IMG/VR virus record: IMGVR_UViG_3300049734_000086
Coordinates: 1 to 64,000 of that record
Reading direction: 5' to 3' (one strand)
Length of the DNA stretch: 64,000 nt
From: a virus
Positions within the stretch are counted from its first letter, which is position 1. Every line of letters starts with the position of its first letter. The translations under genes and the position numbers were made by a program. The notes below the pieces were generated by a model that did no database searches, was not told where the DNA came from, and saw nothing but the letters and a program-made list of their open reading frames with translations. Shown one piece after another: positions 1-64,000 of this stretch.

Positions 1-56
1 CGCCACTCATGCATCCCAGGCATGGTGGCGGGCCGACACGTGTACCGAGACTGGGC

Positions 57-308
57 TTACTGGCCGGGCGGGATGCCGGGGATCTCGGAGCCACGGCCCA
101 GGGCGGCCAGATCCCTGGCCTGCTCCAGCTCGTTGCGGTCGATGCGGTCCAGGTAGTCCTCGAAGTTGGATCGGAAGTTGGCCTCCTGCTCGGCGGACCA
201 TTCGAGCTTGGCGGCGAATTTCTGGATGGCGAGATTGACCAGCGACTTGCCGATCTCCGTGCCGTAGGCCTGCTTGGCCAGTTGATAGATGGCGAGTAGT
301 GCGCCCAT
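57..308 (-). CDS. hypothetical protein (83 aa)
   Basis: ATG with upstream AAAGGAG RBS; high-GC3 codon use. Confidence 0.75.
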   Translation of the reverse strand: MGALLAIYQLAKQAYGTEIGKSLVNLAIQKFAAKLEWSAEQEANFRSNFEDYLDRIDRNELEQARDLAALGRGSEIPGIPPGQ

Positions 309-356
309 GTTTGTGTCTGCTCCTTTGCTGTGGATGAACGGGTCAGCGAGCCGTGG

Positions 357-827
357 TCAGTGAGCCGGGACCTGCAGCGCAGGCTGGTAATCGAAGGCCG
401 CGACCGGCTTCCCACTCACCGCCCCGACCCCCACCTTCCCGCCCAGCAGCCGGTACATCTCGGCAACCACCCGGGCGATCTCCAATCCCAGTTTCACGCT
501 CTCGCTCCCCGGCAGCTTCTTGACCTGCTCGGCCAGTCTCCCGGCCGCCGCCACCATCTCGTTGACGTGCTCGATCTTCTTGTCCGCGACCGACTGGTTG
601 AAGGCCGCGCCCACCTTCAGGGCCTCGATCAGACTGGGCCGGATGTCCACGCACACAGTACGAATGGTATCGCTGGCCGGGGCGCTGCAGTACTTCTGCA
701 CCCCGTTGTCGACACTGGCCAGGGCGTCATGCACGGCGTCCTCGGCTGCCGCCAGTTGCGCGGCATTGGTCGACGCACACCCCGAGAGCCCCGCCGCAAG
801 TAGTCCGACGATCAGTACCCTCATCAT
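357..827 (-). CDS. putative lipoprotein (spanin-like or exclusion-type, uncertain)
   Basis: Start revised to MMRVLIVGLLAAGLSGC (lipobox LSGC) behind a GGAGG RBS. Confidence 0.7.
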   Translation of the reverse strand: MMRVLIVGLLAAGLSGCASTNAAQLAAAEDAVHDALASVDNGVQKYCSAPASDTIRTVCVDIRPSLIEALKVGAAFNQSVADKKIEHVNEMVAAAGRLAEQVKKLPGSESVKLGLEIARVVAEMYRLLGGKVGVGAVSGKPVAAFDYQPALQVPAH

Positions 828-846
828 TGATGTCCTCCCCCTCTGT

Positions 847-3800
847 TTAGAATCCCGGCCCACCGAATCCAGGCCCCGTGCCCCCGCCCAGTCCCACCGA
901 CAATCCACCCGACACCGACAGCTCCTGCGCCTCCAGGTCCACGTCCACGATCTCCAAGACCGGCCCTTCGAGCCACACATTGTAGTCAAGCGGCTTGATG
1001 ATCAGGTCCCAGACTTCCATCTTGGCGATGGCGGTGGGGTGGAACGACTCGGGATGCACGACCTTGATGACCGAGCCGAGATCGACCGGGTAGAACGTGC
1101 CGTCGTAGGTCTTCCCCAGCCCCTGGATCCGCGTCATGAACCCGATCGCCAGCCGCCCGTCGTTGCTCTGCACCCCCGGCGACACCCCCTGCCAGAACTC
1201 CCGCACTCGTGTGGCCCACTCCTCGTACACCTCTTCATCCCGCAGGACGTAGTTCTCGAAGCTGTGACGGTAGACCCCGTTGACCTGGGCCTGGGCCGCT
1301 GTGTCCTCGTCGACCAGTTGCCCGGAGAGCCAGAGGTGGAGATCGTCGGTCGGGGACCCCTTGGCCACACTGGGGACGTGGCGGTACCCGGCCACGTACT
1401 CGAGCCTGTTCATGTACTGGTTGTGATGCCGGTAGGTCTTGAAGTTCTGATCCCCCTTCAGGATGTCCAGGCCCGCGCGGTACGTGATGTTGGCCGTGGC
1501 CGTGGGGTCGGTGACGTGCAGGGTGATCTGACCATGCCGGTTCTCGCCGATCTTGATGAAGTAGCCCTGGCAGATCTCCCGCAGGTCCTCGATGCCCCGG
1601 CGCTGCCGTCCGTCCCGGCCCAGGACGATGGCGGCCCGGGCGCTGATCGAGGGGTTGACCTCGAAGCCGAAGTCGTGCGCGGCCTCGACACTGTCGGTGT
1701 CGAAGATCGAGTAGTGGCCCTCGGGCCCGTGCCAGATCGGCATGGGTGCGTAGGTGATCCAGTCGGTGGTGCCGGTGATGCAGTTCTGGATGATGAACTG
1801 GATCAGGCGGGCCGGGTTGGTGATGATCTTGCCGGTGCCGTTGGGGTTCTCGGCCAGTCCGTAGACCAGGGCCCCGAGCTGGATGTCCCCGGTGCGGATC
1901 TTCTCCGCGTAGGGGTGCGTGCGGAGGAAGAAGACGATGGTGTAGCGGCGGGGAGATCCGGTCGGGTAGTCGATGTACTGAGTCGCCAGTCCCGTGCCCA
2001 GTCCCCAGTTGTTCTTGAACGGGGCCAGGATCCCACCGGCCAGGGTGCCGTAGGCGGACTCGGGGACCACCAGCCGGACATCGTCGGTGGTGATGGTCGA
2101 GTGGACCGTCCAGACCACACTGCCGTCGGCCACCGTGCCACTGAGAGGCCATGTCGGTTCGGTACTCCCCGTGGTGCCAGCGGTGGTGCAGACGAACATC
2201 CGGCCCATGAAGGTGCGCGGGCGGATCAGGGAGCCGACCGTGATGACCTCGTCCTCTTCCCACGACGGCGGGTTGTAGGTCATGCCCGAGAGCAGCCCGA
2301 TCGCGCCCATCGAGACGAGATAGACATCGAAGTCCAGGTCCACGGCCGCGCCCCCGAATACGTCCTGGAGATTGGCCGGGCCGCCCAGGTACTTCAGATG
2401 CACGGCCCCCTCGGGGTCGTTGGTGAAGTCGCCCAGGACCACCGGGGCGGCCGTGTTCTCCAGGGAGGGGTCCATGGAGGCGAACCCACTGGGCCCGGTG
2501 CGGGAGAGGGCGTAGTTGGGGACCAGGGCCTCGGCGTTGCGGCGGCGGAGGAGATCGCCGAGCTTGGAGCTGACCTTGAGGGTGTAGGTCATGCGGGCCG
2601 TCGGGTCGCCTTCCTTCACGATCCCCACGGCGATGCGCCACGGGTCACCCTCCGCGCGCCGTACCGAGTCGTCCACCCAGTAGCTGAAGACCTCCGCGCC
2701 CTTCAGGGTTCCGGCTAGTGACGCGGCTCTCAAAGCCCCCGAGCGGTCGTCCAGCACGATGTCGTAGGGGAACTCCTCGACCGCCCCTTCCAGGGAGTAC
2801 CGGCGGCGTACGTCCGAGAAGGCCAGAATGGCTGGCGTCTTCTTGCCGTGGAACCAGACATCGCGGTCGTTGAACTGCGCGCGGTAGGCGTACTTCAGCC
2901 AGTCCCCGGTGGTCAGACGGAGATTGATGAACGTGAGCGGGCCATAGATCGGCAGTACCCCATCCTCGGGGTTGTCCCCAGGGTCCACTTCTCCGTCCAA
3001 CTGGGTGCTGATGCCCACGAATTGGACTGTGGCGACACCGGCCGAGGTGAACACGGACTCCGACAGCACATCGACCGAGGCGGTGAGCGCCACGGCCAGG
3101 AAGGGGGTACTGCCACCACCGGGCGGGGTGGTCTTGACCGACCACACGCTGTCGGGGCCGATGGCGACCAGGGGGTTGGCCAGATCGTTGGCGAACAGAC
3201 TGCCGCCGGTAAAGGTGGCCTCGGCGTTGGTGTCCCCGTCCACACGCAAGGTGATGGTGCGGTTGTCGTCGGCGACACTGAGCCGCCCCCGGACGCCCGT
3301 GACGAAGAAGGGGGTGACGCCGCCCAGGTTCGAGAAGTTCGATTCGGTATTGGTCCAGCCCTCGCCGCAGGGCGCGCAGTAGTTCGCCACCACGCCGCTC
3401 GGGTTGGCATCGGGCGTGATGGCGAACACGAACTCCCCATCGGTGTCGGCCAGGAAGGCCAGACCGATGGAGCCCAGGGCGTTGGTGGGCGTCCCGGTCG
3501 GGGTGATCTCGACCGAGAGCAGATCGTCTGGCGCGAGATCGAGCGAGAAGGTGGAGACGGCGGTCGTCTGGGCCGCGCCGCTGATCGTGGCGGTGGTGTC
3601 GGGGGTGCCGCCCGTGCCGTCCTGCTTGACTAAGTTCTTGTACAGAACAGCAATCCATGAGTCACCGGCCCCTGGGGCTTGGTGGACCCGGAACCGAAAC
3701 TTGGTGAGCGTCCCGGCGACCGACCACAGCGCCAGGGCCTTCTGGGCATTGGTGTTCTCGGTCTGCCCTGGCGAGGTCAGCGGGTTGACGTACTGGACCG

Positions 3801-4242
3801 CCACCGTGTTGAGCTGATCGATGTGGCCGCCGTAGATGCTCTCGTTGGCGGTGGCCGATTCGATCTCGATGGAGATGTGCTTCTCGGAGGCGGCAGGGGT
3901 GCCGCCCGAGGTCGACCGCCGGATCGAGATGGTGTCCCCGTCCGAGAACGAAATATCGTTGGAGGTGTCCTCGGCCTCGATGTTGGAGTCGGAGATGGTG
4001 CAGGTCAGCGCCGTGGCCGACCCGTTCTTCATGATGGTGTAGATCGCCGAGATCCCCGAGCCGGGTGCCGTGGTGAGCACGACCTTCAGGTTGCGGATCG
4101 TGACCGTCGAGGCGCAGGTGATCTGATGGCAAACACTGCTGTCGAGACTGGACCACGGGTTCAGACCACCGCCCATCGGGTTGTGGAACCGATCGCCCGT
4201 GTTATTGAGCGAGACCGTGCGCTTGACGCAGACCTGCTTCAT
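847..4242 (-). CDS. tail tip / central tail protein
   Basis: ~1130 aa, beta-rich, second gene after the tape measure; start MKQV adjacent to the upstream stop. Confidence 0.7.
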   Translation of the reverse strand: MKQVCVKRTVSLNNTGDRFHNPMGGGLNPWSSLDSSVCHQITCASTVTIRNLKVVLTTAPGSGISAIYTIMKNGSATALTCTISDSNIEAEDTSNDISFSDGDTISIRRSTSGGTPAASEKHISIEIESATANESIYGGHIDQLNTVAVQYVNPLTSPGQTENTNAQKALALWSVAGTLTKFRFRVHQAPGAGDSWIAVLYKNLVKQDGTGGTPDTTATISGAAQTTAVSTFSLDLAPDDLLSVEITPTGTPTNALGSIGLAFLADTDGEFVFAITPDANPSGVVANYCAPCGEGWTNTESNFSNLGGVTPFFVTGVRGRLSVADDNRTITLRVDGDTNAEATFTGGSLFANDLANPLVAIGPDSVWSVKTTPPGGGSTPFLAVALTASVDVLSESVFTSAGVATVQFVGISTQLDGEVDPGDNPEDGVLPIYGPLTFINLRLTTGDWLKYAYRAQFNDRDVWFHGKKTPAILAFSDVRRRYSLEGAVEEFPYDIVLDDRSGALRAASLAGTLKGAEVFSYWVDDSVRRAEGDPWRIAVGIVKEGDPTARMTYTLKVSSKLGDLLRRRNAEALVPNYALSRTGPSGFASMDPSLENTAAPVVLGDFTNDPEGAVHLKYLGGPANLQDVFGGAAVDLDFDVYLVSMGAIGLLSGMTYNPPSWEEDEVITVGSLIRPRTFMGRMFVCTTAGTTGSTEPTWPLSGTVADGSVVWTVHSTITTDDVRLVVPESAYGTLAGGILAPFKNNWGLGTGLATQYIDYPTGSPRRYTIVFFLRTHPYAEKIRTGDIQLGALVYGLAENPNGTGKIITNPARLIQFIIQNCITGTTDWITYAPMPIWHGPEGHYSIFDTDSVEAAHDFGFEVNPSISARAAIVLGRDGRQRRGIEDLREICQGYFIKIGENRHGQITLHVTDPTATANITYRAGLDILKGDQNFKTYRHHNQYMNRLEYVAGYRHVPSVAKGSPTDDLHLWLSGQLVDEDTAAQAQVNGVYRHSFENYVLRDEEVYEEWATRVREFWQGVSPGVQSNDGRLAIGFMTRIQGLGKTYDGTFYPVDLGSVIKVVHPESFHPTAIAKMEVWDLIIKPLDYNVWLEGPVLEIVDVDLEAQELSVSGGLSVGLGGGTGPGFGGPGF

Positions 4243-4243
4243 C

Positions 4244-5032
4244 TCAGTCGAGGACCAAGCCCATGGAGAGTTCCGCCACGGCAAAGATGACGGAGAGAAC
4301 GTTGCCAGTCGCGTTCTTCTGCTGCCACTTCAGCGAGGTGTGATCGACCTTCGCGTACCAGCAGTCGTTGACGGTGATGTCGGGGACGAACATGAACGGC
4401 TTGTTGATGCCGTGGCTGGACATCATCACGGCCTGGGCGATCAGGCGGTCGGCTTCACGCGCGAACAGCCCCCCGGCCCGCCGGAGACGGATGCCCCGGT
4501 CGTAGGTGAGGTCGAGTTCCAGGTAGGTCCGCTCGGCATTGTTGGGCCACTCGATCTCGTACTCCACCGCCCCCTGCTTCCCCACCTGCCAGCGCACGGT
4601 GTAGACCGCCGTGGGGAGACAGACGCGACCAATGGCGGGTGGCCCACTGCCGCCTTGAATGGCGATGGCGTGGTTGCTGGCGTTGAGCCCGGCGGTGAGG
4701 CGCAGGTCGAAGAAGACGTTGGTACATTGATCGTCGGCGCTGCGGGCCGGGATGGTCAGGGATTGGGTCCCACCCCCACCGCCCACGGCCACCAGTTGTA
4801 CGGCGCGGCCGGGCAGGTTGTGATTCATGATGCCCACAATGAGGGGTGTCCCGCCGCCGTGCGAGATGGTCAGGTCGGCGGTGGCGGCCCCCGCCTTGGT
4901 GACGTTCTGCGGGTTGAAGTCGGTCACATTCTCGGCGGCGTACTCCGGGTCGGCGTTGGGCACGTCCCAGGTGGCTGTGGAGCCGTTGACCAAGTCGTCG
5001 TCGGCCAGGGTGATCAGACAGGTCTTGGCCAT
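4244..5032 (-). CDS. putative distal tail protein
   Basis: 262 aa directly downstream of the tape measure gene (synteny). Confidence 0.6.
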   Translation of the reverse strand: MAKTCLITLADDDLVNGSTATWDVPNADPEYAAENVTDFNPQNVTKAGAATADLTISHGGGTPLIVGIMNHNLPGRAVQLVAVGGGGGTQSLTIPARSADDQCTNVFFDLRLTAGLNASNHAIAIQGGSGPPAIGRVCLPTAVYTVRWQVGKQGAVEYEIEWPNNAERTYLELDLTYDRGIRLRRAGGLFAREADRLIAQAVMMSSHGINKPFMFVPDITVNDCWYAKVDHTSLKWQQKNATGNVLSVIFAVAELSMGLVLD

Positions 5033-5034
5033 GG

Positions 5035-8000
5035 CTAGGCGCTCCCCTTACCCGACGGCACACCGTTCAAGGCTTTGGCGACAGCGTCGATGACAGTGGT
5101 CTGCAGGCCGTTCTCGTCGCGGTCGAACTGGCCCGGGAACTCGGTACGGATGATGTCCATGACTTTGATCTTGGTGCCGGTGTCGACACTCTCCCCGGTG
5201 ACGACCACGACGGCGACGTTGTTGGTAGTCTTGCCTCCTGGGCCTCCAGGCGAGGTGATGGGGCCGCCGGTCCCAGGGCCGACCCCCGCGCCGGAGAGCG
5301 CCGAGCCGCCGCCGAACACCGGCATCAGGCCGTTGCGGGGCGTGAGGATCGAGGCGGAGAACGGGCTGAACTCCGGCGGGACGAACACGCCAGGACCCGT
5401 GTCGGGCAACCGGCGGTCGAGCACCCAGTTGCGGGTCGGGTCCGGCACTTCATCTGGGATCGAGCGGATCCGCCGAATCAGGTCCAGCACCGCATCGCCG
5501 GTATCGTGAATGGCCTGGGTCGTGGCGTCCGCGCCCCGTGGCCCGCTGATCTTCCACTGGTCCAGGGCCTCGGACGACTCCGCAATGAGCTGCGTATTCG
5601 CGTCGAGCGGGGTGCCCAGACTGGTCGCGTTGGCCCTGACCGCCTGGAGGGTGGACTGGAACCCCTCGACCTGTCCCTGGAGGCCCGCGATCACCCGGTC
5701 GGGGTTACCCTCGATGTCGACGGCCAGGGTGGTCGTGACTGAGGAGGGCAGGCTGCTCAGGGCGGTGGTGGCCAGATCGACGGCGGGCGCGGCACGAGTG
5801 GCGGCCGTGGTGGCCAGACTGTTCAGGGCATCTTCGGTCGCCCCGACCTGGGCCGCCGTCTCGCTCCAGGCGGCTGCGGCTTGGTTCGCCGCCGCTGTCG
5901 TGTGCTGGATGTCTCCAGGCCCGGGGAATGGCTGGGTCCCGGTGCCCTGGTCCGGGAGCCTCCGGTCGATGTCCCAGTTGCGGGTCGGGTCGGGGATCTC
6001 GTCCGGGATGCCTTTGAGCTGCCGGATCAGCGCCTTGATCGCCTCCACCATGTCGTTGATGCCGTTCCGCATCTCCTCGAACACGGTCGGGCCCTTGTCC
6101 TGCCAGATGCCCAGTTCCTTCGACTGCGCGATCATCTCGGCCGTCACCGGGTCCAGGGCCACGCCCAGATCCTTCGCCCGCTTCTCGGCCTCGTGCAGGT
6201 AGTCCTGCATCGGCATCAGGGCCGCCCGCTGATCGCCGCCAAGCTGCGCGACCTCGCCCTGGATCCGGCGGAACATATTGATGCCGGTGCGCTCCATGGC
6301 GCGGAAGGTGTCGACGTTCTGGTCGTTCATGTTGCCCAGGGCGATGAACGACTGGGTCAGGCCGGTGACTCCGTTGATGACCGACGGGATGCGGGTCAGC
6401 AGGTCGGACTGCATGACCAGACTCTTCAGCCCGGTGTCCTCGATGTTGATGCCGAGGTCCTTGTAGGCCTGCGAGATCTTCTGCAGCGCCGGTTGCGAGG
6501 CGGCCAGGGCCTCGTTGAAGGACAGGCCCGCGTTAAGGGCAGCGTTGAAGGTGCCGACGGCGATCACGCCCAGGTCGGCCAGTTCCTGCTTGGCACCCTC
6601 GGCGGCGTCGGCTTGGTCTTCCAGCGCCCGGGTCAGGGCGTCCTGATCGCCGCCCGACCGACTCAGCTCGCGGACCTTCTCCCCGAGGTCGTGCCACTTC
6701 TTGAACTGCTCGTCCAGGGCCCCGACGATGGCGTTGGACCCGGCGATGGCGGTGGAGGCTTGGTTCTTCAGCGCCTCGGTAATGGCCTTGGATTCGATCC
6801 CGGCCTCCCGCGCCATCTGCACGACTTCCTTCAGCCCCTCGACCCAGTGCCCCGCCGCGTCGACGCCGTGCTCGAACGCCTCGCCCCACACATCGTCGAT
6901 GAGCCGCCCGGCGGTCGCGACATCGATCTCCTTCTTCTCCAGCATGACGAACACGTCGAGAAGGTTGCGCCACGCTTCGACGTGTGGAGGGACCTGGGAC
7001 AGGACCTTCTGGATCTCCGCCATCGCCTCGGCGACACGCTTGGGGTTGTCGGTGTCCCACAGCTTTTGCACCACGGCTTCGGCCTCGGCGGCGGAGCGGC
7101 CGGTGGCGAGGTAGGCGTCACGCACGGCGATGAGGGTGCCCTTCCACCGCTCGTTCCCGGCTTCGAGCCTCTGCGTGAACCCGAGGGTGCCAATGAGCTG
7201 GTCCTGGTACTTCTCGCTCTCCTCCCGTGCCTTCTTGACCGCCTCACTGACCCCGAAGAAGTGCTTGGCCAGCATGAACACGCCGACTCCGGCCAGCCCG
7301 ATGCCTGCCGTGGCAGCACTGAGTCCGACCGCGCCCAGGGTGGTCGAGGCCATGGCCTTGCCGAATGCCGTGGTGGCCAGAGCAGCCCCGCCAATGGTGG
7401 AGACCGTGGAGCCGATCGCCGCACCCCACTGGCCCGCCGCCGCCCCACCCACAGCCGCTGCCGCTGCCGCCCCGGCGCTCACGGCCTTGAAGGCGTTCTT
7501 GATGGCCTCGGTGGCCTTGAGGAGCGGTTTGGCGATGGCGTCGGCGATCTGCATCCCGATAGCGGCGAAGGCCCCACCGACCCCACCGCCTCCGGTGAAG
7601 GCCTGGGAGAACAGATCGGGCAGGTCGGTGAGGAGTCCCTTGAGGTTGGCGCGGATCTGCTCGCCGGTCTCGTTCTTCTTTCCGCTCGTGGCGGTGTTCT
7701 GGAACAGGAACTTCTGGGCGGCCTCGTCGGCGGCAATCAACGCCTGCTCGGCCACGAAGGCCTGCTCGGCGATGGCCATGATCCTCCGCTCGGTGCCCGC
7801 CGGGTCGTCCTTGTGGCCCAGCATCGCCAGGGCGATCTCGGCCTGGGCCACGCGACGGAGCTGGAGGATCTTGAAGTTCGCCTCCGACATCGACTGCTGC
7901 ATGGCCTCGTCGGACATCGTGCGCTCGATGTCGCGGACACGGAGGGCGTTGGCGATGATGGCCTCGCCGATGCGCTTGGTCTGGACTTCCAGTTCCGCCG

Positions 8001-9633
8001 TGAACTCCTTCCAGGTCGCGGCCCCCTTGACCAGATCGCGGTTCAGCTTCTCGATCTCCAGCTTGTCCATCGCCGCCGCGATTTCCAGGAAGATAGGCGG
8101 GATCGCGGCCCCGGCGATCTGCAGGTCGATGATGGCCTGCTTGACCTTGGAGCCGAACTCCGCAATCAACTGCGACTGGGTCATGAACCCCTTGGCGGCG
8201 GTGAGTTCCTTCTCCAGCTCCTTGGTCTTCTCCAGCAACTTCTGCGTCGAGTCCGTCTGCTGGTTCTGGGTATCGGTGACGGTACGGCCCGCATTGCCAT
8301 ACTCCATCGTCTTGCCGCGTGTGGCTTCGAGACTGACCGCCAGGGCATCGAGCTTGATGGCCCCCGACTGCAAGGCGTTCCCCCACCGGGCCTGCCGTTC
8401 GAGATCGGAGTTGGTCGCCTCGGACAGGCTGTTGTAGGCCTTCTCCAGGTTCTCGACGAACCGGGCGGTGTCCTCCATCGCCTGCCGACGGGCCGGGAGC
8501 CACGCCGCCGGGTTGGTGAACTGGGTCCATCGATCAAAGGCCAGTAAGGCTCGGAGGGTCATGGCCGCGAGGTTGATGAACCCCCCGGCCAGCTCCTGGA
8601 TCACGATCTTGACGGCGTGTGCGCCCACCTGGACCAGATCGAGCCCGCGCAGGAACCCGGCCAGGGCTTTGACGATCTGAATGACCGCATCGGAGACGAA
8701 CAGGAACGCCGCCCCGTTGTCGGACAGACTGGTCGTCATGTCCTGCAGCATGTCGGTGACGAACCGCATGGCCTCGCCGACCGTCTTGTTCTCGGTGATC
8801 GCCGCGCCCCAGGTGCCGAGCAGATTGTTGTAGACCGTCTGCAGACGGGTGAGGTTGCCCTGATAGGTCTGACTGACCCGAGAGGCGTCTCCGGTGAAGG
8901 CGATGGTCTCCTTGAGGATGCCGTTGTAGAGCGCCAGTCTGACCTTGGCGTCCGACTGCACCTTCGACAGGTCCGACGCCTTGAACCCCGCCTCGACCAG
9001 GATGTTGGAGAGGTTCTTGGTGACACCGACGTTGTCGACCATCATCGACAACTGGTTCTTGAGGCCCTGCGTGGCCCCGACGATGGACTCCCCGAAGGCC
9101 AGGGTCCCCTGCCGTCCGAACGCCGCAGCGTCCTTGAAGGCCAGCATCAGGTTGGTGGCTTGGTCGAGATTGAAGCGGGTGCCGAGCAGGTTCTTGAGCC
9201 CTTCGGCTGCTTGCCCGACCGTCATCAGACCATCGGCGGCCAGACTCTTGGCGGCTTTCTTCGCCGCATCCGCATCGACCCCGAACGCCCGGGCCACCGA
9301 GCTGAGGCCCAGCATGGCGTTGGTGGTCTTGATGGACTGGTCGATGGCCGTGGAGAAGGCGTCACGGGCCAGACTGAAGATCCCCGTGGCCAGTCGGCCG
9401 ATCACCCCGGCGAGGATCTGCCCGGCCGCGACCCCGCCCGTGATCATGGCGAACATGCGACCGCCCGACCCGGTGGCCCGTTCCAGGGCCAGTTGCAGCC
9501 GGGTCATCGCAGGCGTCACCTTGGTGTCGGAGGTGTTGCCGACCCGCTCAACCGCTTTGTCGAGATCGACGAACTTGGCCTTCGCGCCCTTGTCGTCGAA
9601 CTCGACCTCGATATAGATTTTGCGGTCAGCCAC
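5035..9633 (-). CDS. tape measure protein
   Basis: 1532 aa, Ala/Gly-rich helical with hydrophobic segments; follows the chaperone pair. Confidence 0.93.
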   Translation of the reverse strand: MADRKIYIEVEFDDKGAKAKFVDLDKAVERVGNTSDTKVTPAMTRLQLALERATGSGGRMFAMITGGVAAGQILAGVIGRLATGIFSLARDAFSTAIDQSIKTTNAMLGLSSVARAFGVDADAAKKAAKSLAADGLMTVGQAAEGLKNLLGTRFNLDQATNLMLAFKDAAAFGRQGTLAFGESIVGATQGLKNQLSMMVDNVGVTKNLSNILVEAGFKASDLSKVQSDAKVRLALYNGILKETIAFTGDASRVSQTYQGNLTRLQTVYNNLLGTWGAAITENKTVGEAMRFVTDMLQDMTTSLSDNGAAFLFVSDAVIQIVKALAGFLRGLDLVQVGAHAVKIVIQELAGGFINLAAMTLRALLAFDRWTQFTNPAAWLPARRQAMEDTARFVENLEKAYNSLSEATNSDLERQARWGNALQSGAIKLDALAVSLEATRGKTMEYGNAGRTVTDTQNQQTDSTQKLLEKTKELEKELTAAKGFMTQSQLIAEFGSKVKQAIIDLQIAGAAIPPIFLEIAAAMDKLEIEKLNRDLVKGAATWKEFTAELEVQTKRIGEAIIANALRVRDIERTMSDEAMQQSMSEANFKILQLRRVAQAEIALAMLGHKDDPAGTERRIMAIAEQAFVAEQALIAADEAAQKFLFQNTATSGKKNETGEQIRANLKGLLTDLPDLFSQAFTGGGGVGGAFAAIGMQIADAIAKPLLKATEAIKNAFKAVSAGAAAAAAVGGAAAGQWGAAIGSTVSTIGGAALATTAFGKAMASTTLGAVGLSAATAGIGLAGVGVFMLAKHFFGVSEAVKKAREESEKYQDQLIGTLGFTQRLEAGNERWKGTLIAVRDAYLATGRSAAEAEAVVQKLWDTDNPKRVAEAMAEIQKVLSQVPPHVEAWRNLLDVFVMLEKKEIDVATAGRLIDDVWGEAFEHGVDAAGHWVEGLKEVVQMAREAGIESKAITEALKNQASTAIAGSNAIVGALDEQFKKWHDLGEKVRELSRSGGDQDALTRALEDQADAAEGAKQELADLGVIAVGTFNAALNAGLSFNEALAASQPALQKISQAYKDLGINIEDTGLKSLVMQSDLLTRIPSVINGVTGLTQSFIALGNMNDQNVDTFRAMERTGINMFRRIQGEVAQLGGDQRAALMPMQDYLHEAEKRAKDLGVALDPVTAEMIAQSKELGIWQDKGPTVFEEMRNGINDMVEAIKALIRQLKGIPDEIPDPTRNWDIDRRLPDQGTGTQPFPGPGDIQHTTAAANQAAAAWSETAAQVGATEDALNSLATTAATRAAPAVDLATTALSSLPSSVTTTLAVDIEGNPDRVIAGLQGQVEGFQSTLQAVRANATSLGTPLDANTQLIAESSEALDQWKISGPRGADATTQAIHDTGDAVLDLIRRIRSIPDEVPDPTRNWVLDRRLPDTGPGVFVPPEFSPFSASILTPRNGLMPVFGGGSALSGAGVGPGTGGPITSPGGPGGKTTNNVAVVVVTGESVDTGTKIKVMDIIRTEFPGQFDRDENGLQTTVIDAVAKALNGVPSGKGSA

Positions 9634-9675
9634 GGGGGCCCTCCGACGCCGAGTTAGACGACTGGCCGTATTGGC

Positions 9676-10056
9676 TTACTCGCCGTCCTCCCGGTCGTTG
9701 CCCTGTGTGGCCTTCTGGTCCCCACGGGGCTGGTTCCGGTGGATCACGTCGAGCTTGTCGAGCAGTCGTGTCGCGTCGTCGTAGGTCAGCTTCGGTCGTC
9801 GGATGTCAAAGACGAATTGCGGGCCCAGCACATCGCGCACAATCGGCCGGGTGAGGTCTCGGTAGAGATCGAAGGCCTCGTAGTCGGCCACACTGAGCGC
9901 ACTGAACATCAGCGCATATTCGCAGTCTTCGTCGTTCAAGCACGGATAAGCGTCCGGGTCCTCCCTGATCGTCGCTTCGCTGACTAGTTGACAGCAGGTG
10001 ACGAGGTTGTGGTTTTCACTCCACCACTCGCAGAAGACCCGGAGCTGGCGTTTGGG
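9676..10056 (-). CDS. tail assembly chaperone, -1 frameshift extension (gpT-like)
   Basis: -1 frame is open from the slippery site to 9676 (PKRQLRVFCEWWSEN...PCLNDEDCEYALMFS...). Confidence 0.8.
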   Translation of the reverse strand, partial: PKRQLRVFCEWWSENHNLVTCCQLVSEATIREDPDAYPCLNDEDCEYALMFSALSVADYEAFDLYRDLTRPIVRDVLGPQFVFDIRRPKLTYDDATRLLDKLDVIHRNQPRGDQKATQGNDREDGE

Positions 10057-10469
10057 TCCTGCTCCTCCGACTCCCCGCCCCCGTCCTCGTCCCGCCCAAT
10101 CTGGCCTGCCTGGATTTCCCCAAGCTCACGCCCCACGCACAGCCGGACGATCTCCGACTTGACGATCTCCGGGAGCATGTTCTTGTAGACCGACTCGCAC
10201 GGCAGCTCCTTGCCTTCGTGCCGGACGCCCGTCCAGTTGACGATGCAGTAGTCGAGGCACTTCTCCACGAACCCCTGCCAGTCGAACCGCTCCTCGCGTC
10301 CCCGCCGGGTCTGCTCGTAGGTCGTCGCCTCCTGCCGGTACCGCTTCTGCGTGTCGTTGGGCACCACCCGGATGTCGAACACCGAGTCGTACTTGACCTT
10401 GGTGTCCGGGTCCACGAACTGGTACTTCCGCACTTCGTTGGGCTGAACAATCTCAATCATGCGTGCCAT
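9984..10469 (-). CDS. tail assembly chaperone (gpG-like)
   Basis: 161 aa between tail tube and tape measure; in-frame slippery heptamer near its 3' end. Confidence 0.85.
   Translation of the reverse strand: MARMIEIVQPNEVRKYQFVDPDTKVKYDSVFDIRVVPNDTQKRYRQEATTYEQTRRGREERFDWQGFVEKCLDYCIVNWTGVRHEGKELPCESVYKNMLPEIVKSEIVRLCVGRELGEIQAGQIGRDEDGGGESEEQDPNASSGSSASGGVKTTTSSPAVN
10050..10056 (-). other. programmed -1 frameshift slippery site C CCA AAC
   Basis: X XXY YYZ heptamer in the correct phase (GAC CCA AAC); shifting joins the downstream ORF. Confidence 0.85.
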
Positions 10470-10598
10470 GTCATCGTCTCCATCGTCGGGTCCTGGGAGG
10501 GGTGCTGGGAAACGGCGGCGGTAAGGCTCCCAGCACCCGAGAGTGCGCCTCCACCGCCGCCTGACTGCTCGCCTGTTCTTGGTAGCAGGGGCTACGCC

Positions 10599-11663
10599 TC
10601 AGGCCAGCAGGTTCGTCGAGCGAGTGTTGACCACCGTGATCCGCAGCGGGGCGGTCAGACTCGTCATGCCCGCAGGCGGTCCCGGAGGCATGTAGAGGTC
10701 GAAGTCCACCACCGGGCGGACCTGTCCGTGCCCGACGACCACCGCCTTGTAGCCCCCAGTCTGGACTTGCAGGTTGGGGATCTCGAAGAACAGCGAGCGT
10801 TGGGTCGTGGAGTTGACGTAGGTCCCGCGCATGTGCAGGTCGGCCTTGAACCTCTGGCTGGCGTGCATCCCGGCCTGGAGCGAGTTGGCCGAGGCCGAGG
10901 TCATGCGGGCGTAGGTGATCTGCATGGTGCCGGTCCAGAAGCCGTCGTCCTCGGCCTCGATGATGCCGTCGGAGTTGAGGACGAAGTCCTGGGCCAGGGG
11001 CCGGGTGATGTCCAGACTGAACTCCTTGGCCACGGGCACTTCATCGGTGGCGGTCAGCGAGTTGCCGGACTGGATGTTCATCCGCAGCCGGGTGAGGCGG
11101 CGGAAGGCTCGGTTGCCGGGCGTGGCGGGGACGGCCCCGGCCAGGGTCGCCGAGTTGTTGATGACCGAGTCGTAGGTGGTGCGGTTGCCGACGATGGCGA
11201 AGTTCACCTCCATCCGGCCCTGCGCGCCGACCTTGATGCCGAACCCCATCACCTTGAACGAGGGAATCTCCTGGACGTAGTTCTGGAAATTCGCCGCGTA
11301 GGTGAACATGGGGACCAGACTGGGGCTCAGCGTCAGGACGTGCTCGTAGGCCACCAGGGACCCGGCCGCCTGAGAGCTGACGACCACGGGAGTGGCGGCC
11401 GATCCCATGGCCCCGGCCAGAAACACGTCGGGGCCCTGCTCGAAGCGGAGCTGCATGGCCATGGTCGGGGTCACGGGCTGGTAGTCGCCGACCTCCGAAG
11501 GGCCGATGAAGTCCTGGGAGAAGGATTCGTCAATCACCATCTCAGGGCGGTTGTCGAACCCTTCGGTATTCATGATCAAGAGCTGGTTGGTGACCGAGGC
11601 GGGCACCGCCCAAGTGTTACAGCGGGCAAACCCCGCATCGATCAAACGTCCGACAACACCCAT
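10599..11663 (-). CDS. major tail (tube) protein
   Basis: Start MGVVGRL behind AAGGAG; ~354 aa beta-rich; upstream of the chaperones. Confidence 0.8.
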   Translation of the reverse strand: MGVVGRLIDAGFARCNTWAVPASVTNQLLIMNTEGFDNRPEMVIDESFSQDFIGPSEVGDYQPVTPTMAMQLRFEQGPDVFLAGAMGSAATPVVVSSQAAGSLVAYEHVLTLSPSLVPMFTYAANFQNYVQEIPSFKVMGFGIKVGAQGRMEVNFAIVGNRTTYDSVINNSATLAGAVPATPGNRAFRRLTRLRMNIQSGNSLTATDEVPVAKEFSLDITRPLAQDFVLNSDGIIEAEDDGFWTGTMQITYARMTSASANSLQAGMHASQRFKADLHMRGTYVNSTTQRSLFFEIPNLQVQTGGYKAVVVGHGQVRPVVDFDLYMPPGPPAGMTSLTAPLRITVVNTRSTNLLA

Positions 11664-11790
11664 GAGGCTGACTCCTTGCCTAGACTCCCGCGCGAGGGAG
11701 CTATGGCGCAATACGGGTTACGAGTCTTGTTGGTCAGTCTGAGACAGGTCGCCGGTCGGGTCACAGGACGGGTCATCGTACGCATCGGTG

Positions 11791-12198
11791 CTAGTCCAGG
11801 GTGACGGCAATCTGCAGCCGCCCCACGGCAAAGTCTTGGTCGTCTTCGGGTTCGGGGATGTCCGAGCCAGGAGCGGGCTCGTCCATCACGGAGTACGGGT
11901 ACTGCGGGTAGTCGTCGGTGATCGCATCCTCCAGCGCATCGAGGTCCACTTTCAACTGGCGGGCGGCTCCCCACCCGTCCCGTTGAATCCGCCGGGCCAC
12001 GTGGATGAACAGCAGGTACTCGTCGTTCTGCGCTCCGCCCACGTAGTCGATGGACCCGACTCGCTCGGCGCTGAGATGATACACCCGGTGCATCTGCGTC
12101 GAGGGCTGGAGATCGAAGTCGAACGGCTCGATCGACTTGTGAAAGCCCAGGGCCTCGGTCAGGACGGCGATGCGGAGGACCAGTTCGTCGGCGGTCAT
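11791..12198 (-). CDS. putative tail completion/terminator protein, paralog A
   Basis: 135 aa acidic protein directly upstream of the tail tube. Confidence 0.6.
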   Translation of the reverse strand: MTADELVLRIAVLTEALGFHKSIEPFDFDLQPSTQMHRVYHLSAERVGSIDYVGGAQNDEYLLFIHVARRIQRDGWGAARQLKVDLDALEDAITDDYPQYPYSVMDEPAPGSDIPEPEDDQDFAVGRLQIAVTLD

Positions 12199-12584
12199 GA
12201 GGGATTGCTCTCCCGGATGAACTCCACCGTGAAGCGGAGGCGGGCGACCAGGAAGTCCCCGACCTTGGTCGGCGGCTGGATCATCTTCTCGGGCACGGGC
12301 TCGTCGGCGACGTTGTAGCCACCGGCAATGGCGTCCAGGTGGACCTGATCCAGGGCCGTGTCCAGGTCCTGGTGCATCTTGACTCTGGTCTCCCAGGCCC
12401 CGAGGCGGCGTGTGCGCCGGGCCATGAAGATCGTGAACTCGTGCTGCTCGATCCGGTAGCCCGCGTCGGTCTGCAGGACCGGCTCGTGGTTGACCCGCTC
12501 ACTGGTCATGTGGAACACCTGATCCAGCCGGGTATCGGGTTGGAGATCGAAGTTGAACGGTTCGCGGGCGCGGGCGTATCCCAT
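12195..12584 (-). CDS. putative tail completion protein, paralog B (lacks N-terminal helix)
   Basis: EPFNFDLQPDTRLDQVFH aligns with EPFDFDLQPSTQMHRVYH of paralog A; TGATG-coupled start. Confidence 0.65.
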   Translation of the reverse strand: MGYARAREPFNFDLQPDTRLDQVFHMTSERVNHEPVLQTDAGYRIEQHEFTIFMARRTRRLGAWETRVKMHQDLDTALDQVHLDAIAGGYNVADEPVPEKMIQPPTKVGDFLVARLRFTVEFIRESNPS

Positions 12585-14059
12585 CACGCCGTCCCCATGC
12601 CTTCGATGACCAGGATGATGCGGTCCCACACCAAGCCGACAGCGGTGGTTTCGAGGACCGGCGGGGGAATCGGGGCGTCCCCGGCGAAGGTCGAGGAGCC
12701 GGTGGCTTGGAAGACCGCGTTGACGGTACGGCCCCCGGCCATGGCCATCGTGGCGCTGCCGGTGGAGGTCAGGACCGAGGCGGTGGTACTGGCTCCGGTC
12801 GCCGAGAGGGCGGCGGTGGCTGCCGAGGACAGGACTCCGGCAGCCGTGGCACGTCCGACCCCGGCCGCAGTGGCCACGCCAGCAGACGACAGTGCCCCAG
12901 GTTTGACGCCCGTGCCCACGGTGAGGCAGGTGGCCACCCCCGAGGCGTTGAGGACTGCAGCGGCCGTGGAGCGGCCCACGGTGGTGACTGTGGCGGACCC
13001 ACTGGAGGCCAGGGCGGAGGCAGCCGTGGACCGGCCAGTCGCCGAGCACGTGGCGGACCCCGAGGCCGAGAAGACCCCGGCAGTGACGCCAGCGTTCGAG
13101 GCCGCGAAGGTCCCGACACCAGCCGCGTTGAGGACCGAGGCGGCGGTACTGCGACCGACCGTGGAGACCGTGGCTTGACCCGAGGAGGCCAGAACGGACG
13201 CCGCCGTCGAGCGACCGACCGTGGTGACACTGGCCGCGCCACTGGAACTGAAGACGGCCGAGGCAATGGCCTGCCCGGTGAAGGCGACCGAGGCCGACCC
13301 ACTGGCGGAGAAGGCGGCGGGGGAGGCCCCACCTTCGCCGACCCCACCAATCGTGGCTTGCCCGGCGGCCGAGAACACAGCAGCCGCCGTACTGCGGCCG
13401 ACCGCCGAGAGTGCGCCGGTCCCGGCCGAGGAGAAGGCCGAGGAGGCGGTGGACTGGGCCGTGAAGGCGGCGGTACTCGAACCACTAGCCGCGAGGACCC
13501 CGGCTGCAAGTCGGGCCCCGACGAAGGTGGCGGTGCTGGTGCCACTACTACTGAGGACCGACGCCGCTGTCGACTGCCCCACCCCGGTGAGCGCCCCACT
13601 GCCTGCCGACGTGAAGACGGAGGCGGCCGTACTCCGCCCCACGGCACTGAGCGAGCCGACACCACTGCTACTGAGAATGGAGGCGGCCGTCGACCGCCCC
13701 ACCATGGACACGGAGGCCGCGCCACTGGAGGACAGAACGCCGGTCCCAATCGTGGCTCCGACTGCCGAGAACGTACCCGCGCCACTGCTGCTGAAGACCG
13801 ACGACGCGATCCCACTGCCGACCGTGGTGACCGTGGCCGACCCGCTGGAGCTGAGCACCGAGGCGGCCGTCGACCGTCCCGTGTGGGACACGGTGGCCAC
13901 ACCACTGCTGGCGAACACCGCAGCGGCGATGCTGGCCCCGACAAAGGCGGCCACCGCCACGCCGCTGGCGCTGACCGATGCGCTCTCGATCCCCGGCGCG
14001 GGCGGTGTGACCGCCAGGGTGTTGTTGAAGCGCGGAGACCGGAGTTGATGGAAGGACAT
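12584..14059 (-). CDS. Ser/Thr/Ala/Gly-rich repeat virion protein (~20-aa repeats)
   Basis: About 20 copies of VGRSTAASV(L/F)xSSGxAxxxx. Confidence 0.8.
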   Translation of the reverse strand: MSFHQLRSPRFNNTLAVTPPAPGIESASVSASGVAVAAFVGASIAAAVFASSGVATVSHTGRSTAASVLSSSGSATVTTVGSGIASSVFSSSGAGTFSAVGATIGTGVLSSSGAASVSMVGRSTAASILSSSGVGSLSAVGRSTAASVFTSAGSGALTGVGQSTAASVLSSSGTSTATFVGARLAAGVLAASGSSTAAFTAQSTASSAFSSAGTGALSAVGRSTAAAVFSAAGQATIGGVGEGGASPAAFSASGSASVAFTGQAIASAVFSSSGAASVTTVGRSTAASVLASSGQATVSTVGRSTAASVLNAAGVGTFAASNAGVTAGVFSASGSATCSATGRSTAASALASSGSATVTTVGRSTAAAVLNASGVATCLTVGTGVKPGALSSAGVATAAGVGRATAAGVLSSAATAALSATGASTTASVLTSTGSATMAMAGGRTVNAVFQATGSSTFAGDAPIPPPVLETTAVGLVWDRIILVIEGMGTA

Positions 14060-14070
14060 GGAGGTCTAGC

Positions 14071-14787
14071 CTACAAAGCCCTCCCGGGTGTGAAGGCAGC
14101 CGGGCGCAGGATGTTACCGGGCTGGAAGCGCCCGTAGAACGGATGGTCTTCGACTGCCGTTGTCCCGTTATTCGTGGGGCTCAGACCGCCGACCAAGTCT
14201 GTCAGTCCCAGGGCCTCGGTCAGCGGCCAGTACCCGACTGGCGAGTCGATGATGCGCGCATCGCGCCCTCGGGCTAGCATGAACATCTGGTCCGACGACA
14301 GTTCGACATCGCGCCAGATCGCAACCTCCGCGATCACGCCGTCGAAATAGTTCGTCCCGTTGGAGAGCGCCCCAAACGTCAGATTGACTGCCGGTTCTGT
14401 GGTGGGGCCACCCATGGTCCCCTGCATCGTGATGGACCCGTTGATGTACGACCGCGCACGCGCATCCGAAATTCGCCACGACGCACCCACCGCAACCCAT
14501 CGGTCGTAGAAGGCAGACACATCACCGCTGTCTTGGCCGACCTGCCATCCGAGTCCTTCAATGGGCCACGTCATGATGAGTCGAGTGTTCGGACTAGTAC
14601 CGGCCACCTTCAGCGACCAGCCATTCGTTCCAGCATCCTCCTTGCTGATGATGTAGCGTTCTAAGCCGTCAGACCCCGAGGTGGCCTTGATCCACGCATG
14701 CACCGTCCACGCCGTGATACCCACATTGTCGTGGGCATCCCCGACGTGAAACGACTGCGATGATCCCCGGACGAACTGTCTGCCCAT
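14071..14787 (-). CDS. LamG/concanavalin-A-like lectin domain protein
   Basis: WTVHAWIK, YING, FDGVIAEVAIW and GYWPL motifs. Confidence 0.8.
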   Translation of the reverse strand: MGRQFVRGSSQSFHVGDAHDNVGITAWTVHAWIKATSGSDGLERYIISKEDAGTNGWSLKVAGTSPNTRLIMTWPIEGLGWQVGQDSGDVSAFYDRWVAVGASWRISDARARSYINGSITMQGTMGGPTTEPAVNLTFGALSNGTNYFDGVIAEVAIWRDVELSSDQMFMLARGRDARIIDSPVGYWPLTEALGLTDLVGGLSPTNNGTTAVEDHPFYGRFQPGNILRPAAFTPGRAL

Positions 14788-14801
14788 AGTGGTCTGGCCT
14801 A

Positions 14802-16685
14802 CTAGACAACCTCAAACACCATCACGGCATAGCGGCCGTGGGGCGGATGCGTCACACGGTCGGCTGTCCGCAGGGGCACGTAGAGTCGCCGGGTCGCCGC
14901 GTCGAACACCACGCCCCCGAAGACTCCAGCAGTCCACTGCGTGCTGACGCCAAGGGTCGGGACGAGGTGACGAACTTCAAACTGATTCGTCGTCGGGACA
15001 CGGGACCATAGATCGGCCGTGCCCTTCGCCGTCGCAATCAGATCATCCGGGTTGTAGATCCACGCGAGTGGCACCCGCAAATGCGCGCCCGGCCCGGTGC
15101 CCTGCCACCAGTCGTCGAATTGGCCATGGCAGCAGGTCTTTGCCGCCGAGCCGTCACTGCGGAACGGATCGCCGTACCACAGATGCACGAACCCATCAGG
15201 GTCGCCCGGCGCTTGATAGCCCTGGGGCGTGGTGACGAGTTGTCCGAAGTAGAGGAGGCCGTGCTTGTCTGGGAGGTCGATCCAGATGCACGAATTCATG
15301 GTGTCGTCCTGGCCCGCTGCTGGGTCCTCGCCGCCAAAGAGCCCGAGACCCGGCTTGATGAACGAGCCCTGCCGACAGTCGTACTTCACGTTCCAGCCGC
15401 AGGTCTTGAAGCGCGTGTCGCGGGTCTGCCGGTGCTGGTAGTCGTGGAGGATCAGCCCGTGGTTGTCGACGCTCCAGTCGGCGTAATCGGTCGCGCCGTC
15501 CGGTGGCGTGTTGAGGGCGGGGAGATTGACCGCCGAGAGGATCGCGCCGAAAGGGGAATGGAAATTTCCGCTGGCCTGCGTCGACATCATGCCCGTGCGC
15601 TTGCCACTGAGATGGGCGTCGGCAAAGGCCTGGGGGATCTCGCAGAACGCTCCACGGGTCTTCTGGGAGTTCCACTTGGTGCGCCAGTTGCCGAAGGTGG
15701 CCGTGGTGCCGTCCGCTTTGAGTTGGACTGCGCCGATCGAGGGGTCGTGACCCGTGGGGATGTAGCCTTCCCCGTAGGTGTAGAAGATGGCTTGTTTCGA
15801 CTCGTCCCAGTGCAGACCGCCAAGCCACGAGGAATTGTTGCCGCCCCCGGTCAAGGTTTTGGTGAACGGCATACCCCACGACTTGATCTTCGGCATGAAC
15901 GGCGCGGACGCGACATCAGGCGCTGGGTCGGCAGACGGGAGGCCGTACTCAATCAGTTCGTTGCCTTGCGTCTCATTGCCGAGCGCGAAGAACTGCCGCT
16001 TGCCGTTCACGACACGGGACGTGAAGCCGCCACGCGAGTAGTAGCCTTCGGTGTAGGGGTCGAAGCGGTAAAAGCCCTTGAAGACCAGATCGCCGGGCAC
16101 CAGCACCCGCTTGGTCCCGCCACCACCACCGGGGTCGGTGCAGGCCTGGGTCGCGGTACGGGTCTCGATGCCGCTCAGGGGGCCACAGGCCGCGCCGCCA
16201 TTGGCCGGGGCCGTCACGATGCTCTTGGTCCAGGTCCTCTGCTCGCTGCGGGTCTGCTGTCCGCCCGCGCAGGCGGTCCAGGCCGTGACCGGCTCCCAGG
16301 CCCCGAAGGTCGGCTCGGAGATCACGCAGTCGACAGGGAGAGAGGGCGCGGAGGCGGTCTTGAAGCTGAAGACATCGCTCTTGGTCGCCCCGGCCCGGTT
16401 GAATGCCACGACCATCCAGTAGTAGACCGTGTTGGGCTGGGTCTTGCCGGTCAGGTCGAATGAGGTGGCGAAGGTGTCATTGGCGATACGAACTTCCGCT
16501 CTGGCCCCGGTGACCAGACTCCTGTCCGTGCTGCCGTAGAGGTCGTAGAAATCCGCGCCGTCGCAGGCCCACACCAGTCCGACTTCGGCATAGTTCTGCT
16601 GGCCGTTGGTCGGCTTCACCGCCACGGGCTTGGTTGGCTTGAGATACGTGCCCACCCAACGCTGCATTGATTCGTAATCACCCAT
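14802..16685 (-). CDS. adhesin-like virion protein (FN3-like + TSP1/spondin-like + C-terminal beta domain)
   Basis: QPNTVYYWMVVAFN (FN3-like); DCVIS..W..W.AC.GGQQTR..PANGGAAC (TSP1-like). Confidence 0.65.
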   Translation of the reverse strand: MGDYESMQRWVGTYLKPTKPVAVKPTNGQQNYAEVGLVWACDGADFYDLYGSTDRSLVTGARAEVRIANDTFATSFDLTGKTQPNTVYYWMVVAFNRAGATKSDVFSFKTASAPSLPVDCVISEPTFGAWEPVTAWTACAGGQQTRSEQRTWTKSIVTAPANGGAACGPLSGIETRTATQACTDPGGGGGTKRVLVPGDLVFKGFYRFDPYTEGYYSRGGFTSRVVNGKRQFFALGNETQGNELIEYGLPSADPAPDVASAPFMPKIKSWGMPFTKTLTGGGNNSSWLGGLHWDESKQAIFYTYGEGYIPTGHDPSIGAVQLKADGTTATFGNWRTKWNSQKTRGAFCEIPQAFADAHLSGKRTGMMSTQASGNFHSPFGAILSAVNLPALNTPPDGATDYADWSVDNHGLILHDYQHRQTRDTRFKTCGWNVKYDCRQGSFIKPGLGLFGGEDPAAGQDDTMNSCIWIDLPDKHGLLYFGQLVTTPQGYQAPGDPDGFVHLWYGDPFRSDGSAAKTCCHGQFDDWWQGTGPGAHLRVPLAWIYNPDDLIATAKGTADLWSRVPTTNQFEVRHLVPTLGVSTQWTAGVFGGVVFDAATRRLYVPLRTADRVTHPPHGRYAVMVFEVV

Positions 16686-16706
16686 TCGAGTCCTCCCCTC
16701 CTCTGG

Positions 16707-17384
16707 TTATGCGATGCCCCGGGACATCCCGACGCCCTTGATCGCTTTGTAGTTCTCCAACTGGTTCACCGGCAGCTCGGTGTACCCCACGGCGATGGCT
16801 CCCCAGTCCTCTGATGTGCCGAAGGTCCAGCTCAGGGTGACCCCGCCCGGGACTTCGGTGAGGAGGTACTGCTCCCCACCGCCGTGCGTGCCGTCGTCGG
16901 TGTTGGCGATGATGGTGCCGACCTGCGCCGAGGGGTTCCAGGTCTGCGCGCCCGAGCCGACGATGGCGAAGACGATGCCCGGGTCCTGCATCGTGACTGA
17001 CCCGGGCGTGGGGTTGGTCGAAGTGCCGTTGCTGGACGAGACCTGACGCAGGACGCCCGTGCCGCCCCGCGCCTCGACCATCGTGATGAAGATGGTCAGC
17101 GCCCCGGTGTTCGGGACCGTGATGGTGTAGTCCCCAGGCACGGGGTTGAGGACATCCCAGTACTCGACCGAGGTCTCCGGGCTCGCTGCCGCCTTGACCA
17201 CCCCCGCCCGTACCGTGAAGGCGGTGGAGCCCAGGGTCGGGCTCCCCCCGGCCCGGTTGGTGGCCCCGGCGACCTTCATCAGCAGGGCGAGCACCGACAC
17301 CCCGGGCAGCACCTCGTAGGTGAAGGTGATCGGGTTCCCGGCGGACGACGTACGGACTCGCCCGAGGCGGTAGGTGAACGCCAT
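16707..17384 (-). CDS. putative virion structural protein
   Basis: 225 aa Thr/Gly/Val-rich beta protein in the structural cluster. Confidence 0.6.
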   Translation of the reverse strand: MAFTYRLGRVRTSSAGNPITFTYEVLPGVSVLALLMKVAGATNRAGGSPTLGSTAFTVRAGVVKAAASPETSVEYWDVLNPVPGDYTITVPNTGALTIFITMVEARGGTGVLRQVSSSNGTSTNPTPGSVTMQDPGIVFAIVGSGAQTWNPSAQVGTIIANTDDGTHGGGEQYLLTEVPGGVTLSWTFGTSEDWGAIAVGYTELPVNQLENYKAIKGVGMSRGIA

Positions 17385-17402
17385 GGTCCTGGGTGGCCAG
17401 AA

Positions 17403-18233
17403 TCAGTTCAGGGACTCCAGCCCGTAATCCATCCCGGTGATGGTGTTGGACGCCGAGTTGGCCGACCAGTCCCCGGTGAAGGACAGGGCGGTGTCGGCGG
17501 TCAGGTCGACGGTCACGGCGGCCGGGGCGTCGAAGCCCGAGACGCCATACACGTTGGTCGACACGGCCGTCGACGACGTATGCACCGCAAGGCTGCCAAA
17601 TACCAGCAGCGTGCCCGTGGCACCGTTCAAGCGGGTCTGGATGTCCAGTACCGTGCGCCAGTTGACGTTGGTGACGCCCGAGCCCATGGTGATGGCTTCG
17701 GTGTTGGCCAGGATGGTACCGCTCACCCCGCCCCACCTGAGGGCCCAGACCATGGTGGGCGTGCCCGTGGTACTGAGCTTCCCCGAGCACGTCAGCCGCA
17801 TCCGGCGGCCGTCCTGCATGTAGTTGGCCGGGATGGTCACATTGGGGAAGAGAATGGTCTCGGTCGTGGTCGTGTGGACCGCCGTCCCATCGGCAGTCGA
17901 CCATGCGATCAGCTCCTCCCAGTACTGGCGGCTGTTCTGGATGTCCAGCGGCCACTTCCTGGGATTGAAGGGCCGCGCCGACTTCGGGATCCCCAGCTTC
18001 TTCTCCAGCTCCAGGATCCGGTTGGTCAGCAGCCCCGTTTCCGTCATCCGGGTCCACCGGGGGTCGATGCCGGTGCCGCCGCAGTGGCGGTCCCGGGAGG
18101 CGTGACGGGTGACCCGGCCCGAGGCCCCAGGGAGGGTGAGCAGGGAGCCGAGGCCGGAGCAGTCTGGACACCGGGGCCCGTGCTGGCCTTGCAGGTTGTG
18201 CGGCGGTCGTGCGCCGACAGTAGCGAGTGACAT
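17403..18233 (-). CDS. putative virion protein with N-terminal CxxCxGxG zinc-finger-like segment
   Basis: CPDCSGLG...HCGGTG followed by a Thr-rich beta domain. Confidence 0.55.
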   Translation of the reverse strand: MSLATVGARPPHNLQGQHGPRCPDCSGLGSLLTLPGASGRVTRHASRDRHCGGTGIDPRWTRMTETGLLTNRILELEKKLGIPKSARPFNPRKWPLDIQNSRQYWEELIAWSTADGTAVHTTTTETILFPNVTIPANYMQDGRRMRLTCSGKLSTTGTPTMVWALRWGGVSGTILANTEAITMGSGVTNVNWRTVLDIQTRLNGATGTLLVFGSLAVHTSSTAVSTNVYGVSGFDAPAAVTVDLTADTALSFTGDWSANSASNTITGMDYGLESLN

Positions 18234-18241
18234 GGTGTGGG

Positions 18242-18547
18242 CTACTCCTTCTCCGGTTGCGGGTGATCGGTCCTGTCGGCGGCTGGGGTCTCGGTGTCGG
18301 CATCGGCGGTGTCGGGGAGTGCAGCCAGTCCCTGACGCACCCGCTCCAGGACGCCTTCACGGGCTTCGAGCATCCGCTGCCGGATGATGTCGGGCTGGTC
18401 CATCGAGATGCCCTCCTGCGAGCACCGCTTGACCGCATCGGCCATAGCCTTCTCGATCTGGGCGCTGACCGACGCGCCCCCGCCCCACTTGGCGGCGCTG
18501 GACAGTGTGGCCACGGCGGACACAATCTTGGGTTCCTTCTTGGCCAT
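18242..18547 (-). CDS. hypothetical protein (101 aa)
   Basis: Start MAKKEPK behind GGAGG. Confidence 0.7.
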   Translation of the reverse strand: MAKKEPKIVSAVATLSSAAKWGGGASVSAQIEKAMADAVKRCSQEGISMDQPDIIRQRMLEAREGVLERVRQGLAALPDTADADTETPAADRTDHPQPEKE

Positions 18548-18549
18548 GG

Positions 18550-19020
18550 TCAGTCCTCCGTGATGGTCGAGGCGGTGGTCAGGCGGGGCGTGATGCCGTC
18601 GCCGGTGACGATGTTGGGAGTGACCGTGCCCTTGTAGAGGATCTTGCCGGTCGAGGACGAGGCGGTGCCGACGTGGGCGTGGGTGGCGGTACCCGAGCCC
18701 CCGGTCCCGGCCGGGAAGTCGATATTGGCCACCGGGGACACACTGTTGGCGGAGACCGTCCACCCACCCGTGGTCCTGGCGACGGCGACCCGGGCGTAGG
18801 AGGTGTAGGTGATCTCGTTGGTGGTCTGGTCGCCCGCCTCACCCGGGTCGGCCGTGTGCAGACCCATCTGCAGGTTGGCCAGCGGGGACGAGGCCGCGTT
18901 GTCGGCGATGTTGGCGATGGCGGTGGCGTTGAAGATCAGCTTCAGCAGGTCGTTCTCGAAGGTGTTGCCCTTGGACCGTGCCATGCTGACGAGCGGTCGC
19001 AGGCGAATGGGGTAACGCAT
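18550..19020 (-). CDS. head/tail fibre-type structural protein with 14-aa leader
   Basis: SKGNTFENDLLKLIFN...LHTADPGEAG...NEITYTSYARVAV, a common phage virion family; AAGGAG RBS. Confidence 0.75.
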   Translation of the reverse strand: MRYPIRLRPLVSMARSKGNTFENDLLKLIFNATAIANIADNAASSPLANLQMGLHTADPGEAGDQTTNEITYTSYARVAVARTTGGWTVSANSVSPVANIDFPAGTGGSGTATHAHVGTASSSTGKILYKGTVTPNIVTGDGITPRLTTASTITED

Positions 19021-19093
19021 CAGATACTCCTTGAGTGGGTGACGGGAACCGCTGGTGTCTGCATGGTCAGTCTGGTCAGCACAGTCATCGGAA

Positions 19094-19969
19094 TCATCCA
19101 CGCTCGATGATGAACAGCGATTGGTCGATCGGGGCCGCCGGGGAGCTGGGCACCACCTGCTCCTCCTCCGGCAGCGTGAACTCGTTGAGGCCGATGAGCG
19201 CATCAGCCAGCATGTTGTCGGCCATGGTGTGGTACTCGCGGGACTTCTCTTTCCACTCCCCGCGCTGCGCGCCCCAGCCCTCGCCGTACATCATCGCCAT
19301 GACCTTGTAGGCCGAGGGCAGGGTCAGGCGCGAGCGGCGGACGGGCAGGGCCTGGGAGATGGCGGTGGGTACCGAGGGGGTGCGATTGGCCCCCACCCGC
19401 ATCCAGTAGCGCCATGTCGACTGGTCGTTCAGTGAGCGCCGAGCCCAGTTGGTCGGGTGCTGCCAGCCGATCTGGCCACCGCCCGAGAAGGCAATGGAGT
19501 TGACCAGGGTGGCGTCAGAGAGGGAGGACATCGCCGACCAGCCCGTGCCGGTCCAGTACTCGTAGGTCCCCACGGTCAGACTGTTCACGTTGGGCGTGCT
19601 CTGCATGGTGAGCCAGAGCTTGCGCGGCGCTTCGGGCATCCCCAGGTAGAGGAAGTCCGAGCCGACGGTGACCAGGGTGGTGGCCAGACTGACATCGTCC
19701 AGCGTCTTGTTGGTCACCGCCTCCAGGACATCGGTGAAGACCCCTCCGGTGTAGCCCAGCGCGGACTCGGGCGCGAAGCGGACGGAGTGGTTGTGCGGGG
19801 AGTACCCGGCTTTGACGAGGCGCGAGTAGAGCCAGTCGTCGACCACCGACACCCGCTTCTGCGCCATGTTGGTGCTGACGACGGCCGGAGAGTTGCCGAA
19901 CACCTCCAGGGCGTCGTAGTCGACGGTCAGCACGTCGAGTTCGGAGATGATGTCGTCGACCCTGAGCAT
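19094..19969 (-). CDS. putative head-tail adaptor
   Basis: 291 aa; position after the capsid cluster; helical C-terminus. Confidence 0.45.
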   Translation of the reverse strand: MLRVDDIISELDVLTVDYDALEVFGNSPAVVSTNMAQKRVSVVDDWLYSRLVKAGYSPHNHSVRFAPESALGYTGGVFTDVLEAVTNKTLDDVSLATTLVTVGSDFLYLGMPEAPRKLWLTMQSTPNVNSLTVGTYEYWTGTGWSAMSSLSDATLVNSIAFSGGGQIGWQHPTNWARRSLNDQSTWRYWMRVGANRTPSVPTAISQALPVRRSRLTLPSAYKVMAMMYGEGWGAQRGEWKEKSREYHTMADNMLADALIGLNEFTLPEEEQVVPSSPAAPIDQSLFIIERG

Positions 19970-19981
19970 GCGTCGTGCCTC

Positions 19982-22900
19982 CTAGTCCACCAGGACCAGT
20001 TCCGGTTTCGCGGGCTGTGGATCCGGCGCGGGGACATCGGAGGGCCGTGCCCCTGCGTAGACCATGGTGTCGAACTCCGGGTTCTTGAGCGGCGTCAGGA
20101 AGTGCTTGGTGTGCCACGCGAGGAGGGACTGCGCCTCCTCTACGGTGCGGGCGTAGAAGACCTCGGGTTTCAGTTGGTGCGTGTTGAGACGTGGACGCCC
20201 CGCGCCGACACCCCAGAGGACCTCGAAGCCGACGCCGAGCCACTTCAGCGCCAGTTGGTACGACTTGTAGGCCAGGGGGTGGAGGCGGTGCGCCGGGTCT
20301 GAGAAGCCGTACTTGTCGTAGTAGGCGATGGTCGAGGTCAGGTACTGGTAGATCTTCGGCGTGAGCTGGGAGTCCGCGCCTTCGTATCCGGCCAGGACGG
20401 TCAGATCGCGCATGATCAGCACGTAGGCCAGCTCCCTGGGCTCTGGATCCTCGATCAGCTCCCGTTGCAGCAGGGGGAGGTTCCGCTGCGCCATCTTGTG
20501 GATGCGAATGGGTTCCGTTTCGTAGCCGTAGTGGACGATGTTGACCGAGGGCACATCGAGGGCCGGGAACACCGCCTCGTTCTTCTTGGTCTCGGGCTGT
20601 TCGTGGACCAGTCCGTAGAACTGGATGCCCCGGTTGGCGCGGAAGACGCGACAGGGGACATCGAAGAACTGGTCGAAGTCGAGCATCAGGTGGTGCTGCC
20701 GGATGATGTAGCCGAGATAGGGCCCCGCGCCGGTCAGTAGCGTGTGAAGCAGGTGCCCGCCCTGGAGATGTTCGTCGGCGTCAATCCACAGGATCCAGTC
20801 GGCTTGGTGGTCCTGCTCGGCCAGTCTGACAGACTGGTTGCGGACGGCCGAGAAGCCGCATTGCGGCCACTGGAGCCCCAGGGCGGTATGGTCGTGGACG
20901 TGGACGTGCGGGAACTGGGCGGCGACCGCCTTGGTCCCGTCGGTGGAGCCCGTGTCGATGATGACCGTGGCGTCGACCAGCGGCCAGATCGAGTGGAGGC
21001 ACCTGAACAGCCACTCCTCGGAGTCCCGGACCATCATCGTGGCGATGAGGCGCTGGTAGGGCCGGGTGGTCAGAATGGTGTGCCAGTGGTCGCAGGACAT
21101 CGACGGGTGAGCCTCGACGCCAGCCTCGGCCCGCCGCCACTGGATGATCCAGTGCCCGCACGAGTTCCCCCGGGGGCTGGGCCCGAAGTCGATGTGCTCC
21201 CACTTGGAGTGCTGCTTGCCCTGGAACAGCATCGTGATGTCCCGGAGCTGGAAGTGGTGCGTGTGGCCGCGTTGGAGCCGGGTGCGGAAGGGGATGTGCT
21301 CGGACAGGGGGCCGTGGGGGCAGGTGATGAGGCACAGGCCGCCGGGCTTGACGTGGGATTCGAGCCAGTCGATGACGAGGTGAGGCTCGGCGGTGTGTTC
21401 GAGGTACTCCCCGCAGAAGACCGCATCGTACCCCTCGCCGGGGACGGGCAGTGAGGGCATGGCGCTGAGATTGGCGTCGAGGAAGGTGACCCGGTCCTTC
21501 AGCCCCTCCTTGTCGATGGCGGTGAGGGCTTTGGCCAGGACGCCTTGCGAGTAGTCGACCAGACATACGCGGAGATCGGGCATGGCGCGGAGGGCCGCCA
21601 AGGCCAGACTGCCATTGCCGCAGGCCACGTCGAGTAGGGTCTTGATCCCCGCCTCCTTGAGGTAGTTGACGATGGCCAGCAGCCGGTAGGAGGTCCTGGC
21701 CTCCAGCTCGGTGTCCATCGAGAACTCCGCGTAGTCCTCGGCGGTCTGCTCCTCCTGGCGGATGACACGGTCGCAGAACTGATGCGCCTGCCACGCCTCC
21801 TGGGCCCATGGCTCGGTAGCGGTGTCGACGTGGCCTTCCCGGACAGCCGGGCCCTCGCCCTGGCGCTCCCAGTCGATGATGAGGTCACGGGCCACCAGCT
21901 TGGCTGCCACATGGTGGTCGTCATGGAGCAGCCGCCGGAGGACCTTCAGCTTCTCGGCCTGGTACCTCCGCTCGAACGACTCGACCAGGAACGTCTCCCA
22001 CTCCTGGGCGATGGTCTCGAACGTGTAGGCCGGGAACACGTGGGCCTTCCCCGCCTGCTGCATGTCGGAGTACAGCTCGTCGGCCTCCTCCTGGCTCTCC
22101 CCCTCGTCCCCGCCCGAGAGCGTGAACACGGCTTCGAGGAACGAGTCCTGGTAGGCCGCACTCATGGCGTCCCCTTCGATCAGGACGCCCGCGCCCTCGC
22201 CCACGGTCTCGGGGAGTGCGCCCTTGTAGGAACCGATCAGGACGCAGCCGCAGGCCTGGGCTTCCAGGGCGGCGATGCAGGAGGTCTCGGCGAAGTTGTC
22301 GACGCCCGGGTAGAGCATCAGGCGGGACGTGGTGAGGAGCTGGTAGAGGTCCGGCTTGGCCAGATTGCCGTGCCAGACGATGCCGCCGACCTTCTCGTTG
22401 ACGGCCGCGACCCGGCGGTCGTACTGCTCACAGACCTTGTGCCAGCCCTGGGCGTCGTACATCGAGTCGTAGCGACAGAGATGGAGTTCAGCGTCCGGGT
22501 AGCGTTCGCGGATCCGGGGCCACATCTTGAGCAGGGGGTCGAGGCCGCGCTCGGGACGCGAGATGTAGCAGTACTTGTGGCGGTTGCGTACCGGGTGAGG
22601 GACCTCGCGCCCCTCGAACGCCGCCAACCCGCCAGCGAGAGCTGCCTCGATGGACGAGGGCTGGTAGTGCTCGGGCCACACCGGGATCAGCGTGTGGTCG
22701 AAACCGTTCTTGGTCACCCACGACGGCGTCCCCCCGACAATGTCCTTCTGCTTCCCTTCCCACTGCTGGCGGTGGTACTGCGAGACGTAGACCAGGGTGT
22801 CGACCTGGGTCAGGGCCGAGGCGACCTGGGCCACGTCCGCGAGCATGTCCTGGTTCCACAGCAAATTGAGACCGGCCCGGGTCCTCATGGCGAACGGGCT

Positions 22901-23221
22901 GGTCATACGGAGGCTGACGAACACGTCCGGGGCGCAGACGCTGAGGGTTTCGGGCAGGTGCTCGGCCGGATGCCAGGAGACCCCGTCGTACTCACTGGGG
23001 TCCGTGGGGTCGAGCGTCAACTGCGCCGCAAAGATGTGGACATCATGGCCGCGCGAGGCAAGGTGCTTGGCCAGTCCGACGGCGGCCGACTCACTGCCGC
23101 CCAGGGAAGTCTTCCCCTCGATGACGGCACGGGAAAAGGGGACGGACTCGATGTAGAAGACGATGTTGAGGTTGGTCAGACGATAGTCGTCTGGCCGCAC
23201 GCCACTCGGAAGCATGATCAT
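19982..23221 (-). CDS. GT4-type glycosyltransferase + SAM methyltransferase + GT2 glycosyltransferase fusion
   Basis: LGGSE, SRPERGL, ETSCIAALEAQACG (GT-B); LLDVACGNG, EYLEH (class I MTase); DTGSTDGT, WIDADE, HYGY (GT-A). Confidence 0.88.
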   Translation of the reverse strand: MIMLPSGVRPDDYRLTNLNIVFYIESVPFSRAVIEGKTSLGGSESAAVGLAKHLASRGHDVHIFAAQLTLDPTDPSEYDGVSWHPAEHLPETLSVCAPDVFVSLRMTSPFAMRTRAGLNLLWNQDMLADVAQVASALTQVDTLVYVSQYHRQQWEGKQKDIVGGTPSWVTKNGFDHTLIPVWPEHYQPSSIEAALAGGLAAFEGREVPHPVRNRHKYCYISRPERGLDPLLKMWPRIRERYPDAELHLCRYDSMYDAQGWHKVCEQYDRRVAAVNEKVGGIVWHGNLAKPDLYQLLTTSRLMLYPGVDNFAETSCIAALEAQACGCVLIGSYKGALPETVGEGAGVLIEGDAMSAAYQDSFLEAVFTLSGGDEGESQEEADELYSDMQQAGKAHVFPAYTFETIAQEWETFLVESFERRYQAEKLKVLRRLLHDDHHVAAKLVARDLIIDWERQGEGPAVREGHVDTATEPWAQEAWQAHQFCDRVIRQEEQTAEDYAEFSMDTELEARTSYRLLAIVNYLKEAGIKTLLDVACGNGSLALAALRAMPDLRVCLVDYSQGVLAKALTAIDKEGLKDRVTFLDANLSAMPSLPVPGEGYDAVFCGEYLEHTAEPHLVIDWLESHVKPGGLCLITCPHGPLSEHIPFRTRLQRGHTHHFQLRDITMLFQGKQHSKWEHIDFGPSPRGNSCGHWIIQWRRAEAGVEAHPSMSCDHWHTILTTRPYQRLIATMMVRDSEEWLFRCLHSIWPLVDATVIIDTGSTDGTKAVAAQFPHVHVHDHTALGLQWPQCGFSAVRNQSVRLAEQDHQADWILWIDADEHLQGGHLLHTLLTGAGPYLGYIIRQHHLMLDFDQFFDVPCRVFRANRGIQFYGLVHEQPETKKNEAVFPALDVPSVNIVHYGYETEPIRIHKMAQRNLPLLQRELIEDPEPRELAYVLIMRDLTVLAGYEGADSQLTPKIYQYLTSTIAYYDKYGFSDPAHRLHPLAYKSYQLALKWLGVGFEVLWGVGAGRPRLNTHQLKPEVFYARTVEEAQSLLAWHTKHFLTPLKNPEFDTMVYAGARPSDVPAPDPQPAKPELVLVD

Positions 23222-23370
23222 CAGTCCTTCTGCGGCAGTGTGACCGCCGTGGCCACAAGGCGCGGTAAGTGGGTCTGCGAGTGAGGCCGTCAGCCCGCCG
23301 ATGGGCTCCGTGGGCCAGTGAGGTCAGCGTCTGGGGTCAGCGTCTGGGGTCGTCGAGGTCAGCGGGCAGG

Positions 23371-23511
23371 TCAGCGGCGTCGTCGGGATCGGCGTTTTAC
23401 AGGCTTACGAGCCCACCCGCCAGTCGCGTAGTAGGCGCGGACTTGGCGGGCGGTGTAGGTACGGCCCGAAGGTGAGCGGTAGCGGTTCTTACCGACCTTC
23501 TTGAAGGGCAC
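23371..23511 (-). CDS. small basic protein (46 aa), not in ORF track
   Basis: GTG start; MPFKKVGKNRYRSPSGRTYTARQVRAYYATGGWARKPVKRRSRRRR. Confidence 0.65.
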   Translation of the reverse strand: MPFKKVGKNRYRSPSGRTYTARQVRAYYATGGWARKPVKRRSRRRR

Positions 23512-23527
23512 GGGTCGGTCATCCCGG

Positions 23528-23728
23528 CTACGGAATCACCTTGGTGTTGACGTAACCCTGAGTCGTAATCGACACCGGGATCGCCGCCCCGGTCGTCGGA
23601 TGAATGCCCATCAGCACGACCCGGGTGCCGGGCGACTGTGCCTCGGCCGGGGTGGTCAGATTGTCGGCGAGCATGCCGACGATGATGCCGATGAGTACGC
23701 CGATTGCGATCTTGGCCCGCATGGTCAC
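23528..23728 (-). CDS. small signal-peptide/membrane protein
   Basis: Hydrophobic N-terminus, AEA motif, AAGGAG RBS. Confidence 0.65.
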   Translation of the reverse strand: MTMRAKIAIGVLIGIIVGMLADNLTTPAEAQSPGTRVVLMGIHPTTGAAIPVSITTQGYVNTKVIP

Positions 23729-23982
23729 TCCTTCTTGGTCCGGTCATCCGTCACGGGTGTACTCGAGCCTCGCCGGGGCAGTTCCGCCTTCTCGACCAGC
23801 TCGGACACCGGCTTGGTCGGTTCGGCGGTGTCCTCGGGCTTGCGGTTCTCCGGGTGTTCAGCCTCGGGCCCCAGCAGCTCGTTTGCCGCCTGCTTGAGGT
23901 CCTGGACTAGTTCGACGGTCACTTGACTGAGACTGGTCACGGCCTGCAGCTTCTTGAGCGCCTGTTTGGTCTTGTCGGTCAT
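23725..23982 (-). CDS. hypothetical protein (85 aa)
   Basis: GGAGG RBS; overlaps next start. Confidence 0.65.
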   Translation of the reverse strand: MTDKTKQALKKLQAVTSLSQVTVELVQDLKQAANELLGPEAEHPENRKPEDTAEPTKPVSELVEKAELPRRGSSTPVTDDRTKKE

Positions 23983-24325
23983 TGGGTCCCTCCGGGTGTG
24001 GGTGTGTTTCGAGATCCGGGCTGCAGGTGCAAGTTGTGCGCCTGAATCTCAATTCCCCCAGCAGCCGCGTCAGTACTTCACGTGCCCCCTCCGGCTGCCC
24101 GGTTTCCCCTGCAAACGGCAGGAGGCTTTCCGAGAGTGACCCGAGGAGCGCACACGACTCTTCGATTTGCTTGAGGACCGCCGGGTTCTGATTCTTGAGC
24201 GCATCGTCGGCCTGCTCCAGTCGTTCACGGATCCGCTTGGTGCGATGCGGACTCGCGCCCTTGTCGTCCTGGGCCTGCAAGTCCAGTTCGCGTAGCACGG
24301 GGTCGAAATACACTCTCTGTCGCAT
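23858..24325 (-). CDS. hypothetical protein
   Basis: GGAGA RBS downstream of a predicted promoter; 3' end overlaps the next gene. Confidence 0.5.
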   Translation of the reverse strand: MRQRVYFDPVLRELDLQAQDDKGASPHRTKRIRERLEQADDALKNQNPAVLKQIEESCALLGSLSESLLPFAGETGQPEGAREVLTRLLGELRFRRTTCTCSPDLETHPHPEGPNDRQDQTGAQEAAGRDQSQSSDRRTSPGPQAGGKRAAGARG

Positions 24326-24377
24326 CGGGGGTCTCCCAGGGGTCTGCAGCGGTCGTCGTGGCTCAGTCGGCGCGGGG

Positions 24378-24412
24378 AGTGTACGCTAAAAGGGTGGGTG
24401 TACGCAAAAGGG
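24378..24412 (-). promoter_or_regulatory. sigma70-like promoter overlapped by a direct repeat
   Basis: TTGCGT-18-TACACT; plus strand shows GTGTACGC(T)AAAAGGG twice. Confidence 0.5.
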
Positions 24413-24484
24413 CGGTGACCGGGTTTCTGCCGATCACCGCCAAAGTCAGTAGCGGGTTGTAACCGCCTTGACGCTACCACACTC

Positions 24485-24658
24485 TCAGGACACCTCCTCG
24501 GGCGGCTCGGTCTCATCGACCGGGGCCCACCCCTCGGCCCGCAGCGTCTTGCCCTGCGTGCGCCACTCTTCGTTGGTGACCGTCTTGTGTTCGCCCGTGT
24601 TGGCGTTGACCAGTTCCTTGGTGTTCTGCTGTCCGGGCGGGCCGTCTGGCTTTGGCAT
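24485..24658 (-). CDS. small protein (57 aa), not in ORF track
   Basis: MPKPDGPPGQQNTKELVNANTGEHKTVTNEEWR...; GGAGG RBS. Confidence 0.7.
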   Translation of the reverse strand: MPKPDGPPGQQNTKELVNANTGEHKTVTNEEWRTQGKTLRAEGWAPVDETEPPEEVS

Positions 24659-24711
24659 GAGTGGTTCCTCCCTGGGTGACGTGTGAACCGTGACCGTGGC
24701 TGTGACCGTAC

Positions 24712-25230
24712 CTAGGACCGTCCGCTGCCGCCCGAGGTGCCCGTGGTGGCCAGTTGCTTGGCGGCGGGGATTCCAGCTTCCTGCTCTCGCTGTCTGATCT
24801 TCAGGGCCTCGGCCTGGGCCATGGAGAGCGTGCCGAACTCGGCGGGCTCGTTGCCGGGCAGAGGCACGCGACCGCCCTGGTCCAGTCCCTCGTCCAGCTC
24901 CTCGCCCGTGTGCGGGTCGACGGCAGGCGGGGCGGCCATGGCGCGGACTTGCTGAATCGGGATGACCTCGCTGGTCCTCAGCACGAAGCCCTGGGGCACA
25001 CGTACCGTGACGTGCATGCCGTGGATCTCGTGGACAACCAGCCCGCCATAGAGACGGTCACCCTTCTTGACAGCCATGTCGGCGACGGCCTTCTCCGACT
25101 CCTTGTCGGCCTTCTTCTCGTCGCGCGACTTGTCGGCTTGCGCTTCCTCGAACGCCTCGGTGCGGCGCTCGGCATCGAGTTCCTGGCGCTCGATGACAGG
25201 ATCAACCGGCGGTTCTTCCTTCTTGGCCAT
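24712..25230 (-). CDS. hypothetical protein downstream of capsid gene
   Basis: 172 aa, charged N-terminus, GGAGG RBS. Confidence 0.75.
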   Translation of the reverse strand: MAKKEEPPVDPVIERQELDAERRTEAFEEAQADKSRDEKKADKESEKAVADMAVKKGDRLYGGLVVHEIHGMHVTVRVPQGFVLRTSEVIPIQQVRAMAAPPAVDPHTGEELDEGLDQGGRVPLPGNEPAEFGTLSMAQAEALKIRQREQEAGIPAAKQLATTGTSGGSGRS

Positions 25231-25264
25231 AACGTGTTCAACCTCCGCAGTTTCCAGGTTGCAT

Positions 25265-25310
25265 AAAACGGGCCGGGTTCCCCTTGACAGAGGGTGGGAA
25301 CCCGGCCCGG
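25265..25310 (-). terminator. intrinsic terminator after major capsid gene
   Basis: CGGGCCGGGTTCCC/GGGAACCCGGCCCG stem followed by TTTT. Confidence 0.8.
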
Positions 25311-25343
25311 TGTGTCGCGTAGAAGAAGCGAGTCAGTCTAGCA

Positions 25344-26528
25344 CTAGGCGCTGCGGGCCTGGAACATCTGCGCTTCCTGGTGCAGTTCCAGCGTGTACTC
25401 CCCGATGATGTGACGCCGTTCGTTGTCTCCCGTCTTGGCCAGATTCTGTCGCTGGAAGTTCCGGCCGGTGAGCGGCATGACGAAGATGCGGCGCGTGTCC
25501 ACGCCCATCATGGCCTGACGCGGCATCCAGGGCGAGACGATCTTGATCACGTCGCCGAAGTCGGTCGTGACTCGCTCGATGACCCGCTGCACGGTGCGGT
25601 CGGCCTGCTCGACCTGGATCTTGCTGGCGTTGGTGGCCGAGAGGGCCGCCGACCATTCCGAGCCCATGAGCAGTACGTTGAGGTTCCGCGCGCCAGCGTT
25701 CCACCCGACCTGCATCAGGGCATTGGTGTAGAACAGCGGGTCGGCGGTGAAGGAGCTGTTGACGATGATGCTGTTGTTGGTCGTCAGGATCGAGCGCAGC
25801 CCGTTCATGGTGCGGTAGGTGTTGTCGTCACCCAGGGAGCTGATGGCCACGGAACGGATGACGGCCTTTTCGAGGTCGCGTAGCAGTTCGATGGTCCGCA
25901 GGGTTTCCTGGTTCTCGATCTCCGAGCCCACGTTCGGGCGGGTCAGCACGGCCTGACGGGTGCCGCTGATCCGAATCGGCTTCTTGAAGATCTGGGTGAA
26001 GTTCTGCTTCGGGGTACGGGGCCGCGACACGTCACCGTCGGTGTCGTCGCCTTCCTTCTCCGCCGTCGAGATGACGAAGAGGGTACCGCCCGGGGCCAGG
26101 GAGTTCACACCCTGGGGGGTCAGACCGATGTTGCGGCTGACCAGGAGGCTGTTGGGCCCGGGAATCGAGGAGACCTGCACGATCTCACGGTTGCCCGAGG
26201 GCGGCTCGAACTCCAGGAGCATGCCGACCTGCAACAGGTGCGCGAGGCCGTCGGTCTGGAACCCGGTGGCGGCGGTGGCGCTGTTGATGGCGGTGGAGTT
26301 GATGATCCGGTCGGGGCCAATCGCCTGCTCGAACCACTGATGCACGGGCGAGATCGCCGGGCGCAGGGGCTGGGGCAGGAGGTCGAGGAACGGCGTCTCG
26401 AACGGGGACGCCAGGAGCAGGATTTCCGAGATGTCGGTGTCGATGACCTGGAAGTCATCGGAGGTGGCCAAGCCGGTGAAGACAGCGGCCCGGCTCACCT
26501 GCGGTGAAAGTCGGCGCGGGTATTTCAT
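25344..26528 (-). CDS. major capsid protein (HK97 fold, SU10/DUF5309-like)
   Basis: ETPF, HQWFE, EGDD, NFTQIFKKPIRISGT, TDFG, LAKTGD..IIGEYTLE; AAGGAGG RBS; downstream terminator. Confidence 0.9.
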   Translation of the reverse strand: MKYPRRLSPQVSRAAVFTGLATSDDFQVIDTDISEILLLASPFETPFLDLLPQPLRPAISPVHQWFEQAIGPDRIINSTAINSATAATGFQTDGLAHLLQVGMLLEFEPPSGNREIVQVSSIPGPNSLLVSRNIGLTPQGVNSLAPGGTLFVISTAEKEGDDTDGDVSRPRTPKQNFTQIFKKPIRISGTRQAVLTRPNVGSEIENQETLRTIELLRDLEKAVIRSVAISSLGDDNTYRTMNGLRSILTTNNSIIVNSSFTADPLFYTNALMQVGWNAGARNLNVLLMGSEWSAALSATNASKIQVEQADRTVQRVIERVTTDFGDVIKIVSPWMPRQAMMGVDTRRIFVMPLTGRNFQRQNLAKTGDNERRHIIGEYTLELHQEAQMFQARSA

Positions 26529-26876
26529 AGATGTCGGGCCTCCTTAGCGGCCTGAAGCAACCCTAGAAACGGACTAAGCGCGGAAGTCGGTTCCCCGTGA
26601 TTGTTACGGCCTGCGGGAACAGGCGGCCCTCCGTCACAGTGGCCGAGGAGGTCCCGGCAATCGGCGTACGGGTCGTCAGGATCGGCGAGTGGTCTTCGTG
26701 GTCAGTCTGGCGGGTCGTCGGGGGTCAGCGTCGGGAGTCGTCGAGGTCGTCAGGAGGGCGGGCCGGTGATGGCTGGGCACCGGCCCGCCGCGCAATGGCT
26801 ACCAGGGAGGGGTGGGAGTCGAGGACCACCCGGACCAGTTAGCACCGAGCAGTCTACACTACTCGTCAAGCCCGTT

Positions 26877-27833
26877 CTACTTCTGGGCCGCCTTCTTCTT
26901 CTCCTTCAGTTCCTGGACCTTGGCGGCGGCCACCTTGCTGGCCTGCATGTCACCCAGATCACCCGTCTTCTGGGCCTTGGCGCGGGCCTCCTTGTGGACC
27001 GTTTCGGCCGCCGCGATCTCCTTGTCGATGTCCGACACCGTCGCGCCCGTGTCCGAGCCTGACGCCCCGGCCCCACCGGCCCCACTGGGCTCTCCGTTGG
27101 CCTCGGCCTTGTACATCCAGGGCTTGTCGTGGCGGTGCTTCTCGATCAGGTCCTTCACGGTGACGGGCTTCCCGGCCTTGAGCAGTGGCTTGCCGTCGTC
27201 GCCGAGGATCATGGGCTTGCGCTCGTTGTCCAGCGTCATACGGGCGGCGAGCAGGGCCGCTACGTCACTGGGGTCGACCGCGCCCTGGGCGGTGGCCTCC
27301 AGGGCCAGGGCGTTGAAGCAGCGGTCCTGCCGAATCTCGCCCATCAGGGTCTCGATGGTCTTCTGCCGCTCACTGAGCGTCGAGTCGTGGTCCGCCTTGA
27401 TGGAGGCGACGACTTGGTCGTACTTCCCCTTCTCCTCCAGGGCGAGCCGTTCCCGCTCCTTTTCGGCCGCCTTGAGCCGTTCCAGTTCCTTGGCCTGCTC
27501 GGGGTCGGGGCCGGGGTTCTGCCGCCGCCACTGGGCGAGACGGTTCTCGATCAGTTCATCGAGCTGCGTCTGGAGCTGGGGCTTGGCGCGCAGGATCTCG
27601 GTCAGATTGTCGGCGAGACGGTCGGCGCCACCGCCCTGGTTGCCGCCCTGGGTGCCACCGCCGCCAGCACCCCCATTGCCGCCTTGGCCCTGCTGGCCAG
27701 ACTGGGCTGCATCGGCAGCGGCACTGCGGGCGAGAGGGAGGGGGAGGCCGTACAGTCGATAGGCGTGGGTCTTGGTCGTGGTCTTGGCTGTCAACGTCAT
27801 CGTACGAATCACCATGGTCGGCGGTCTCCTCAA
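26877..27833 (-). CDS. capsid scaffolding protein
   Basis: Gly-rich linker, ELIENRL coiled coil, KPWMYK..GAGGAG motif; upstream of MCP; start uncertain. Confidence 0.8.
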   Translation of the reverse strand: MRRPPTMVIRTMTLTAKTTTKTHAYRLYGLPLPLARSAAADAAQSGQQGQGGNGGAGGGGTQGGNQGGGADRLADNLTEILRAKPQLQTQLDELIENRLAQWRRQNPGPDPEQAKELERLKAAEKERERLALEEKGKYDQVVASIKADHDSTLSERQKTIETLMGEIRQDRCFNALALEATAQGAVDPSDVAALLAARMTLDNERKPMILGDDGKPLLKAGKPVTVKDLIEKHRHDKPWMYKAEANGEPSGAGGAGASGSDTGATVSDIDKEIAAAETVHKEARAKAQKTGDLGDMQASKVAAAKVQELKEKKKAAQK

Positions 27834-27834
27834 G

Positions 27835-28152
27835 TTACGGTTTTTCGGTCGGATTCTGGCCAGCCCCGCCCGATGGCGGGCTCATGGCTTTATGGACGGC
27901 CGCCCCGGTGGCGCGCGTGAAGCCGAAGACGCCAGCAGCCGATGTGGCCACGACGATCCAGGCGGCGAAGTACGAGAACAGTTGCGGGCGGCTCACCATG
28001 GCTTCCCGGCTGTAGCCCCACATCCCGCAGCCGATCGCGGCGATGGCCAGGACCAGCAGGGGGCCGTACTTGTCGGGGACCCCGCCCCATTTGACCAGAC
28101 TGGTCAGGGCGACGACGGCGGTGGAGACGGCGGCGATGGCTTCTGCGTCCAC
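27835..28152 (-). CDS. holin-like membrane protein
   Basis: Three hydrophobic segments; in lysis cluster. Confidence 0.6.
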   Translation of the reverse strand: MDAEAIAAVSTAVVALTSLVKWGGVPDKYGPLLVLAIAAIGCGMWGYSREAMVSRPQLFSYFAAWIVVATSAAGVFGFTRATGAAVHKAMSPPSGGAGQNPTEKP

Positions 28153-28161
28153 GGAACCTCC

Positions 28162-28425
28162 CTATTCGACGTGTCCACCACGGGCGAAGGCCTCGGTGGT
28201 GTCGTGCAGTAAGTACTTCACAATCTGCCACACCAGGGGCCCGAACTCCCGGGCGGCGGAGCCCATGGCGATGTAGCTGAGCGCCTTGAGTTCGCTCGCG
28301 TCGAAGACCGTGGCGGTGCCCCACAGGGCCAGAGCGAACACCCCTACGAGGCCCGACAGGATGCCGAGCTTCTTCCACGTGACCGTCGAGAGCTTTTGTA
28401 GCCGATACGGCTGTGAGACCATCAT
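28162..28425 (-). CDS. small membrane protein
   Basis: AAGGAG RBS; LGILSGLVGVFALALWG hydrophobic segment. Confidence 0.6.
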   Translation of the reverse strand: MMVSQPYRLQKLSTVTWKKLGILSGLVGVFALALWGTATVFDASELKALSYIAMGSAAREFGPLVWQIVKYLLHDTTEAFARGGHVE

Positions 28426-28436
28426 GGTCAGTCTCC

Positions 28437-29951
28437 TTAGTCCGGCGGCAGCCCGTATTCGGCTTTGTAGTCGTTGACGTGCTTCTTCTTGGACTCCTCC
28501 CAGGAGAGGTTCCCTGAGTAGTAGTCCCAGGCCGCGCGCTGGGAGTGGACCGAGATCATGCCAGGGTCGACGATGGGCGCTCCCGAGGCGTTGATGGCCA
28601 GTCCGAAGTCCACCGATTTCGATTCGTCGTAGGGAATCACGTCGTCTCCTCCTCCTCCACCGCCGCCCCCGTTGCCGCCCCCACCGCCACTGCCACTGGA
28701 TCCGGTCTTCCTGAGTTCCCTGAGCCGTTCCGCAATGGCCCCGGCGTTTTCCACGTCGAAGATGTTCTCCCACTGCCCCATGTCCGGGCGCGAGGCGTTG
28801 AGCCTGTTAGACCAGATCCCCGGGTCGGTGTGAAACGTGTAGCCCTTGAAGTGGGCGTCGATGGCCAGTTGGTACCGGCTCGCCAGCCAGCCGGGGTCGG
28901 TGCTGGAGACCACCGAGCTGTACGGGCCGATGGGTTCGGTCGACCACCGCTGCGCCGGGGCGTGGGGGCCGAGGTTCATGGGCCGGTGCAGGGAGAGGTC
29001 GCTGGAGTTGCGGCACCAATGCTCGGTGATCGCCGTGGCTGGGTGGCCAGAGTGCATCTTCTCGACTTCAGCGGCGATGACGGCCTCGTCGGGCCAGCCA
29101 CCCATGATGGAGTCCGGAGATGACAATGCGTACGGCACGCCAGGGAACTTTGGAATGATCTCCCAGCCGAGCATCCGCACGAAGTGCGAGGGCGAGAAGT
29201 TCGGGTGCGCGTTGACTTTGTACTCGTTCTGGGACTCGATCAGGACGAACATGTGAGCAATGTCCGCCAGCGAATCGCAGAAGCGGCGGCAGGAGTCCTT
29301 GATCTCCGACTCGGTCACCCATCCTGGATCCGCACCAGCAGTCACCACCTTGTGCTGCTTGAGGCCGTACTCCTCGAAACACATGCGGACGAAGTCGCGC
29401 ACGATCTGATCGTGGTTGGACCACGACATGAACACGCCTGCGTGCCGCCACGGATTGCTGGGATCGTCGGTGCCCACCGAGTTGAACGAGCGCACGTAGT
29501 CCGCGCCCAGGTCGTCGCGGATCCATTTGAGATTCGGACGGAGGCAGGGCCAGTTGTCCCGGAACGCGCGAGGGCCGTAGAAGAGGGAGCAGCCGAGCAG
29601 GGTACTGTGGACGGGGGCGGTCCCCAGGTGGTCCTTGGCGGTGACGGGGATGAAGTGCTGCCCGGTGATGTCCAGTTCCTCGGGGTGGAGATTCAGCGAG
29701 GCGTACGGCGCTCCCGCACTGACCACGCAGTCATAGCCGAGCAGACGCCCGCCGGTACTGATGGCGAAGGTGTCCGAGACCGGCGAGCCATTACTCGTGC
29801 TCTTGCACCCCCAGTTCTGCCCCGGATCGGAGAACCGGAACTGCTCCATGCACTGTCTCGTCCAGGGCTCGATCATCGGGCCGGAGGTCGGCAGCCCGAA
29901 GCGGTCGGCGAACTGCTGCAGCAAGGCACCGTGGGTGTTGGGATCGAACAT
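28437..29951 (-). CDS. putative glycoside-hydrolase-like (TIM barrel) protein
   Basis: LGADYVR and ESQNEY (clan GH-A-like NE motif); Gly-linked C-terminal domain. Confidence 0.45.
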   Translation of the reverse strand: MFDPNTHGALLQQFADRFGLPTSGPMIEPWTRQCMEQFRFSDPGQNWGCKSTSNGSPVSDTFAISTGGRLLGYDCVVSAGAPYASLNLHPEELDITGQHFIPVTAKDHLGTAPVHSTLLGCSLFYGPRAFRDNWPCLRPNLKWIRDDLGADYVRSFNSVGTDDPSNPWRHAGVFMSWSNHDQIVRDFVRMCFEEYGLKQHKVVTAGADPGWVTESEIKDSCRRFCDSLADIAHMFVLIESQNEYKVNAHPNFSPSHFVRMLGWEIIPKFPGVPYALSSPDSIMGGWPDEAVIAAEVEKMHSGHPATAITEHWCRNSSDLSLHRPMNLGPHAPAQRWSTEPIGPYSSVVSSTDPGWLASRYQLAIDAHFKGYTFHTDPGIWSNRLNASRPDMGQWENIFDVENAGAIAERLRELRKTGSSGSGGGGGNGGGGGGGGDDVIPYDESKSVDFGLAINASGAPIVDPGMISVHSQRAAWDYYSGNLSWEESKKKHVNDYKAEYGLPPD

Positions 29952-29964
29952 GGACGCTGGTCTC

Positions 29965-30570
29965 CTAGGCCGGGCGGGATTCTACACCATTGTTGACCTT
30001 GCCCTGGGCCCCGTTCGCCAGGACACGCTCGTAGGCCGCCTGGGCCACACTGCGGGTCTTGGCCCAGTTGAACTGCCCGAAGAAGCCGTCCGGGTCGATC
30101 TTGCGCCCCACCGGGCGGGCGATGGCCTTGTGTCCCACGACACGTTCCGGGGGGATCTTGTAGGCGGCCACGACCAGGGTCACGATCTCGTACAACGACG
30201 ACATCTGCACGTCGGTGAAGCCCGAATCGGGCGTGGCGACCAGCTCGATGCCCAGGGAGAAGGCGTTGACGTTCTTCCGGTTGTCTGGTGGGGGCATCTG
30301 GCTCACCCCGGCATGCCACGCCACCCGGTCGTCCTCGACACAGCGCACGATCTCCCCGTCCCGGCCGATGACGAAGTGGGCCGAGACCTTGGCGTCCTTG
30401 CGCGCGAACCACCGCAGGGTGGACTCGGTGGACAGTACCCCTGTGTAGTGGAGGACCAGGGTGTCGACAGGGAGCTTGCGGGCCGAGTGGTTCGGCGAGG
30501 GATGGTAGCGCCACGGCTTGGACTGGAAGATCGGCGGCGTGTGCGGGAAGTGCGGGACCAGTGGGGTCAT
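29965..30570 (-). CDS. endolysin, N-acetylmuramoyl-L-alanine amidase (Amidase_2)
   Basis: VLHYT, SAHF, AWHAG, SLGIE, GH..IA..RK.DP motifs. Confidence 0.92.
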   Translation of the reverse strand: MTPLVPHFPHTPPIFQSKPWRYHPSPNHSARKLPVDTLVLHYTGVLSTESTLRWFARKDAKVSAHFVIGRDGEIVRCVEDDRVAWHAGVSQMPPPDNRKNVNAFSLGIELVATPDSGFTDVQMSSLYEIVTLVVAAYKIPPERVVGHKAIARPVGRKIDPDGFFGQFNWAKTRSVAQAAYERVLANGAQGKVNNGVESRPA

Positions 30571-31004
30571 GAACGGGGCTCTGCTGGGGACTCGACGGGT
30601 GGGACGTAGGTCTTGAGCCGCTGTCTGGCCACGTGGACCAGATACCCCTTCAGCAGCCAACCGGCCGAGATGAAGTTGGCGAGCAGGATACCGGGCACGA
30701 ACACCGCCGTGCGCTCGCGCACCGAGCCCACCGCCGCCAGACTGAGACAGAGCAGGACCTGGGTGATCACGACCATGACCGCCCCGATGAAGCGGTCGGT
30801 CGAGATCAGCAGGCGGACCCCGTTCTCGCCCGAGCGCAGAGCGCCCCGGAAGTCCCAGATCCAGCAGTCGTACACCGACTTGCAGGCCACGACCACCCCG
30901 ACGAGGCGGAGGACCAGCGAGGCGATCTCCAGGACCGAGAGGCCCTGCGGCGGCCCGGGGGTGATGAACCAGAGCCAGACCCAGTAGAGCAACGTATCGG
31001 TCAT
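30567..31004 (-). CDS. multi-pass membrane protein
   Basis: 3-4 hydrophobic segments; ATGA-coupled. Confidence 0.65.
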   Translation of the reverse strand: MTDTLLYWVWLWFITPGPPQGLSVLEIASLVLRLVGVVVACKSVYDCWIWDFRGALRSGENGVRLLISTDRFIGAVMVVITQVLLCLSLAAVGSVRERTAVFVPGILLANFISAGWLLKGYLVHVARQRLKTYVPPVESPAEPRS

Positions 31005-31291
31005 CGCGGCGGGGTCCCCAGGTGCTTGAGACTGTCGCGCATGTCGCGGATCTCCTTGTCCACGAGCCTCAGTTCGTGCCGGGTGTTCGCCTGCTGCGAT
31101 TCGAGGACGGCGTAGAGCTGGTGGCTCTCGGCCATGTCCTTGGCGTACTGCGGCGGGTAGCGGATGATCCGGTAGAGACGCATCATGACGGTCACCAAGG
31201 TCGACCAACGGGTTCTCGGGCGGCTTCTCCGCTCGGGGTGAGCGGGCCGCTCGGGCTGGGCTCTGGCGGCGGCGGGATTACGGTTGGGCAC
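31001..31291 (-). CDS. hypothetical protein (coiled coil)
   Basis: Coupled to both neighbours. Confidence 0.55.
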   Translation of the reverse strand: MPNRNPAAARAQPERPAHPERRSRPRTRWSTLVTVMMRLYRIIRYPPQYAKDMAESHQLYAVLESQQANTRHELRLVDKEIRDMRDSLKHLGTPPR

Positions 31292-31580
31292 TGCGTCCCC
31301 CTTCGACGATCACGGGCAAGGCTTGGGCTACCGTGGTCAGACCCTGCTTGCCGACGGTGACGCCTTCTTTGGCGACCACGGCATTCCGCATGGCCATCTC
31401 GCGCCAGCGGTCTCGATCCTCCTTCATGTCCAGGAACACCCACCGGGGGATGAAGATGGGGGCCTTGGCCACGAACGAGAAATAGATGATCGAGCCGAGG
31501 AGCAGGACCACGGCGTAGGGGCTGGTCAGGAGTTCGCCCCACGTCCGGGGGTCGGGCGCAGCTTGAGCCACGAGCCACAT
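31278..31580 (-). CDS. single-pass membrane protein (holin/spanin accessory?)
   Basis: TM segment then PRW..DRDRWREMA. Confidence 0.6.
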   Translation of the reverse strand: MWLVAQAAPDPRTWGELLTSPYAVVLLLGSIIYFSFVAKAPIFIPRWVFLDMKEDRDRWREMAMRNAVVAKEGVTVGKQGLTTVAQALPVIVEGGRSAQP

Positions 31581-31642
31581 GGTGGTGTACCGGGGGAGGG
31601 ATGCGGAGGTCAGTATGCCTGCGGTGGGGGACCAACGCAACC

Positions 31643-32044
31643 TCACAACCGCAGCCGCCGCATGATGATCTGTTTGACCTCCCGGACCCACGATTGTGGG
31701 ATGCCGAGGAACCGGCGCACGGGGAGATTGCCGTGGCCCTGTTCGTGCTTCTCGGCGATGTCGGCCGAGCGGGCCGTGGCCATCCCCAGGCCGACCCGGT
31801 TCTCGGTCAGCATGCCGATGCCGTAGTCCTCGTCGAGCATCTGCCCGGTGTCGTGCAGGTCGACAGGGCCAGGGCGGCCAGACTGGTATGGGGCGAAGGC
31901 CCGGCCGTCTTCGTCGCGGCCCGATTTGGTCCGCCGGACAGTGCGCTCGACCAAGTGCATGCCGACCTCGCGCATGGTGTCGCGGCCCGGGGTGAGCTTG
32001 ATGTCCTTGAAGGCGAAATTGCGGCGGATCTTGATACGGGCCAT
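31643..32044 (-). CDS. virion morphogenesis (neck/tail completion, gpS/gpG-like) protein
   Basis: DEDGRAFAPY, LHDTGQM, HEQG..LPVRRFLGI. Confidence 0.8.
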   Translation of the reverse strand: MARIKIRRNFAFKDIKLTPGRDTMREVGMHLVERTVRRTKSGRDEDGRAFAPYQSGRPGPVDLHDTGQMLDEDYGIGMLTENRVGLGMATARSADIAEKHEQGHGNLPVRRFLGIPQSWVREVKQIIMRRLRL

Positions 32045-32055
32045 GGGGGTCAGTC

Positions 32056-32343
32056 TCAGATCTCCGCCTGCGAGGCCTGCCCCACCGCCCAGTTCACCGG
32101 CCCGGCGGTCAGGAGAATGGGTTGCATGGGCTGGTTGAAGGTCAGGATGGTCAGATACAGGTCCTCCCCGGCCGCGATCAGGGCGCGTTCCTCGTCGCTG
32201 GGCTGCCAGCGGGTGATGACGCGGCCGTCGGGGGTGCAGACCGAGGGCAGGGGGCGGTACTCGGGCTGGTCCTTGGCGATGATGACGGCCTGCGAGCCCT
32301 TGGGGACCCAGGCCGGGTTGACGCGGGGATCGACGATGTCCAT
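32056..32343 (-). CDS. hypothetical phage protein
   Basis: AKDQPEYRPLP..RW.PS.EER; AAGGAG RBS. Confidence 0.7.
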   Translation of the reverse strand: MDIVDPRVNPAWVPKGSQAVIIAKDQPEYRPLPSVCTPDGRVITRWQPSDEERALIAAGEDLYLTILTFNQPMQPILLTAGPVNWAVGQASQAEI

Positions 32344-32348
32344 GACGG

Positions 32349-32459
32349 TTACGGGCTCCTTTTCCACCACCAGACGTAGGCCAGACGGACGAGGAGGAGG
32401 GCGAGGACCAGGACGATGGCCCGGTCCAGGGCGGTGATGGGCTCGACGAAGCCGGTCAT
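32349..32459 (-). CDS. small membrane peptide (36 aa), not in ORF track
   Basis: MTGFVEPITALDRAIVLVLALLLVRLAYVWWWKRSP; ATGA-coupled. Confidence 0.55.
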   Translation of the reverse strand: MTGFVEPITALDRAIVLVLALLLVRLAYVWWWKRSP

Positions 32460-32665
32460 ATCCGCACGACCCCCTTGTGCTCCCCGCAGTAGTCGTACTT
32501 GCCGGTGACTGGGTGCCGGGTCTCGACTTCCGTACTCACGCTCCCCTGACTGATGCCGTGGTCGAAGTCCGTGGTGACAATAGCCACCAGTACGGGCGGG
32601 AAGCGGTGACAGTGGCCCAGTTCCCCGTCACCCGAGACCCAGTACTGACAGGTGTGGCAGTGCAT
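32456..32665 (-). CDS. small Cys-rich protein
   Basis: CHTC..CHRFPP..CGEH. Confidence 0.65.
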   Translation of the reverse strand: MHCHTCQYWVSGDGELGHCHRFPPVLVAIVTTDFDHGISQGSVSTEVETRHPVTGKYDYCGEHKGVVRI

Positions 32666-32667
32666 CG

Positions 32668-34548
32668 CTACTTCCGCTTGGCGGTCTTCGGTTTCCGGCT
32701 CGGAGCCTGACGCACCCGGACCCTGGCCAGCCGCTCCTGGTGGTCTCTGTCCTCCTGGGCCCTCACGTCCTCACGCTCGGCCTTGATGGTCTCCTTCTCG
32801 TCCTCCCGGTCTTCCTGCTCCCGAGGGTTGCGACCGGCGATCAGGTCCTGCCGCTCCTTGTCCTGGGCCTGCTGGGCCAGTGTCGACTCCGCCTCCAGTT
32901 CCTTCTCGATGGTGTCGCGGGTCGTCTGGTCGAGATCCGGCAAGGCCAGTTGCAGTACCCCCGCCTTGAGGAGTTTGGCGGCGGTCGGGCCCACACCCAG
33001 TTCCAGTACCAGCTTGGTCTCCTCCGCCTTGGCCAGGAGCTGCTCGACGTGGAACTCGTCGGGGTGCGCGATCCGAATCCCGGCCGCCTTGTACGCCGCC
33101 AGTCCACGCTCGGGGCCCAGGGTGCCCTGGAAGTACATCCGGGCGGCGAAGTAGTCGATCTCCTCGGCGTTGTCGGCCAGGGAGGCCAGACTCGAATTGA
33201 GGTCGGCCGCCTTGAGCTGCCGCGACCCCTCCGCCTCGGCCTCCTTGGAATCACTCTCCCAGGGCAGGGACGTGAGCCTGAACGCCTTGCGCTCGACCCT
33301 GGCCAGTTCCTCGGTGTAGCGGGCAGCCGGGCCGTCCCCGGGAGCCACGTAGATGGCCTGCCCGCCCTTGGTGAACACCACCGAGTCGGTCCCGACGTGC
33401 TCGCCCATGCGGTTGCGGGCATCCTGCACGGTCTCGTCGTCCTGGAGCGGGATGTTGAGAATGTTGAAGGTCTGGGCACGGAAGATCTCACGCAGCTCGG
33501 AGATCAGGTTGAAGTGGTCCTTGAACAGCCGCCCATCGCCCAGCAGGCCCCGGCCGATGATCGGGATCCGCGCCCTCCGCTTGCAGTACCACAGGCGGAC
33601 GGGGAGTTCCCCGAAGCCGTGCGGGCGGACCTGGACCTGCGCCCCGAAGGTGTCGAACTGGGTGGCGTACTGGCCATTCCAGGTGAAGTACCACCGCTCG
33701 GCGGGGAGGGGCTGATCGAGGAGTGAGGCCCGCTCGACAGGCTCCTCGACCTTGATGGCCGCCAGTTGGTTGCGCGGGGCCAGCCAGTCGGGGATGTCCA
33801 GGGGCGAGTAGCAGCGCAGGACCGGGCGGCCCAGTTGGGCCAGCGTGGTCAGACCCGTCTTGCCCCCGTTGGGGGTGATGTTGGTGCGGAGGGTGTTGGG
33901 GGGCTGGCGGTCGACCACGATGGCTTGGTGGCCGTAGACGTTGGTCAGGGTCTGCCACCGCTTGAGCCAGTCGTCCATGTGGGTGCCGTAGCCGTCCACG
34001 TCCTCCAGCCACTCCAGGTACGGGGAGCGGTCGAGGAGGGCAGGCTGGTTGGTCACTTCCCGCTTGGGCAGCTTGGCGTACTGGTAGTCGACGAACAGGT
34101 CGGTGATGGTGGCGGCGAAGTTCTCGTAGCGCGCAATCTGCTGGCGCTGGAGGTACTTCCGTTTCCGGCTCACGACCACCGTGTAGTCGGTCGACCCGTC
34201 GGTGTTCTGCTTGAAGTTCAGCTCACGGGGGTGCGGGACCAGGGCCTCACCCGACAGGTAGGGCCCATCCCCTTCGTAGACGTGTCCCAGCTCGGTCCAC
34301 ACCGAGGCCCACTCGATGTAGCGCGGATGCTTGATCGAGACGATGCCGGAGAGGGCGGACTGGGGGAGGCCACGGGCCCGGGCCGCTGCCAGGGCGGTCG
34401 ACTGGGTGATCGGGGTCCCAATGGGGATGGAGCGGCCGGTGGAGCCCAACGACTGTCCCGTGTCGCTGACGATGTTGAGACCCACGCCGACCCCGTAGGA
34501 GGTGCGGGGGGCGGCGGCGATGGGGCGGACTTTCGGGGTCTTGGCCAT
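32668..34548 (-). CDS. portal protein
   Basis: 626 aa; HPRY, YLQRQQIARYENF, DVDGYG, HGFGELPV; downstream of terL. Confidence 0.88.
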   Translation of the reverse strand: MAKTPKVRPIAAAPRTSYGVGVGLNIVSDTGQSLGSTGRSIPIGTPITQSTALAAARARGLPQSALSGIVSIKHPRYIEWASVWTELGHVYEGDGPYLSGEALVPHPRELNFKQNTDGSTDYTVVVSRKRKYLQRQQIARYENFAATITDLFVDYQYAKLPKREVTNQPALLDRSPYLEWLEDVDGYGTHMDDWLKRWQTLTNVYGHQAIVVDRQPPNTLRTNITPNGGKTGLTTLAQLGRPVLRCYSPLDIPDWLAPRNQLAAIKVEEPVERASLLDQPLPAERWYFTWNGQYATQFDTFGAQVQVRPHGFGELPVRLWYCKRRARIPIIGRGLLGDGRLFKDHFNLISELREIFRAQTFNILNIPLQDDETVQDARNRMGEHVGTDSVVFTKGGQAIYVAPGDGPAARYTEELARVERKAFRLTSLPWESDSKEAEAEGSRQLKAADLNSSLASLADNAEEIDYFAARMYFQGTLGPERGLAAYKAAGIRIAHPDEFHVEQLLAKAEETKLVLELGVGPTAAKLLKAGVLQLALPDLDQTTRDTIEKELEAESTLAQQAQDKERQDLIAGRNPREQEDREDEKETIKAEREDVRAQEDRDHQERLARVRVRQAPSRKPKTAKRK

Positions 34549-34569
34549 AGGCTCGGGCTCGAGTACTGA

Positions 34570-34872
34570 CTAGGGAGACACGGGATGTCCGTTGCCATTT
34601 GCGCCGGTACTGGTCCCGGAGGCCTGGGCCTTGGGCAGGTTCCCCGGGGTGTTCCCCAGCAGTCTGACCATGATGGCTCGCGGGCCCTTCTCGTGCAGGA
34701 CCGGCGTGAAGTCGACCAGCAGGCCCGGGACCAGGACCCGGGTCAGGTCGAACAGCTCCAGGCGGTGATCGTTGATGATGTCGTCGCGGTAGAAGAAGCG
34801 CGCGACCTCGGGCTCACGATCACTGACCACGAAGGCGTAGGCGTATTGGACGGATTTGATGCGGCCGGTCAT
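34570..34872 (-). CDS. cold-shock-domain (OB fold) protein
   Basis: MTGRIK..YAFV..FF..VDF..KGPRA. Confidence 0.7.
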   Translation of the reverse strand: MTGRIKSVQYAYAFVVSDREPEVARFFYRDDIINDHRLELFDLTRVLVPGLLVDFTPVLHEKGPRAIMVRLLGNTPGNLPKAQASGTSTGANGNGHPVSP

Positions 34873-34878
34873 GGGGTC

Positions 34879-35154
34879 TTAGTCCTCGTCTGAGTCATCG
34901 TGGGCAGCGGGGGTGTCCGTGTCGGAGTCGTCGAGGTCGTCTTCGTCGTTGTCACCGGCGATGGTGAAGCCGCCGGGATCGCCGACCCGAATCAGCCGGT
35001 CGTGGCGTTCGAGCAGGGCCTCGAAGGCGTCGGTCATGCCGTCGAGGACATCGGGATCGTCGCCGCTGTCGCCGTACAGATCGACTTCTAGATCCTCGTC
35101 GAACTCCTCATCGCGGCTCGGGCAGGCGCGACGAGTGCTGGGGCGCTGTGCCAT
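34879..35154 (-). CDS. highly acidic small protein
   Basis: Very Asp/Glu-rich; AGGAG RBS. Confidence 0.65.
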   Translation of the reverse strand: MAQRPSTRRACPSRDEEFDEDLEVDLYGDSGDDPDVLDGMTDAFEALLERHDRLIRVGDPGGFTIAGDNDEDDLDDSDTDTPAAHDDSDED

Positions 35155-35301
35155 GGTCCGGGTCTCCTGGGGCGTAAGGGAGAAAGCCCGGACACGATAG
35201 CACAGGTAGTGGCGATGGTCGGGGTGGGGCCCTATTGGTTGGGGATTCTAGGGGATTCTGTCCTTGGTGACCTTGTCCTGCTCATAGGGTCGGCTCCTAT
35301 G

Positions 35302-35415
35302 CTAGCGGCCAGCAATGCCGTGAGTCTTGCGCCAAATAGACCAACAGACCTTGCAGTCCTTAGGCGGTCGCTTAGCTTGGTAACTGGGATGCTTTGAGCA
35401 CTTCTTCGTAATCAT
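35302..35415 (-). CDS. small zinc-finger-like protein (37 aa)
   Basis: MITKKCSKHPSYQAKRPPKDCKVCW; AGGAG RBS. Confidence 0.6.
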   Translation of the reverse strand: MITKKCSKHPSYQAKRPPKDCKVCWSIWRKTHGIAGR

Positions 35416-35446
35416 GGGGTCGGCTCCTGTGCGGAGGAAAGGGCGG

Positions 35447-35836
35447 CTACTCCTTCGCATTGCGTGTGATCCACCAGTCGAGGAAATACGCCCCCGGTGG
35501 GTCGTGAACCGGCTCGCGCGGCAGGTTCTTACCATCGCCGCAGTTGTGGTCGTAGCGCCAACCGAACCAGACGCGCAAGTATCGACCCTCCTCCCGCCGC
35601 AGACGTACCTGAAAGAGCGGCGGCCACTGCACGCCCGCGTAGCCGTCTTCACCGAGAGGCACGCGGACCAGCCACTTCGCTTGGTAGAGGGAGTACACCA
35701 TGCTCGCCCGCTGAATGCCCCCAAGCAGCAGCCCGAGCGGCCCGCCCAAGCGCCAATCGGTCCCCATGTTGACGTACCGGAAGGCCAGCGGCTCGTCGCC
35801 CGTGGCCTGCGGCAGATAGCGGCGCAAATCAATCAT
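35447..35836 (-). CDS. hypothetical protein
   Basis: Coupled ORF, Trp-rich. Confidence 0.55.
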   Translation of the reverse strand: MIDLRRYLPQATGDEPLAFRYVNMGTDWRLGGPLGLLLGGIQRASMVYSLYQAKWLVRVPLGEDGYAGVQWPPLFQVRLRREEGRYLRVWFGWRYDHNCGDGKNLPREPVHDPPGAYFLDWWITRNAKE

Positions 35837-36110
35837 CGGCCGTAACTGACTCCGCCAGTCTGGCCAGCGTGTTCAGGGCGTCCCGCAACTGGCTCTCGAC
35901 GTTGGCCAGCCGCTTGTCGAACGCCGACAGGAGCCGGGTCTGCGCCTCCCCATCGGCCCGTACCCGTACCAGGTCGACCCGGATGCTGTCGACCGTGTTG
36001 GTCAGTCTGGCCAAGCGGTTCGTCGCGGCCCTGGTGTTGCGGAGCGTGGTGTCCTGGGGGTTGCGCTTCTTCTTCGGGGTCCGTGTCGGCGGCGTCATAG
36101 TCTCAGTCAC
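35829..36110 (-). CDS. coiled-coil hypothetical protein
   Basis: GGAGG RBS; heptad pattern. Confidence 0.65.
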   Translation of the reverse strand: MTETMTPPTRTPKKKRNPQDTTLRNTRAATNRLARLTNTVDSIRVDLVRVRADGEAQTRLLSAFDKRLANVESQLRDALNTLARLAESVTADD

Positions 36111-36669
36111 AGTAGCCTCCTTCGTTCCGCACCTTCAGCCGGATCATCTTCTTCTCCCACACTAGATTCCGCTCCTCGGTCCAGTCCAACCGACCGGGCC
36201 GGTTCCCGACCACGTTGAAGCGGGCATCCTCGCCACGCGCCCGACGGTTCCACTGCACCGCCATGCGCTTGAGCCGATTGCGCTCGGTCTTACTGAGCCC
36301 GAACCCGCCTTCGTGCTCGCTGAACGTGGCCTCGTCCAAGGCGCGTTCGACCTTGCGGGCAAAGATAGCAGCGGCCTGCAGGTCCCTGGGGCGGCACTTG
36401 GGGGCGCTCCCCGTGATGTGGCGGTACCCGGAGCGGAACTTCCCACCATGGGCTTCCAGCTCCACCTTGTCACTGGCGCGAGCCGGGTCAGGGTACCGTT
36501 CCTTGCGGTGCGGGTTGGCCTTCTTGACATGCGCCCGCATCTGGTCCGCTGTCTTGGTGGTCAGTTTGGGGAAGCAGACCGGGCACCACCGCTTCGAGTA
36601 CAAGGGGTCGGTGGGCAGCCTGAGCCAGTACGGCCCGCCACAGTTCTGGCAGGTGCGCTGCTCGATCAC
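36103..36669 (-). CDS. zinc-ribbon hypothetical protein
   Basis: GTG start behind AAGGAG; CQNC..CPVC. Confidence 0.6.
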   Translation of the reverse strand: MIEQRTCQNCGGPYWLRLPTDPLYSKRWCPVCFPKLTTKTADQMRAHVKKANPHRKERYPDPARASDKVELEAHGGKFRSGYRHITGSAPKCRPRDLQAAAIFARKVERALDEATFSEHEGGFGLSKTERNRLKRMAVQWNRRARGEDARFNVVGNRPGRLDWTEERNLVWEKKMIRLKVRNEGGYCD

Positions 36670-36950
36670 AGGTCGTACTCCTTCGCCGCCCGCTCCCGCA
36701 CCGCCTTGTTGCTGGTGCGCCGGGTGCGATCCGTGATGCAGGCCACGCAGGCCCCATTGGAGAAGTACCGTCGTGTCCCCCCGCACCGCTTGCACGGACG
36801 GCCCTCGAACTGGGTGATGTTGTCCTGGCAGGGCGGGGGCTTGGGTGCAGGGCCCGTGACCACCGAGGCCAGCGCCTCCTGCATCTCCCGGTGGAACTCG
36901 TCATCGCCCATCACCTCGCGGACGGGCGGCGGCATGGGAGGCTTCAACAT
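36666..36950 (-). CDS. zinc-finger hypothetical protein
   Basis: GRPCKRCG.T.RY.SNGACVAC. Confidence 0.65.
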   Translation of the reverse strand: MLKPPMPPPVREVMGDDEFHREMQEALASVVTGPAPKPPPCQDNITQFEGRPCKRCGGTRRYFSNGACVACITDRTRRTSNKAVRERAAKEYDL

Positions 36951-36958
36951 AGAACGAT

Positions 36959-36987
36959 AGATTAGAGATTCGGGGGGTATTAGGCAA
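36959..36987 (-). promoter_or_regulatory. sigma70-like promoter, probably leaderless transcript
   Basis: TTGCCT-17-TAATCT, 8 nt before the ATG at 36950. Confidence 0.55.
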
Positions 36988-37145
36988 GGGGAAACAAACG
37001 GCCGTCGGGTCGAGGGTATTTAGCACTCTGGGCACTACAGGTTACTGGGCACTCCAGGAGACTTAGCACCGAAGGCACAATTTCCAGGGCTTGTTAGTAC
37101 TACTAAACTAAGAGAGCGGACGGATTCCGTGGTCCGCACCCAGGC

Positions 37146-38759
37146 TCAGTACTCCCCGCCGGACCAGAAATTCGTCTCCGTGAACTCCTGCTGCAGGAAC
37201 AGCCGCTTGTCCGCCTGCGTGGTCCCGTCGACTTGGTCGTCATTGGCGGAGTTGGGGAACATGGTGTGCTCGTTGAGGAAGGACCCCACGGCCAGGAACC
37301 CCCCGGGCTGGTACGGCGGGGGGTTGTCGTTGTGGGCGTTGCCGGTACGGGCCACCCATTCGTACCCCGGGAGGGCGGGGTAGGGGATGACGTAGTTCCC
37401 CGCCTGCAGTCGTGGACTCATGGCGTGGGCCCTGGCCTCCTTACTCGTGTCGACCTCGATGCTCAGGATCCCCGGGACCTCGTCTTGGAGGGTCCGAATG
37501 ATGGCCGTGCCGTTGGCCTTGTCCTCGACCAGGATCGCGTTGGGGATCTGGCGGTGACAGAGTCGGAGGGCGCGGACCTGGGTCTGTGACTCGATGAAGT
37601 CGAAGTGGCCGCGCTTCTGGTTGATGAGGAACGCCAGCGCCCCGGTACGGCCCCAGGCTTGGCCTACGACATACGAGTGCTCCTCACGGTCCTTGAAGGC
37701 CATGTCCCACGAGTCGATACGTTCCTCGAAGCGTGGGGGGAGGGGCAGGATCGGACGGCCATTCTCATCGGGGGTACCGCAGAGTTCGTGTCCGGCCGGG
37801 GCCCAGTACCGCCACCACGACCGCTTCAGAATCCCACCCTCGGCTGGTGTGGGGTCTTGTTGGAATTGGGCGGCGTAGGCGTTCCCGAGGTCGATCTTGA
37901 GGCGGTCGATCACGGGCTGGGGGAAGCGTTCGGGGAAGAGGAGTTCCCCGGGCTCGGTGCGCGGGTCGGTGAAGAACGGGCGGCCGTCGTTGAGGTGGGT
38001 GAAGCAGCGGCGCTTGGGGTCGAACTCGGCCTGGAGATTGAGGTGGACGTACCCCGCCTTGTTGTTGAGCACGTGGCCTGAGAGGTCAGACTCGTGCCCC
38101 CTCTGCATGATGATCACCTTGGCGACCTTGCGCTGGTCGTTGATTCTGGTGGCCATGACCTCGTCCCACCACTGCACCACCGCCGCGCGCATGTTCTCGG
38201 AGTGGATCTCCTTCATGTTGTGCGGGTCGTCCGCCACCAGCCGGTCGCCGCCCTCTCCCGTGTTGGAGCCCGAGACTGACGTACTGAGGTGGTACCCCAT
38301 CTTGTCGTTCTGGTACTTGATCTGACCATCCGGGGTGAACTTCTGCTTCCCCAGTTGGAACACGTGCGACCACCCGGACTTGTACCAGGGCGTGTCCATG
38401 ATCAGGCGGCGGCGCTGGGAGTCCCGTTGGCTGAGAGTCTGGGCGTACGAGCTGAAGATCCAGCGCGTGTGGGGCAGTCCGCCCGGTCCCCACTCCCAGG
38501 TGGGCCACATGATGGCCACCAGGGTCGATTTGGCGTGGCGGGGCGGGATGTTGATGAGGAGCAGGTTGATGTCCCCGAACGTCACCGCCTCCAAATGGTC
38601 ACAGATGGCGTCGTGGAACCACGTCCAGGCCAGGGGGGTCCTGGGCTCGACGATGGGCCACGCCAGCTTGGTGTATTCACGGAGGCCGCCCCGGGTCTCG
38701 GACAGGCGGTACCCCAGCTCGTTGCGGACATCCTCGTAGGTCAGGGCGGTGAGAGGCAT
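37146..38759 (-). CDS. terL: terminase large subunit
   Basis: INIPPRHAKST (Walker A), VADDPHN (Walker B), IIMQR, AQFQQDP, SWDMAFK, VEDKANG, DDQVD. Confidence 0.95.
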   Translation of the reverse strand: MPLTALTYEDVRNELGYRLSETRGGLREYTKLAWPIVEPRTPLAWTWFHDAICDHLEAVTFGDINLLLINIPPRHAKSTLVAIMWPTWEWGPGGLPHTRWIFSSYAQTLSQRDSQRRRLIMDTPWYKSGWSHVFQLGKQKFTPDGQIKYQNDKMGYHLSTSVSGSNTGEGGDRLVADDPHNMKEIHSENMRAAVVQWWDEVMATRINDQRKVAKVIIMQRGHESDLSGHVLNNKAGYVHLNLQAEFDPKRRCFTHLNDGRPFFTDPRTEPGELLFPERFPQPVIDRLKIDLGNAYAAQFQQDPTPAEGGILKRSWWRYWAPAGHELCGTPDENGRPILPLPPRFEERIDSWDMAFKDREEHSYVVGQAWGRTGALAFLINQKRGHFDFIESQTQVRALRLCHRQIPNAILVEDKANGTAIIRTLQDEVPGILSIEVDTSKEARAHAMSPRLQAGNYVIPYPALPGYEWVARTGNAHNDNPPPYQPGGFLAVGSFLNEHTMFPNSANDDQVDGTTQADKRLFLQQEFTETNFWSGGEY

Positions 38760-39052
38760 CAGTTGACCGTGTCCGTGTGGCCAGTGTCCGCCTTGGCCTT
38801 GACGGTCCTGGCCTTCGCCGTCTGGTAGTAACCACGGCACGCCTCGACGAGGACGAGCCCGGTGGTCTGCACGTTCCGATCGTTGAGTACCCACTGGTAC
38901 CGCAGGCAGATCTCCAGTCGAACGACCAGCCCGTGGACCATGGCGAGCAACTGGTCCCGTTCACTGCCTCCTATCGCCTCTGCGGATTCGATCAGCGCGT
39001 CCACGACTTCGGTCTGCAGGCTCTCTAGGCTGGGTGTGTCGTCTTGGTTCAT
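38759..39052 (-). CDS. hypothetical protein
   Basis: Between terS and terL; GAGGAG RBS. Confidence 0.6.
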   Translation of the reverse strand: MNQDDTPSLESLQTEVVDALIESAEAIGGSERDQLLAMVHGLVVRLEICLRYQWVLNDRNVQTTGLVLVEACRGYYQTAKARTVKAKADTGHTDTVN

Positions 39053-39056
39053 GGTG

Positions 39057-39959
39057 TCAGGGCTCCTCACTCGGCGTGGGCGGGGTTTCCTCGGTGAACT
39101 GGTCGAACGGGGCTGCGATGTCCGCCCGCAACACCTCATCGACCCTGCGCGCCTCCCCTTCGATCACCAGCGGGGTGCTGGTACTCAGTGTCGCTTGGGG
39201 GATCGGTCTGGACTCCTGCAGCCGTCTGGCCAGGGAGACCAGATCGTCCATCGTCGCCTCCGCTAACGGCCGCCGGATGTTGAGGTCCACTTCGACTGGT
39301 GCGTCGAGTCCGAGCATCTTGGCCCTCCGGCTCATGATGTTCAGGGCCTGGGCGATGGAGTACGTCTCTCCCCGTTCGATGGCGGGCCACAGGTAGGTCA
39401 TCATCTTGTCGAGCCGCGTCAGGTCCAGGGCCCGGATGTCCTCGGCCAGGATGCGCTCGTACTTCCGCAAGTACGCCAACGCCTCCTGCACGTCCTGGTG
39501 CGCCGTCTTGACACTGACCCCCAGGGCCACACCGATCTCGCGGTAGTCGTACCCTGCCGCCCGGTAGTTGAGGGCCTCGACCCGGCGCTGCTCCTTGGTC
39601 AGCCGCTGGGGCTTGGCGTCGTCATGCGGGATCTTGTCGGGTTCGAGCGGCACGGCCTCTTCGACTTCCGGGAGTGGCTTGCCGAGGTCGATGCGCGGGA
39701 GCTTACCGACGAGACTGGCCTTCCCGGCCTCAGTCTGACCTTGGGGGCCGGGGCCATCAGATGGGGAAGTGTCAATGCCGTTACTCGGGGCGGGCCCTGT
39801 GGGCTCACCCGTCACACCCCCATCGTCACCGTGCGGGGGCTCGGGGTTGGTCAGGTGGTCCAGGCCGCCCTTGAACTCGCCGGGGATCTTCTTACGAGTC
39901 TTGCCTTTACGAGCGTTGGCGGCGTTGCGGCGGTGGGTGGTGGTACGGTGGCCGGGCAC
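39057..39959 (-). CDS. terS: terminase small subunit (HTH)
   Basis: ALNYRAAGYDYREIG..LGVS..TA HTH; RRAKMLGLDAP. Confidence 0.8.
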   Translation of the reverse strand: MPGHRTTTHRRNAANARKGKTRKKIPGEFKGGLDHLTNPEPPHGDDGGVTGEPTGPAPSNGIDTSPSDGPGPQGQTEAGKASLVGKLPRIDLGKPLPEVEEAVPLEPDKIPHDDAKPQRLTKEQRRVEALNYRAAGYDYREIGVALGVSVKTAHQDVQEALAYLRKYERILAEDIRALDLTRLDKMMTYLWPAIERGETYSIAQALNIMSRRAKMLGLDAPVEVDLNIRRPLAEATMDDLVSLARRLQESRPIPQATLSTSTPLVIEGEARRVDEVLRADIAAPFDQFTEETPPTPSEEP

Positions 39960-40169
39960 GGGGAATTAGGCTCCAGAATCAGGGGTCATCGACGGGTCTG
40001 GGCAGGCAGGGTAACAGGAATTCGGTGTTACCGGGTAGCCCTGGGCTGCCAGCGGGGTACTGCGGCGGGGTCTGGCAAGGGTACTGCGGGCCGGGCCAGG
40101 GAGGTCAGTTACTGGGCTCTGGGGCTTATGGCTGAGCTAGGTCCTGGCAGCCTGGAAAGTGTCTCAAAA

Positions 40170-40270
40170 TAGGACAGTCTGGCCTAGGTGGTTGGGTGTA
40201 TAATGTGGGCTTGTCTGGTCAGTCTGAGCCTTGATTGCAGCTACTGACCACGACGTGACAACTGAATCTG
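40170..40270 (+). promoter_or_regulatory. early promoter region
   Basis: TATAAT at 40199-40204 in a CG-free patch; CAGTCTGGCCTAG and ACAACTGAAT shared with the 56.9-57.0 kb region. Confidence 0.55.
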
Positions 40271-41240
40271 AGCATGCCCTGGATGACCCCGCCACAACGG
40301 AGGGCCAGGGACAGGCCGCCAAGTAGACATGGCGATGACCCAGCCGCTCACCCCAACGACCCGAGACCGCGATTCGGAACGGCCGCTGACGAATGGCTTC
40401 TGTGACTGAGACACGGGAGCCGTGAGGAGTACTGGTGCCTTGTGAGAAGCAAGGCCGACCGCCTGAGAGCGTGTGCCGCAAGCGCCCCGAGACCGAGCCA
40501 CCGGAACGGGTGCGGCACTCATCCTCCCAGGCGTGGAGCCGTCGAGTGGGGCCGACCGACACATGAGGACCAGCGTGGAGCACCCGCTCTGGAGCTACGA
40601 GACCAGGGTTGCGACGGGGATGAGCCGACCACGCCATGTGGACTAGAGTGACAGTGATGGCGCGGCAGCACGGAAGCAAGCAAGGACGTGCGCGCAGTGC
40701 TCGCGGGTGACTGGCAAGCCGAGAGACCGGGTGACCGGGGAGCTTGGATCGGTGGGACGAGAGGACAAGGCCCTCGTACTTCCCGCAACGCCAGAGCACG
40801 GAGGCGGGTGTGCCGGTTCGATCCCGGCCCCTTCATCCACCAGTCGGTATCAAGGCCGACCCGCGCCATCGCCAGCTCCTAGAAACCAACCACCAAACAC
40901 GCACGGCCGATGGAGGAGAGTAGGGCCATCATTCACCCGTGCCGCGACGACGAGCCGCGCCCTGAGACCGAGCCGCCGGAACGGGCACCACGGCCACGTC
41001 ATGCGACCAAGCAGCCAATCGAAGTGTGAAGCAAGCCGCCATGAGGCGTCCGAGCCAGTGTGACTGGGCGTGGGTGGGGGGTCTCCCGAATGGACGGGAT
41101 TGAAGAGGGAGCCATTCAACAAGAACTGGCGGGAACGGGGAGACCGGCAACGGTCGATGAACCGCCGCGAGTGCCGCCCCTGACTGTGAGTCGCGGTACG
41201 CCGAGGGTGAAGCAGGATAGCCCTCGACATGGAAGTGAGG
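40210..41240 (+). ncRNA. putative large structured non-coding RNA / leader
   Basis: ~1 kb without credible ORF; many short hairpins with GNRA loops; a thrice-repeated motif; T-arm plus CCA. Confidence 0.5.
40746..40842 (+). ncRNA. tRNA-like element (non-canonical)
   Basis: GCCGG-TTCGATC-CCGGC T-arm then CCCTTCATCC-A-CCA; no recognisable anticodon arm. Confidence 0.45.
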
Positions 41241-41253
41241 AGGGAGCCGAGCA

Positions 41254-41433
41254 ATGGCCGACAAGATGACGAAGTTCGAGGCCCAGGTCACGGTCGTGAT
41301 CTTCGCCGACTCGCAGGGCGATGCGGTGATGGAGATCGAGCGGAGGCTGACAGGCGACAAGCCGCCGGGCCGGGACCAGTACGCCCTGATCGTGCAGGAC
41401 ACGCACTGCAGGCGGGTGAGGGAGACACGGTAA
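41254..41433 (+). CDS. small protein (59 aa), not in ORF track
   Basis: MADKMTKFEAQVTVVIFADSQGDA..; TAATG coupling. Confidence 0.65.
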   Translation: MADKMTKFEAQVTVVIFADSQGDAVMEIERRLTGDKPPGRDQYALIVQDTHCRRVRETR

Positions 41434-42101
41434 TGATCATCAAACGACAACTCTTGAACGCCGCCAAGCAGGCGGTGACGGGCGAGGACACACGGTACTA
41501 CCTGAGCGCCGTGCAGGTGCAGCCGGATGGGGCGCTGGAGTCGACCAACGGGCATCTGGCGCTCATTCTCACAGACACCAGTGCTGGGTACCAAGACCCC
41601 GACTTCCCCAAGGTGGAGGGCGCAGGGAAGGCCACCAAGATCACCAAGCCGGTACTGGTACCGGCGGACATGATCGAGCGGCTGGTCAAGGGGACGGCGC
41701 GGAAGGCGACGATCCCGATCCTGCAGACGGTCCAGGTCACCCGGGACGAGGCCAAGAAGGCCACCGTGCTGGTGTCCACGGACCTCAGTGTCCCGACGGT
41801 GGTGACGCTGAAGGACGAGACGGTGGAGGGCCTTGGGACGTTCCCGACGCTGGAGAAGGTCAAGCCGAAGTGGGACAAGAAGACCAAGACCTTGAAGGTC
41901 AGACTCAGCGCCGAGGTGCTGACGGTGTTGATCAAGGCGGTGATGGCCCTGCGGTCGGAGGGGAAGGCGACCCGGAATACGAGCTTGGACTTCGAGTTCC
42001 GGGTACCGGAGGGCGAGAAGCCGGTCGAGGACCAGTTCTGGGTGCGGTCGGAGTACGACGGACTGAAGATGGAAGCCATCGTCATGCCCATGCGGGTGTG
42101 A
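41433..42101 (+). CDS. sliding clamp (DNA Pol III beta)-like protein, short
   Basis: EDTRYYLSAV..STNGH, GTFP, terminal IVMPMR. Confidence 0.7.
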   Translation: MIIKRQLLNAAKQAVTGEDTRYYLSAVQVQPDGALESTNGHLALILTDTSAGYQDPDFPKVEGAGKATKITKPVLVPADMIERLVKGTARKATIPILQTVQVTRDEAKKATVLVSTDLSVPTVVTLKDETVEGLGTFPTLEKVKPKWDKKTKTLKVRLSAEVLTVLIKAVMALRSEGKATRNTSLDFEFRVPEGEKPVEDQFWVRSEYDGLKMEAIVMPMRV

Positions 42102-42112
42102 GGGGGGACGTG

Positions 42113-42346
42113 ATGGCCGACGGGATCTTCAAATCGGAGGACATCGAGCTGGTCGTCCGGGTGCTCAATGACCCGGAGTGCCCTGCACACATTCGGAGCA
42201 TCACCACCGAGCATGACCATCAGCAGGCGGTGCTCGACCATGCCCGCCGCCTCCTGAATCAGGCGGGGGACAGGCAGCGTGAGATAGAGGGTCGGCTGCT
42301 CAAGGCGTGCCAGGAGTACGTACGGGAGAAGGAGAAGGGAGACTGA
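42113..42346 (+). CDS. hypothetical protein
   Basis: ATG in dense operon. Confidence 0.55.
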   Translation: MADGIFKSEDIELVVRVLNDPECPAHIRSITTEHDHQQAVLDHARRLLNQAGDRQREIEGRLLKACQEYVREKEKGD

Positions 42347-42348
42347 TC

Positions 42349-42900
42349 ATGCTGACTGACTACGAACGAGAGAACATCACGGCGCTCATCACGGTGATCG
42401 AGCGCGAGGACGAGGTCCAGTGCTACATGGGCGACTGGCTCAGGGTCGACGGGCTCATGGAGCAGTTGAAGCCCGTGAGCGAGCGGGGGCGGCCCGGGTG
42501 CGGCACCGTGGGGTGTCTGGCCGGGACTGCCGTGGTGAACCTGCTGCCCTCGCTGCTCATGCCCGGCACGGGGCTCAACACCGGGGCGAGGCGGTCGTAC
42601 GAGCACGTTCTGGTGCCCTACGAGTGGGCCCTGAGCAACAACGTCGAGATACGCGAGGTAGTCGACGGCGTGGAGTTCGAGCTGACGCCAGGGACCATGA
42701 CCAAGACGACAGCGGCCAGGGTCCCGATCTCTCATGCGGCCCAGGTCCTGCTGGGGGAGACGGTGGCGCGGGCCTTCTACCTGACCGACGCGCCCCATGA
42801 CGAGCAGATGAGCGACAAGGAGTGGATGCTGATGGTCCTGCGTCTGGCCTTGAGGGGCCGGTTGGACGAGTACATCGACGACCGCATCTACGAGAACTAG
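42349..42900 (+). CDS. hypothetical phage protein
   Basis: CGTVGCLAG motif; GGAGA RBS. Confidence 0.65.
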   Translation: MLTDYERENITALITVIEREDEVQCYMGDWLRVDGLMEQLKPVSERGRPGCGTVGCLAGTAVVNLLPSLLMPGTGLNTGARRSYEHVLVPYEWALSNNVEIREVVDGVEFELTPGTMTKTTAARVPISHAAQVLLGETVARAFYLTDAPHDEQMSDKEWMLMVLRLALRGRLDEYIDDRIYEN

Positions 42901-42913
42901 AGGGGAGGACACT

Positions 42914-43150
42914 ATGCGCTACCAGACACACGGACGCAGTGGGGTACGGAGACTCCAGGGCTGGGCCTGCACGACCAGACTGGTGATTGACGGCTGGTCG
43001 AGTACCGGCTGGACAGGGGACGGGGAGGTTGCGTACGTACACGTGGCCGGGTTCACCGCCCAGCCCATCATGGGGGGCCTGTTGCTGTCGGTGTTCGACG
43101 AGCACCGGCAGTTCCTCGGGACGGTGGGGAACGTGCGGGAGCTGCCATGA
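42914..43150 (+). CDS. hypothetical protein
   Basis: GGAGG RBS. Confidence 0.65.
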   Translation: MRYQTHGRSGVRRLQGWACTTRLVIDGWSSTGWTGDGEVAYVHVAGFTAQPIMGGLLLSVFDEHRQFLGTVGNVRELP

Positions 43151-43368
43151 TCCGGGCGCTTCTGAGCCTGGGTGGCCGGTTGCGGTGGCACCCGAGACGG
43201 CCGCACCAGTGGAGCCGGTGGGCCATCGGGGAACGGACGCTGTTCGGGCCGTATGGGACGACCAAGGACCCGATCAATGTGCGGAGGTGCGAGCGGTGCG
43301 GCATGAGCCAGCATGCCCGGATTGATGAGAAGGTGCCGCAGTCGTGCGGCGGGGAGGAGCTGCCATGA
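43147..43368 (+). CDS. hypothetical protein (CxxC)
   Basis: ATGA-coupled. Confidence 0.6.
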   Translation: MIRALLSLGGRLRWHPRRPHQWSRWAIGERTLFGPYGTTKDPINVRRCERCGMSQHARIDEKVPQSCGGEELP

Positions 43369-43562
43369 AGGCCACGACCCCAGCGGGGCTGGTGAAAGGC
43401 GCGGGGATTCCCCAGGGCCCGCGCGTGAACACGTTCGTCGAGTGCGGCTGCTGTGGGCAGTACCACCGCACCGACTTCCGGGGCGACTGCCGGGAGGACA
43501 GCGAGCGGTACCCCGACCTGCCTGTGGGGGCCGAGTTGGTGGAGGAGGAGGAGTTGCCATGA
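43365..43562 (+). CDS. small Cys/His protein
   Basis: ECGCCGQYH..GDCRED. Confidence 0.65.
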   Translation: MKATTPAGLVKGAGIPQGPRVNTFVECGCCGQYHRTDFRGDCREDSERYPDLPVGAELVEEEELP

Positions 43563-43987
43563 CCAAGGACCAGCAGGCCAGACCGGCCAGACCGGCCACG
43601 GTGTTCGTCGAGTTCACCGTCCAGATCAGACTGGAGACGCTGCAGGACCTGCTCAGTACCGCCGTGGAGCAGGGGTGCCCGTACTGGGCCGAGTTCGACG
43701 AGGTGCAGACCAACCGTGACACCAACGCACCGGTCCAGAGCTGTGGGTGGTACTACACATCGGTACGTGTGGCCGAGCGCGAGCCCAGTAAGGGGGCGGC
43801 GCGGAAGCGGTTCGTGGTGACCCCGCGCCGGATGGTGGAGGGGCTGGAGAAGCTGGCCCGGGCCGACCACGAGAAGTTCCCGGCGGCCGGGAAGCACCTC
43901 GCCGACGCCTTGACCGGGGACTGGGACGCCGTGACGGCCGACGTGGTCCTGCAGATGGCGACGTTCGGGGAGCTGGTGTACGGCTGA
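43559..43987 (+). CDS. hypothetical phage protein
   Basis: C-terminal DAVTADVVLQMATFGELVYG. Confidence 0.7.
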   Translation: MTKDQQARPARPATVFVEFTVQIRLETLQDLLSTAVEQGCPYWAEFDEVQTNRDTNAPVQSCGWYYTSVRVAEREPSKGAARKRFVVTPRRMVEGLEKLARADHEKFPAAGKHLADALTGDWDAVTADVVLQMATFGELVYG

Positions 43988-44000
43988 TGGAGGCGATGTC

Positions 44001-44288
44001 ATGACAGTCAAGGAGTTCATTCGCGTGCTCAGGAAATTCCCGCCTGACGCCCTAGTGGTGACCACACGCCACAGCGATTCGGTGGAGGCTGCCGCGCCGA
44101 TCGCGGAGAAGGGGATCAAGCGGCAGGCCGGGGCGTACGTCGAGGTGCTGACCACCCGCCGCTACGGTCTCCTGCATAAGACCCCGGCGCAATACAAGGC
44201 GGACTGGGAGGCGTACGAGGCCTCGATGTCGGCCCAGGATCGGGCGTTGCTGGTGGATGTGGCCTACATCGAGGGGGAGGACGGCTGA
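44001..44288 (+). CDS. hypothetical protein
   Basis: MTVKEFI..L.KFP.D; GGAGG RBS. Confidence 0.7.
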   Translation: MTVKEFIRVLRKFPPDALVVTTRHSDSVEAAAPIAEKGIKRQAGAYVEVLTTRRYGLLHKTPAQYKADWEAYEASMSAQDRALLVDVAYIEGEDG

Positions 44289-44494
44289 TGGACCCCGACG
44301 CCAATCTCAAGGAGCAGCGGGAGCTGGTACGGGACATCCGGCGCTACATCGAGAACGAGGGCCGCGCGCCGACCGACGACACCGACCGGCTGGTCGATCT
44401 CGTCGAGGCCCTGGACGAGTGGATCGTGAAAGGAGGATTCCTGCCGCGTGACTGGCGTCAATGGGAACGCCGCCGCGACCTGACCAAAGACTGA
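44288..44494 (+). CDS. hypothetical phage protein
   Basis: MDPDANL..ALDEWI.KGGFLP..W. Confidence 0.7.
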   Translation: MDPDANLKEQRELVRDIRRYIENEGRAPTDDTDRLVDLVEALDEWIVKGGFLPRDWRQWERRRDLTKD

Positions 44495-44562
44495 CCACGG
44501 AGACCGTAGACTGTAGAGTACGACGCACGGAACATTACCTCGTGACACGAATGGAGAGACCG

Positions 44563-45009
44563 ATGACCAAGCACACTACGTCGAGACGGATGACGAAGCG
44601 ACCCAATCAGAAGGCCCAGCCACGGGCGGTGAAGGGGGATCTGGTCAAGACGCCCAGTACCCCGAGCCGGTTGCTGGCGACCAAGGCGCAGCTCCAGGCC
44701 CAGGCCGAACAGGGCGCTGCGGTGGCGGGGACCGGCAAGACCACGACCATCACCACCAAACCCACGCACAAGCCCACAGCCTCGGCGGTCAGTCTGGTGG
44801 CGCAGTTCATCACCGACCGCATCGAGGGCGAGCTGCTGCTCCGCGACCCGCTGGTGTTCGTCAAGGACGCCATCGTGCATCAGGGGCAGATCACGTTCGT
44901 CAAGTACGTCCTCCGGCGCGAGGGGGTGAATACCCCGTACGGGTTCATCTACCTCACCGAGCGGCAGGCCGAGGGCGTGGGGACGATGGTGGCACTGGGG
45001 GTGCGGTGA
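44563..45009 (+). CDS. hypothetical protein, basic N-terminus
   Basis: GGAGA RBS. Confidence 0.65.
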   Translation: MTKHTTSRRMTKRPNQKAQPRAVKGDLVKTPSTPSRLLATKAQLQAQAEQGAAVAGTGKTTTITTKPTHKPTASAVSLVAQFITDRIEGELLLRDPLVFVKDAIVHQGQITFVKYVLRREGVNTPYGFIYLTERQAEGVGTMVALGVR

Positions 45010-45263
45010 TGGCGCTGACCCACCAAGACCGCGCCGCGATCACCTTCGATGCGCTGCTCTCATTCATTGCCCAAGCCGAACTCGGCAACGCTCGGCACGA
45101 CACCCATCGGCTCGGGGTGCTGCTGGAGGAGGCGGTGGCTGTGGCACAGCGAGAGGCCAAAGGGCCGTCAGGGCCGGTGGATAGACAGTACCAAATGCTC
45201 CTAACGACGGCATTGCGGTTCGTCCGGGAGCTGGAGAAGGAAGAACGAGAGGGGGTGCGGTGA
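45009..45263 (+). CDS. hypothetical protein
   Basis: TGATG coupling. Confidence 0.6.
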   Translation: MALTHQDRAAITFDALLSFIAQAELGNARHDTHRLGVLLEEAVAVAQREAKGPSGPVDRQYQMLLTTALRFVRELEKEEREGVR

Positions 45264-45469
45264 TGACTTCCACTGAGTACGAGCTGTACACCGAGCAGTC
45301 GCTCCAGGCCGCGACACGGATCGCTGCCAAGTACGGCGGCGCGTCGGTGATGCACAATGCCCCGCTCATTGTGGCCTTGGTGGCTGGAATGACCGCCGGG
45401 TTCATGGCGGTGGGGATGCGAGTGGCCGAGGCCATTGAGGCCCATGCGAAAGCGACGAGGGAGAAGTGA
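45263..45469 (+). CDS. hypothetical protein
   Basis: TGATG coupling. Confidence 0.6.
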   Translation: MTSTEYELYTEQSLQAATRIAAKYGGASVMHNAPLIVALVAGMTAGFMAVGMRVAEAIEAHAKATREK

Positions 45470-45669
45470 TGCTACCACCCAGACAGATTGGTCAGACCTA
45501 CGAGGACCGGGCCTTCAAGGCCCTGCAGCGGGCCGAGTCGAACAAGCTCGAAGTCGAGGGCAACGCGATTGAGGTGGCGTACTACCTCACTGAGGCGCTG
45601 GTGTTCGCCATCCTGGCCGCCAGCCGGGACGTGTGTGATGCGATTCGGGATCACCAGGAGGGGAAGTGA
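45469..45669 (+). CDS. hypothetical protein
   Basis: TGATG coupling. Confidence 0.6.
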   Translation: MLPPRQIGQTYEDRAFKALQRAESNKLEVEGNAIEVAYYLTEALVFAILAASRDVCDAIRDHQEGK

Positions 45670-46085
45670 CCATGGGGACCAAAGACTCAATACGTATCTC
45701 CGAGCGCCACGGCATCAACCCGAGCCTGATGCAGTGCTTCGTGTGCATGCAGCCCATGGGCGTGGTCCTGTTCGGTCGACTCAAGGACGACGCCGAAGCT
45801 CCCAGGGGGGTGTGTCTGAACCAGGAGCCGTGCGACAAGTGCAAGGCGTTGATGGCGAAGGGCGTGATCCTGATCTCGGTCAGGGAGACCACCGACCCCG
45901 AGGAGCAGAAGAACCCGTACCGGACGGGGGGCTGGGTGGTGGTGAAGGAGGAGGCCGTGGAGCGGATCTTCGACCCTGCCAGTGCCAAGGCGGTCCTGAA
46001 GCGCCGGATGGCGTTTGTGACCGACGAGACCTGGGACCAGTTGGGGATCCCCCGTGGGGCGGTGGAGGGGGTGCCTAGTGAATAG
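45666..46085 (+). CDS. zinc-binding hypothetical phage protein
   Basis: HGINP..CFVC..PCDKC..NPYRTG. Confidence 0.7.
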   Translation: MTMGTKDSIRISERHGINPSLMQCFVCMQPMGVVLFGRLKDDAEAPRGVCLNQEPCDKCKALMAKGVILISVRETTDPEEQKNPYRTGGWVVVKEEAVERIFDPASAKAVLKRRMAFVTDETWDQLGIPRGAVEGVPSE

Positions 46086-46317
46086 GACCAAGTTCTACCC
46101 GCTGCACAGCGACAGCCTCATATCCGTACTCGGCAAGCGGCCACAGCGCCACGGGATACTGACCGGGGAGTTCAGACCGCCGAAGGCGGGGGAGTGGTAC
46201 TTGAGCGGGGCCATCCCCGAGTGCTACCGCGCGCCCAATGACCTGACCACGGCCTACCAGATTGTACGGATCGCGGAGACCGAGACCGTGACGGAGATCA
46301 GGGAGAAACGGACATGA
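46078..46317 (+). CDS. hypothetical protein
   Basis: TGEFRPPKAGEWYLSGA. Confidence 0.6.
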   Translation: MNRTKFYPLHSDSLISVLGKRPQRHGILTGEFRPPKAGEWYLSGAIPECYRAPNDLTTAYQIVRIAETETVTEIREKRT

Positions 46318-46496
46318 GTGACACCGACACCGTCTACCGGGGCGAGCGCATCTACTGGCACACGGTCCCGCACCCCGACGGCCAGCCGCAACTGGTGTGC
46401 AGCGTGCGGAACTGGAGCGGGATCTGGAACAGCGAGCAGGCCGCCAAGGACTACATCGACTGGGTGCTGCAGACCCGGGGGAGGTACCGGACATGA
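46314..46496 (+). CDS. hypothetical protein
   Basis: ATGA-coupled. Confidence 0.6.
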   Translation: MSDTDTVYRGERIYWHTVPHPDGQPQLVCSVRNWSGIWNSEQAAKDYIDWVLQTRGRYRT

Positions 46497-46630
46497 CCCC
46501 GGACCAAGCAGACCAGATCATCCGCCTCCTCAGAGGCATCCTGTTCGCCATCGACTTCCTCGCCGTAATTGTGGCGGGTGCGGGCATCGCCATCTGGGGT
46601 GCGACCAGACGCCTCGCCTCGAAGTCCTGA
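46493..46630 (+). CDS. small membrane protein
   Basis: ILFAIDFLAVIVAGAGIAIWG. Confidence 0.55.
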   Translation: MTPDQADQIIRLLRGILFAIDFLAVIVAGAGIAIWGATRRLASKS

Positions 46631-46697
46631 CGAGGAAGTGGCGGTAAGGCTCGGACTCTACCGGCGATTTCGACGACTCACACGGAGGCAACGCGCA

Positions 46698-48311
46698 ATG
46701 ACCCTACAGACCGTACGACACTGGAGCCCTGCCCAGCAGGCCATCTTCGAGTGGATCGAGCATCCCGAACGTAACACTAAGCGCAATCTGGTCGTGGAGG
46801 CCAAGGCGGGAACCGGCAAGACCACCACCATCATCGAGGGTGTCAACCGTGCCCCCGACCCCCTGGCCCTGCTCTCGGCCTTCAACAAGTCCATCGCTAC
46901 CGAACTCCAGCGCCGCCTGACCCGGCCCGGAGCCGAGGCTTTCACACTCCATTCCATCGGCTTCCAGTGCGTGAAGCGGGTGTGGCGTGGGGTGCGGGTG
47001 GACGAGAACCAGAACCGTCACTGGAATCTGGCCAGGACGGTGGTGGGGTGCGCGGACAGGCGGGGGATCCTGAGCCTGGAGCCCGGGGCGGTGCAGGCCC
47101 CGTTCTCCGTGGTCAGACTGATGGCCAGTCTCAACCAGCAGGTCCGGGAACTCACCGCCTTCCCGACCCGCGACGACATCATGGACATCATGGTGGAGTA
47201 CGAGCTGTCGCCGGACGACCAGCTCAAGATGATGGGCTGGCAGCCCGAGCGGCTGGCGGAACTGACCCTCCAGGTCCTGGAGACGGCCGCCACCGTCCGT
47301 CCCCCGGCGGGGATCGACTTCGCCGACATGCTGTTCCTGCCGGTCAGGAACAACTGGATGGTCCCCGCCTACGACCTCGTAGTCATCGACGAGCGCCAGG
47401 ACATGAACCCACTACAAGTGGCCATCGCCAAGGGGGTGTGCAAGCCCGGTGGGCGCATCATCGCGGTCGGGGACACCCGGCAGGCCATCTACGGGTTCAG
47501 GGGCGCGGACACCAAGTCCCTCGATGCCCTGCAGCAGGAGCTGGATGCTGATGTACTCCCGCTCAACACCACGTACAGGTGCGGCAAGGCCATCGTGGCC
47601 GTGGCCAAGGAGCTGGTGCCCGAGTTCGAGGCCGGGGAGGAGAACCCAGAAGGGGTAGTACGGACTGTGGGCATGGACCAGATGCTGGAGCAGATCGGGC
47701 CGGAGGACTTCATGCTCTCCCGGATCAACGCCCCGATGATTGCCGTGGCCATGAGCCTGATCCGCGCCGGGAAGCGGACCCGGGTGCAGGGCAACGAGCT
47801 GGGCAAGGGGCTCAAGGCCCTGGCGGTGAGACTGGCCAAGGAGGCCGGGAGCGTGGAGGACTGGCTCGACGCCCTGGGACGGTGGGAGATGGAGGAGGTG
47901 CGGCGGGCCGAGGAGCGGGACATGCAGCGCCGGGCCGACTTCGTCAGGGATCAAGCCGAGACCCTGAGAGTGGTAGCGGACGGCATCACGTCGGTGAGTG
48001 AGGTGTCGACCCGGCTCTCCCAGTTGTTCGACGTAAACCCCAACCTGCCCGGGTTCATCGTCTGTAGCTCCGTGCATCGGGCCAAGGGGCTGGAGGCCGA
48101 GCGGGTGTTCGTGCTCCGGGACACCCTGGACCTGCCAGTACCGTGTGACTGCGGGCATCGGCACCAGGGGAAGGAAGCGTGTCCGAAGGGGTGCGGGTGT
48201 ACCAAGTACCGGGTCAATGCCGTGGCGCAGCAGGAGGAGAAGAATCTGACCTACGTGGCCGTGACCCGGGCCAAGCAGGAATTGGTGTGGGTGGTCGGGG
48301 AGAAGGAGTAG
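46698..48311 (+). CDS. UvrD/Rep-family SF1 helicase
   Basis: AKAGTGKT, TLHS, DFADML, IDERQD, VGDTRQAIYGFRGA, TYRC, HRAKGLE, YVAVTRAK. Confidence 0.93.
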   Translation: MTLQTVRHWSPAQQAIFEWIEHPERNTKRNLVVEAKAGTGKTTTIIEGVNRAPDPLALLSAFNKSIATELQRRLTRPGAEAFTLHSIGFQCVKRVWRGVRVDENQNRHWNLARTVVGCADRRGILSLEPGAVQAPFSVVRLMASLNQQVRELTAFPTRDDIMDIMVEYELSPDDQLKMMGWQPERLAELTLQVLETAATVRPPAGIDFADMLFLPVRNNWMVPAYDLVVIDERQDMNPLQVAIAKGVCKPGGRIIAVGDTRQAIYGFRGADTKSLDALQQELDADVLPLNTTYRCGKAIVAVAKELVPEFEAGEENPEGVVRTVGMDQMLEQIGPEDFMLSRINAPMIAVAMSLIRAGKRTRVQGNELGKGLKALAVRLAKEAGSVEDWLDALGRWEMEEVRRAEERDMQRRADFVRDQAETLRVVADGITSVSEVSTRLSQLFDVNPNLPGFIVCSSVHRAKGLEAERVFVLRDTLDLPVPCDCGHRHQGKEACPKGCGCTKYRVNAVAQQEEKNLTYVAVTRAKQELVWVVGEKE

Positions 48312-48313
48312 GG

Positions 48314-48448
48314 ATGCGGGCCATGGTCGTCACGGCGATCCTGCTCTCCCACTTGGCGGTGGGTCTGGCCAAGTCGGCCAGTGAGTTGGCGGAGACGGTG
48401 TGGGAGTGGTGGAGGGACAGCAGGGACGGGAGGGAGGGGGAGTCATGA
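48314..48448 (+). CDS. small hypothetical protein
   Basis: AAGGAG RBS. Confidence 0.45.
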   Translation: MRAMVVTAILLSHLAVGLAKSASELAETVWEWWRDSRDGREGES

Positions 48449-48984
48449 AGCGTTCCATCGATGTCGAGGTCAGGAAGCAGAAGGGGATCCGAGGCGTCAT
48501 CACCGGCTACGTCGCCAGTGTCGGGCCCATCGAGGCCTACGGGACCACCGAGGAGGGGGCCGTGGAGGGGGTCGAGGAGCTGGTCCGGCAGGCGTTGGGA
48601 CGGCTGGACCAGGGCCCATTGACCGGACAGGTCTACGGCAACTGGTACGTGGTGTTCCCGACGGCCCAGGGCTGGGGCACATGGTGCGACGTGTACTCGG
48701 GGCAGAACTACTACACCGAGAACGGGTGTGACAGCCGGGACGAGGCCGAGAGGAGCATCATCAGGCATCTGGCCTTGCAGTCCTGGACGTTCGAGGCCGC
48801 CAGTGACGAGGAGTACGTCCTGGGGGTGCCGAAGCTGACCGAGCGGGAGAGGAAGGAGGTGCTGGCCCAGCTCCGGTGGTACCGGGAGATGAAGCGGCTG
48901 GTGGGGAAGGGGTACACGGACCACGAGGCCAGACAGATCATCGGCGGGTTCATGACAGAGACGGCGGAGGGGCCCCATGCCTAG
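48445..48984 (+). CDS. hypothetical protein
   Basis: ATGA-coupled; codon bias. Confidence 0.65.
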   Translation: MKRSIDVEVRKQKGIRGVITGYVASVGPIEAYGTTEEGAVEGVEELVRQALGRLDQGPLTGQVYGNWYVVFPTAQGWGTWCDVYSGQNYYTENGCDSRDEAERSIIRHLALQSWTFEAASDEEYVLGVPKLTERERKEVLAQLRWYREMKRLVGKGYTDHEARQIIGGFMTETAEGPHA

Positions 48985-49216
48985 GAACGTGCGGAACTGG
49001 TGGCTGGAGCTGGACATCGACGGCAAGACACAGCGCATCGAGGCCGGGCCCCAGTCGAGAGTGGGCGGGTTCACCCTGACCATCAAGCAGCGGGACCAGG
49101 GGGACATCGTGACGGCCCTGGAGGTCACAGGGCTGGCCGACGGGCGTGGGAATCTACTCCTGCGGGCCGAGATGGACGCCTGTGAGCCGCTGGAGTTCCG
49201 GTCGACGAGGGACTAA
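48977..49216 (+). CDS. hypothetical phage protein
   Basis: VRNWW.ELDIDG..GP...GGF. Confidence 0.65.
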   Translation: MPRNVRNWWLELDIDGKTQRIEAGPQSRVGGFTLTIKQRDQGDIVTALEVTGLADGRGNLLLRAEMDACEPLEFRSTRD

Positions 49217-49220
49217 AGCC

Positions 49221-49346
49221 ATGAAGCGGATCAGAGACTGGCTGTCGTCGCTGGACCTGGAGGACTGGGCCGCCCTGGCGTGCCTGGGGAGCCTGCTGTT
49301 CCTGCTGTTCATCTTCGCGGACTATCTGATGTGGAGGACGCTATGA
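49221..49346 (+). CDS. small membrane protein
   Basis: One hydrophobic segment. Confidence 0.5.
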   Translation: MKRIRDWLSSLDLEDWAALACLGSLLFLLFIFADYLMWRTL

Positions 49347-50002
49347 GTCGAGAGTACGAAGTCGAGCGGTTCGACGTAGAGGGCCTGACGGTGCGGATCG
49401 TCCAGGACCCCGACCCCCAGGACCCACGGGAGGATGACAACCTGGGCACCATGGTGTGCTGGCACCGGAGGGCCACACTGGGCGACGGGGGGCTGTACAC
49501 ACGGAAGGGGATGGAGCAGTTCAAGTTCGCCGAGCCCCAGGACTACTACCGCTGGAAGGAACTGACCAGTGAGGACGGCGACCCCGTGGCCGTGGAGCTG
49601 CCCCTCAGCCTCTACGAGCACGGCGGCATGACCATGTGGGCGGGGCGGCCGGGCGAAGGGCCACCGGGGACCAACTGCCAGTGGGACAGCGGGCAGGTCG
49701 GGTACATCTTCGTGACCCGGAAGAAGGCCCTGGCGGACATGGGCTGGAAGCTGCTGACGATGACCCGGCTGCAGAAGCTGACCGAGATACTGACCAGCGA
49801 GGTCAAGACCTACGACCAGTTCCTCCAAGGCGACATCTACGGCTACGTGGTGGAGGACGTGGAGGGGGAGTCCCTGGACTCGTGCTGGGGGTTCTACGGG
49901 ATGGAGGAGGTCAGGAGCGAGGGGAAGGGCGCGGCCGAGTGCATCCTGGCCGAGCGGGAGAAGGCCAGGAAGGACGAGCAGGAGGAGCGTGATGGAGCTT
50001 GA
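49343..50002 (+). CDS. conserved phage early protein
   Basis: DPRE.DNLGTMVCWHRR..LG, YEHGG, WDSGQVG, DSCWGFYG. Confidence 0.75.
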   Translation: MSREYEVERFDVEGLTVRIVQDPDPQDPREDDNLGTMVCWHRRATLGDGGLYTRKGMEQFKFAEPQDYYRWKELTSEDGDPVAVELPLSLYEHGGMTMWAGRPGEGPPGTNCQWDSGQVGYIFVTRKKALADMGWKLLTMTRLQKLTEILTSEVKTYDQFLQGDIYGYVVEDVEGESLDSCWGFYGMEEVRSEGKGAAECILAEREKARKDEQEERDGA

Positions 50003-50186
50003 CGCCAAGCGGGTCTACAAGGGGCTGCGCGGACTGGTCCGGCGGGTACGGATCCTGGAGAACGACCGCAATCTCAAACGCCACTGCAGCGCCAAGAGCA
50101 TGAAGGCCTTGGCGGAGCTGTCCTTGATGGCCGACAAGCTGGAGGCGGTGTTCCAGATGGCTGTGGAGGAGAGCGATGGCGCATGA
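49989..50186 (+). CDS. hypothetical protein
   Basis: GGAGGAG RBS. Confidence 0.55.
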   Translation: MMELDAKRVYKGLRGLVRRVRILENDRNLKRHCSAKSMKALAELSLMADKLEAVFQMAVEESDGA

Positions 50187-50388
50187 TCGCAACCCGCACC
50201 TCCCGGCCATTGGCAGCCCCTGGACCCACGCCATCAAGAAGCGGCTGTGGCCCAGACCACTGCTCAACCAGGCGGCGAGGCCGGTGCGGCGGAGGCCGCT
50301 GAGGAAGCTGCTCGCGGATCTGCGGAAGCAGTCACTGCAACGGTGGATGAATCTGTCGCGCTACAGCCGAAAGAGGTATCGACCATGA
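50176..50388 (+). CDS. basic hypothetical protein
   Basis: Coupled ORF. Confidence 0.5.
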   Translation: MAHDRNPHLPAIGSPWTHAIKKRLWPRPLLNQAARPVRRRPLRKLLADLRKQSLQRWMNLSRYSRKRYRP

Positions 50389-50624
50389 GCACTCCCTACT
50401 GGACCATCGAACGAGCCTTCAAGGCCGGGTTCAATGCCGGGTTCGCCGTGACGGGAGAGGGCTGGAACCAGGAGTACCCGTTCAGCACCCAGGATCCGTC
50501 TGACCAGAGCCGTGAGAAGGAGCGGGCAGACGACCTGGAGAGATACATCCACGAGCGGCAGGCCGCCTGGGAGCAGTTCCAGCGAGACCTGAAGGCTGGG
50601 AAGACACCGGAGACCGACCAATGA
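50385..50624 (+). CDS. hypothetical protein
   Basis: AF.AGF...GEGWN.EYPF. Confidence 0.6.
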   Translation: MSTPYWTIERAFKAGFNAGFAVTGEGWNQEYPFSTQDPSDQSREKERADDLERYIHERQAAWEQFQRDLKAGKTPETDQ

Positions 50625-51640
50625 AAACCTTCGACTACATCCGCGCCTGGGACCGCATCGCCTATCCGGCGTGGCAGACCCTGAGTCCTGACATCAAAGC
50701 CCTGGTCTTACGGACCCACGTGGTCGCCAAGGATCTGGGGCAGGGGGACGATCTCCAGATGCTGTGGCCCGAGGTTCTGAAGACCAGGGTCCACTTCCGT
50801 ATGTCGTTCGAGGACTTCACCTCGGCCGATCTGGCCTTCGCGGCCCGGGTTGTCAATGCCCTGGGCCACTGGTACCACGCCCGGGCCGAGCACCAGGAGC
50901 CGTGGCTCGACGACCGGCTTGGGACGCACTGGAAGTTCGCCCGCTACTGCGACCAAGTCCTGCAGGCCAGACTGCAGATCCCACAGCCCGTGGGCTCGAG
51001 TACCACCGGGTTCGGCCTGGAGATCCACGAGGGGGCCATCCGGCTCACCTACGCCTCCACCCGCTCGTGGTCCTGGCGGGAGGTGGCCGTGGCGACCGAG
51101 GAGGGCAAGACGCTGGCCGAGCAGATCAAGGCCGACAGCCAGCGGAGGATCAGTAACATCAACCGCTCCTGGGCTGCCCGCCGTGACAGGGAGGCCTGGA
51201 CCTACATGGAGTACCTGAAGTCCCCGGGCGTCATCGACTGGCCCGAGCCGTGGCGGCCGTTCATGAACCTGGAGCCGATGATGATCGACGAGGAGGAGTT
51301 CAAGGCCCGGGAGGCCCAGCACCCGGACGTGAAGGAGCAGACAGTCAAGGCCCTGATCACGAGGCACCAGAAGCAGGTCGCCGAACTGGACACGGAACTG
51401 GCAGGCAAGATCTGGCTGCTGAATCACGGCCAGGACCTGAGCAACTGGATCTACTATGCCCACACCGAGACGTTCACGTGCGGGTGGTACCGGCCCGTGA
51501 GCCCCGAGCGGCTGGAGGTGATCCGGCGGCAGGTGGCGGGGATACCCTGGAAGGCCACAGTGAAAGTGGAGGGGCAGGGGGAAGTGACACTGACGACGAC
51601 AGGCATGGCGCTGCATACGGAGACCAAGATCCATGGATGA
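50621..51640 (+). CDS. hypothetical protein (339 aa)
   Basis: Long coupled ORF with strong codon bias. Confidence 0.75.
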   Translation: MKTFDYIRAWDRIAYPAWQTLSPDIKALVLRTHVVAKDLGQGDDLQMLWPEVLKTRVHFRMSFEDFTSADLAFAARVVNALGHWYHARAEHQEPWLDDRLGTHWKFARYCDQVLQARLQIPQPVGSSTTGFGLEIHEGAIRLTYASTRSWSWREVAVATEEGKTLAEQIKADSQRRISNINRSWAARRDREAWTYMEYLKSPGVIDWPEPWRPFMNLEPMMIDEEEFKAREAQHPDVKEQTVKALITRHQKQVAELDTELAGKIWLLNHGQDLSNWIYYAHTETFTCGWYRPVSPERLEVIRRQVAGIPWKATVKVEGQGEVTLTTTGMALHTETKIHG

Positions 51641-51974
51641 CAAACCGACGACTTCGACGATGGACAAGTTCGACCGCGCCCTCCACAACCTGGATGGCCG
51701 ACCCGACGTACTGACGACCGCCGCCACCACCGTGGTGACCGTGCCCTATCTGACCGGGCCGGTCACGACCTTCATCGTCCAGACCAAGCGTGTCATGAAG
51801 GAAGGCGACACCATCTTCCTGCAGTACCTCGACGAGGAGGGCTCCCGGCGCATCGTCATCCCCGCCAAGGTGGCCAACGTGATGGCCAGACAGCGGGAGA
51901 GTCTGACCGCCAAGAGCCGGAAGCGGGCCGCGCAGCAGGGCCAGCAGACCAAGAAGGAGAAGGCCGGGAAGTGA
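51633..51974 (+). CDS. hypothetical protein
   Basis: Coupled ORF. Confidence 0.65.
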   Translation: MDDKPTTSTMDKFDRALHNLDGRPDVLTTAATTVVTVPYLTGPVTTFIVQTKRVMKEGDTIFLQYLDEEGSRRIVIPAKVANVMARQRESLTAKSRKRAAQQGQQTKKEKAGK

Positions 51975-52118
51975 TCCTGACGTGGCTGCTGCGGATGTTC
52001 TTCCGCTGGCGCTGGCATCGCCGGGCCCCCACGCACGACTACGTCAACAGCCACGCCAAGGGTCCCTACTACCACAGCAAGTACGACCGCACAGACGAAG
52101 ACTGATCATGGAGACTCA

Positions 52119-52898
52119 ATGGATCACACCACGTTCTCTTGGCTCGACCCACCGACCCTGACCGTCATGCCCAAGGGCCTCGCCATCCGCGAGCGCCTGC
52201 ACCGGCACGGGCGAGCCACCCTGGCCGACCGCCCCACCATCCCCAACACCGGGGCGCTGGTCCGGTTCGTCATGCCGTACCTCGCCTACCTCCCCCGCGA
52301 GCGGATGGTGGCGGTGTTCACCGACTCGAACATGCAGGTCAACGGGGCCGCCGTGATGGGCGAGGGCACCTCGGTCGGGGTCCTCTGTGACCTCAAGGCC
52401 CTGGTGCGCTACGCCTCCTACACCAACGCCTCGGGGGTGTTTTTGGCCCACAACCACCCCAGCGAGCTGCCCGAGCCCTCGCCCGAGGACGAGGCGTTGA
52501 CCAGAAACGTCCGGGTGGTGCTCAACGTCCTGGGCGTGGAGCTGGTCGACCACGTGATCCTCTCCCAGGACCACTACTGGTCGTTCGCCGACGCCCAGCA
52601 CCCGGCGATTGTGGCCAACCGGGGTGTGAGCCAGCAGATTCTGGCCATCGGGGTCAGGATGGGGGTTCACACCGGGGTGGTACCGAGTGATAATACGGAT
52701 GACACAAGTGATGACGCACGAACACTGACCAAGGAGACCGACGATGGCCAAGACGACGAAGACCAAGACCAAGACCGCCAAGACCAAGACCGCCAAGCCC
52801 AAGAAGCAGCCGAAGCAGGCGACGGGACCCGCGCAGGTGAAGCCCCAGGCCAGGGCCCGGAAGGCCAAGGCCCCCAAGGCCCCCAAGGCCGCCAGTAA
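52119..52898 (+). CDS. RadC-like JAB domain protein
   Basis: AHNHPS..PEPS.ED..LT..LVDHVI; tail overlaps the next promoter and gene. Confidence 0.85.
   Translation: MDHTTFSWLDPPTLTVMPKGLAIRERLHRHGRATLADRPTIPNTGALVRFVMPYLAYLPRERMVAVFTDSNMQVNGAAVMGEGTSVGVLCDLKALVRYASYTNASGVFLAHNHPSELPEPSPEDEALTRNVRVVLNVLGVELVDHVILSQDHYWSFADAQHPAIVANRGVSQQILAIGVRMGVHTGVVPSDNTDDTSDDARTLTKETDDGQDDEDQDQDRQDQDRQAQEAAEAGDGTRAGEAPGQGPEGQGPQGPQGRQ
52666..52694 (+). promoter_or_regulatory. sigma70-like promoter
   Basis: TTCACA-17-GATAAT upstream of AAGGAG RBS of gene at 52744. Confidence 0.55.
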
Positions 52899-53172
52899 CG
52901 GCATCCCCATCATCGTGGCTGGGCGCACCCTGACCGACATCGCCAACGGAGTCGGCAGCTCGGTGGCCTTCATCGCCCGCTGCTACAAGGGACGCAGGGC
53001 CCCGAGCCTTGCCACCTACTTCGACATCGTGGACTTCACCGGCATGGACTACGCCGAGGCCCGCACGACCTTCTGCAGCTTCGCCAAGCGCACCCGGCAG
53101 ACCCCGGTGGCGCTCAAGGCGATGAAGGCCATCCGGGGCGGCAAGGCCCTGAAGTCCCAGCAGGCGGCCTGA
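52744..53172 (+). CDS. HTH DNA-binding protein with Lys/Ala-rich tail
   Basis: TLTDIANGVGSSVAFIARC..GRRAPSL (XRE-like); KTKTAK repeats. Confidence 0.7.
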   Translation: MAKTTKTKTKTAKTKTAKPKKQPKQATGPAQVKPQARARKAKAPKAPKAASNGIPIIVAGRTLTDIANGVGSSVAFIARCYKGRRAPSLATYFDIVDFTGMDYAEARTTFCSFAKRTRQTPVALKAMKAIRGGKALKSQQAA

Positions 53173-53178
53173 CCCCCC

Positions 53179-54093
53179 GTGGCCCGCACCTACAACTGGT
53201 CCTGGCCCCCCAAAGGGGTCAGGCCCGAGGCCTGGAAAGCCACCGAGACCATCTGCAAAGAGGCGATCAAGCGGAGCGGGACCACCACCTGCTCCTGCGC
53301 CTTCTCCACCGGCAAGGACTCGCTGGCGATGATGATTGCGCTCCACCACTTCTTCGAGACCGTGGTCCCCGTGTTCTGGTACCACGTGCCCAACCTCGGG
53401 TTCATCGAACGGAGCCTGGAGTACTACGAGCGGGTGTTCAAGACCCAGACGGTCAGACTGCCTCACCCGTACCGCTTCTACCACTTCTCCTACTTCCAGC
53501 TCCAGCCGCCCGACCGGATCGCGGCCATGGACTGGATCATGGCGGAGGTTCCTGATTTCACCATGGACTCCCTGTTCGGCGAGGTGCGGACCCAGTACGG
53601 CCTCGACAAGCTGGGAGGCTCGAAGATCGGGGCGATGCACGCCACCGGGATCCGGGCGGCCGACTCCCCGATCCGGGCCAGTCTCTACCGCAAGCACGGC
53701 GGGTTCGCGCCCGCTGGCCTGCTGTTCTACCCAGTGATCACCTGGAACCTCGACGACATCGAGGCGGCCTTGGACCACACCGGCCTGATGCTGCCGCCCG
53801 AGTACCGCTTCATCGGCCGCAGCTTCGACGGCATCATGCGGCGCTACACGACACCAGTGAAGGAGCATTGGCCGGAGGACTGGGTCAAGATCCTCGACGA
53901 CTTCCCGCTGGCCGACCTGGAGTTCTTCCGGGCCGAGAAGGTCACACCGCCGGAGCTGCTGAAGCCGCTCTACAAGTTCATCGGACGCGAGGGACCGAAG
54001 ATGAGCGATACTCTCCGCCGGGAGGAGACCGCACATGCAACCGACTCGACTCGCCCTGGTGACCGCCCTCGTCGCCGTCGCCCTGACCGCTAG
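53179..54093 (+). CDS. PAPS-reductase-like (PP-loop) protein
   Basis: AFSTGKDS, TGIRAADS..R, YPVITW, GRSFDG. Confidence 0.8.
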   Translation: MARTYNWSWPPKGVRPEAWKATETICKEAIKRSGTTTCSCAFSTGKDSLAMMIALHHFFETVVPVFWYHVPNLGFIERSLEYYERVFKTQTVRLPHPYRFYHFSYFQLQPPDRIAAMDWIMAEVPDFTMDSLFGEVRTQYGLDKLGGSKIGAMHATGIRAADSPIRASLYRKHGGFAPAGLLFYPVITWNLDDIEAALDHTGLMLPPEYRFIGRSFDGIMRRYTTPVKEHWPEDWVKILDDFPLADLEFFRAEKVTPPELLKPLYKFIGREGPKMSDTLRREETAHATDSTRPGDRPRRRRPDR

Positions 54094-54982
54094 AGGCCAC
54101 ACGCAAGTCCGCGAACTCGAACTGCTGGTGGTGATGGACGGGGAGTTCACCCAGCGCATCGCCCCCACCACGCCCCAGCAGTGGCTCGACGCCCTGGTGA
54201 CGGAGTCCAATGTCTGGTGGGAGAGGGACCTGGGCATCCGGCTCAAGGTCGTCCGCCTCGACGCCTTTCCCGACCCGGCGACCGACCCGTTCACGGCGGC
54301 CACGGACAACCCACAGGGCACGCTCGACGAGATCTCGGCCTACGGCAATGCAGTCAGTACCCCCCGAGACGCCGCGCATCTGTTCACCGGCCGCGCGATG
54401 ATGTACGGCGGCTACACCTACGTCGGGGTGACGTGCAAGCACCCGGCGTTCAGTTATGGCTGGTCGCAGTTGGGGTTCTGGGGCTACAACTGGACGATTG
54501 CCGTGGCGAGCGTGGAGCTGGCCCACCAGTTGGCGGGTGTCTACTACGACAACATCCCGAGCTGTGACGGGGCCTTGTTGGGCAAAGGGCCAGCGCCGGA
54601 GGACTACCACCAGTACTGGTTCTGCGCCGCAGCCAAGGCCGACATCGACGCCCACTTGGCGGCCAACCCCCCATGTCTGACCACCGAGGGCGGACCCCCG
54701 CCCACCGACACGCAGTCCCCAGTGGTCAGTATCATCGAGCCGTCGGGCAATAGGATCCCGGCGGGCCCGACCTTCACCATCTCGGCCCAGGCCACCGACA
54801 ATGTCGCCGTGGCGCGGGTGGACATGGCGGTCAATGGCGTGCTGGCGTGTACCGACGACCTGTCGCCCTACGCCTGCACCGCCCCGCAGAACGCGAAGAA
54901 CAAGAACTACCGGATCGAGGTCCGCGCCTACGACACGGCGGGGAACGTCGGGACGGCCAGTAAGACGGTACGAGCACGATGA
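54035..54982 (+). CDS. secreted reprolysin-like pseudo-metalloprotease with Ig-like domain
   Basis: Signal peptide; RDAAHLFTG, G.TYVG..C; zinc motif altered to VELAHQLAGVYY; DT..P.V, ATDNVAV..V, AYDTAGN. Confidence 0.7.
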   Translation: MQPTRLALVTALVAVALTARGHTQVRELELLVVMDGEFTQRIAPTTPQQWLDALVTESNVWWERDLGIRLKVVRLDAFPDPATDPFTAATDNPQGTLDEISAYGNAVSTPRDAAHLFTGRAMMYGGYTYVGVTCKHPAFSYGWSQLGFWGYNWTIAVASVELAHQLAGVYYDNIPSCDGALLGKGPAPEDYHQYWFCAAAKADIDAHLAANPPCLTTEGGPPPTDTQSPVVSIIEPSGNRIPAGPTFTISAQATDNVAVARVDMAVNGVLACTDDLSPYACTAPQNAKNKNYRIEVRAYDTAGNVGTASKTVRAR

Positions 54983-55021
54983 GTCGGATGACCCGAATGA
55001 TCAAGGAGACGCGCAACCCCT

Positions 55022-55531
55022 ATGGCGAAGAAACCCCTACCCCCGATGCGGCACATGGTGCGGACCAGCGGCCCTGGTGCCCGCCCGATGACTAAGCCGA
55101 AGTCCGGCATCCAGAGCAAAGCGCAGAAGCAGGCCGAGGAGGACCTGGAGATGACGCCGCTGGAACTGGTCCAGCAGGCCGAGGTCGAACTGGCCAGTAT
55201 CGCCGCCAGCCGGAACGACCCGAAGAACGTCGAGTGGCGCAAGGCGCGGATGAAGTCGCAGCAGCAGATGGCCGACGCCAACAATACCGAGTACTGGTGC
55301 TGCGTGTGCTTCCAGAGCGAGGAGCAGAAACTGGACTTCCTGAAGCAGTCTGGCCTCCTCCGCCACGACGAGGACAAGTACTTCACCGCCCAGGAAGTCG
55401 TCGACGCATGGAACGAGGGGAGGAGCCGCAAGCCCCTGAAGTTGACAGCGGACAGTCGTGGGCACCATACTCTGCCGGTGAACCGGCGATGGTCGCGCTT
55501 CGCCATGCCCATTGAGGGGCCTGGGGAATAG
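55022..55531 (+). CDS. hypothetical protein, PAPS-reductase module
   Basis: TEYWCCVCFQS.EQK..FL; AAGGAG RBS. Confidence 0.7.
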   Translation: MAKKPLPPMRHMVRTSGPGARPMTKPKSGIQSKAQKQAEEDLEMTPLELVQQAEVELASIAASRNDPKNVEWRKARMKSQQQMADANNTEYWCCVCFQSEEQKLDFLKQSGLLRHDEDKYFTAQEVVDAWNEGRSRKPLKLTADSRGHHTLPVNRRWSRFAMPIEGPGE

Positions 55532-55596
55532 GTCGCGTCAAGGACCCAGCCGGTCAGAATGCTCACCCCGGAGCCAAGCGGGGAGGGAGACAGAAT

Positions 55597-55794
55597 ATGC
55601 AGTACGCATTCACCGGCAAAAATCTCGTGTCCATGGCGTGTGTCCCGGCGACGGGCGGGGGCCGTGGTGGCCGTCGGCGTCGAGCGGGTCGTCAACCGAA
55701 TGGCCGTCCCCTCCTGCGTGGGGCTGCGGCTCGGAGAAGTAACGCGGCGTTCCGGCGTCGACTTCTGAGACTCCAGGAGGCGGGGATCCGCTAA
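55597..55794 (+). CDS. Arg/Gly-rich small protein with 14-aa leader
   Basis: MQYAFTGKNLVSMA-CVPATGGGRGGRRRR; GGAGA RBS. Confidence 0.65.
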   Translation: MQYAFTGKNLVSMACVPATGGGRGGRRRRAGRQPNGRPLLRGAAARRSNAAFRRRLLRLQEAGIR

Positions 55795-55847
55795 CGGACT
55801 GAGGGCAGTCGGCAGTCGGCAACGGTCGACGGCCGCAGTCGGCGTAC

Positions 55848-55893
55848 AAGAAAAAACCCCTAACAGGTTCTAAGGGCCTGTTAGGGGTTTCTT
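55848..55893. terminator. bidirectional intrinsic terminator
   Basis: AAACCCCTAACAGG/CCTGTTAGGGGTTT stem with A/T tails between convergent units. Confidence 0.85.
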
Positions 55894-56086
55894 ACTCTGA
55901 GGGTTCAGCCAGTGGTCTACACTGCACTGGCCCTATAATCCTGCAGCATGTCTCAGGGCCCTGCAGTGGCCAGTACCAGAGGAATAGCAGGCCACAGAAG
56001 TTAATGGCCTGCCACTGCTCCACAGCTACTGTGATTGGGGATCCTAGGTTGGTCCTGTAGGTCAAGAGCTTAGGCTCGATTCTCAT
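55892..56086 (-). CDS. small protein in CG-free island
   Basis: ATGA-coupled; ends at terminator. Confidence 0.5.
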   Translation of the reverse strand: MRIEPKLLTYRTNLGSPITVAVEQWQAINFCGLLFLWYWPLQGPETCCRIIGPVQCRPLAEPSE

Positions 56087-56205
56087 CTCAGCACCTTGAT
56101 TGCTGGCATGTGCTTAGCCTGCCACTGGTCTACAGCCTGCCTTGCCCCAGTTGCCAGCATGGCAGCCAGGGCAACTAGGACAAGGCCCAGTGTTAGAGTT
56201 TTCAT
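56083..56205 (-). CDS. small hydrophobic peptide (40 aa), not in ORF track
   Basis: MKTLTLGLVLVALAAMLATGARQAVDQWQAKHMPAIKVLR; GGGAG RBS. Confidence 0.6.
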   Translation of the reverse strand: MKTLTLGLVLVALAAMLATGARQAVDQWQAKHMPAIKVLR

Positions 56206-56224
56206 TCTGTTCTCCCTTGGGTTG

Positions 56225-56276
56225 GTCAGACTGACCTAGCTGGGTTCTCTGCCTTTGGTACTGCCCCTGAGAGTGC
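56225..56276. repeat. inverted repeat, left arm
   Basis: 56249-56276 is the exact reverse complement of 56851-56878; 56225-56237 matches 56888-56900. Confidence 0.95.
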
Positions 56277-56458
56277 AGGTTAACTACTCTGACTCTGTGC
56301 CCCTGATCTCTAGCCAGTGGGTTGTACTGGCAGCCTTGATTGCCTCTGCAGGCCTTGCCATGGTTAGCAAGTCTGGTTGTTCGTCTGCTCTGTAGCACAG
56401 GCCACAGTAGCATCTAAGGGCCTGTAGTCTGGCCTTGGGGGTTCTCGACTGCAGCTTG

Positions 56459-56824
56459 CTACTTGAGCTTTGCTGTGATCTCAACATTGTCCAAGGTCCA
56501 GACTTGCCCTTTGTGACAAGGCAGGTTGGCCAGTGCTCTGTTGATGGCTGCAACCTGGTTAGCTGCTAGCTGCTTTGGCTGGAGGTAGTAGTTGTCCCCA
56601 TACTGGGAGGCAGCCTTGAGATCTGAGGCAAGTTCGGCACCCTGAAAAATCATAGAGTGCTTCTTCTTCCCCTTCTCCCCTGCCTTGGTTGCCTCTGTCC
56701 TAGCTGGCACCTTGCCCTTGGCTTGGACTGCCTTGCCCTTGCCCTTGGCTTGGACTGCCTTGACTGCCTTGCCCTTGCCCTTGCCCTTGTTCGACACTGC
56801 CTTAACTGGATTCTGCTTAGCCAT
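56459..56824 (-). CDS. Lys-rich putative nucleic-acid-binding protein
   Basis: KGKGKAVQA repeats; AGGAG RBS. Confidence 0.75.
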   Translation of the reverse strand: MAKQNPVKAVSNKGKGKGKAVKAVQAKGKGKAVQAKGKVPARTEATKAGEKGKKKHSMIFQGAELASDLKAASQYGDNYYLQPKQLAANQVAAINRALANLPCHKGQVWTLDNVEITAKLK

Positions 56825-56850
56825 TGGTCTCTACTCCTGAAATCTGAAAA

Positions 56851-56900
56851 GCACTCTCAGGGGCAGTACCAAAGGCAGGAACCTGTAAGGTCAGTCTGAC
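56851..56900. repeat. inverted repeat, right arm
   Basis: Partner of 56225-56276. Confidence 0.95.
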
Positions 56901-56906
56901 TTAGGT

Positions 56907-56975
56907 ATTCAGTTGTAAAGAGCATAGGCAGCCTACCATAGGCCTAGGAGGTCAGATGTTAAATCCATGTTAAAT
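56907..56975 (-). promoter_or_regulatory. promoter plus boxA-like element
   Basis: ATTTAACAT twice; TTAACA-16-TATGGT; TGCTCTTTACAACTGAAT. Confidence 0.5.
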
Positions 56976-57024
56976 GTGGCCTAGGTGGTCAGACTGTGCA
57001 GTCTGGCCTAGCTGGCCAGTTCTC

Positions 57025-57300
57025 GGCAGCCAGGGCCAGGGCCAGACATGGCAGCCAGGGCCCTAGGATGGCCCTAGGATGGCCAGGGCCAGGACACTAG
57101 CAGTCTGGCCAGGGAGGCAGCCAGGGCCCAAGGGCCAGGGCCAGGGCCCAAGGGCCAGGGCCAGGGCCCAAGGGCCAGGGCCCAAGGGCCAGGGCCAGGG
57201 CCAGGGCCAGGGCCAGGGAGGCAGGGAGGCAGGGAGGCACCATTGATCAGAGTTGGCAGCCAGGGCCAGGGCCAGGGCAGTAGTAGCAGTAGCAGGGCCC
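57025..57300 (+). repeat. (GGGCCA)n tandem array with GGGCCCAA and GGGAGGCA variants
   Basis: Directly visible; more than 20 GGG tracts. Confidence 0.95.
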
Positions 57301-57580
57301 TGAGACGCCCGTCACCACGCCCCACCGTCCCGCTGACGGCCAGGGTACGATTCGTCAATCGGGCAGCCAGGACCGCAGCCAGGACCGCCCGCGCACGCCC
57401 CAGACCCAAGCCCTACCGCTAGTGGTCCGGGCCGCTAAACCCCCCTACATTGTGGGACTTCCCACGGTCGGGCTTTCCCTCATACACTGCCGCTCGTTCC
57501 CATGCGACGGTCTCTCAATCGTCACGCTGGCCGCCCCACCTCTGCCCGGTCAGCGCCGCCCCTTCCCTGGAGCTACGTAC

Positions 57581-58135
57581 ATGCCGCGACACGCTTCGAC
57601 CAACGCCGACGACATCGACGCTCGGCGATCTCAGTACGCACCCGAGGACTTCATCATCCCGAGCAAGGACCATAAGGGCGACTCGGTGCGCGTCTGGAAC
57701 CGGATCCAACCGGGCCACGACCGCGCCGTGGCCGTCATCGTCGGCAGTAAGCGGTTCCCCTTCAAGACCCCTGGTGACTGCGTGCGCTGGTGCATCCATC
57801 GTGGGCTCAAGACCCTGGAGCAGATGGAGCCGGTCCCCAGCGTCACCCAGCAGCTCGACGCGATGATGGGGGCGCTGCGTGACGAGGAGTTCCACCAGGA
57901 GTTCCAGACCTTCATCCAGCACGCGCAGTCGGTGATCCAGCGCCACGTGACCGAGGGGTCGCACGGAGAGGCCCGGCGGCTCATCGCCACGCTCAAGGCG
58001 GAGGTCCTGAAGATGCCCAAGGGCTACTGGCGCGAGAAGTACCTCACGGCGATCCAGAGTCAGTTCAAGCACATCCTCGACGAGAAGCGGGCGCGCGTCC
58101 ACCTGCTCCGCGCCGTCGACGAGGACGAGTCGTGA
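57581..58135 (+). CDS. putative DNA-binding regulator
   Basis: GGAG RBS; FKTPGDCVRWCI.RGL (RHH-like, weak). Confidence 0.55.
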   Translation: MPRHASTNADDIDARRSQYAPEDFIIPSKDHKGDSVRVWNRIQPGHDRAVAVIVGSKRFPFKTPGDCVRWCIHRGLKTLEQMEPVPSVTQQLDAMMGALRDEEFHQEFQTFIQHAQSVIQRHVTEGSHGEARRLIATLKAEVLKMPKGYWREKYLTAIQSQFKHILDEKRARVHLLRAVDEDES

Positions 58136-58272
58136 ACTGGCTCCTCCTCTTTGCCTTCCTCGGTCTGATCTTCCAGGCCGTCAGTCCACTGGCGGTGATC
58201 CAGGACATGCTCATCCTGCTGGCGGCGGTGCTGCTGGTGCTGGCGGTGAGTGGGAGGAAGCCATGGGCGTGA
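58132..58272 (+). CDS. small membrane protein, not in ORF track
   Basis: GTGA-coupled; two hydrophobic segments. Confidence 0.5.
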   Translation: MNWLLLFAFLGLIFQAVSPLAVIQDMLILLAAVLLVLAVSGRKPWA

Positions 58273-58499
58273 GGAACAAGGCCGAATGGGCGGCCGAGAT
58301 GAACGGGGTCGCCGCCATTGTCCATCAGGCGATTCGTGGCGGGATGCGACTGGGACTGAGCCGGGAAGCGGCGGCGCTGGGGGCCCAGATCGGGGTCCTC
58401 AGCTTCATGCGCGTGGATGGCGTGAACGAGGACGATGTGATTCGGGAGGCCAAGAAGGCAGTGCCGGTCGGGCCTCCCGGACGGGTGACGCAGGTATGA
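58263..58499 (+). CDS. hypothetical protein
   Basis: GGAGG RBS. Confidence 0.6.
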   Translation: MGVRNKAEWAAEMNGVAAIVHQAIRGGMRLGLSREAAALGAQIGVLSFMRVDGVNEDDVIREAKKAVPVGPPGRVTQV

Positions 58500-58515
58500 C
58501 CGGCGGCGACGGCCG

Positions 58516-58743
58516 ATGACCACGGTGACCACGGAGACCAGTATGACTGCCGATGAAGCACGCAACGCAACGATCGAGGCCCTGGTGCGGGAGGTGGATT
58601 ACCTGCTCCCCAACGACTATCCGGCGTGGCTCGAACTCGCCCGTCGCGCCGTTACCACTGAGCGCAAGATCGAGAGCATCGAGGCCCGGGTCACGGCGGC
58701 CCTGACCGAGCTGGTGGATGCCGGGTACGGCCACGGTGTCTGA
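58516..58743 (+). CDS. hypothetical protein
   Basis: Operon context. Confidence 0.55.
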   Translation: MTTVTTETSMTADEARNATIEALVREVDYLLPNDYPAWLELARRAVTTERKIESIEARVTAALTELVDAGYGHGV

Positions 58744-58745
58744 CC

Positions 58746-60458
58746 GTGCGTAGTCGCCAAGTCTATGCCCGCTACCAGCGGCCCAGGGAACCTCTCTTCC
58801 CGCCGCCCAACCTCCTCGGAGCGCCCCAGCGGTTCGCCGAGTGGCGGGCCTTCCAGGACCAAGCCATCTGGGACGCCAGTGAGGCCGACGCCCGCTTCGT
58901 CATGCAGGTCGTGCCCACAGGCGCGGGGAAGTCGCTCATCTACACGATGCTGGCCGTGCTCCTCAAGGCCCGCACCATGGTGCTGACCCGGACCAAGGCC
59001 CTGCAGGACCAACTGACGCGGGACTTCGCCTCCATCGGCCTCAAGTCCATCAAGGGCATGAACGCCTACGTCTGCAACGCCATGCAGCCCGGTGGGGAAC
59101 TCTACGGCATCTTCGGCCAGCAGCAGATCAAGGCCGGGCACATCATCGGCTGCGACGAGGGGCCGTGTCGTGTGGGGGCCCACTGCACACTGAAATCCGG
59201 GGGGTGCGACTACTACGATGATGTCGAGCGGGTGAAGCAGGCAGCGTTGGGGGTCTCCAACTACACCTACTGGATGCACCAGCACAAACACGGCAAGGGA
59301 CTCGGCAAGTACGATCTGTTGGTCCTGGACGAAGCCCACGACGCGCCCGACGCCCTCTCCGAGTTCCTGACCGTGAGCCTGGAGGCGTGGCAGTTGGCCA
59401 AGATGGGAGCCCAGCCCCTCGACGGGGACGCCGACTACGACCAGTGGGCGCAGTGGGCCGGGCACTACTGGGTGAAGATCGCGGGCAAGGCCGAGCAACT
59501 GGCCATGGAGATCAGACAGGCCCACTCCGAGCGCCGCAGGGTCAACATGGCCGACGTGGGGGAAGCCAGGATCCTGGGCCAGCTCTCGACCATCCTGGAC
59601 ACCATCCGCAAGATGGACAGCACGTGGGTCTGCTACACCAGGACCGAGCCGAAGAAGCAGTGGGTGTTCACGCCCGCATGGCCCGCGCCGTGGGCCGAGA
59701 AGTCCCTGTTCCTGGGCATCCCCCGGATCATCCTGACCTCGGCGACCGTGCGCCCCAAGACGGCTCACTACCTGGGCATCCAGGACAAGGACCTGCACCT
59801 GACCGAGTACCCGGCGATCTTCCCGGCAGGCCGCCGTCCCGTGGTCCACATCCCCACGGCCCGGGTCGTCCACACCTGGGAGCACACCGCCCAGCGCAGG
59901 TGGCTGGCGCGCATCGACCAGATCCTTGCCGCGCGCCCGGATCGCAAGGGCATCATCCACACGGTGTCCTACGCGCGGGCCAAGCAAATCTACTTGAACT
60001 CGGAGCACCGGGAGCGCATGATTACGCACTCGACGGAAGGCACCCGGCTCGCCATCACCAAATTCAAGCAGGCCGACCAGGACTCCGGCAAGGTCCTGGT
60101 GAGCCCAAGTGTGACCACGGGGTACGACTTCCCGTACGAGGAATGCGAGTTTCAGATCATCGTCAAGATCCCGTTCCCCGACTCGCGGGATCCGGTCCTC
60201 AAGGCCAGACAGGCCAGCGATGCGGAGTACGGGATGTATCAGACCCTGCAGACCCTGGTCCAGGAGTGCGGACGGGGGATGCGGGCCGAGGACGACTACT
60301 GCGAGACCTTCATCATCGACGATCTGGTCAAGTGGGCCGTCTGGCGGCACAAGCATCTGGTGCCCGAATGGTTCCTGGGCACCCTGAAAACCGTGGAGGT
60401 GATTCCGGCACCGCCCCCACGGATCAACCGGAAGCGTGCCGGTGACACTGAGGAGTGA
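58746..60458 (+). CDS. DinG/XPD-like SF2 helicase
   Basis: PTGAGKS, ALQDQL, four Cys (putative Fe-S), LDEAH, TSAT, TGYDFP, QECGRGMR. Confidence 0.88.
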   Translation: MRSRQVYARYQRPREPLFPPPNLLGAPQRFAEWRAFQDQAIWDASEADARFVMQVVPTGAGKSLIYTMLAVLLKARTMVLTRTKALQDQLTRDFASIGLKSIKGMNAYVCNAMQPGGELYGIFGQQQIKAGHIIGCDEGPCRVGAHCTLKSGGCDYYDDVERVKQAALGVSNYTYWMHQHKHGKGLGKYDLLVLDEAHDAPDALSEFLTVSLEAWQLAKMGAQPLDGDADYDQWAQWAGHYWVKIAGKAEQLAMEIRQAHSERRRVNMADVGEARILGQLSTILDTIRKMDSTWVCYTRTEPKKQWVFTPAWPAPWAEKSLFLGIPRIILTSATVRPKTAHYLGIQDKDLHLTEYPAIFPAGRRPVVHIPTARVVHTWEHTAQRRWLARIDQILAARPDRKGIIHTVSYARAKQIYLNSEHRERMITHSTEGTRLAITKFKQADQDSGKVLVSPSVTTGYDFPYEECEFQIIVKIPFPDSRDPVLKARQASDAEYGMYQTLQTLVQECGRGMRAEDDYCETFIIDDLVKWAVWRHKHLVPEWFLGTLKTVEVIPAPPPRINRKRAGDTEE

Positions 60459-60463
60459 ATCGC

Positions 60464-61294
60464 ATGGCGAAAAATGAGAAGCGCGTCTCCCTGCGGCCCG
60501 AGGATGCCGTCCAGGGCGGGCTGATCGAAGACGTGGATGTCACGTTCAAGGCAGCGGGGTTTCAGTTGTTCGACTACAACGGCAAGGCCGATCCGTGGGT
60601 CTGCCTCCGCATCGACATGGAGGACAGTGAAGGGGATCTGCACGAGCAGTTCTTCTCGGCGGCCAACCCCGATCACTTCGCGCCCTCCAGCGATGGGGAC
60701 TACATCGTCTCGACCGGCGAGAAGGGATCACTGAACAAGGGCTCGAATTACATCGAGTTCATGACCTCGCTGATCAACGCGGGATTCCCCTCCCCGGCGT
60801 TGGACGAGGGGATCAGTGCCATCGTGGGGACCAAGGTCCACGTGGTCCGCAGGCCCGCGACCGTGCGCCGGGGGATCATCAATCAGGCCGGTGGGGAGAA
60901 CCAGCGCGAGAAGACTGTGTTGGAAGTGAGCAAGATCCTGGAGCTGCCCGAGGCCTTGAGGGGGAAGGGTGCGAAGGCGGCGAAGGGGGGTACCAAGACC
61001 ACGACGGCTACCGCGAGTGGGAAGACCAACGGCAAGGCCAAGCAGGTCGAGGAGAGCGAGCTGGACGAGGACGATGTGACGTTGGCCGAGTACGTCAAGG
61101 AGCTGCTGGCGGAGGCGGACGGTGAGGACATCAAGGTGACCGATCTGGTCCAGAAGGTCTTCGCCGGGTACCCGAAGGGGGAGAACAAGAAGGCCGCCAC
61201 CAAGCGGGTGATCAAGGAGGACTTCCTGCAGGCGGCGGCGTCGGCTGGGTACTTCCTCTACGCTGACGGGGAAGTGTCGGCGGTCCCGGAGTAA
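60464..61294 (+). CDS. replication/recombination protein (possible ssDNA-binding)
   Basis: Beta-rich N-terminus, acidic C-terminus; between helicase and nuclease. Confidence 0.4.
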   Translation: MAKNEKRVSLRPEDAVQGGLIEDVDVTFKAAGFQLFDYNGKADPWVCLRIDMEDSEGDLHEQFFSAANPDHFAPSSDGDYIVSTGEKGSLNKGSNYIEFMTSLINAGFPSPALDEGISAIVGTKVHVVRRPATVRRGIINQAGGENQREKTVLEVSKILELPEALRGKGAKAAKGGTKTTTATASGKTNGKAKQVEESELDEDDVTLAEYVKELLAEADGEDIKVTDLVQKVFAGYPKGENKKAATKRVIKEDFLQAAASAGYFLYADGEVSAVPE

Positions 61295-61391
61295 GGCGAA
61301 GGATGCTGAGGGGGTCGGGGCTAATTGTTCGGCCCCAGACCCCCGTTCGTCACCCACGGCCCACAAGGTCAGTCTCCCCCAACGAGACCCC

Positions 61392-62036
61392 ATGCTCATC
61401 GTCCCGCGCGCCGAGCCTCTGCCTACACTCCCCCGGACGGCGCGGCCGTACCGCGACCCCGGCATCCACGTCTCGGCCATCATCAAGGACCTGTGCGTGG
61501 CCCTGGACCCCGAGCGGTTCGGGGACAACAAGACCGAGCGGCAACAAGCAGCGGACGGGCGGGACGAGTTCTACGAGGACCTGGAAGAGAACCCCAAGAT
61601 CTGGCTCGGGCAGGCGGTGGACCAGTACCTCACCGCTTGCCGCAGCCGGTCGGGGTCCCTGGCCTTCCGCCCCCTGGCCGTGAAGCACCAAGGCGTGTGG
61701 GCCAGCACCGATCTCATCGTCCTGACCGACGAGCCGCCACGGCCCAGGCTCCCGGGGGACTCAGACGACCTGCTGGTCGAGGAATTCAAACTGACCTGGA
61801 TGTCCGTCCGGTCTGGGATCGAGGACCGCAAGTTCGTTCATTGGTTCTGGCAGATCAAGTGGTACGCCTGGGTCCTAGAGACGGTGCGGGCCCGGCTGCG
61901 GGTCTACTTCGTCAACGGGGACTACGGGCCGCCGAGGCCGCAGTACCGGGTCTGGGATCTGCTGTTCACGTATCGGGAATTGGAGACCAACGCAATGATG
62001 TTGCTCGGGCACGCACGGAAGCGAGGCTTACTCTGA
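61392..62036 (+). CDS. PD-(D/E)XK exonuclease (Cas4/RecB-like)
   Basis: HVS, STD, EEFKLT, Q...Y. Confidence 0.75.
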   Translation: MLIVPRAEPLPTLPRTARPYRDPGIHVSAIIKDLCVALDPERFGDNKTERQQAADGRDEFYEDLEENPKIWLGQAVDQYLTACRSRSGSLAFRPLAVKHQGVWASTDLIVLTDEPPRPRLPGDSDDLLVEEFKLTWMSVRSGIEDRKFVHWFWQIKWYAWVLETVRARLRVYFVNGDYGPPRPQYRVWDLLFTYRELETNAMMLLGHARKRGLL

Positions 62037-62037
62037 C

Positions 62038-62877
62038 ATGGCCATCACCACGACGACTAGTACCAGTACCACCATCACCGCCCCCGCCGGGTCCTCGTTC
62101 AAGGAACTCAAGGAGGCCGATCCCCCGCGCCATCTCATCGCCGCCATCGACGGGCTCCCCCGGGAGGGCCGGACCCATTTCAGTCTGACCGCCCCGTACC
62201 CCCTGGCCTACATGCAGATGGACCCAGGGGGCGACGACGTGCTGCCGAAGTTCCTGCCCGGCGGCCCCTTCCACCGCAGCAAGTCCAAACTGTTCCACTC
62301 CGCCTACTACGTCGATGTGCGGCCGGGGCTCTCACCGCTGGAGGTGTCCAAGATCGCCAACGACATTTGGCTCCGCAGCGCCCAGGACTTCGAGGCGGCG
62401 CTCAAGACCATGCGGACCCTGGTGGTCGACACCGCCAGTGAGTGGTTCACGTGCCTGAAGCTGGCCCGGTTCGGCAAGCTCACCCAGGTCATGCCTGAGG
62501 ACTACGGCCCGGTCTACGCCGAGTTCCGCAGACTGATCCGCAAGGCCTACAACTACGAGTGCAACGTCCTGCTGCTGCACAAGCTCAAGGACGAGTACAC
62601 CCGGGACGAGAAGACCACCGACGGCAGTGGGAACAGTCGGCGGAAGCCTGGGAAGAAGACCGGCAATCTGGTCCGCGACGGGTGGAACGGGCTGAAGTAC
62701 GAGGTTCAGATCGAGGCCCGCTGCTTCAAGGACGAGGACCGGGAGTTCTGCCTGGAGGTGGTGAACTGCCGACAGCGGCCCGAGCTGGACGGCGAGGTGC
62801 TACCGCAGGAGATGTGCAACTTCCAGCAGTTGGCGATGCAGGTGTACCCCGGGACCAAGGAATCGGACTGGCGGTAA
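62038..62877 (+). CDS. AAA_24/Sak4-like ATPase
   Basis: GLPREGRT Walker A variant; LVVDT Walker B; next to exonuclease. Confidence 0.7.
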   Translation: MAITTTTSTSTTITAPAGSSFKELKEADPPRHLIAAIDGLPREGRTHFSLTAPYPLAYMQMDPGGDDVLPKFLPGGPFHRSKSKLFHSAYYVDVRPGLSPLEVSKIANDIWLRSAQDFEAALKTMRTLVVDTASEWFTCLKLARFGKLTQVMPEDYGPVYAEFRRLIRKAYNYECNVLLLHKLKDEYTRDEKTTDGSGNSRRKPGKKTGNLVRDGWNGLKYEVQIEARCFKDEDREFCLEVVNCRQRPELDGEVLPQEMCNFQQLAMQVYPGTKESDWR

Positions 62878-62897
62878 GGGAGAGGGGGCCGATAACC

Positions 62898-63470
62898 GTG
62901 CGCCACTACATCAAAGGGACCTTGTGGGACCGCTTCTGGGCCCGGGTACGTACAGGAGATCCCGACGAGTGCTGGCCATGGACGGGCGGGGTCTCCCTGG
63001 ACCGCCATGGGAACCCGAAGCGGGGGGTGGTCCGCGAGGCCGGGCAGGGATCGAGGCTTCTGCTCGCTCACCGGCTCGCCCTGGCCTTCGCCGGGTCTGG
63101 CCTGCCTGACTACGATCTGAAAGTCTTCCCCGAGGGGCCGAGGGCCGGGCAACAGCGGCTCGCCTGCCACGTGTGCAATAACCGGCTCTGTTGCAATAAT
63201 CTCCGGCACCTGTACTGGGGCACGGAGGAGGAGAACATCCATGACCGTATCCGTTGGCATCAGGAGCAACGGTACCGAGAGATCTTCATTGCCCTCTGCG
63301 GGCGCGAACCGACACCCGCAGAACTCCTGGCCGGAGTCGTGGCCGAAGATCCCGGTGATCGTGGTGGAGCAGTCGAGCAACAACAAGATCTCGGACCCCA
63401 AGGGCCGGGGGATGAGCACGACCTACGTGGCCCAGGACACCTGCCCGGAGAGCTGTCCGTTGAGGAATGA
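62898..63470 (+). CDS. HNH endonuclease
   Basis: RFW..V, CWPWTG, AHRLA, CH.CNN..CCN..HL.WGT..EN..D. Confidence 0.88.
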   Translation: MRHYIKGTLWDRFWARVRTGDPDECWPWTGGVSLDRHGNPKRGVVREAGQGSRLLLAHRLALAFAGSGLPDYDLKVFPEGPRAGQQRLACHVCNNRLCCNNLRHLYWGTEEENIHDRIRWHQEQRYREIFIALCGREPTPAELLAGVVAEDPGDRGGAVEQQQDLGPQGPGDEHDLRGPGHLPGELSVEE

Positions 63471-64000
63471 GGGGTGTTATGCCGAGACCGGGTGGGCGGG
63501 GCTGCAGACCTACCGGATCAACACGGTCCAGAAAGCCCTGCGGTGGAGTGTGACCAAGCTGGCCCAGGTGGAGGCCATGATGATCGGACGGCTGACCGGG
63601 ACCCGAAGGCTGAGAGCCCATGTCGTGGGCGACTGCTCGACGGTCATGGGAGCCAGACACGTCGGTGGGGCACTCAGGCGGCACGAGGCCAAGCACGGGA
63701 TGCGGGCCTGGACCTACACCCATGCGTGGCGCGAGGTGCATGCACTCGACTGGGCCGGGGCTCGAGTACTGGCCAGTTGCGGTACCGTGGGGGAGCTGCA
63801 GGAGGCGCACGACCGGATGTACGCGGCGACCGTCATCATTCCCAGGACCGAGAGCCGGAAAGCCTACCAGTCCGGTGGGTTCACCATCATCCCCTGCCCC
63901 GCGCAGTTCAAGGACGCCAGGACCGGCCAGCGGCAGACCACCTGTGAGCGGTGCAACTTGTGCTCGGACACCAAGCGGAACTGGGCCCGCAAGCGGGTAG
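63241..64000 (+). CDS. Cys-rich gp88/radical-SAM-like protein, partial, not in ORF track
   Basis: Open from ATG 63241 (GGAGGAG RBS) to window end; TCPESCPL...GCYA, RAHVVGD, WTYTH, CPAQ..TCERCNLC. Confidence 0.7.
   Translation, partial: MTVSVGIRSNGTERSSLPSAGANRHPQNSWPESWPKIPVIVVEQSSNNKISDPKGRGMSTTYVAQDTCPESCPLRNEGCYAETGWAGLQTYRINTVQKALRWSVTKLAQVEAMMIGRLTGTRRLRAHVVGDCSTVMGARHVGGALRRHEAKHGMRAWTYTHAWREVHALDWAGARVLASCGTVGELQEAHDRMYAATVIIPRTESRKAYQSGGFTIIPCPAQFKDARTGQRQTTCERCNLCSDTKRNWARKRV

What the first reader, a model, noticed from the sequence alone, without database searches (positions are those of the whole stretch)
12560..12650. Tail-completion domain split across two ORFs by a 14-nt gap: possible ribosomal bypass
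Seen: the repeat protein ends ...DRIILVIEG-ATG-GGG-ACG-GCG-TGA, and the next ORF starts ATG-GGA-TAC 14 nt after the first ATG. Removing those 14 nt gives RIILVIEGMGYARAREPFNFDLQP, which aligns without gaps to RIAVLTEALGFHKSIEPFDFDLQP of the intact paralog downstream. Known: T4 gene 60 bypassing uses matched take-off and landing codons near a stop. Inference: either programmed hopping or frameshifting makes a fibre-anchor fusion at low ratio, or gene fission leaves the N-terminal helix supplied in trans.
Basis: partly seen in the sequence, partly recalled or inferred. Interest (0 to 1): 0.75.

Follow-up and report, generated by a model that had tools for sequence, protein, structure and literature searches.

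The report
Split fibre–tail-terminator gene in soil phage
In this soil phage a 14-base insert has cut a fibre-plus-neck-ring protein in two, leaving the ring domain's first helix on the end of the fibre protein; the two pieces most likely snap back together without any unusual ribosome behaviour.

Summary
ORF1 (12584-14059, minus strand; 491-aa beta-repeat protein) ends in ..GLVWDRIILVIEGMGTA*. ORF2 (12195-12584) starts MGYARAREPF in the -1 frame, with a TGATG stop/start overlap. Four independent assemblies show the same junction with no indel.

The ~140-aa family has 57 representatives and folds like the lambda gpU tail terminator. Nearly all members carry an N-terminal helix with a VWDRI-type motif. 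Only the ORF2 clade lacks it entirely, and ORF1's tail supplies it: +14.4 bits on a family HMM, against +1.1 ± 1.6 for shuffled tails. One relative, P0011 (723 aa), encodes beta-helix, the same repeats, the helix and the core in one frame.

So this is a fission of a fibre-terminator fusion. Two relatives (79% and 69% identical) are also called from MGYAR, so the split looks stable.

Recoding signals are weak:
- no X XXY YYZ heptamer, only G GGG, which occurs 46 times in 12 genes
- no unusual RNA structure
- the stop is not adjacent to the putative take-off codon

A co-fold places ORF1's tail helix on ORF2 (0.71, best control 0.09). Best reading: translationally coupled split gene with helix complementation in trans. 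DNA of the relatives could not be fetched, so low-level recoding is not excluded.

The parts
12584..14059 (-). ORF1: 491-aa Ser/Ala/Thr/Gly-rich protein made of ~20-residue repeats (VGRSTAASVL..-type). Predicted as ~44 alternating 8- and 6-residue beta strands. Its last ~17 residues carry helix alpha1 of the terminator fold.
   Evidence: ORF and translation. GC3 is 0.82 in this frame. It aligns with the repeats and helix of the fused homologue P0011, E 7e-22. AF2 single-sequence model: periodic beta strands over residues 25-460, pLDDT 64.5, tail 463-491 below 50.
12596..12637 (-). Codons for G475-M488 of ORF1 (GLVWDRIILVIEGM). This is the displaced N-terminal helix alpha1 of the terminator-fold domain.
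   Evidence: It matches the family N-terminal motif (P0010 ..GTVWDRISSVVATQ-GYARAR; P0011 ..AMVWDRIAALVEGL-GYIKAL). It adds 14.4 bits on the family HMM. It forms the interface in the co-fold.
12585..12598 (-). The 14 nt ATGGGGACGGCGTG that are extra relative to fused and intact homologues. They add Gly-Thr-Ala plus the TGA stop to ORF1, shift the frame by -1, and end next to ORF2's ATG. A 5-nt direct repeat, ATGGG, flanks the stretch.
   Evidence: Direct reading. Gapless alignment once the 14 nt are removed. Unchanged in four independent assemblies.
12195..12584 (-). ORF2: 129-aa terminator-fold core that lacks helix alpha1. Its ATG overlaps ORF1's TGA (TGATG), and a weak GGGGA/GAAGG Shine-Dalgarno-like stretch lies upstream.
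   Evidence: GC3 is 0.885.
11791..12198 (-). Paralog B: intact 135-aa terminator-fold protein with its own helix alpha1. Its ATGA overlaps ORF2's stop. It is probably the canonical tail terminator.
   Evidence: AF2 pLDDT 95.6. Foldseek to lambda gpU 3fz2 gives E 3.9e-5, and to the NF5 neck TM 0.69.
10599..11711 (-). Tail tube protein gene immediately downstream (context).
   Evidence: Pfam PF18906 Phage_tube_2, E 2e-6.

Best explanation
ORF1 and ORF2 are the two halves of a gene that once encoded a single fibre-plus-tail-terminator-fold protein, as relative P0011 still does.

A 14-nt insertion sits at the end of helix alpha1. It added three codons and a TGA to the fibre reading frame and put the rest of the domain in the -1 frame behind an ATG that overlaps the stop (TGATG). 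ORF2 is therefore translated as a separate protein, by ordinary coupled initiation.

The fibre protein ORF1 is a long beta-repeat shaft that keeps helix alpha1 at its C-terminus. ORF2 keeps the beta-sheet and helix alpha2. The two most likely reassemble non-covalently: alpha1 docks into the groove it occupied in the one-chain ancestor. That would anchor the fibre to a ring of ORF2 subunits in the neck, while the intact paralog B next to the tube gene acts as the ordinary tail terminator.

Shown here: the sequence, the homology of both halves, the fused relative, the fold, and the absence of an assembly indel. Inferred: the direction of the event (fusion to fission), separate translation, docking in trans, and the location in the neck.
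For: The junction is real and has no indel in four independent assemblies.

Family: 57 representatives, nearly all 135-145 aa with the profile starting at residue ~18-25. Only P0004, P0005 and P0006 start at the core; P0014 has a truncated helix.

P0011 (723 aa) carries beta-helix, repeats, helix and core in one frame. ORF1 aligns with it through the repeats to ..EGMG/..EGLG, E 7e-22. In the core-only tree, P0011 and P0014 group with the ORF2 clade rather than with paralog B, with support 84/56.

ORF1's tail adds 14.4 bits to the family HMM score; shuffled tails add ~1.

ORF2 is conserved at 79% and 69% in relatives that are also called from MGYAR. That is similar to paralog B's 81% and 74%, and GC3 is 0.885, so ORF2 is not decaying.

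The fold is a two-helix/four-strand sandwich like gpU, and alpha1 (residues 3-16) is one of its two helices.

Co-fold of ORF2 with the last 40 residues of ORF1: ipSAE 0.71, best of 3 controls 0.09. The calibration mark was reached by 58 of 80 solved complexes and 2 of 110 mismatched pairs. Runs agree in at least 84% of contacts, and the partner's pLDDT is at least 58. The interface is V37-G52 of P0067 (the VWDRIILVIEGMG helix) against ORF2 strands 24-30, 46-54 and 120-122 and helix 73-90. ORF2's own pLDDT is 70-77 with the tail and 51-61 with unrelated partners.

Stop/start overlaps are the rule in this operon: ORF2/paralog B overlap as ATGA.
Against: No DNA of any relative could be fetched. 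It is therefore not shown that the 14-nt insert, the stop, or ORF1's helix tail is conserved in the phages that encode P0005 and P0006.

The co-fold pass may partly reflect the model's memory of intact terminator folds, because halves of a split domain tend to pass. It is a prediction, not a measurement.

ORF2's Shine-Dalgarno-like sequence is weak.

The matched ATGGG...ATGGG repeat and the G GGG run would allow low-level hopping or -1 slippage, and nothing here rules that out.

Tree support for the ORF2+P0011 grouping is modest.
Confidence: 0.55

Rival explanations
1. Programmed recoding. A fraction of ribosomes either slips -1 on G GGG or hops 14 nt from the first ATG to the second. This makes a covalent fibre-terminator fusion alongside free ORF1 and ORF2 and so sets a fixed ratio of fibre-bearing subunits.
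For: The ATG(GG) codons are matched and 14 nt apart, with a stop nearby. ORF2 lies in the -1 frame, and a G GGG run sits at the right place. The 14-nt-skipped product fits the family HMM best (117.5 bits), and the -1 product still fits (108.9 bits). Phage tail genes do use frameshifts to make decorated subunits: the SPP1 and lactococcal 936 major tail protein extensions (PMC6669499).
Against: There is no X XXY YYZ heptamer. In-frame G GGG occurs 46 times in 12 genes of this phage, and GGG is 32% of Gly codons, so it is not a 'hungry' codon. The stop is three codons after the putative take-off codon, not adjacent as in T4 gene 60. RNA folds around the junction are no more stable than shuffles, z -0.37 to +1.07. 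The -1 product would carry a 5-residue insertion between helix and core.
Confidence: 0.15
2. ORF2 works without helix alpha1, or uses a different partner. On this reading the helix at the end of ORF1 is a leftover of the fission with no present function.
For: ORF2 is conserved and has its own start. Its clade sits on a long stem branch (0.87), which could reflect adaptation to life without the helix.
Against: ORF1's tail still matches the family consensus (VWDRI..V.EG) well: 10 of 15 residues are identical to P0011. In this fold alpha1 covers one face of the sheet. ORF2's model confidence drops without the tail.
Confidence: 0.15
3. A recent inactivating frameshift or an assembly error. The upstream terminator copy would then be a pseudogene, tolerated because paralog B is intact.
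For: A second, intact paralog lies immediately downstream. A 14-nt indel is a classic disabling lesion.
Against: The junction is identical in four independent assemblies. Relatives at 79% and 69% identity are also called from the same MGYAR start and keep the family's invariant residues. GC3 of 0.885 is typical of this phage's genes. The insert creates an exact stop/start overlap rather than a random break.
Confidence: 0.1

Closest known systems
Lambda gpU-type tail terminator proteins (TrP; also T5 p142, R4C, NF5 and SaPI1 neck terminators)
   Same: The fold is the same (Foldseek E 3.9e-5 to 3fz2, probability 1.00, TM up to 0.69 to the NF5 neck). Size is ~135 aa. The gene sits just upstream of the tail tube gene.
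   Different: Pfam, PHROGs and the PDB give no sequence-level match. Two paralogs sit in tandem. The upstream copy is split after helix alpha1, and that helix is carried by a fibre protein.
Fused fibre-terminator proteins: P0011 (723 aa; beta-helix + repeats + terminator domain). Related cases: P0012 (terminator domain + C-terminal pectate-lyase-like beta-helix) and BFVD A0A6J5NHA8 (667 aa; collagen repeat, with the terminator fold found by Foldseek)
   Same: The same repeats, helix and core appear in the same order. The general theme is a fibre or enzyme domain anchored by a terminator-fold domain.
   Different: Those proteins are single chains. Here the chain is cut by 14 nt, and the N-terminal beta-helix head of P0011 is absent. 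A separate LamG protein is encoded just upstream.
T4 gene 60 translational bypass
   Same: A matched codon pair flanks a short non-coding gap that contains a stop.
   Different: The gap is 14 nt, not 50. The stop is not adjacent to the take-off codon. No take-off hairpin stands out. The downstream part has its own start codon and is called as a separate gene in relatives.
Frameshift-made decorated tail subunits (SPP1 gp17.1*, lactococcal 936 TpeX) and the lactococcal neck passage structure (NPS)
   Same: These are accessory adhesin or fibre modules attached to tail or neck rings, with the ratio set at translation (PMC6669499).
   Different: In those cases the structural core is upstream and the decoration is added by the frameshift. 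Here the decoration is upstream, the core has its own start, and no frameshift signal was found.

Membership tests
gpU-like tail terminator (TrP) fold | Two-helix/four-strand alpha/beta fold superposable on solved terminators | tested here: met
   AF2 model of paralog B has pLDDT 95.6. Foldseek to 3fz2 gives E 3.9e-5, to 9m6x TM 0.69, plus many neck terminators. BFVD hits include 'tail terminator' and 'tail completion' entries.
gpU-like tail terminator (TrP) fold | Gene directly upstream of the tail tube gene | tested here: met
   Paralog B (11791-12198) abuts the PF18906 tube gene (10599-11711). ORF2 is one gene further up.
gpU-like tail terminator (TrP) fold | Sequence membership in a curated terminator family (Pfam or PHROG) | tested here: not met
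   No Pfam or PHROG hit for ORF2. Paralog B has no Pfam hit and only an insignificant PHROG match (phrog_29299, unknown function, E 0.074). No significant relevant PDB hit: the profile's top matches are SUMO chains (best E 2.3e-4), judged spurious.
gpU-like tail terminator (TrP) fold | Hexameric ring capping the tube | not testable with these tools
   Needs cryo-EM or biochemistry.
T4 gene 60-type translational bypass | Matched take-off and landing codons | tested here: met
   ATG at 12598-12596 and ATG at 12584-12582, both followed by GG.
T4 gene 60-type translational bypass | Stop codon immediately 3' of the take-off codon | tested here: not met
   TGA lies three codons after the first ATG: ATG GGG ACG GCG TGA.
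T4 gene 60-type translational bypass | Stable take-off stem-loop or other conserved RNA signal | tested here: not met
   Only a small GGCG/CGCC hairpin. Fold z-scores are -0.37, +0.88, +0.42 and +1.07 against shuffles.
T4 gene 60-type translational bypass | Fused product made in vivo | not testable with these tools
   No RNA or proteome data. All runs that hold the sequence are DNA.
-1 programmed ribosomal frameshift | X XXY YYZ slippery heptamer in the zero frame | tested here: not met
   Only G GGG (single-tRNA slip). There are 46 such in-frame sites in 12 genes.
-1 programmed ribosomal frameshift | Downstream stimulatory structure | tested here: not met
Split (fissioned) gene with translational coupling | Both halves collinear with a single-chain homologue | tested here: met
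   P0011 covers the ORF1 repeats and helix (E 7e-22) and the ORF2 core (E 1.3e-30 to the profile).
Split (fissioned) gene with translational coupling | Adjacent, same strand, stop/start overlap, downstream half with its own start | tested here: met
   TGATG at 12586-12582. ATG start conserved in P0005 and P0006.
Split (fissioned) gene with translational coupling | The split is conserved in relatives at the DNA level | not testable with these tools
Scans of viral, metagenome and genome contigs found no relative of the domain.
Split (fissioned) gene with translational coupling | The halves associate | tested here: inconclusive
   Prediction only: ipSAE 0.71 against a best control of 0.09. It may reflect likeness to intact folds.

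The most novel reading that the evidence does not exclude
The 14-nt element is a conserved recoding site. Ribosomes hop from ATG to ATG, or slip -1 on G GGG, at a set frequency. One locus would then yield three products: free fibre, free helix-less core, and a covalent fibre-core fusion. That would be a short-gap bypass in a soil phage, used to set fibre stoichiometry on a neck ring.
Probability: 0.12. Interest if true: 0.8.

Novelty: new variant of a known kind. Interest (0 to 1): 0.5.

Why it matters
Phage fibres and depolymerase heads are usually attached through dedicated anchor domains. Here the anchor appears to be a single helix that completes another protein's fold, and the one-chain ancestor type is still found in a relative.

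If the docking is confirmed, it would be a natural example of fold complementation, a 'split-domain' attachment, in a virion. It would show how fibre modules can be exchanged without touching the ring protein. It would also give a compact natural tag-and-dock pair.

The case also shows that the terminator fold is reused as a fibre anchor in several architectures: N-terminal fusion, C-terminal fusion and split. For annotation it is a caution, because the public gene call for ORF1 is only a 54-aa stub.

Tried and rejected
Fetching junction DNA of relatives failed.
- The search for related loci with ORF2, with alignments A2/A3/A4, and with P0010, P0014 and the tube protein found no relative of the domain in viral contigs, metagenome contigs or genome contigs.
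- The INPHARED phage records have no DNA or protein match.

Searching for partial ORF1 C-termini of relatives returned only the window's own 54-aa call, P0067.

P0011's N-terminal beta-helix has relatives in eight IMG/VR loci. None of them carries the terminator-family domain, so they do not bear on the junction.

Tandem Repeats Finder reports no DNA-level tandem array in ORF1; the repeat exists at protein level only.

The Pfam HHH hit in ORF1 was rejected as a low-complexity artefact: no single stretch passes.

The PDB sequence hits to SUMO were rejected as spurious.

The ESM Atlas look-up of ORF1 gave only unnamed viral clusters at low recognition.

The short sub-90% contig pieces in X5 and X7 are 35-42-nt chance matches, not relatives.

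Full report
**What the window is.** It is the first 64 kb of a 74,430-bp IMG/VR virus record with direct terminal repeats. The same sequence occurs in many soil metagenome runs. The structural genes lie on the minus strand. Reading down the coordinates, the relevant ones are:
- SU10-type major capsid, 25344-26528
- several fibre-like genes, including a Gp80-like protein at 18550-19203
- a LamG protein, 14071-14787
- ORF1, 12584-14059
- ORF2, 12195-12584
- paralog B, 11791-12198
- a PF18906 tail tube protein, 10599-11711
- a 161-aa protein
- a 1532-aa protein I read as the tape measure (from size and position; not tested)

**The observation.** On the minus strand ORF1 ends ..ATC GAA GGC ATG GGG ACG GCG TGA. 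ORF2 begins with the ATG whose A is the last base of that TGA, then GGA TAC.
- The two ATGs are 14 nt apart, and both are followed by GG.
- ORF2 is in the -1 frame relative to ORF1.
- ORF2 and paralog B are true paralogs: 35% identity over 119 residues, E 2e-21. The alignment starts at residue 2 of ORF2 and residue 18 of paralog B.

**Assembly artefact?** No. Logan contigs from four further soil runs (X4, X5, X7, X9, each a different sample and study) cover 12478-12656 with zero differences and no insertions or deletions. The only variants seen in the laid stretch are three single-base changes elsewhere.

**Does ORF1's tail really belong to the domain?** An exhaustive HMMER search with a profile of ORF2, its relatives and paralog B found 57 representatives.
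- Nearly all are 132-147 aa, and the profile's second position falls at residue ~18-25 of the hit.
- They therefore carry an N-terminal segment, which the alignment shows as a conserved helix motif of the type T-x-G-x-V-W-D-R-I-x-x-V-x-x-x-Q-G-Y.
- Only the ORF2 clade (P0004, and P0005 at 79% and P0006 at 69% identity) starts directly at M-G-Y. P0014 has a truncated helix.
- ORF1 ends ..GLVWDRIILVIEGM-GTA*. Homologue P0010 begins ..GTVWDRISSVVATQ-GYARAR...

I built a family HMM that excluded the window's two clades, P0011 and P0014:

| Sequence scored | Bits |
|---|---|
| ORF2 alone (HMM positions 19-136) | 103.1 |
| Join with the 14 nt removed (positions 2-136) | 117.5 |
| -1 frameshift product | 108.9 |
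| 20 joins with shuffled tails | 104.2 ± 1.6 (max 107.5) |

A helix-only HMM run against all six frames of the window ranks paralog B's N-terminus first. ORF1's C-terminus comes second of 1545 segments. On its own that hit is weak (E 0.77). But it lies exactly at the junction.

**A fused relative exists.** P0011 is 723 aa and comes from a 57.6-kb Logan contig. In one reading frame it has:
- a weak right-handed beta-helix N-terminal part
- about twelve ~20-residue repeats of the VGR(S/T)T..F type
- ..AMVWDRIAALVEGLGYIKALEPFDFDMQP.. followed by the complete core

ORF1 aligns with it through the repeats and the helix to ..EGMG/..EGLG, E 7e-22. Its C-terminal domain is the best non-self hit of the profile, E 1.3e-30. 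In a core-only maximum-likelihood tree the ORF2 clade (support 100/99) groups with P0014 and then P0011 (92/60 and 84/56, modest) and is not sister to paralog B.

The simplest history is a single-chain fibre-terminator protein that was cut by a 14-nt insertion. The reverse direction would not explain how helix alpha1 came to sit in frame at the end of the fibre ORF. The direction of the event is inference.

**What the domain is.** AlphaFold2 on paralog B with the 59-row family alignment gives pLDDT 95.6 and pTM 0.87. The elements are helix 3-16, strands 39-51 and 57-70, helix 75-99, and strands 102-104, 111-113 and 123-134.
- Foldseek finds tail terminators: lambda gpU (3fz2, E 3.9e-5), the SaPI1, NF5 (TM 0.69), R4C, T5 p142, P74-26, Douge and Bxb1 necks, and diffocin and monocin caps.
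- The BFVD search gives 'tail terminator' and 'tail completion' entries. It also gives a 667-aa 'collagen triple helix repeat' phage protein that contains the fold.
- Pfam, PHROGs and PDB sequence searches give nothing meaningful.

In the nomenclature reviewed in PMC11784142, this is the TrP (gpU) fold and not the TCP (gpZ) fold. ORF2 nevertheless occupies the gene position where a TCP is usually found. Helix alpha1 is one of only two helices that cover the sheet. ORF2 alone is therefore an incomplete fold.

**What ORF1 is.** GC3 is highest in the ORF1 frame, at 0.82, and the homology to P0011 fixes the frame. Four other frames longer than 275 codons are open across the same DNA. The public gene call retains only a 54-aa stub, P0067. 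A single-sequence AF2 model is of moderate confidence (pLDDT 64.5) but strikingly regular. About 44 strands of alternating 8 and 6 residues span residues 25-460. The last 29 residues have pLDDT below 50. This suggests a beta-repeat shaft whose tail does not fold on its own.

**Recoding signals.**
- For a -1 frameshift, the only candidate site is G GGG at ATG-GGG. It allows P-site slippage of one tRNA but is not an X XXY YYZ heptamer.
- In-frame G GGG occurs 46 times in 12 genes of this phage. GGG makes up 32% of Gly codons and ACG 28% of Thr codons, so no 'hungry' codon follows.
- For a hop, the ATG codons match, but the stop lies three codons downstream of the take-off codon. The gap is 14 nt.
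- RNA folds of four windows around the junction are no more stable than dinucleotide shuffles, z -0.37 to +1.07. Only a small GGCG/CGCC hairpin encloses the stop/start.

In contrast, TGATG and ATGA overlaps are the norm between neighbouring genes here, and a weak GGGGA/GAAGG purine stretch precedes ORF2's ATG. ORF2's relatives are called from the same MGYAR start.

**Do the halves fit together?** I co-folded ORF2 (with the family alignment) and residues 15-54 of P0067, which is ORF1's tail.
- ipSAE was 0.71, 0.71 and 0.63 in three runs (median 0.71). The best of three controls scored 0.09.
- The tool's calibration mark was reached by 58 of 80 solved complexes and by 2 of 110 mismatched pairs.
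- The runs agree in at least 84% of contacts, and the partner's pLDDT is at least 58.
- The interface is V37-G52 of P0067, which is the VWDRIILVIEGMG helix. It lies against ORF2 residues 2-5, 24-30, 46-54, 73-90 and 120-122.
- By alignment to paralog B, those ORF2 residues are the sheet strands and helix alpha2 that alpha1 would cover in the intact fold (inference).
- ORF2's own pLDDT is 70-77 with the tail and 51-61 with unrelated partners.

This supports docking but does not show it. Halves of a split domain tend to pass because the model knows the intact fold.

**Conclusion.** The locus is a stable fission of a fibre-terminator fusion gene. The most likely mechanism is separate, coupled translation of the two halves, followed by reassembly through helix alpha1 (confidence about 0.55). 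Paralog B probably serves as the canonical terminator. The rivals are:
- low-level programmed recoding, about 0.15
- a vestigial helix, about 0.15
- a decaying gene, about 0.1

The decisive data are the junction DNA of the relatives and proteomics, and I could not obtain either. I found nothing like it noted on other DNA.

Noticed in passing
window 12584-14137, both strands: Five overlapping frames longer than 275 codons are open across the repeat region. The public collection holds only a 54-aa call (P0067) for ORF1's 3' end, and the 491-aa protein is absent. The real gene is probably mis-annotated or missed in databases.
   Followed up: partly
L006:6900-6930 (IMGVR_UViG_3300046011_001509): A relative of P0011's beta-helix head has an in-frame TGA inside the conserved ..R-x-x-G-S-x-Y-D-I-G-A-W-E-Y motif. 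An ATG follows one codon after the stop (TCA TGA AGT ATG GCC), and a 336-codon repeat region continues in the same frame. This may be another fission, or a read-through point, in a fibre gene of this group.
   Followed up: partly
P0012 (806 aa, JGI contig of 4148 nt): The same terminator-family domain, with its helix, sits at the N-terminus of a protein whose remainder is a pectate-lyase-like right-handed beta-helix (PF13229 E 3e-24, PF12708). This is the opposite domain order to P0011.
   Followed up: partly
P0014 (135 aa): This is the closest outgroup of the ORF2 clade. It starts MTMPIAAH-GY, so only half of helix alpha1 is present. It may mark a second, differently placed split, or it may be a wrong start call.
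   Followed up: no
window 14071-14787 and 18550-19203, minus strand: A LamG/concanavalin-like protein (PF13385, E 4e-15) lies directly upstream of ORF1, and a Gp80-like podophage fibre domain (PF23140, E 1.5e-13) lies further up. P0011's head-shaft-anchor chain may correspond here to three separate ORFs: LamG, ORF1 and ORF2.
   Followed up: no
window, 12 large minus-strand genes: TAG is the commonest stop codon (8 of 12), even though GC3 is about 0.85-0.9.
   Followed up: no
The Ser/Thr-rich ORF1 shaft would be a plausible substrate. Not examined here.
   Followed up: no

Follow-up and report, generated by a model that had tools for sequence, protein, structure and literature searches.

Why should the major capsid protein of a phage and one of its fibre proteins begin with closely similar 14-residue peptides? 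The question arises from the window analysed here, which spans positions 1 to 64,000 of a virus record; the record has a length of 74,430 bases and bears direct terminal repeats. An earlier note on this DNA had claimed that three unrelated proteins share a 14-residue N-terminal leader, and the three peptides that it quoted, MKYPRRLSPQVSRA in the capsid protein, MRYPIRLRPLVSMA in a fibre-type protein, and MQYAFTGKNLVSMA in an Arg-rich peptide, are all present in the DNA as written. The phage is uncultured, comes from soil metagenomes, and has a genome of ~65% GC. Our gene map, which was based upon codon usage and GC3, contains ~94 genes, with a structural block on the minus strand from ~57 to 40,000 followed by a replication block on the plus strand, and GGAG-type Shine-Dalgarno sites precede most of the predicted gene starts. 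No close relative of this phage was found among cultured phages, and searches of IMG/VR with the capsid protein, a capsid alignment, or the glycosyltransferase discussed below as queries likewise recovered no close relatives. A scan of GTDB genomes together with 401 Planctomycetota genomes found only leaderless capsid proteins with 30-36% identity, a metagenome scan yielded one useful contig (L119), whose downstream part stops short of a fibre gene, and the terminase gave no clue to the host.

The open reading frame at 25344-26528 on the minus strand encodes a major capsid protein of the SU10 family. Its body (25344-26486) matches the SU10_MCP profile of Pfam (PF17236; E = 1e-59; 202.8 bits compared to a cut-off of 24.1) over residues 25-388, and thus over the whole fold, and also matches phrog_1328. 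The second tagged protein is encoded at 18550-19020 on the minus strand, and its body (18550-18978) matches the Gp80 profile, named for the podophage GP4 fibre I protein gp80 (PF23140; E = 7.6e-14; 52.6 bits compared to a cut-off of 27). The best Foldseek match of its AlphaFold model was 8JOU_a, the GP4 fibre I protein (probability 1.00; TM-scores of 0.51/0.57; 26% identity). Profile and fold both show that the fibre-type label originally given to this protein was right, and they place it with the tail parts of the virion rather than with the head parts; we infer that it serves as a tail-fibre subunit in this phage. In GP4, VP1, and A1002, gp80-type subunits bind as dimers to a rope protein to form chain-like tail fibres, and the chain fibres of GP4 dock onto the capsid (PMC13730344). 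In the AlphaFold model of the fibre protein from our phage, the tag is unstructured (pLDDT 48-55).

Both tags are 14 codons long and lie on the minus strand, the capsid tag MKYPRRLSPQVSRA at 26487-26528 and the fibre tag MRYPIRLRPLVSMA at 18979-19020, and both fit the pattern M-[K/R]-Y-P-x-R-L-x-P-x-V-S-x-A. Eight of the 13 residues that follow the initiator Met are alike (Y3, P4, R6, L7, P9, V11, S12, and A14), and position 2 is Lys or Arg. At the DNA level, the capsid tag is an exact fit to a degenerate motif of the form ATG-MRN-TAY-CCN...GCN, for which a search of IMG/VR returned no match. Several comparisons gauge how unusual this resemblance is. Among 2,995 start-anchored open reading frames of the whole genome, the runner-up to the capsid tag reached only 5 of 13 positions. 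In 4.5 million arbitrary pairs, ~4 unrelated pairs reached a score of 8, and the other high-scoring pairs came from a single internally repeated gene. When the 94 predicted gene starts were compared, equal scores arose only from Lys/Thr low-complexity pairs, and permutation of the real gene starts gave a score of 8 in 7 of 300 trials. The BLOSUM62 local score for the capsid and fibre tags was 42, compared to a mean best score of 27.8 (sd 2.6; maximum 37) for shuffled queries searched against the whole proteome. The resemblance between the capsid and fibre tags exceeds chance. The leader proposed for three proteins therefore stands for the coat and the fibre, with 8 of 13 positions alike; it falls for the Arg-rich frame at 55597, which lacks the core of the motif.

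Are the tags actually translated? The capsid start is preceded by AAGGAGG (26539-26545, minus strand), the strongest class of Shine-Dalgarno site, 10 nt before the ATG; the fibre start is preceded by AAGGAG (19027-19032, minus strand), 6 nt before the ATG; and GGAGG lies 10 nt upstream of the start of the 55597 frame. The statement that each leader stands behind a ribosome-binding site is accordingly accurate for all three starts. Such sites are rare in this genome, as AAGGAG, AGGAGG, or better occurs at a spacing of 3-12 nt before only 1.3% of ATG, GTG, or TTG triplets, and the AAGGAGG class found at the capsid gene precedes just 0.1% of start-like triplets. No such site was found at the alternative internal starts, which are the GTG at 26498 in the capsid gene and the ATG at 18984 in the fibre gene. 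Moreover, the capsid codon at the position where proteins of this family usually start is GTC, which is not a start codon, and a Leu replaces the internal Met in one of the fibre homologs described below (P0125). The gene call in the record itself starts the fibre protein at Met13 (P0126, 144 residues), and we weighed this call below the evidence from the ribosome-binding sites.

The two tags differ in DNA far more than in amino acids. For five of the eight shared residues, capsid and fibre use different synonymous codons. In the five codons whose residues are not shared, only 3 of 15 bases coincide, so the DNA has diverged to saturation and the amino acids have been kept. The DNA upstream of the capsid and fibre genes showed no similarity. 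Using a search scored on the first 40 residues, we found two tagged fibre homologs of 156 residues each in other samples. One (P0124) starts MRYPTRLRPAVSMA and the other (P0125) starts MRYPSRLRPPVSLA; both are 83-84% identical to our fibre protein overall and 79-86% identical within the tag. Variation within their tags is confined to positions 5, 10, and 13, all of which also distinguish the coat tag from the fibre tag. Conservation of the leader in homologs, which the earlier note had named as a check, is thus borne out for the fibre in these two proteins. Judged by the fact that the fibre homologs vary only where coat and fibre differ, the tag behaves as a translated peptide under purifying selection. 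In contigs assembled from two DNA and two RNA-library soil runs, no variant occurred within either tag, and the only nearby variant was a synonymous one in capsid codon 16; in the RNA-library contigs, the capsid gene with its tag had the highest depth of the region.

Alignments with homologs also place the junction between tag and body. Among the 120 best fibre homologs, 98 start M-SKGNTFEND, one residue before S16 of our protein, and of the 86 capsid homologs parsed, 63 have M-[P/A]-F-[T/S]-G as their first residues, aligned with residues 15-19 of ours. These alignments show the tag to be an add-on placed precisely ahead of the canonical N-terminus of either family; Ala occupies position -1 and Ser position -3. 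Fibre homologs from the cultured phages Lacusarx and vB_CbaS-RXM have no tag, and gp80-type subunits often bear other N-terminal add-ons of ~26-72 residues. In a tree of the mature domain, our fibre protein groups with leaderless homologs and not with P0124 and P0125, a weak hint that the fibre tag and the fibre body may be recombinable. On the capsid side, the nearest relatives (55-80% identity) have variable N-terminal extensions of 13-26 residues, whose common traits are a basic character and a near absence of Asp and Glu. The extension of the nearest of them (P0005), M-S-P-R-Y-L-T-P-V-V-Q-R-A, is clearly homologous to the capsid tag; P0006, P0007, and P0010 are further capsid proteins counted as having homologous tags. 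Because the canonical start position in one relative (L120) is occupied by a GTG codon, some of the leaders of capsid relatives may be artefacts of gene calling. A hidden Markov model and 8-mers derived from the capsid leaders of other phages recovered the capsid tag of our phage, but their matches to the fibre tag were no better than chance. The likeness of the fibre tag is therefore specific to the capsid tag of this phage, and support for the pairing rests on one genome and two short fibre contigs.

Two further carriers had been proposed. The first is the Arg-rich frame of 65 codons beginning MQYAFTGKNLVSMA, at 55597-55794 on the plus strand, a doubtful third member for which the coding evidence conflicts. 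Its start agrees with the fibre tag at 6 of 13 positions, mostly through the run LVSMA, and with the capsid tag at 4 of 13; P4, R6, L7, and P9 are missing from it, and even with two mismatches allowed it is no match to the degenerate motif. Codon usage in this frame is of the out-of-frame type (GC3 of 0.64; a score of -0.24 per codon, compared to -0.06 or higher for predicted genes), CGT accounts for 7 of its 15 Arg codons compared to 10% genome-wide, and the high-GC3 signal over its Arg-rich part lies in the +1 frame. A scan of 1.8 billion representatives found two homologs of equal length, with 80% and 59% identity, in which the Arg-rich C-terminal half is conserved, the N-terminus is variable, and the motif is not kept. 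The region around 55597 matched no Rfam family and showed no unusual RNA fold. By these sequence measures, the frame is doubtful as a gene, and a role for it as a carrier of the tag is not supported. Nor is there support for the proposal that the leader may route a basic peptide into the capsid: the status of this frame is in doubt on both counts, gene and motif, and the second true member of the set is an external fibre subunit. The other proposed carrier is the scaffolding protein (26877-27815, minus strand; phrog_206, E = 2.5e-17), which starts at the ATG at 27815 behind GAGGAG. Its basic head of 32 residues ends in PLARSA and is followed by a Gly/Gln-rich linker. The segment YGLPLPLARSA, which had been put forward as a weaker form of the leader, was not among the top matches of either tag and did not rise above background.

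Is there a phage enzyme that could remove such a leader? Pfam and PHROG scans of essentially all open reading frames of at least 45 codons identified no Prp, C39, S49, U35, or other head-protease family, and the profile for Prp itself (PF04327; DUF464) had no match in any phage frame of at least 45 codons. At this sensitivity, the claim that no prohead protease is evident holds, and the phage in this respect is like those of the 80alpha type, which encode no prohead protease. The slot between the portal and scaffold genes is occupied by two small membrane proteins; a 162-codon frame at 27890-28378, considered as a protease in this slot, is an out-of-frame artefact over the two membrane-protein genes. 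The only peptidase-like frame, at 54035-54982, gave a reprolysin-like match just above the cut-off. It contains an Ig domain and lacks the first His of HExxH, and we rejected it as a candidate protease because it has a hydrophobic N-terminus resembling an export signal and a degenerate zinc site.

In addition to its phage substrates, the host protease Prp (MEROPS C108) trims ribosomal protein L27. The capsid and scaffold leaders of staphylococcal phage 80alpha, which are 13-14 residues long, are cut by host Prp (PMC5744158; PMC9405229), and the 80alpha scaffold leader is needed for assembly, whereas its cleavage is not (PMC5744158). The Prp motif is also reported on the major tail protein of another staphylococcal phage, phi13 (PMC5744158), so the sharing of a leader between head and tail proteins has a precedent. 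Our tags resemble the 80alpha leaders in several ways. They too are short add-ons, 13-14 residues long, with which non-homologous virion proteins of a single phage begin, so that coat and fibre here make up the set of at least two such proteins that characterizes the 80alpha/Prp type; they directly precede what would be the mature start; no recognisable head protease is encoded by the phage itself; and an Ala stands at the junction, where the 80alpha leader ends before an Ala. The differences are equally plain. The motif here is M[KR]YPxRLxPxVSxA, unlike the Prp motif MLxx(D/N)LQ(F/L)F↓A(S/H)KK, and the carriers are coat and fibre subunit in place of coat and scaffold. Furthermore, the long form of L27 has been described only in phyla (PMC9405229) that are improbable hosts for this phage, as a soil phage of 65% GC is unlikely to infect such a phylum. 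Because the motif is unlike that of L27 and Prp and the long-L27 phyla are unlikely hosts, we regard the tag system as a possible analogue of the Prp system and not as a member of it. The description of the motif as analogous to that of 80alpha but different from it is apt in both halves, as 80alpha is the closest analogue and the sequence departs from the L27/Prp motifs (Tables 1 and 2 of PMC9405229).

Other known N-terminal peptides fit less well. The tag is polar, basic, and only 14 residues long, without the hydrophobic core of ~10 or more residues that follows the basic N-region of a Sec or Tat signal peptide. In phage T4, a capsid targeting sequence of ~10 residues is found at the N-terminus of several internal proteins and is removed by the prohead protease gp21; this system depends on a scaffold core as well as on a phage protease with (L/I)xE cleavage sites. 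An N-terminal peptide common to several proteins of one phage is a shared feature, and the T4 system served as the model for the proposed routing of the basic peptide into the capsid. Unlike in T4, no such protease is recognisable here, the junction has no xE, and one carrier is an external fibre subunit. The chain fibres built from GP4 gp80, VP1 gp11, and A1002 gp40/gp41 are the closest comparison for the fibre protein, which belongs to the same family by Pfam profile and by fold. A1002 gp41 has ~30 additional N-terminal residues without density, which the authors suggest are cleaved off (PMC13730344). In contrast to our phage, no similarity between a fibre extension and the coat was reported for GP4, VP1, or A1002, and the A1002 coat was modelled from residue 3 and thus has no add-on.

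Our best guess, which we hold tentatively and by analogy with 80alpha and Prp, is that a host enzyme removes the tag, as a leader, just behind Ala14; a retained docking peptide ranks next, then chance or an evolutionary relic, and then glycosylation and a translational role side by side. In the favoured mechanism, one trans-acting cytoplasmic factor would read the tag as an extended peptide. This factor would most likely be an endopeptidase whose cut site lies directly behind the invariant Ala14 (...V-S-x-A↓) and which releases the canonical N-termini, AVFTG... for the capsid and RSKGN... for the fibre, before or during assembly; the resulting peptides would start AVFTGLATSDDF... or RSKGN.... 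Because the phage has no recognisable protease, the enzyme would be one of the host's, and the tag may copy a host pro-sequence. The residues that follow the putative cut differ, being AVF in the capsid and RSK in the fibre. Conservation of the tag as a whole, including residues 2-4 and the exact length, would be no less compatible with a factor that recognises the intact N-terminus than with an endoproteolytic site. That point bears on a possible though less probable reading, in which the tag stays on both proteins as a docking or assembly peptide and binds one common site as an extended strand. The site could be the capsid lattice, a cement protein, or an assembly chaperone, and a fibre tag that mimics the coat could anchor the fibres. 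The alternating pattern of conserved residues (R6 L7. P9. V11 S12. A14) and the two prolines would suit an extended strand, the exact length and the extreme N-terminus M-[K/R]-Y-P are conserved, and the AlphaFold model shows no structure for the tag taken alone. The N-terminus of HK97-fold coats is usually directed toward the interior of the procapsid, and an N-terminus facing inward here would lower the likelihood of a shared external site; leaderless relatives, moreover, assemble without any tag. Docking would agree with the attachment of GP4 fibres to the capsid (PMC13730344), with the tolerance of gp80-type N-termini for add-ons of ~26-72 residues, and with the 80alpha scaffold leader, for which assembly depends on the leader and not on its cleavage (PMC5744158). 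A more specific version, in which the coat retains the tag as a strand in the capsid lattice and the fibre copies it so that chain fibres plug into coat sites by mimicry, appears rather improbable to us.

It is unlikely that the resemblance is a product of chance or the relic of an old duplication of a 5' end, with one or both proteins perhaps starting internally. The finding was picked post hoc from one genome, the permutation test gives p ~0.02 when low-complexity starts are included, the degenerate motif occurs nowhere else in IMG/VR, and the capsid leaders of relatives are very variable; some of these leaders may be artefacts, given the GTG at the canonical position in L120, and the record's own call begins the fibre at Met13. 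Against a chance origin, independent fibre homologs keep exactly the shared positions, eight residues have been kept at saturated synonymous sites, strong Shine-Dalgarno sites occur only before the upstream ATGs, and P0125 has no internal Met at which to start. We give a low probability to glycosylation, by which the tag would be a recognition or acceptor peptide, modified at Ser12 or Tyr3, for an enzyme with GT4, SAM methyltransferase, and GT2 domains by Pfam (19982-23221, minus strand). The gene for this enzyme of 1079 residues lies between the two tagged genes, and the closest counterparts of the GT2 domain are glycosyltransferases that act on proteins or peptides, GmaR (E = 6e-17) and SunS/ThuS-like enzymes. 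Homologs of the enzyme, however, adjoin leaderless capsid genes in four distant relatives (L090, L091, L124, and L125), a capsid locus with an upstream in-frame extension (L119) has no such enzyme within 6.5 kb downstream, and Ser12 is replaced by Gln in P0005, the nearest capsid relative. A 2023 study by Freeman and colleagues reportedly places mycobacteriophage glycans on C-terminal ends. In mycobacteriophages, glycosylation encoded by the phage is on record for both capsid and tail-tube proteins (cited in PMC12363180). An equally improbable role is one in translation, with the tag acting as a nascent-peptide or early-codon element that sets a very high output for the two most abundant parts of the virion. 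Both genes do encode high-copy structural proteins, and in the RNA-library contigs the greatest depth within the region falls on the capsid gene and its tag. Conservation is nevertheless at the level of amino acids and not of nucleotides and extends to residue 14, far past the earliest codons; the tag and the genome have the same GC content; and the DNA upstream of the two genes is unlike.

What is particular to this phage is the pairing of a coat with a tail-fibre subunit in the lack of any recognisable and usable phage peptidase. If the favoured reading of a cut leader is true, then phages outside the Firmicutes also borrow a host processing enzyme, or some other factor, for virion maturation, by way of an unrelated signal, and the tag could be used to look for a new host pro-sequence together with the protease that acts on it. 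A tag that is retained instead would represent a new way in which the head and the tail fibres are tied together. On both readings, the tag is a small, well-defined, and easily tested element.

Two observations concern genes near the tagged pair. The 1079-residue frame at 19982-23221 does not encode a tape-measure protein, as its Pfam domains are those of the enzyme described above. The gene just after the capsid gene and the gene just after the fibre gene both encode products that start MAKKE and are otherwise unlike.

In the gp80-type fibre family, appendages are concentrated at the N-terminus. About one-tenth of the homologs (P0127, P0132, P0133, P0140, P0141, P0153, P0154, P0169, P0211, and P0215) have at their N-terminus a different, conserved domain of 65–72 residues, which contains the motif ...AHKPGRNTIK... 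and is fused to the fibre body with no Met at the normal start position. Further homologs in the family have N-terminal add-ons of 26–51 residues.

The genes directly following the capsid gene (24712–25230, minus strand) and the fibre gene (18242–18547, minus strand) both encode products that start with MAKKE and share the short stretch EKA[VM]AD.AVK, but beyond these elements no likeness between the two products was detected (E = 0.58). The product encoded after the capsid gene in L119, a metagenome contig with a capsid locus, starts with MAKKD. Amid the small post-capsid genes, ~500 bases (23983–24484) had no clear coding frame by GC3 and are nevertheless spanned by contigs from RNA libraries. 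Near the fibre gene, a 276-residue protein (17403–18233, minus strand) has a DnaJ-type CxxCxGxG zinc-finger motif (CPDCSGLG) and might be an assembly chaperone.

In the head-gene region, the slot between the portal and scaffold genes, which is the usual site of head proteases, encodes two small membrane proteins in one frame with a single stop between them (27835–28430, minus strand); one of the two weakly resembles a holin. The scaffold of the window phage and that of L119 (1063–2058 of the contig, plus strand) are 37% identical, and each has a basic N-terminal stretch (27720–27815, minus strand, in the window) that contains Y-R-x-[Y/F]-x-L-x-P...R-S-A and precedes a low-complexity linker. 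This pattern may be a separate conserved motif of the scaffolds themselves.

The structural block also includes a 1079-residue enzyme (19982–23221, minus strand) with GT4, SAM-methyltransferase, and GT2 domains, the last of which is closest to the protein/peptide glycosyltransferases GmaR and SunS. In four distant relatives (loci L090, L091, L124, and L125), a homolog of this enzyme (27–30% identity) is encoded downstream of the capsid gene, a pattern suggesting that glycosylation of the virion has been conserved in this group of phages. Leaderless SU10-type capsid genes, at 30–36% identity, were found in 43 of 401 sampled Planctomycetota genomes (loci L096–L118), which points to a prophage, or an element derived from a phage, that is widespread in this phylum.

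The product of 54035–54982 (plus strand) has a hydrophobic N-terminus resembling an export signal, a reprolysin-like (M12) domain, and then a bacterial Ig domain. Its zinc motif reads VELAHQLAG and thus lacks the first His, and the protein may be an exported pseudo-protease or an adhesin.

Two candidate frames compete at 55559–55800 on the plus strand. Other metagenomes contain two ORFs homologous to the 65-codon Arg-rich ORF (at 80% and 59% identity), whereas the +1 frame (ORF 55559–55768) carries a high-GC3 signal across the conserved half of the Arg-rich ORF. This half, at the C-terminal end, resembles an arginine-rich RNA-binding motif.

Follow-up and report, generated by a model that had tools for sequence, protein, structure and literature searches.

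Why should a phage genome in which CG occurs nearly as often as base composition predicts contain one short segment from which that dinucleotide has almost vanished? Local avoidance of short words is known from the early regions of phages, where it concerns specific restriction sites, as in T5 and T7-like phages. The segment considered here, positions 55844-57305 of an uncultured GC-rich soil phage (1.46 kb, no strand assigned; hereafter the island), differs in that about 110 CGs are missing from so short a segment within a genome of 65% GC, in that one promoter type is involved, and in that TCG alone is spared. Such a pattern would imply a factor that reads a two-base step plus one flanking base, and that does so on this part of the genome only; candidates are a defence nuclease of a new kind, a DNA mark not yet described, or a new way of timing transcription. 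Positions given below are those of the window, the whole 64,000-nucleotide stretch that was analysed, which is the first part of a 74-kb record.

Extent and boundaries of the CG depletion

The depletion is confirmed as both real and extreme. The island contains six CGs where its composition predicts 118.3 (o/e 0.05, with a Poisson P of about 2e-42), while the o/e over the whole genome is 0.94; the GC content of the island is 57%, that of the genome 65.4%. An earlier examination of the letters, hereafter the sequence-only reading, had listed the survivors and described all of them as TCG, and a recount of the island gave the identical list: 56077, 56382, 56446, 56635, 56792 and 57024 are the only CGs in the range 55843-57306, and six of six are TCG on the plus strand (P = 1.4e-4 for the plus strand, or 0.005 when the TCG may lie on either). 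It had estimated some 100 expected CGs and a GC content above 50%, and had described the flanks as CG-saturated. The edges are step-like. Specifically, 15 CGs lie in the 100 bp outside the left edge and none in the first 100 bp inside it, and at the right edge the last 100 bp inside (67% GC, 10 CGs expected) contain none while the 100 bp outside contain 14.

Along with the fall in CG, TG/CA are raised in the island, and CT/AG are raised to an equal degree. The tetramers GCGC, CCGG, CGCG and ACGT have no copy in the island and TCGA has three; CTAG, rightly described as common here, has 12 of its 53 genome copies in the island, which amounts to 2% of the genome. A purge of restriction sites in general would be the wrong description: palindromic hexamers without CG reach a density of 19.8 per kb in the island and only 6.0 per kb outside it, a threefold difference, and because they are enriched the pattern is not one of general restriction-site avoidance. 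Cumulative GC skew climbs monotonically and indicates no origin or end.

Integrity of the assembly

Low CG with high TG/CA and CT/AG resembles vertebrate or engineered CpG-free DNA and could suggest an assembly chimera or a contaminant (synthetic CpG-free vector DNA, eukaryotic DNA). Contigs from an independent soil run, however, equal 53466-57119 and 57241-57562 with zero differences, and a second run spans 55562-55868; since these contigs cross them, both island edges are bridged, where the sequence-only reading had allowed for a chimera without spanning sequence. The assembly breaks only within a tandem array, at 57120-57240, and 92-98% of sampled words are present in six DNA runs. Also against a chimera or contaminant are the bacterial RBSs, the terminator and the ATGA overlap within the island, the motifs that it has in common with a promoter at 40.2 kb, and the occurrence in other metagenomes of homologues of its 121-aa protein, all described below. 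We give this explanation next to no probability, and the edge-bridging contigs refute it for practical purposes. Inversion of the segment between repeats is likewise unsupported, as four runs yielded no report of a joint that changes strand.

Natural variation is slight: one run carries five variant letters at 56377-56414, none of which creates a CG and which are too few for a test of selection. Metatranscriptome contigs from two runs lie on the island and its flanks alike, such contigs being blind to level, ends and strand and open to DNA carry-over; one metatranscriptome run has no contig from 56833 to 60427.

Organization of the island

The island has the anatomy of a self-contained module, as judged from predicted promoters, a predicted terminator and the reading frames between them: a leftward three-gene operon, a bidirectional terminator, overlapping divergent promoters and a rightward leader of repeats. 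Its features, and those just beyond its right edge, are as follows.

55851-55893, no strand assigned: predicted bidirectional intrinsic-terminator hairpin, 17-nt arms, A-run before and T-run after
55892-56086, minus strand: 64-aa ORF, hydrophobic core and Cys-rich tail, membrane-like
55950-55964 and 57292-57306, no strand assigned: 15-nt perfect inverted repeat, its right arm running precisely up to the island's right edge
56083-56205, minus strand: 40-aa ORF, N-terminal hydrophobic segment, membrane-like, preceded by AAGGGAGAA
56225-56276, no strand assigned: arm A of a long inverted repeat, 28 nt perfect and a further 24 nt matching at 79%, with the palindrome GGTCAGACTGACC as its cap
56459-56824, minus strand: ORF of the 121-aa protein, preceded by AGGAG
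56851-56900, no strand assigned: arm B of the long inverted repeat, pairing with arm A on the leftward RNA
56935-56962, minus strand: predicted sigma-70-like leftward promoter (TTAACA, 16 nt, TATGGT), from a consensus scan and by eye
56941-56964, plus strand: predicted rightward promoter, GGCCTAGGAGGT-CAGA-TG-TTAAAT, overlapping the leftward promoter
56999-57305, plus strand: CG-free part of the rightward leader, 72% GC, filled with repeats
57306-57580, plus strand: remainder of the rightward leader, normal in CG, with GCAGCCAGG boxes at 57363 and 57375
57581-58135, plus strand: first gene past the island, 184 aa, probable start ATG 57581 behind GGAG

The predicted terminator begins 7 bp inside the left edge and would close both the upstream plus-strand genes and the leftward operon. 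Within that operon the start of the 64-aa ORF overlaps the stop of the 40-aa ORF (ATGA), and the two encoded peptides have the motif AV[DE]QWQA in common. The 121-aa protein combines a Lys/Gly/Ala-rich disordered N-terminal tail with a conserved C-terminal domain of about 65 aa, and its family has eight known members, that is seven homologues, from metagenomes only. Together with the RBSs, the ATGA overlap and the long-range stem described below, the conservation of the C-terminal domain among these homologues argues that the island genes are real.

Searches aimed at assigning functions returned little. None of the island ORFs matched PHROG, Pfam, NCBIfam or PADLOC, a homologue search with the 64-aa ORF gave no match, and the 184-aa product of the first gene past the island matched no family. 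Similarly, a scan of viral and metagenome contigs for the 121-aa family found no locus, and tblastn of the 121-aa protein against 50,697 phage records gave no match. For the 121-aa protein, AlphaFold models were poor to moderate (pLDDT 47 and 57, with about 70 in the C-terminal domain), Foldseek searches of PDB and BFVD gave nothing below E = 0.4, and a protein atlas yielded low-confidence leads only. No tRNA gene or Rfam family was found within the 64-kb window.

On the leftward RNA, arms A and B are predicted to form a stem of about 46-50 bp that encloses the RBS and the entire ORF of the 121-aa protein; the MFE and centroid structures agree in pairing 13 + 33 bp (z = -4.9), giving a predicted gene-flanking duplex of more than 20 bp on one transcript, as in the RNase III-type processing stems around rRNAs and some phage mRNAs. 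The fold of the rightward leader is not better than shuffles (z = -1.5). Immediately after the rightward promoter stand a copy of TGTTAAAT-GTGG at 56967-56978 and GGCCTAGGTGGT at 56978-56989, and the CG-free leader that follows is made up of 2.4 copies of GGCCCTAGGAT, 15 of GCCAGG (57120-57218), 3.2 of CAGGGAGG and four GGCAGCCAGGG boxes. The small size of the module (two promoters, three genes, one terminator) and its extreme contrast with the flanks make the island a convenient test object.

A second CG-free zone and a shared promoter pattern

The sequence-only reading had pointed to smaller CG-poor patches at other promoter regions, and one of these stands up statistically.

40092-40251, no strand assigned: second CG-free zone, 0 CGs against 10.9 expected (P about 2e-5)
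40181-40204, plus strand: predicted master early promoter, GGCCTAGGTGGT-TGGG-TG-TATAAT, with the grammar and spacing of 56941-56964

This zone separates the structural genes, which run leftward, from the early genes, which run rightward, extends from about -119 to +40 relative to the TATAAT promoter, and is the only CG-free 160-bp window outside the island in the 74-kb record. The other two patches, 35220-35291 and 37011-37117, are within chance: they hold CG-free gaps of 47-71 bp in which 2-5 CGs are expected, and are unremarkable since four complete GC-rich relatives have gaps of up to 85 bp.

Even with three mismatches allowed, the 24-nt promoter pattern matches at only two places in 74 kb, 40181-40204 and 56941-56964, and both matches fall in the genome's only two significant CG-free zones. 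The words AGCCTTGATTGC, GGTCAGTCTGA and CAGTCTGGCCTAG are additionally common to the island and the 40.2-kb promoter, and with the 24-nt grammar they bear out the earlier claim of motifs held in common. Outside this genome, a scan of viral contigs for the pattern gave no match, and the records of five relatives held no exact copy of it.

Relatives of the phage

The same depletion was looked for in related phages and did not appear: a like island is absent from four complete GC-rich relatives and from the loci of 112 further relatives. The island therefore does not characterize the family, which counts against the reading preferred below and leaves some room for a recent import. The relatives that lack it are distant, with 33-45% helicase identity, and the helicase as single query retrieved no close relative. 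A blastn search of 53000-60500 against phages returned only a low-complexity match, on the repeat array, to Aeromonas phage BUCT551. The context of residual CGs in relatives follows no trend that would account for the exemption of TCG. A CG-free stretch of 620 bp in a Thorarchaeota-binned relative (L088) was considered as an analogue and rejected, being a coding hexamer repeat. In the literature searched, no phage account of a near-total, sharply bounded purge of one dinucleotide was found. The CpG-free DNA that the literature search did return consisted of synthetic plasmids only.

Native composition and the removal of CG

The purge is aimed at CG itself and acts at synonymous sites and codon junctions. 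The three ORFs contain 3 CGs, whereas 54 are predicted from their amino-acid sequences with native codon usage; all eight Arg codons are AGR, a class that makes up 11% in the genome; and C is the last base in 2 of the 78 codons preceding a G against 60 of 147 other codons. The manner of removal can be read from third-base use and from GC3, which is 0.66, 0.56 and 0.63 in the island ORFs. Native codons altered by CG-to-TG/CA transitions predict 0.68-0.69, while native codons merely filtered for CG predict 0.74-0.80 and fit the ORFs less well; codons ending in A are slightly commoner in the ORFs than transitions would lead one to expect.

Two explanations would dispense with selection acting in this phage. 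Morons, described in lambdoid and other tailed phages by Hendrix and colleagues, are autonomous promoter-gene-terminator units between operons, with deviant composition and small membrane-type products. The island is like them in standing between operons as an autonomous unit, in its opposite orientation, lower GC and deviant codon usage, in its membrane-type products (predicted here), and in having its own promoter (56962-56935) and terminator (55851-55893), both predictions only. A cassette imported from a CG-avoiding phage lineage, its CG poverty a compositional legacy, would also account for the absence of the island from every relative examined, and the same helicase family does include phages that are CG-poor throughout (o/e 0.33 in L057, 0.45 in L073 and 0.46 in L075). 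We nevertheless consider import unlikely. Unlike a moron's, the island's promoter grammar is that of the phage's own master early promoter, itself in a CG-free zone 16 kb away; the GCAGCCAGG family spans the right edge, seven of its eight genome copies lying at 56162-57383 on one strand and on both sides of that edge; and the composition is not foreign, being reproduced by native codons after CG-removing transitions. On these grounds the island looks native, as the sequence-only reading had held. Moreover, no donor with an o/e near 0.05 was found among 116 relatives, import would merely shift the question of CG avoidance to the donor, and no signs of lysogeny were seen among the proteins scanned, a subset of the ORFs.

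The fit to CG-to-TG/CA transitions could instead point to local hypermutation without selection, in which CG-directed deamination, for example methylation-linked C-to-T change, struck the segment once. The drop in GC from 65% to 54-57%, the increase in NCA codons and in NNT codons followed by G, and the Arg-poor, Gln-, Trp- and Cys-rich composition of the island proteins are all in keeping with such an event. It is very improbable, however, given that the ORFs are intact and translationally coupled, that the sequence of the 121-aa protein is conserved, that Arg is retained through AGR codons, which no transition can reach from CGN, and that the rise in CT/AG equals that in TG/CA. To our knowledge, no bacterial or phage hypermutation process has such sharp bounds.

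A proposed CG-reading activity acting on DNA

Our preferred reading, to which we give somewhat less than an even chance, is that the island is a native early or regulatory module kept CG-free by selection against a CG-reading activity on DNA. The leftward promoter would drive the three-gene operon, encoding the Lys-rich 121-aa protein and two small membrane-like peptides and ending at the terminator at 55851-55893, and of the divergent promoters at about 56935-56990 the rightward one would restart transcription of plus-strand genes through the repeat-rich leader. Some activity would read CG on duplex DNA, be it a mark that the phage DNA carries at CG, a protein that binds CG or a nuclease that depends on it, and would disturb the first, host-polymerase-driven use of the genome. 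Because the CG reader would interfere at that stage, two promoters and an operon would be written CG-free, such that the GGCCTAGGWGGT-N4-TG-TWWAAT promoters and the only complete operon that they control could work whatever the state of the reader. Selection on the DNA sequence itself has probably cleared CG from the module through transitions to TG or CA, mutationally the cheapest way, in synonymous, codon-junction and non-coding sites alike, with T-flanked CG (TCG/CGA) tolerated. The early timing is suggested by promoter shape only, and we infer that a CG reader exists, what its nature may be, and what role the island proteins may play. If the CG reader were a nuclease, the tolerance of 7,400 further CGs in the genome would be hard to explain.

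The sequence-only reading had proposed, as one possibility, that cytosines at CG are marked and that regions used by the host polymerase stay free of the mark. One half of this gained support, in that the second CG-free zone holds the predicted master early promoter; the other half did not, since no recognisable writer of such a mark was found. Searches of the 74-kb record for PF00145, PF01555, PF01702 and PF12851 returned nothing at E <= 1, and no gene was found there for a C5/N4 methylase, a TET enzyme or DpdA, the last of which would serve 7-deazaguanine insertion. The methylases present are a Dam-like enzyme (PF05869) and one of class I, with no others, and most early proteins belong to no family. 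Phages without recognisable modification genes can carry a dinucleotide-addressed mark, hypermodified T in TG (PMC12191111). This thymine hypermodification of Pbunavirus demonstrates a phage mark with a two-base address that may go unnoticed in a genome without known modification genes, but it sits on T in TG rather than on C or G in CG, and no unmarked island is described for it (PMC12191111).

A more elaborate scheme, which we regard as improbable, has a CG-addressed mark or protein block both initiation and passage of host RNA polymerase, such that on arrival only the two CG-free zones would be readable. The zone edges at 40251 and 57306 would then act as gates, to be opened by something that the CG-free operon encodes, possibly its Lys-rich protein. 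Terminators gate the immediate-early transcripts of lambda, and the proposed edges may be likened to these.

Possible reading at the level of RNA, and possible first-step transfer

CG could also be read on RNA, with island transcripts evading a CG-reading RNase or RNA sensor, a bacterial counterpart of ZAP CpG sensing. The CG-free span takes in the operon together with 335 nt at the start of the rightward leader, and with predicted start sites near 56928 and 56971 all of the island but the promoter core would be transcribed; the long-range stem is in addition a sign of RNA-level control of the leftward mRNA. A precedent exists in HCMV, where CpG is specifically suppressed in the immediate-early 1 gene, which thereby evades ZAP (PMC7498042). 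As in the island, the same dinucleotide is there suppressed locally, in one early gene, while other genes keep it (PMC7498042); the HCMV reader, however, is a vertebrate RNA-binding protein, whereas in the phage promoter DNA outside the predicted transcripts is CG-free as well. In the 40.2-kb zone the lack of CG extends over some 119 bp on the upstream side of the promoter, a part for which transcription is not predicted, and because this zone has the size of a promoter complex, reading on DNA is favoured over reading on RNA. Further, the rightward transcript enters CG-dense sequence past 57305, and since CG is self-complementary the sequence cannot distinguish the strands. We know of no bacterial RNase with CG specificity and of no bacterial counterpart of ZAP, and think it distinctly unlikely that RNA is what is read.

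First-step transfer of the T5 type, the other possibility raised in the sequence-only reading, would place the selection at DNA entry: the island would be, or lie within, the first-entering DNA, free of CG (non-TCG) sites for a nuclease of the host or a host-degrading nuclease of the phage, and its products would protect or admit the rest. T5 withstands restriction, CRISPR and Ssp systems if their sites are missing from the FST region, and its pre-early genes form two inversely oriented transcription units (PMC10644984); its repeat regions contain tandem repeats, palindromes and long-range inverted repeats (10.1101/866236), all of which occur in the island. The two are alike as short blocks of small, function-unassigned genes in two opposed transcription units, flanked by non-coding repeats of these kinds; in T5 the absence of given short sites is decisive for surviving nucleases, and the lack of CG may play a like part in the island. 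The T5 injection stop signal is a neighbouring non-coding region in which repeats, inverted repeats and DnaA boxes are conserved; of these elements, tandem arrays and long-range inverted repeats are seen in the island. The sharp edges of the island also suit such a scheme. For Autographiviridae, similarly, restriction is decided by the place of a motif in the first-injected region, not by its total count, and that region varies and in many cases encodes counter-defence functions (PMC12455610).

Against this stand the position, size and content of the island. The T5 block measures 8-10 kb, lies in the terminal repeat, lacks specific 6-bp sites and includes A1, A2 and dmp, whereas the island, at 1.46 kb very short for an entry stage, is internal in the assembly, lacks a dinucleotide except as TCG, and has no A1, A2 or dmp homologues among its ORFs, none of which matches PHROG or Pfam. 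It is located between plus-strand gene blocks, the place where terS-like/terL adjoin the early promoter being 16 kb away, and the ends of the record overlap by 24 bp only. The Autographiviridae case concerns one Type I motif and a known genome end (PMC12455610), while here all CG-containing words but TCG are absent. CG-less palindromes are, moreover, enriched and not avoided. We consider first-step transfer an unlikely explanation. The loss of short words from viral DNA under DNA-cutting systems, as surveyed by Rusinov et al. (2018), is comparable to that in the island, with the distinction that in that study it is genome-wide and affects mostly Type II palindromes of 4-6 bp (PMC6286503), while in the island it is local, concerns a dinucleotide and leaves other palindromes enriched.

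Extent and authenticity of the CG-free island

The window forms bases 1-64000 of a 74,430-bp IMG/VR virus record whose two ends share a 24-bp overlap, with a GC content of 65.4% and a normal CG content (observed/expected, o/e, 0.94), and the island at 55844-57305 differs from the surrounding GC-rich genome by a high contrast in CG content. Specifically, six CGs are found between 55843 and 57306 compared with 118 expected from the island's own base composition, at the same six places counted in the sequence-only reading. The sharp bounds described there are likewise real: CG content changes in a step-like manner at the edges. The flanking 100 bp hold 15 CGs on one side and 14 on the other, and the outermost 100 bp of the island hold none at either end, although the right-hand stretch is still 67% GC. 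The surviving CGs are not random, all six being TCG on the + strand (P = 1.4e-4; P = 0.005 for TCG on at least one strand). Their commonest context is TCGA, a word that is also strongly over-represented in the whole genome (o/e 2.26), as is GATC (1.93), while CGCG (0.44) and GCGC (0.53) are under-represented.

The sole other stretch significantly lacking CG is 40092-40251 (0 observed, 10.9 expected), and no CG-free 160-bp window exists elsewhere in the genome. Among the smaller CG-poor patches proposed earlier, the one at 40.1 kb is significant and the others are gaps of 47-71 bp; CG-free gaps reach 85 bp in four complete GC-rich relatives.

An assembly artefact, raised earlier as a possible chimera, is ruled out by edge-spanning contigs from soil runs. 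Contigs of an independent soil run match 53466-57119 and 57241-57562 with no differences, a further soil run covers 55562-55868, and contig breaks fall only inside the tandem array. The runs containing phage sequence are soil metagenomes, and no close relative was found in the phage, viral-contig or metagenome collections searched.

Route of CG loss

The island's three ORFs contain 3 CGs, compared with 54 predicted if the same proteins were encoded with the codon usage of the genome. All eight of their Arg codons are AGA or AGG (11% in the genome), and a codon-final C is present in 2 of 78 codons preceding G, compared with 60 of the 147 remaining codons. Observed GC3 (0.66, 0.56 and 0.63) is lower than the 0.74-0.80 expected for native usage with CG merely filtered out, and close to the 0.68-0.69 expected if each CG was altered by transition (NCG to NCA and NNC|G to NNT|G, the bar marking the codon boundary). 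Similarly, GC drops from 65% to 54-57%, about as much as one transition per lost CG would cause. Taken together, the codon, GC3 and GC results give the picture of a native sequence stripped of CG by the cheapest mutational route, and not of DNA of unrelated composition.

The suggested purge of CG-containing restriction sites does not hold as general site avoidance, which is ruled out by the enrichment of CG-less hexamer palindromes (GGGCCC, CCTAGG, TGGCCA, CTGCAG), three times denser inside the island than outside.

Anatomy of the island

Elements of the island, and the promoter with which it shares its pattern, are as follows.

55851-55893, hairpin flanked by an A-run and, on its opposite side, a T-run, beginning 7 bp after the island start
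55892-56205, - strand, 40-aa ORF, then 64-aa ORF overlapping it through ATGA
56276-56225, other arm (A) of the long inverted repeat
56824-56459, - strand, AGGAG and 121-aa ORF
56900-56851, first arm (B) of the long inverted repeat, reading leftward
56962-56935, - strand, predicted sigma-70-like promoter TTAACA-16-TATGGT
56941-56964, + strand, predicted promoter GGCCTAGGAGGT-CAGA-TG-TTAAAT
56971-57580, + strand, rightward leader with arrays of GGCCCTAGGAT, GCCAGG and CAGGGAGG, and GGCAGCCAGG boxes
40181-40204, + strand, predicted promoter GGCCTAGGTGGT-TGGG-TG-TATAAT, between the structural and early gene blocks

The sequences at 56941-56964 and 40181-40204 agree in their words and spacing, and no third match to the pattern was found in the 74 kb with up to three mismatches permitted. 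Given this shared pattern, the island is also predicted to hold a rightward promoter; since the hairpin closes the upstream + strand operon, transcription has to be started afresh beyond it. The first gene after the leader probably starts at ATG 57581. All eight copies of the word GCAGCCAGG in the 74-kb genome are on the + strand, and seven of them cluster at 56162-57383: five lie within the island, where GCC or GCA comes next, and two just beyond its right edge, where ACCG does. The word could serve as a protein-binding box or, in the rightward leader, as an RNA element.

On the leftward side, the hairpin appears able to terminate both the upstream + strand genes and the leftward operon. In the leftward RNA, the minimum-energy fold and the centroid fold alike join the two inverted-repeat arms, of which 28 nt match perfectly and a further 24 nt at 79%, and the entire 121-aa gene is enclosed between them (z = -4.9); the modelled pairing of arms A and B looks like a processing or stabilising stem. 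In one soil run, a variant contig carries five differences within 38 bp (56377-56414) of the spacer that separates the 121-aa gene from arm A, and none of these differences creates a CG. The 121-aa protein combines a Lys/Gly/Ala-rich tail with a conserved C-domain of ~65 residues, a layout common to seven metagenomic proteins; family, fold and function searches gave no assignment. The 40-aa and 64-aa ORFs, which may be partial paralogues, both contain AV[DE]QWQA, a peptide motif for which a 20-nt direct repeat (90% identity) codes; it follows the hydrophobic segment in one ORF and precedes it in the other. Additionally, a 15-nt perfect inverted repeat, GTCTCAGGGCCCTGC / GCAGGGCCCTGAGAC (55950-55964 and 57292-57306), has its left arm within the 64-aa ORF and its right arm stopping exactly at the island's right edge.

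What might read CG

No C5 or N4/N6 (PF01555) methylase, TET/JBP enzyme or DpdA/TGT is recognisable in the genome; the methylases present are a Dam-like one and one of class I without an assigned target. The absence of a known writer is weak evidence, because in Pbunavirus dinucleotide-addressed hypermodification is possible without known modification genes (PMC12191111). As ~7,400 CGs are retained in the rest of the genome, any CG reader would be harmless to most of it, or kept away in time or space. The two CG-free zones correspond to two promoters of one type, and the 40.2-kb zone extends from about -119 to +40 relative to its promoter; as a promoter complex is of this size and some of the zone is probably untranscribed, reading of CG on DNA, linked to initiation or early elongation by the host polymerase, is favoured. 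The leftward operon is the only complete transcription unit in CG-free DNA. These three considerations (CGs elsewhere, promoter zones and leftward operon) point to a CG-free early/regulatory module as the best explanation. The island would be a native module of this kind, its CG-free state allowing it to work whether or not a mark, binder or nuclease addressed to CG is present.

The main mechanistic rival is first-step transfer, with the island as the first-injected segment. Its precedent is T5, in which pre-early DNA is site-free with opposed transcription units (PMC10644984) and repeat-rich non-coding DNA is found (10.1101/866236); the island likewise has predicted opposed units and repeat-rich non-coding DNA. 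The island's place in the assembly does not speak for this proposal. Of the two mechanisms suggested in the sequence-only reading, the anatomy agrees more closely with the other, in which DNA read by the host polymerase would be kept clear of a CG-linked feature. Reading at the RNA level, as for CMV IE1 and ZAP (PMC7498042), would leave unexplained the CG-free promoter DNA that has no predicted transcript. In the paper library searched, no CG purge of this kind was found described for phages.

Native or imported origin

Import of the island would be consistent with its moron-like anatomy and sharp edges, and with its distribution: a check of related phages revealed no similar island, either up to 10 kb from the helicase gene (112 relatives' loci) or at any position in the four complete GC-rich relatives. 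Some relatives are, moreover, CG-poor throughout. Specifically, L057, L073 and L075 (viral contigs with a related helicase, 55-56% GC) have an o/e of 0.33-0.46 across the whole fetched locus, and CG avoidance is therefore genome-wide in parts of the helicase group. Against import stand the promoter grammar and further words common to the island and the 40.2-kb promoter, the GCAGCCAGG family that spans the right edge with its two outer copies in a CG-containing version, and codon usage matching native usage altered by CG transitions. The motif sharing on which the earlier claim of native origin was built is upheld, and native origin with local selection against CG is judged more likely than import. 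The island is real and, on this judgement, a regulatory module with native wiring in which selection acts on the sequence itself to keep CG out.

A 620-bp stretch without CG at 770-1391 of L088, a Thorarchaeota MAG-binned contig with a related helicase, was rejected as an analogue, as it consists of two tandem small ORFs built of GGTCAT/GGTCAA/GGTCAG hexamer repeats. These repeats recall the GCCAGG array of the island.

Genome layout

Leftward genes at 1-39.9 kb include those for the major head protein, portal and large terminase. Rightward genes, from 40.4 kb on, encode UvrD-like and DinG/Rad3-like helicases, a PAPS-reductase-like protein and an ERCC4 nuclease; the two methylases also belong to this block, as does a family A DNA polymerase whose N-terminal domain is UDG-like. 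Individual features are as follows.

39057-39959, - strand, 300-aa protein adjoining the large terminase, PHROG 645 match (labelled 'Rnase E')
54035-54982, protein with a signal-peptide-like start, reprolysin-like metallopeptidase domain and bacterial Ig domain
65977-66621, class I methylase, weak match to PADLOC model mad2, upstream of the family A DNA polymerase
67365-67994, Dam-like methylase, upstream of the family A DNA polymerase
70211-72967 of the whole record G000 (10211-12967 of its locus L005), family A DNA polymerase, its N-terminal domain matching the UDG superfamily (E = 8e-27)

The 300-aa protein, which also weakly matches a sigma-factor PHROG, may be the small terminase; if so, the packaging signal would be placed near the 40.1-kb CG-free zone. 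The metallopeptidase/Ig protein is set among early/replication genes, right after the PAPS-reductase-like gene (53179-54093). Lastly, the word GGTCAGTCT (reverse complement AGACTGACC) is repeated directly 5' of start codons, for example as GGAGACTGACCATG, and precedes - strand gene starts at 28430, 32040 and others; part of the island's 'GTCAGWCTGAC palindrome' may be this usual translation-start spacer of the phage.
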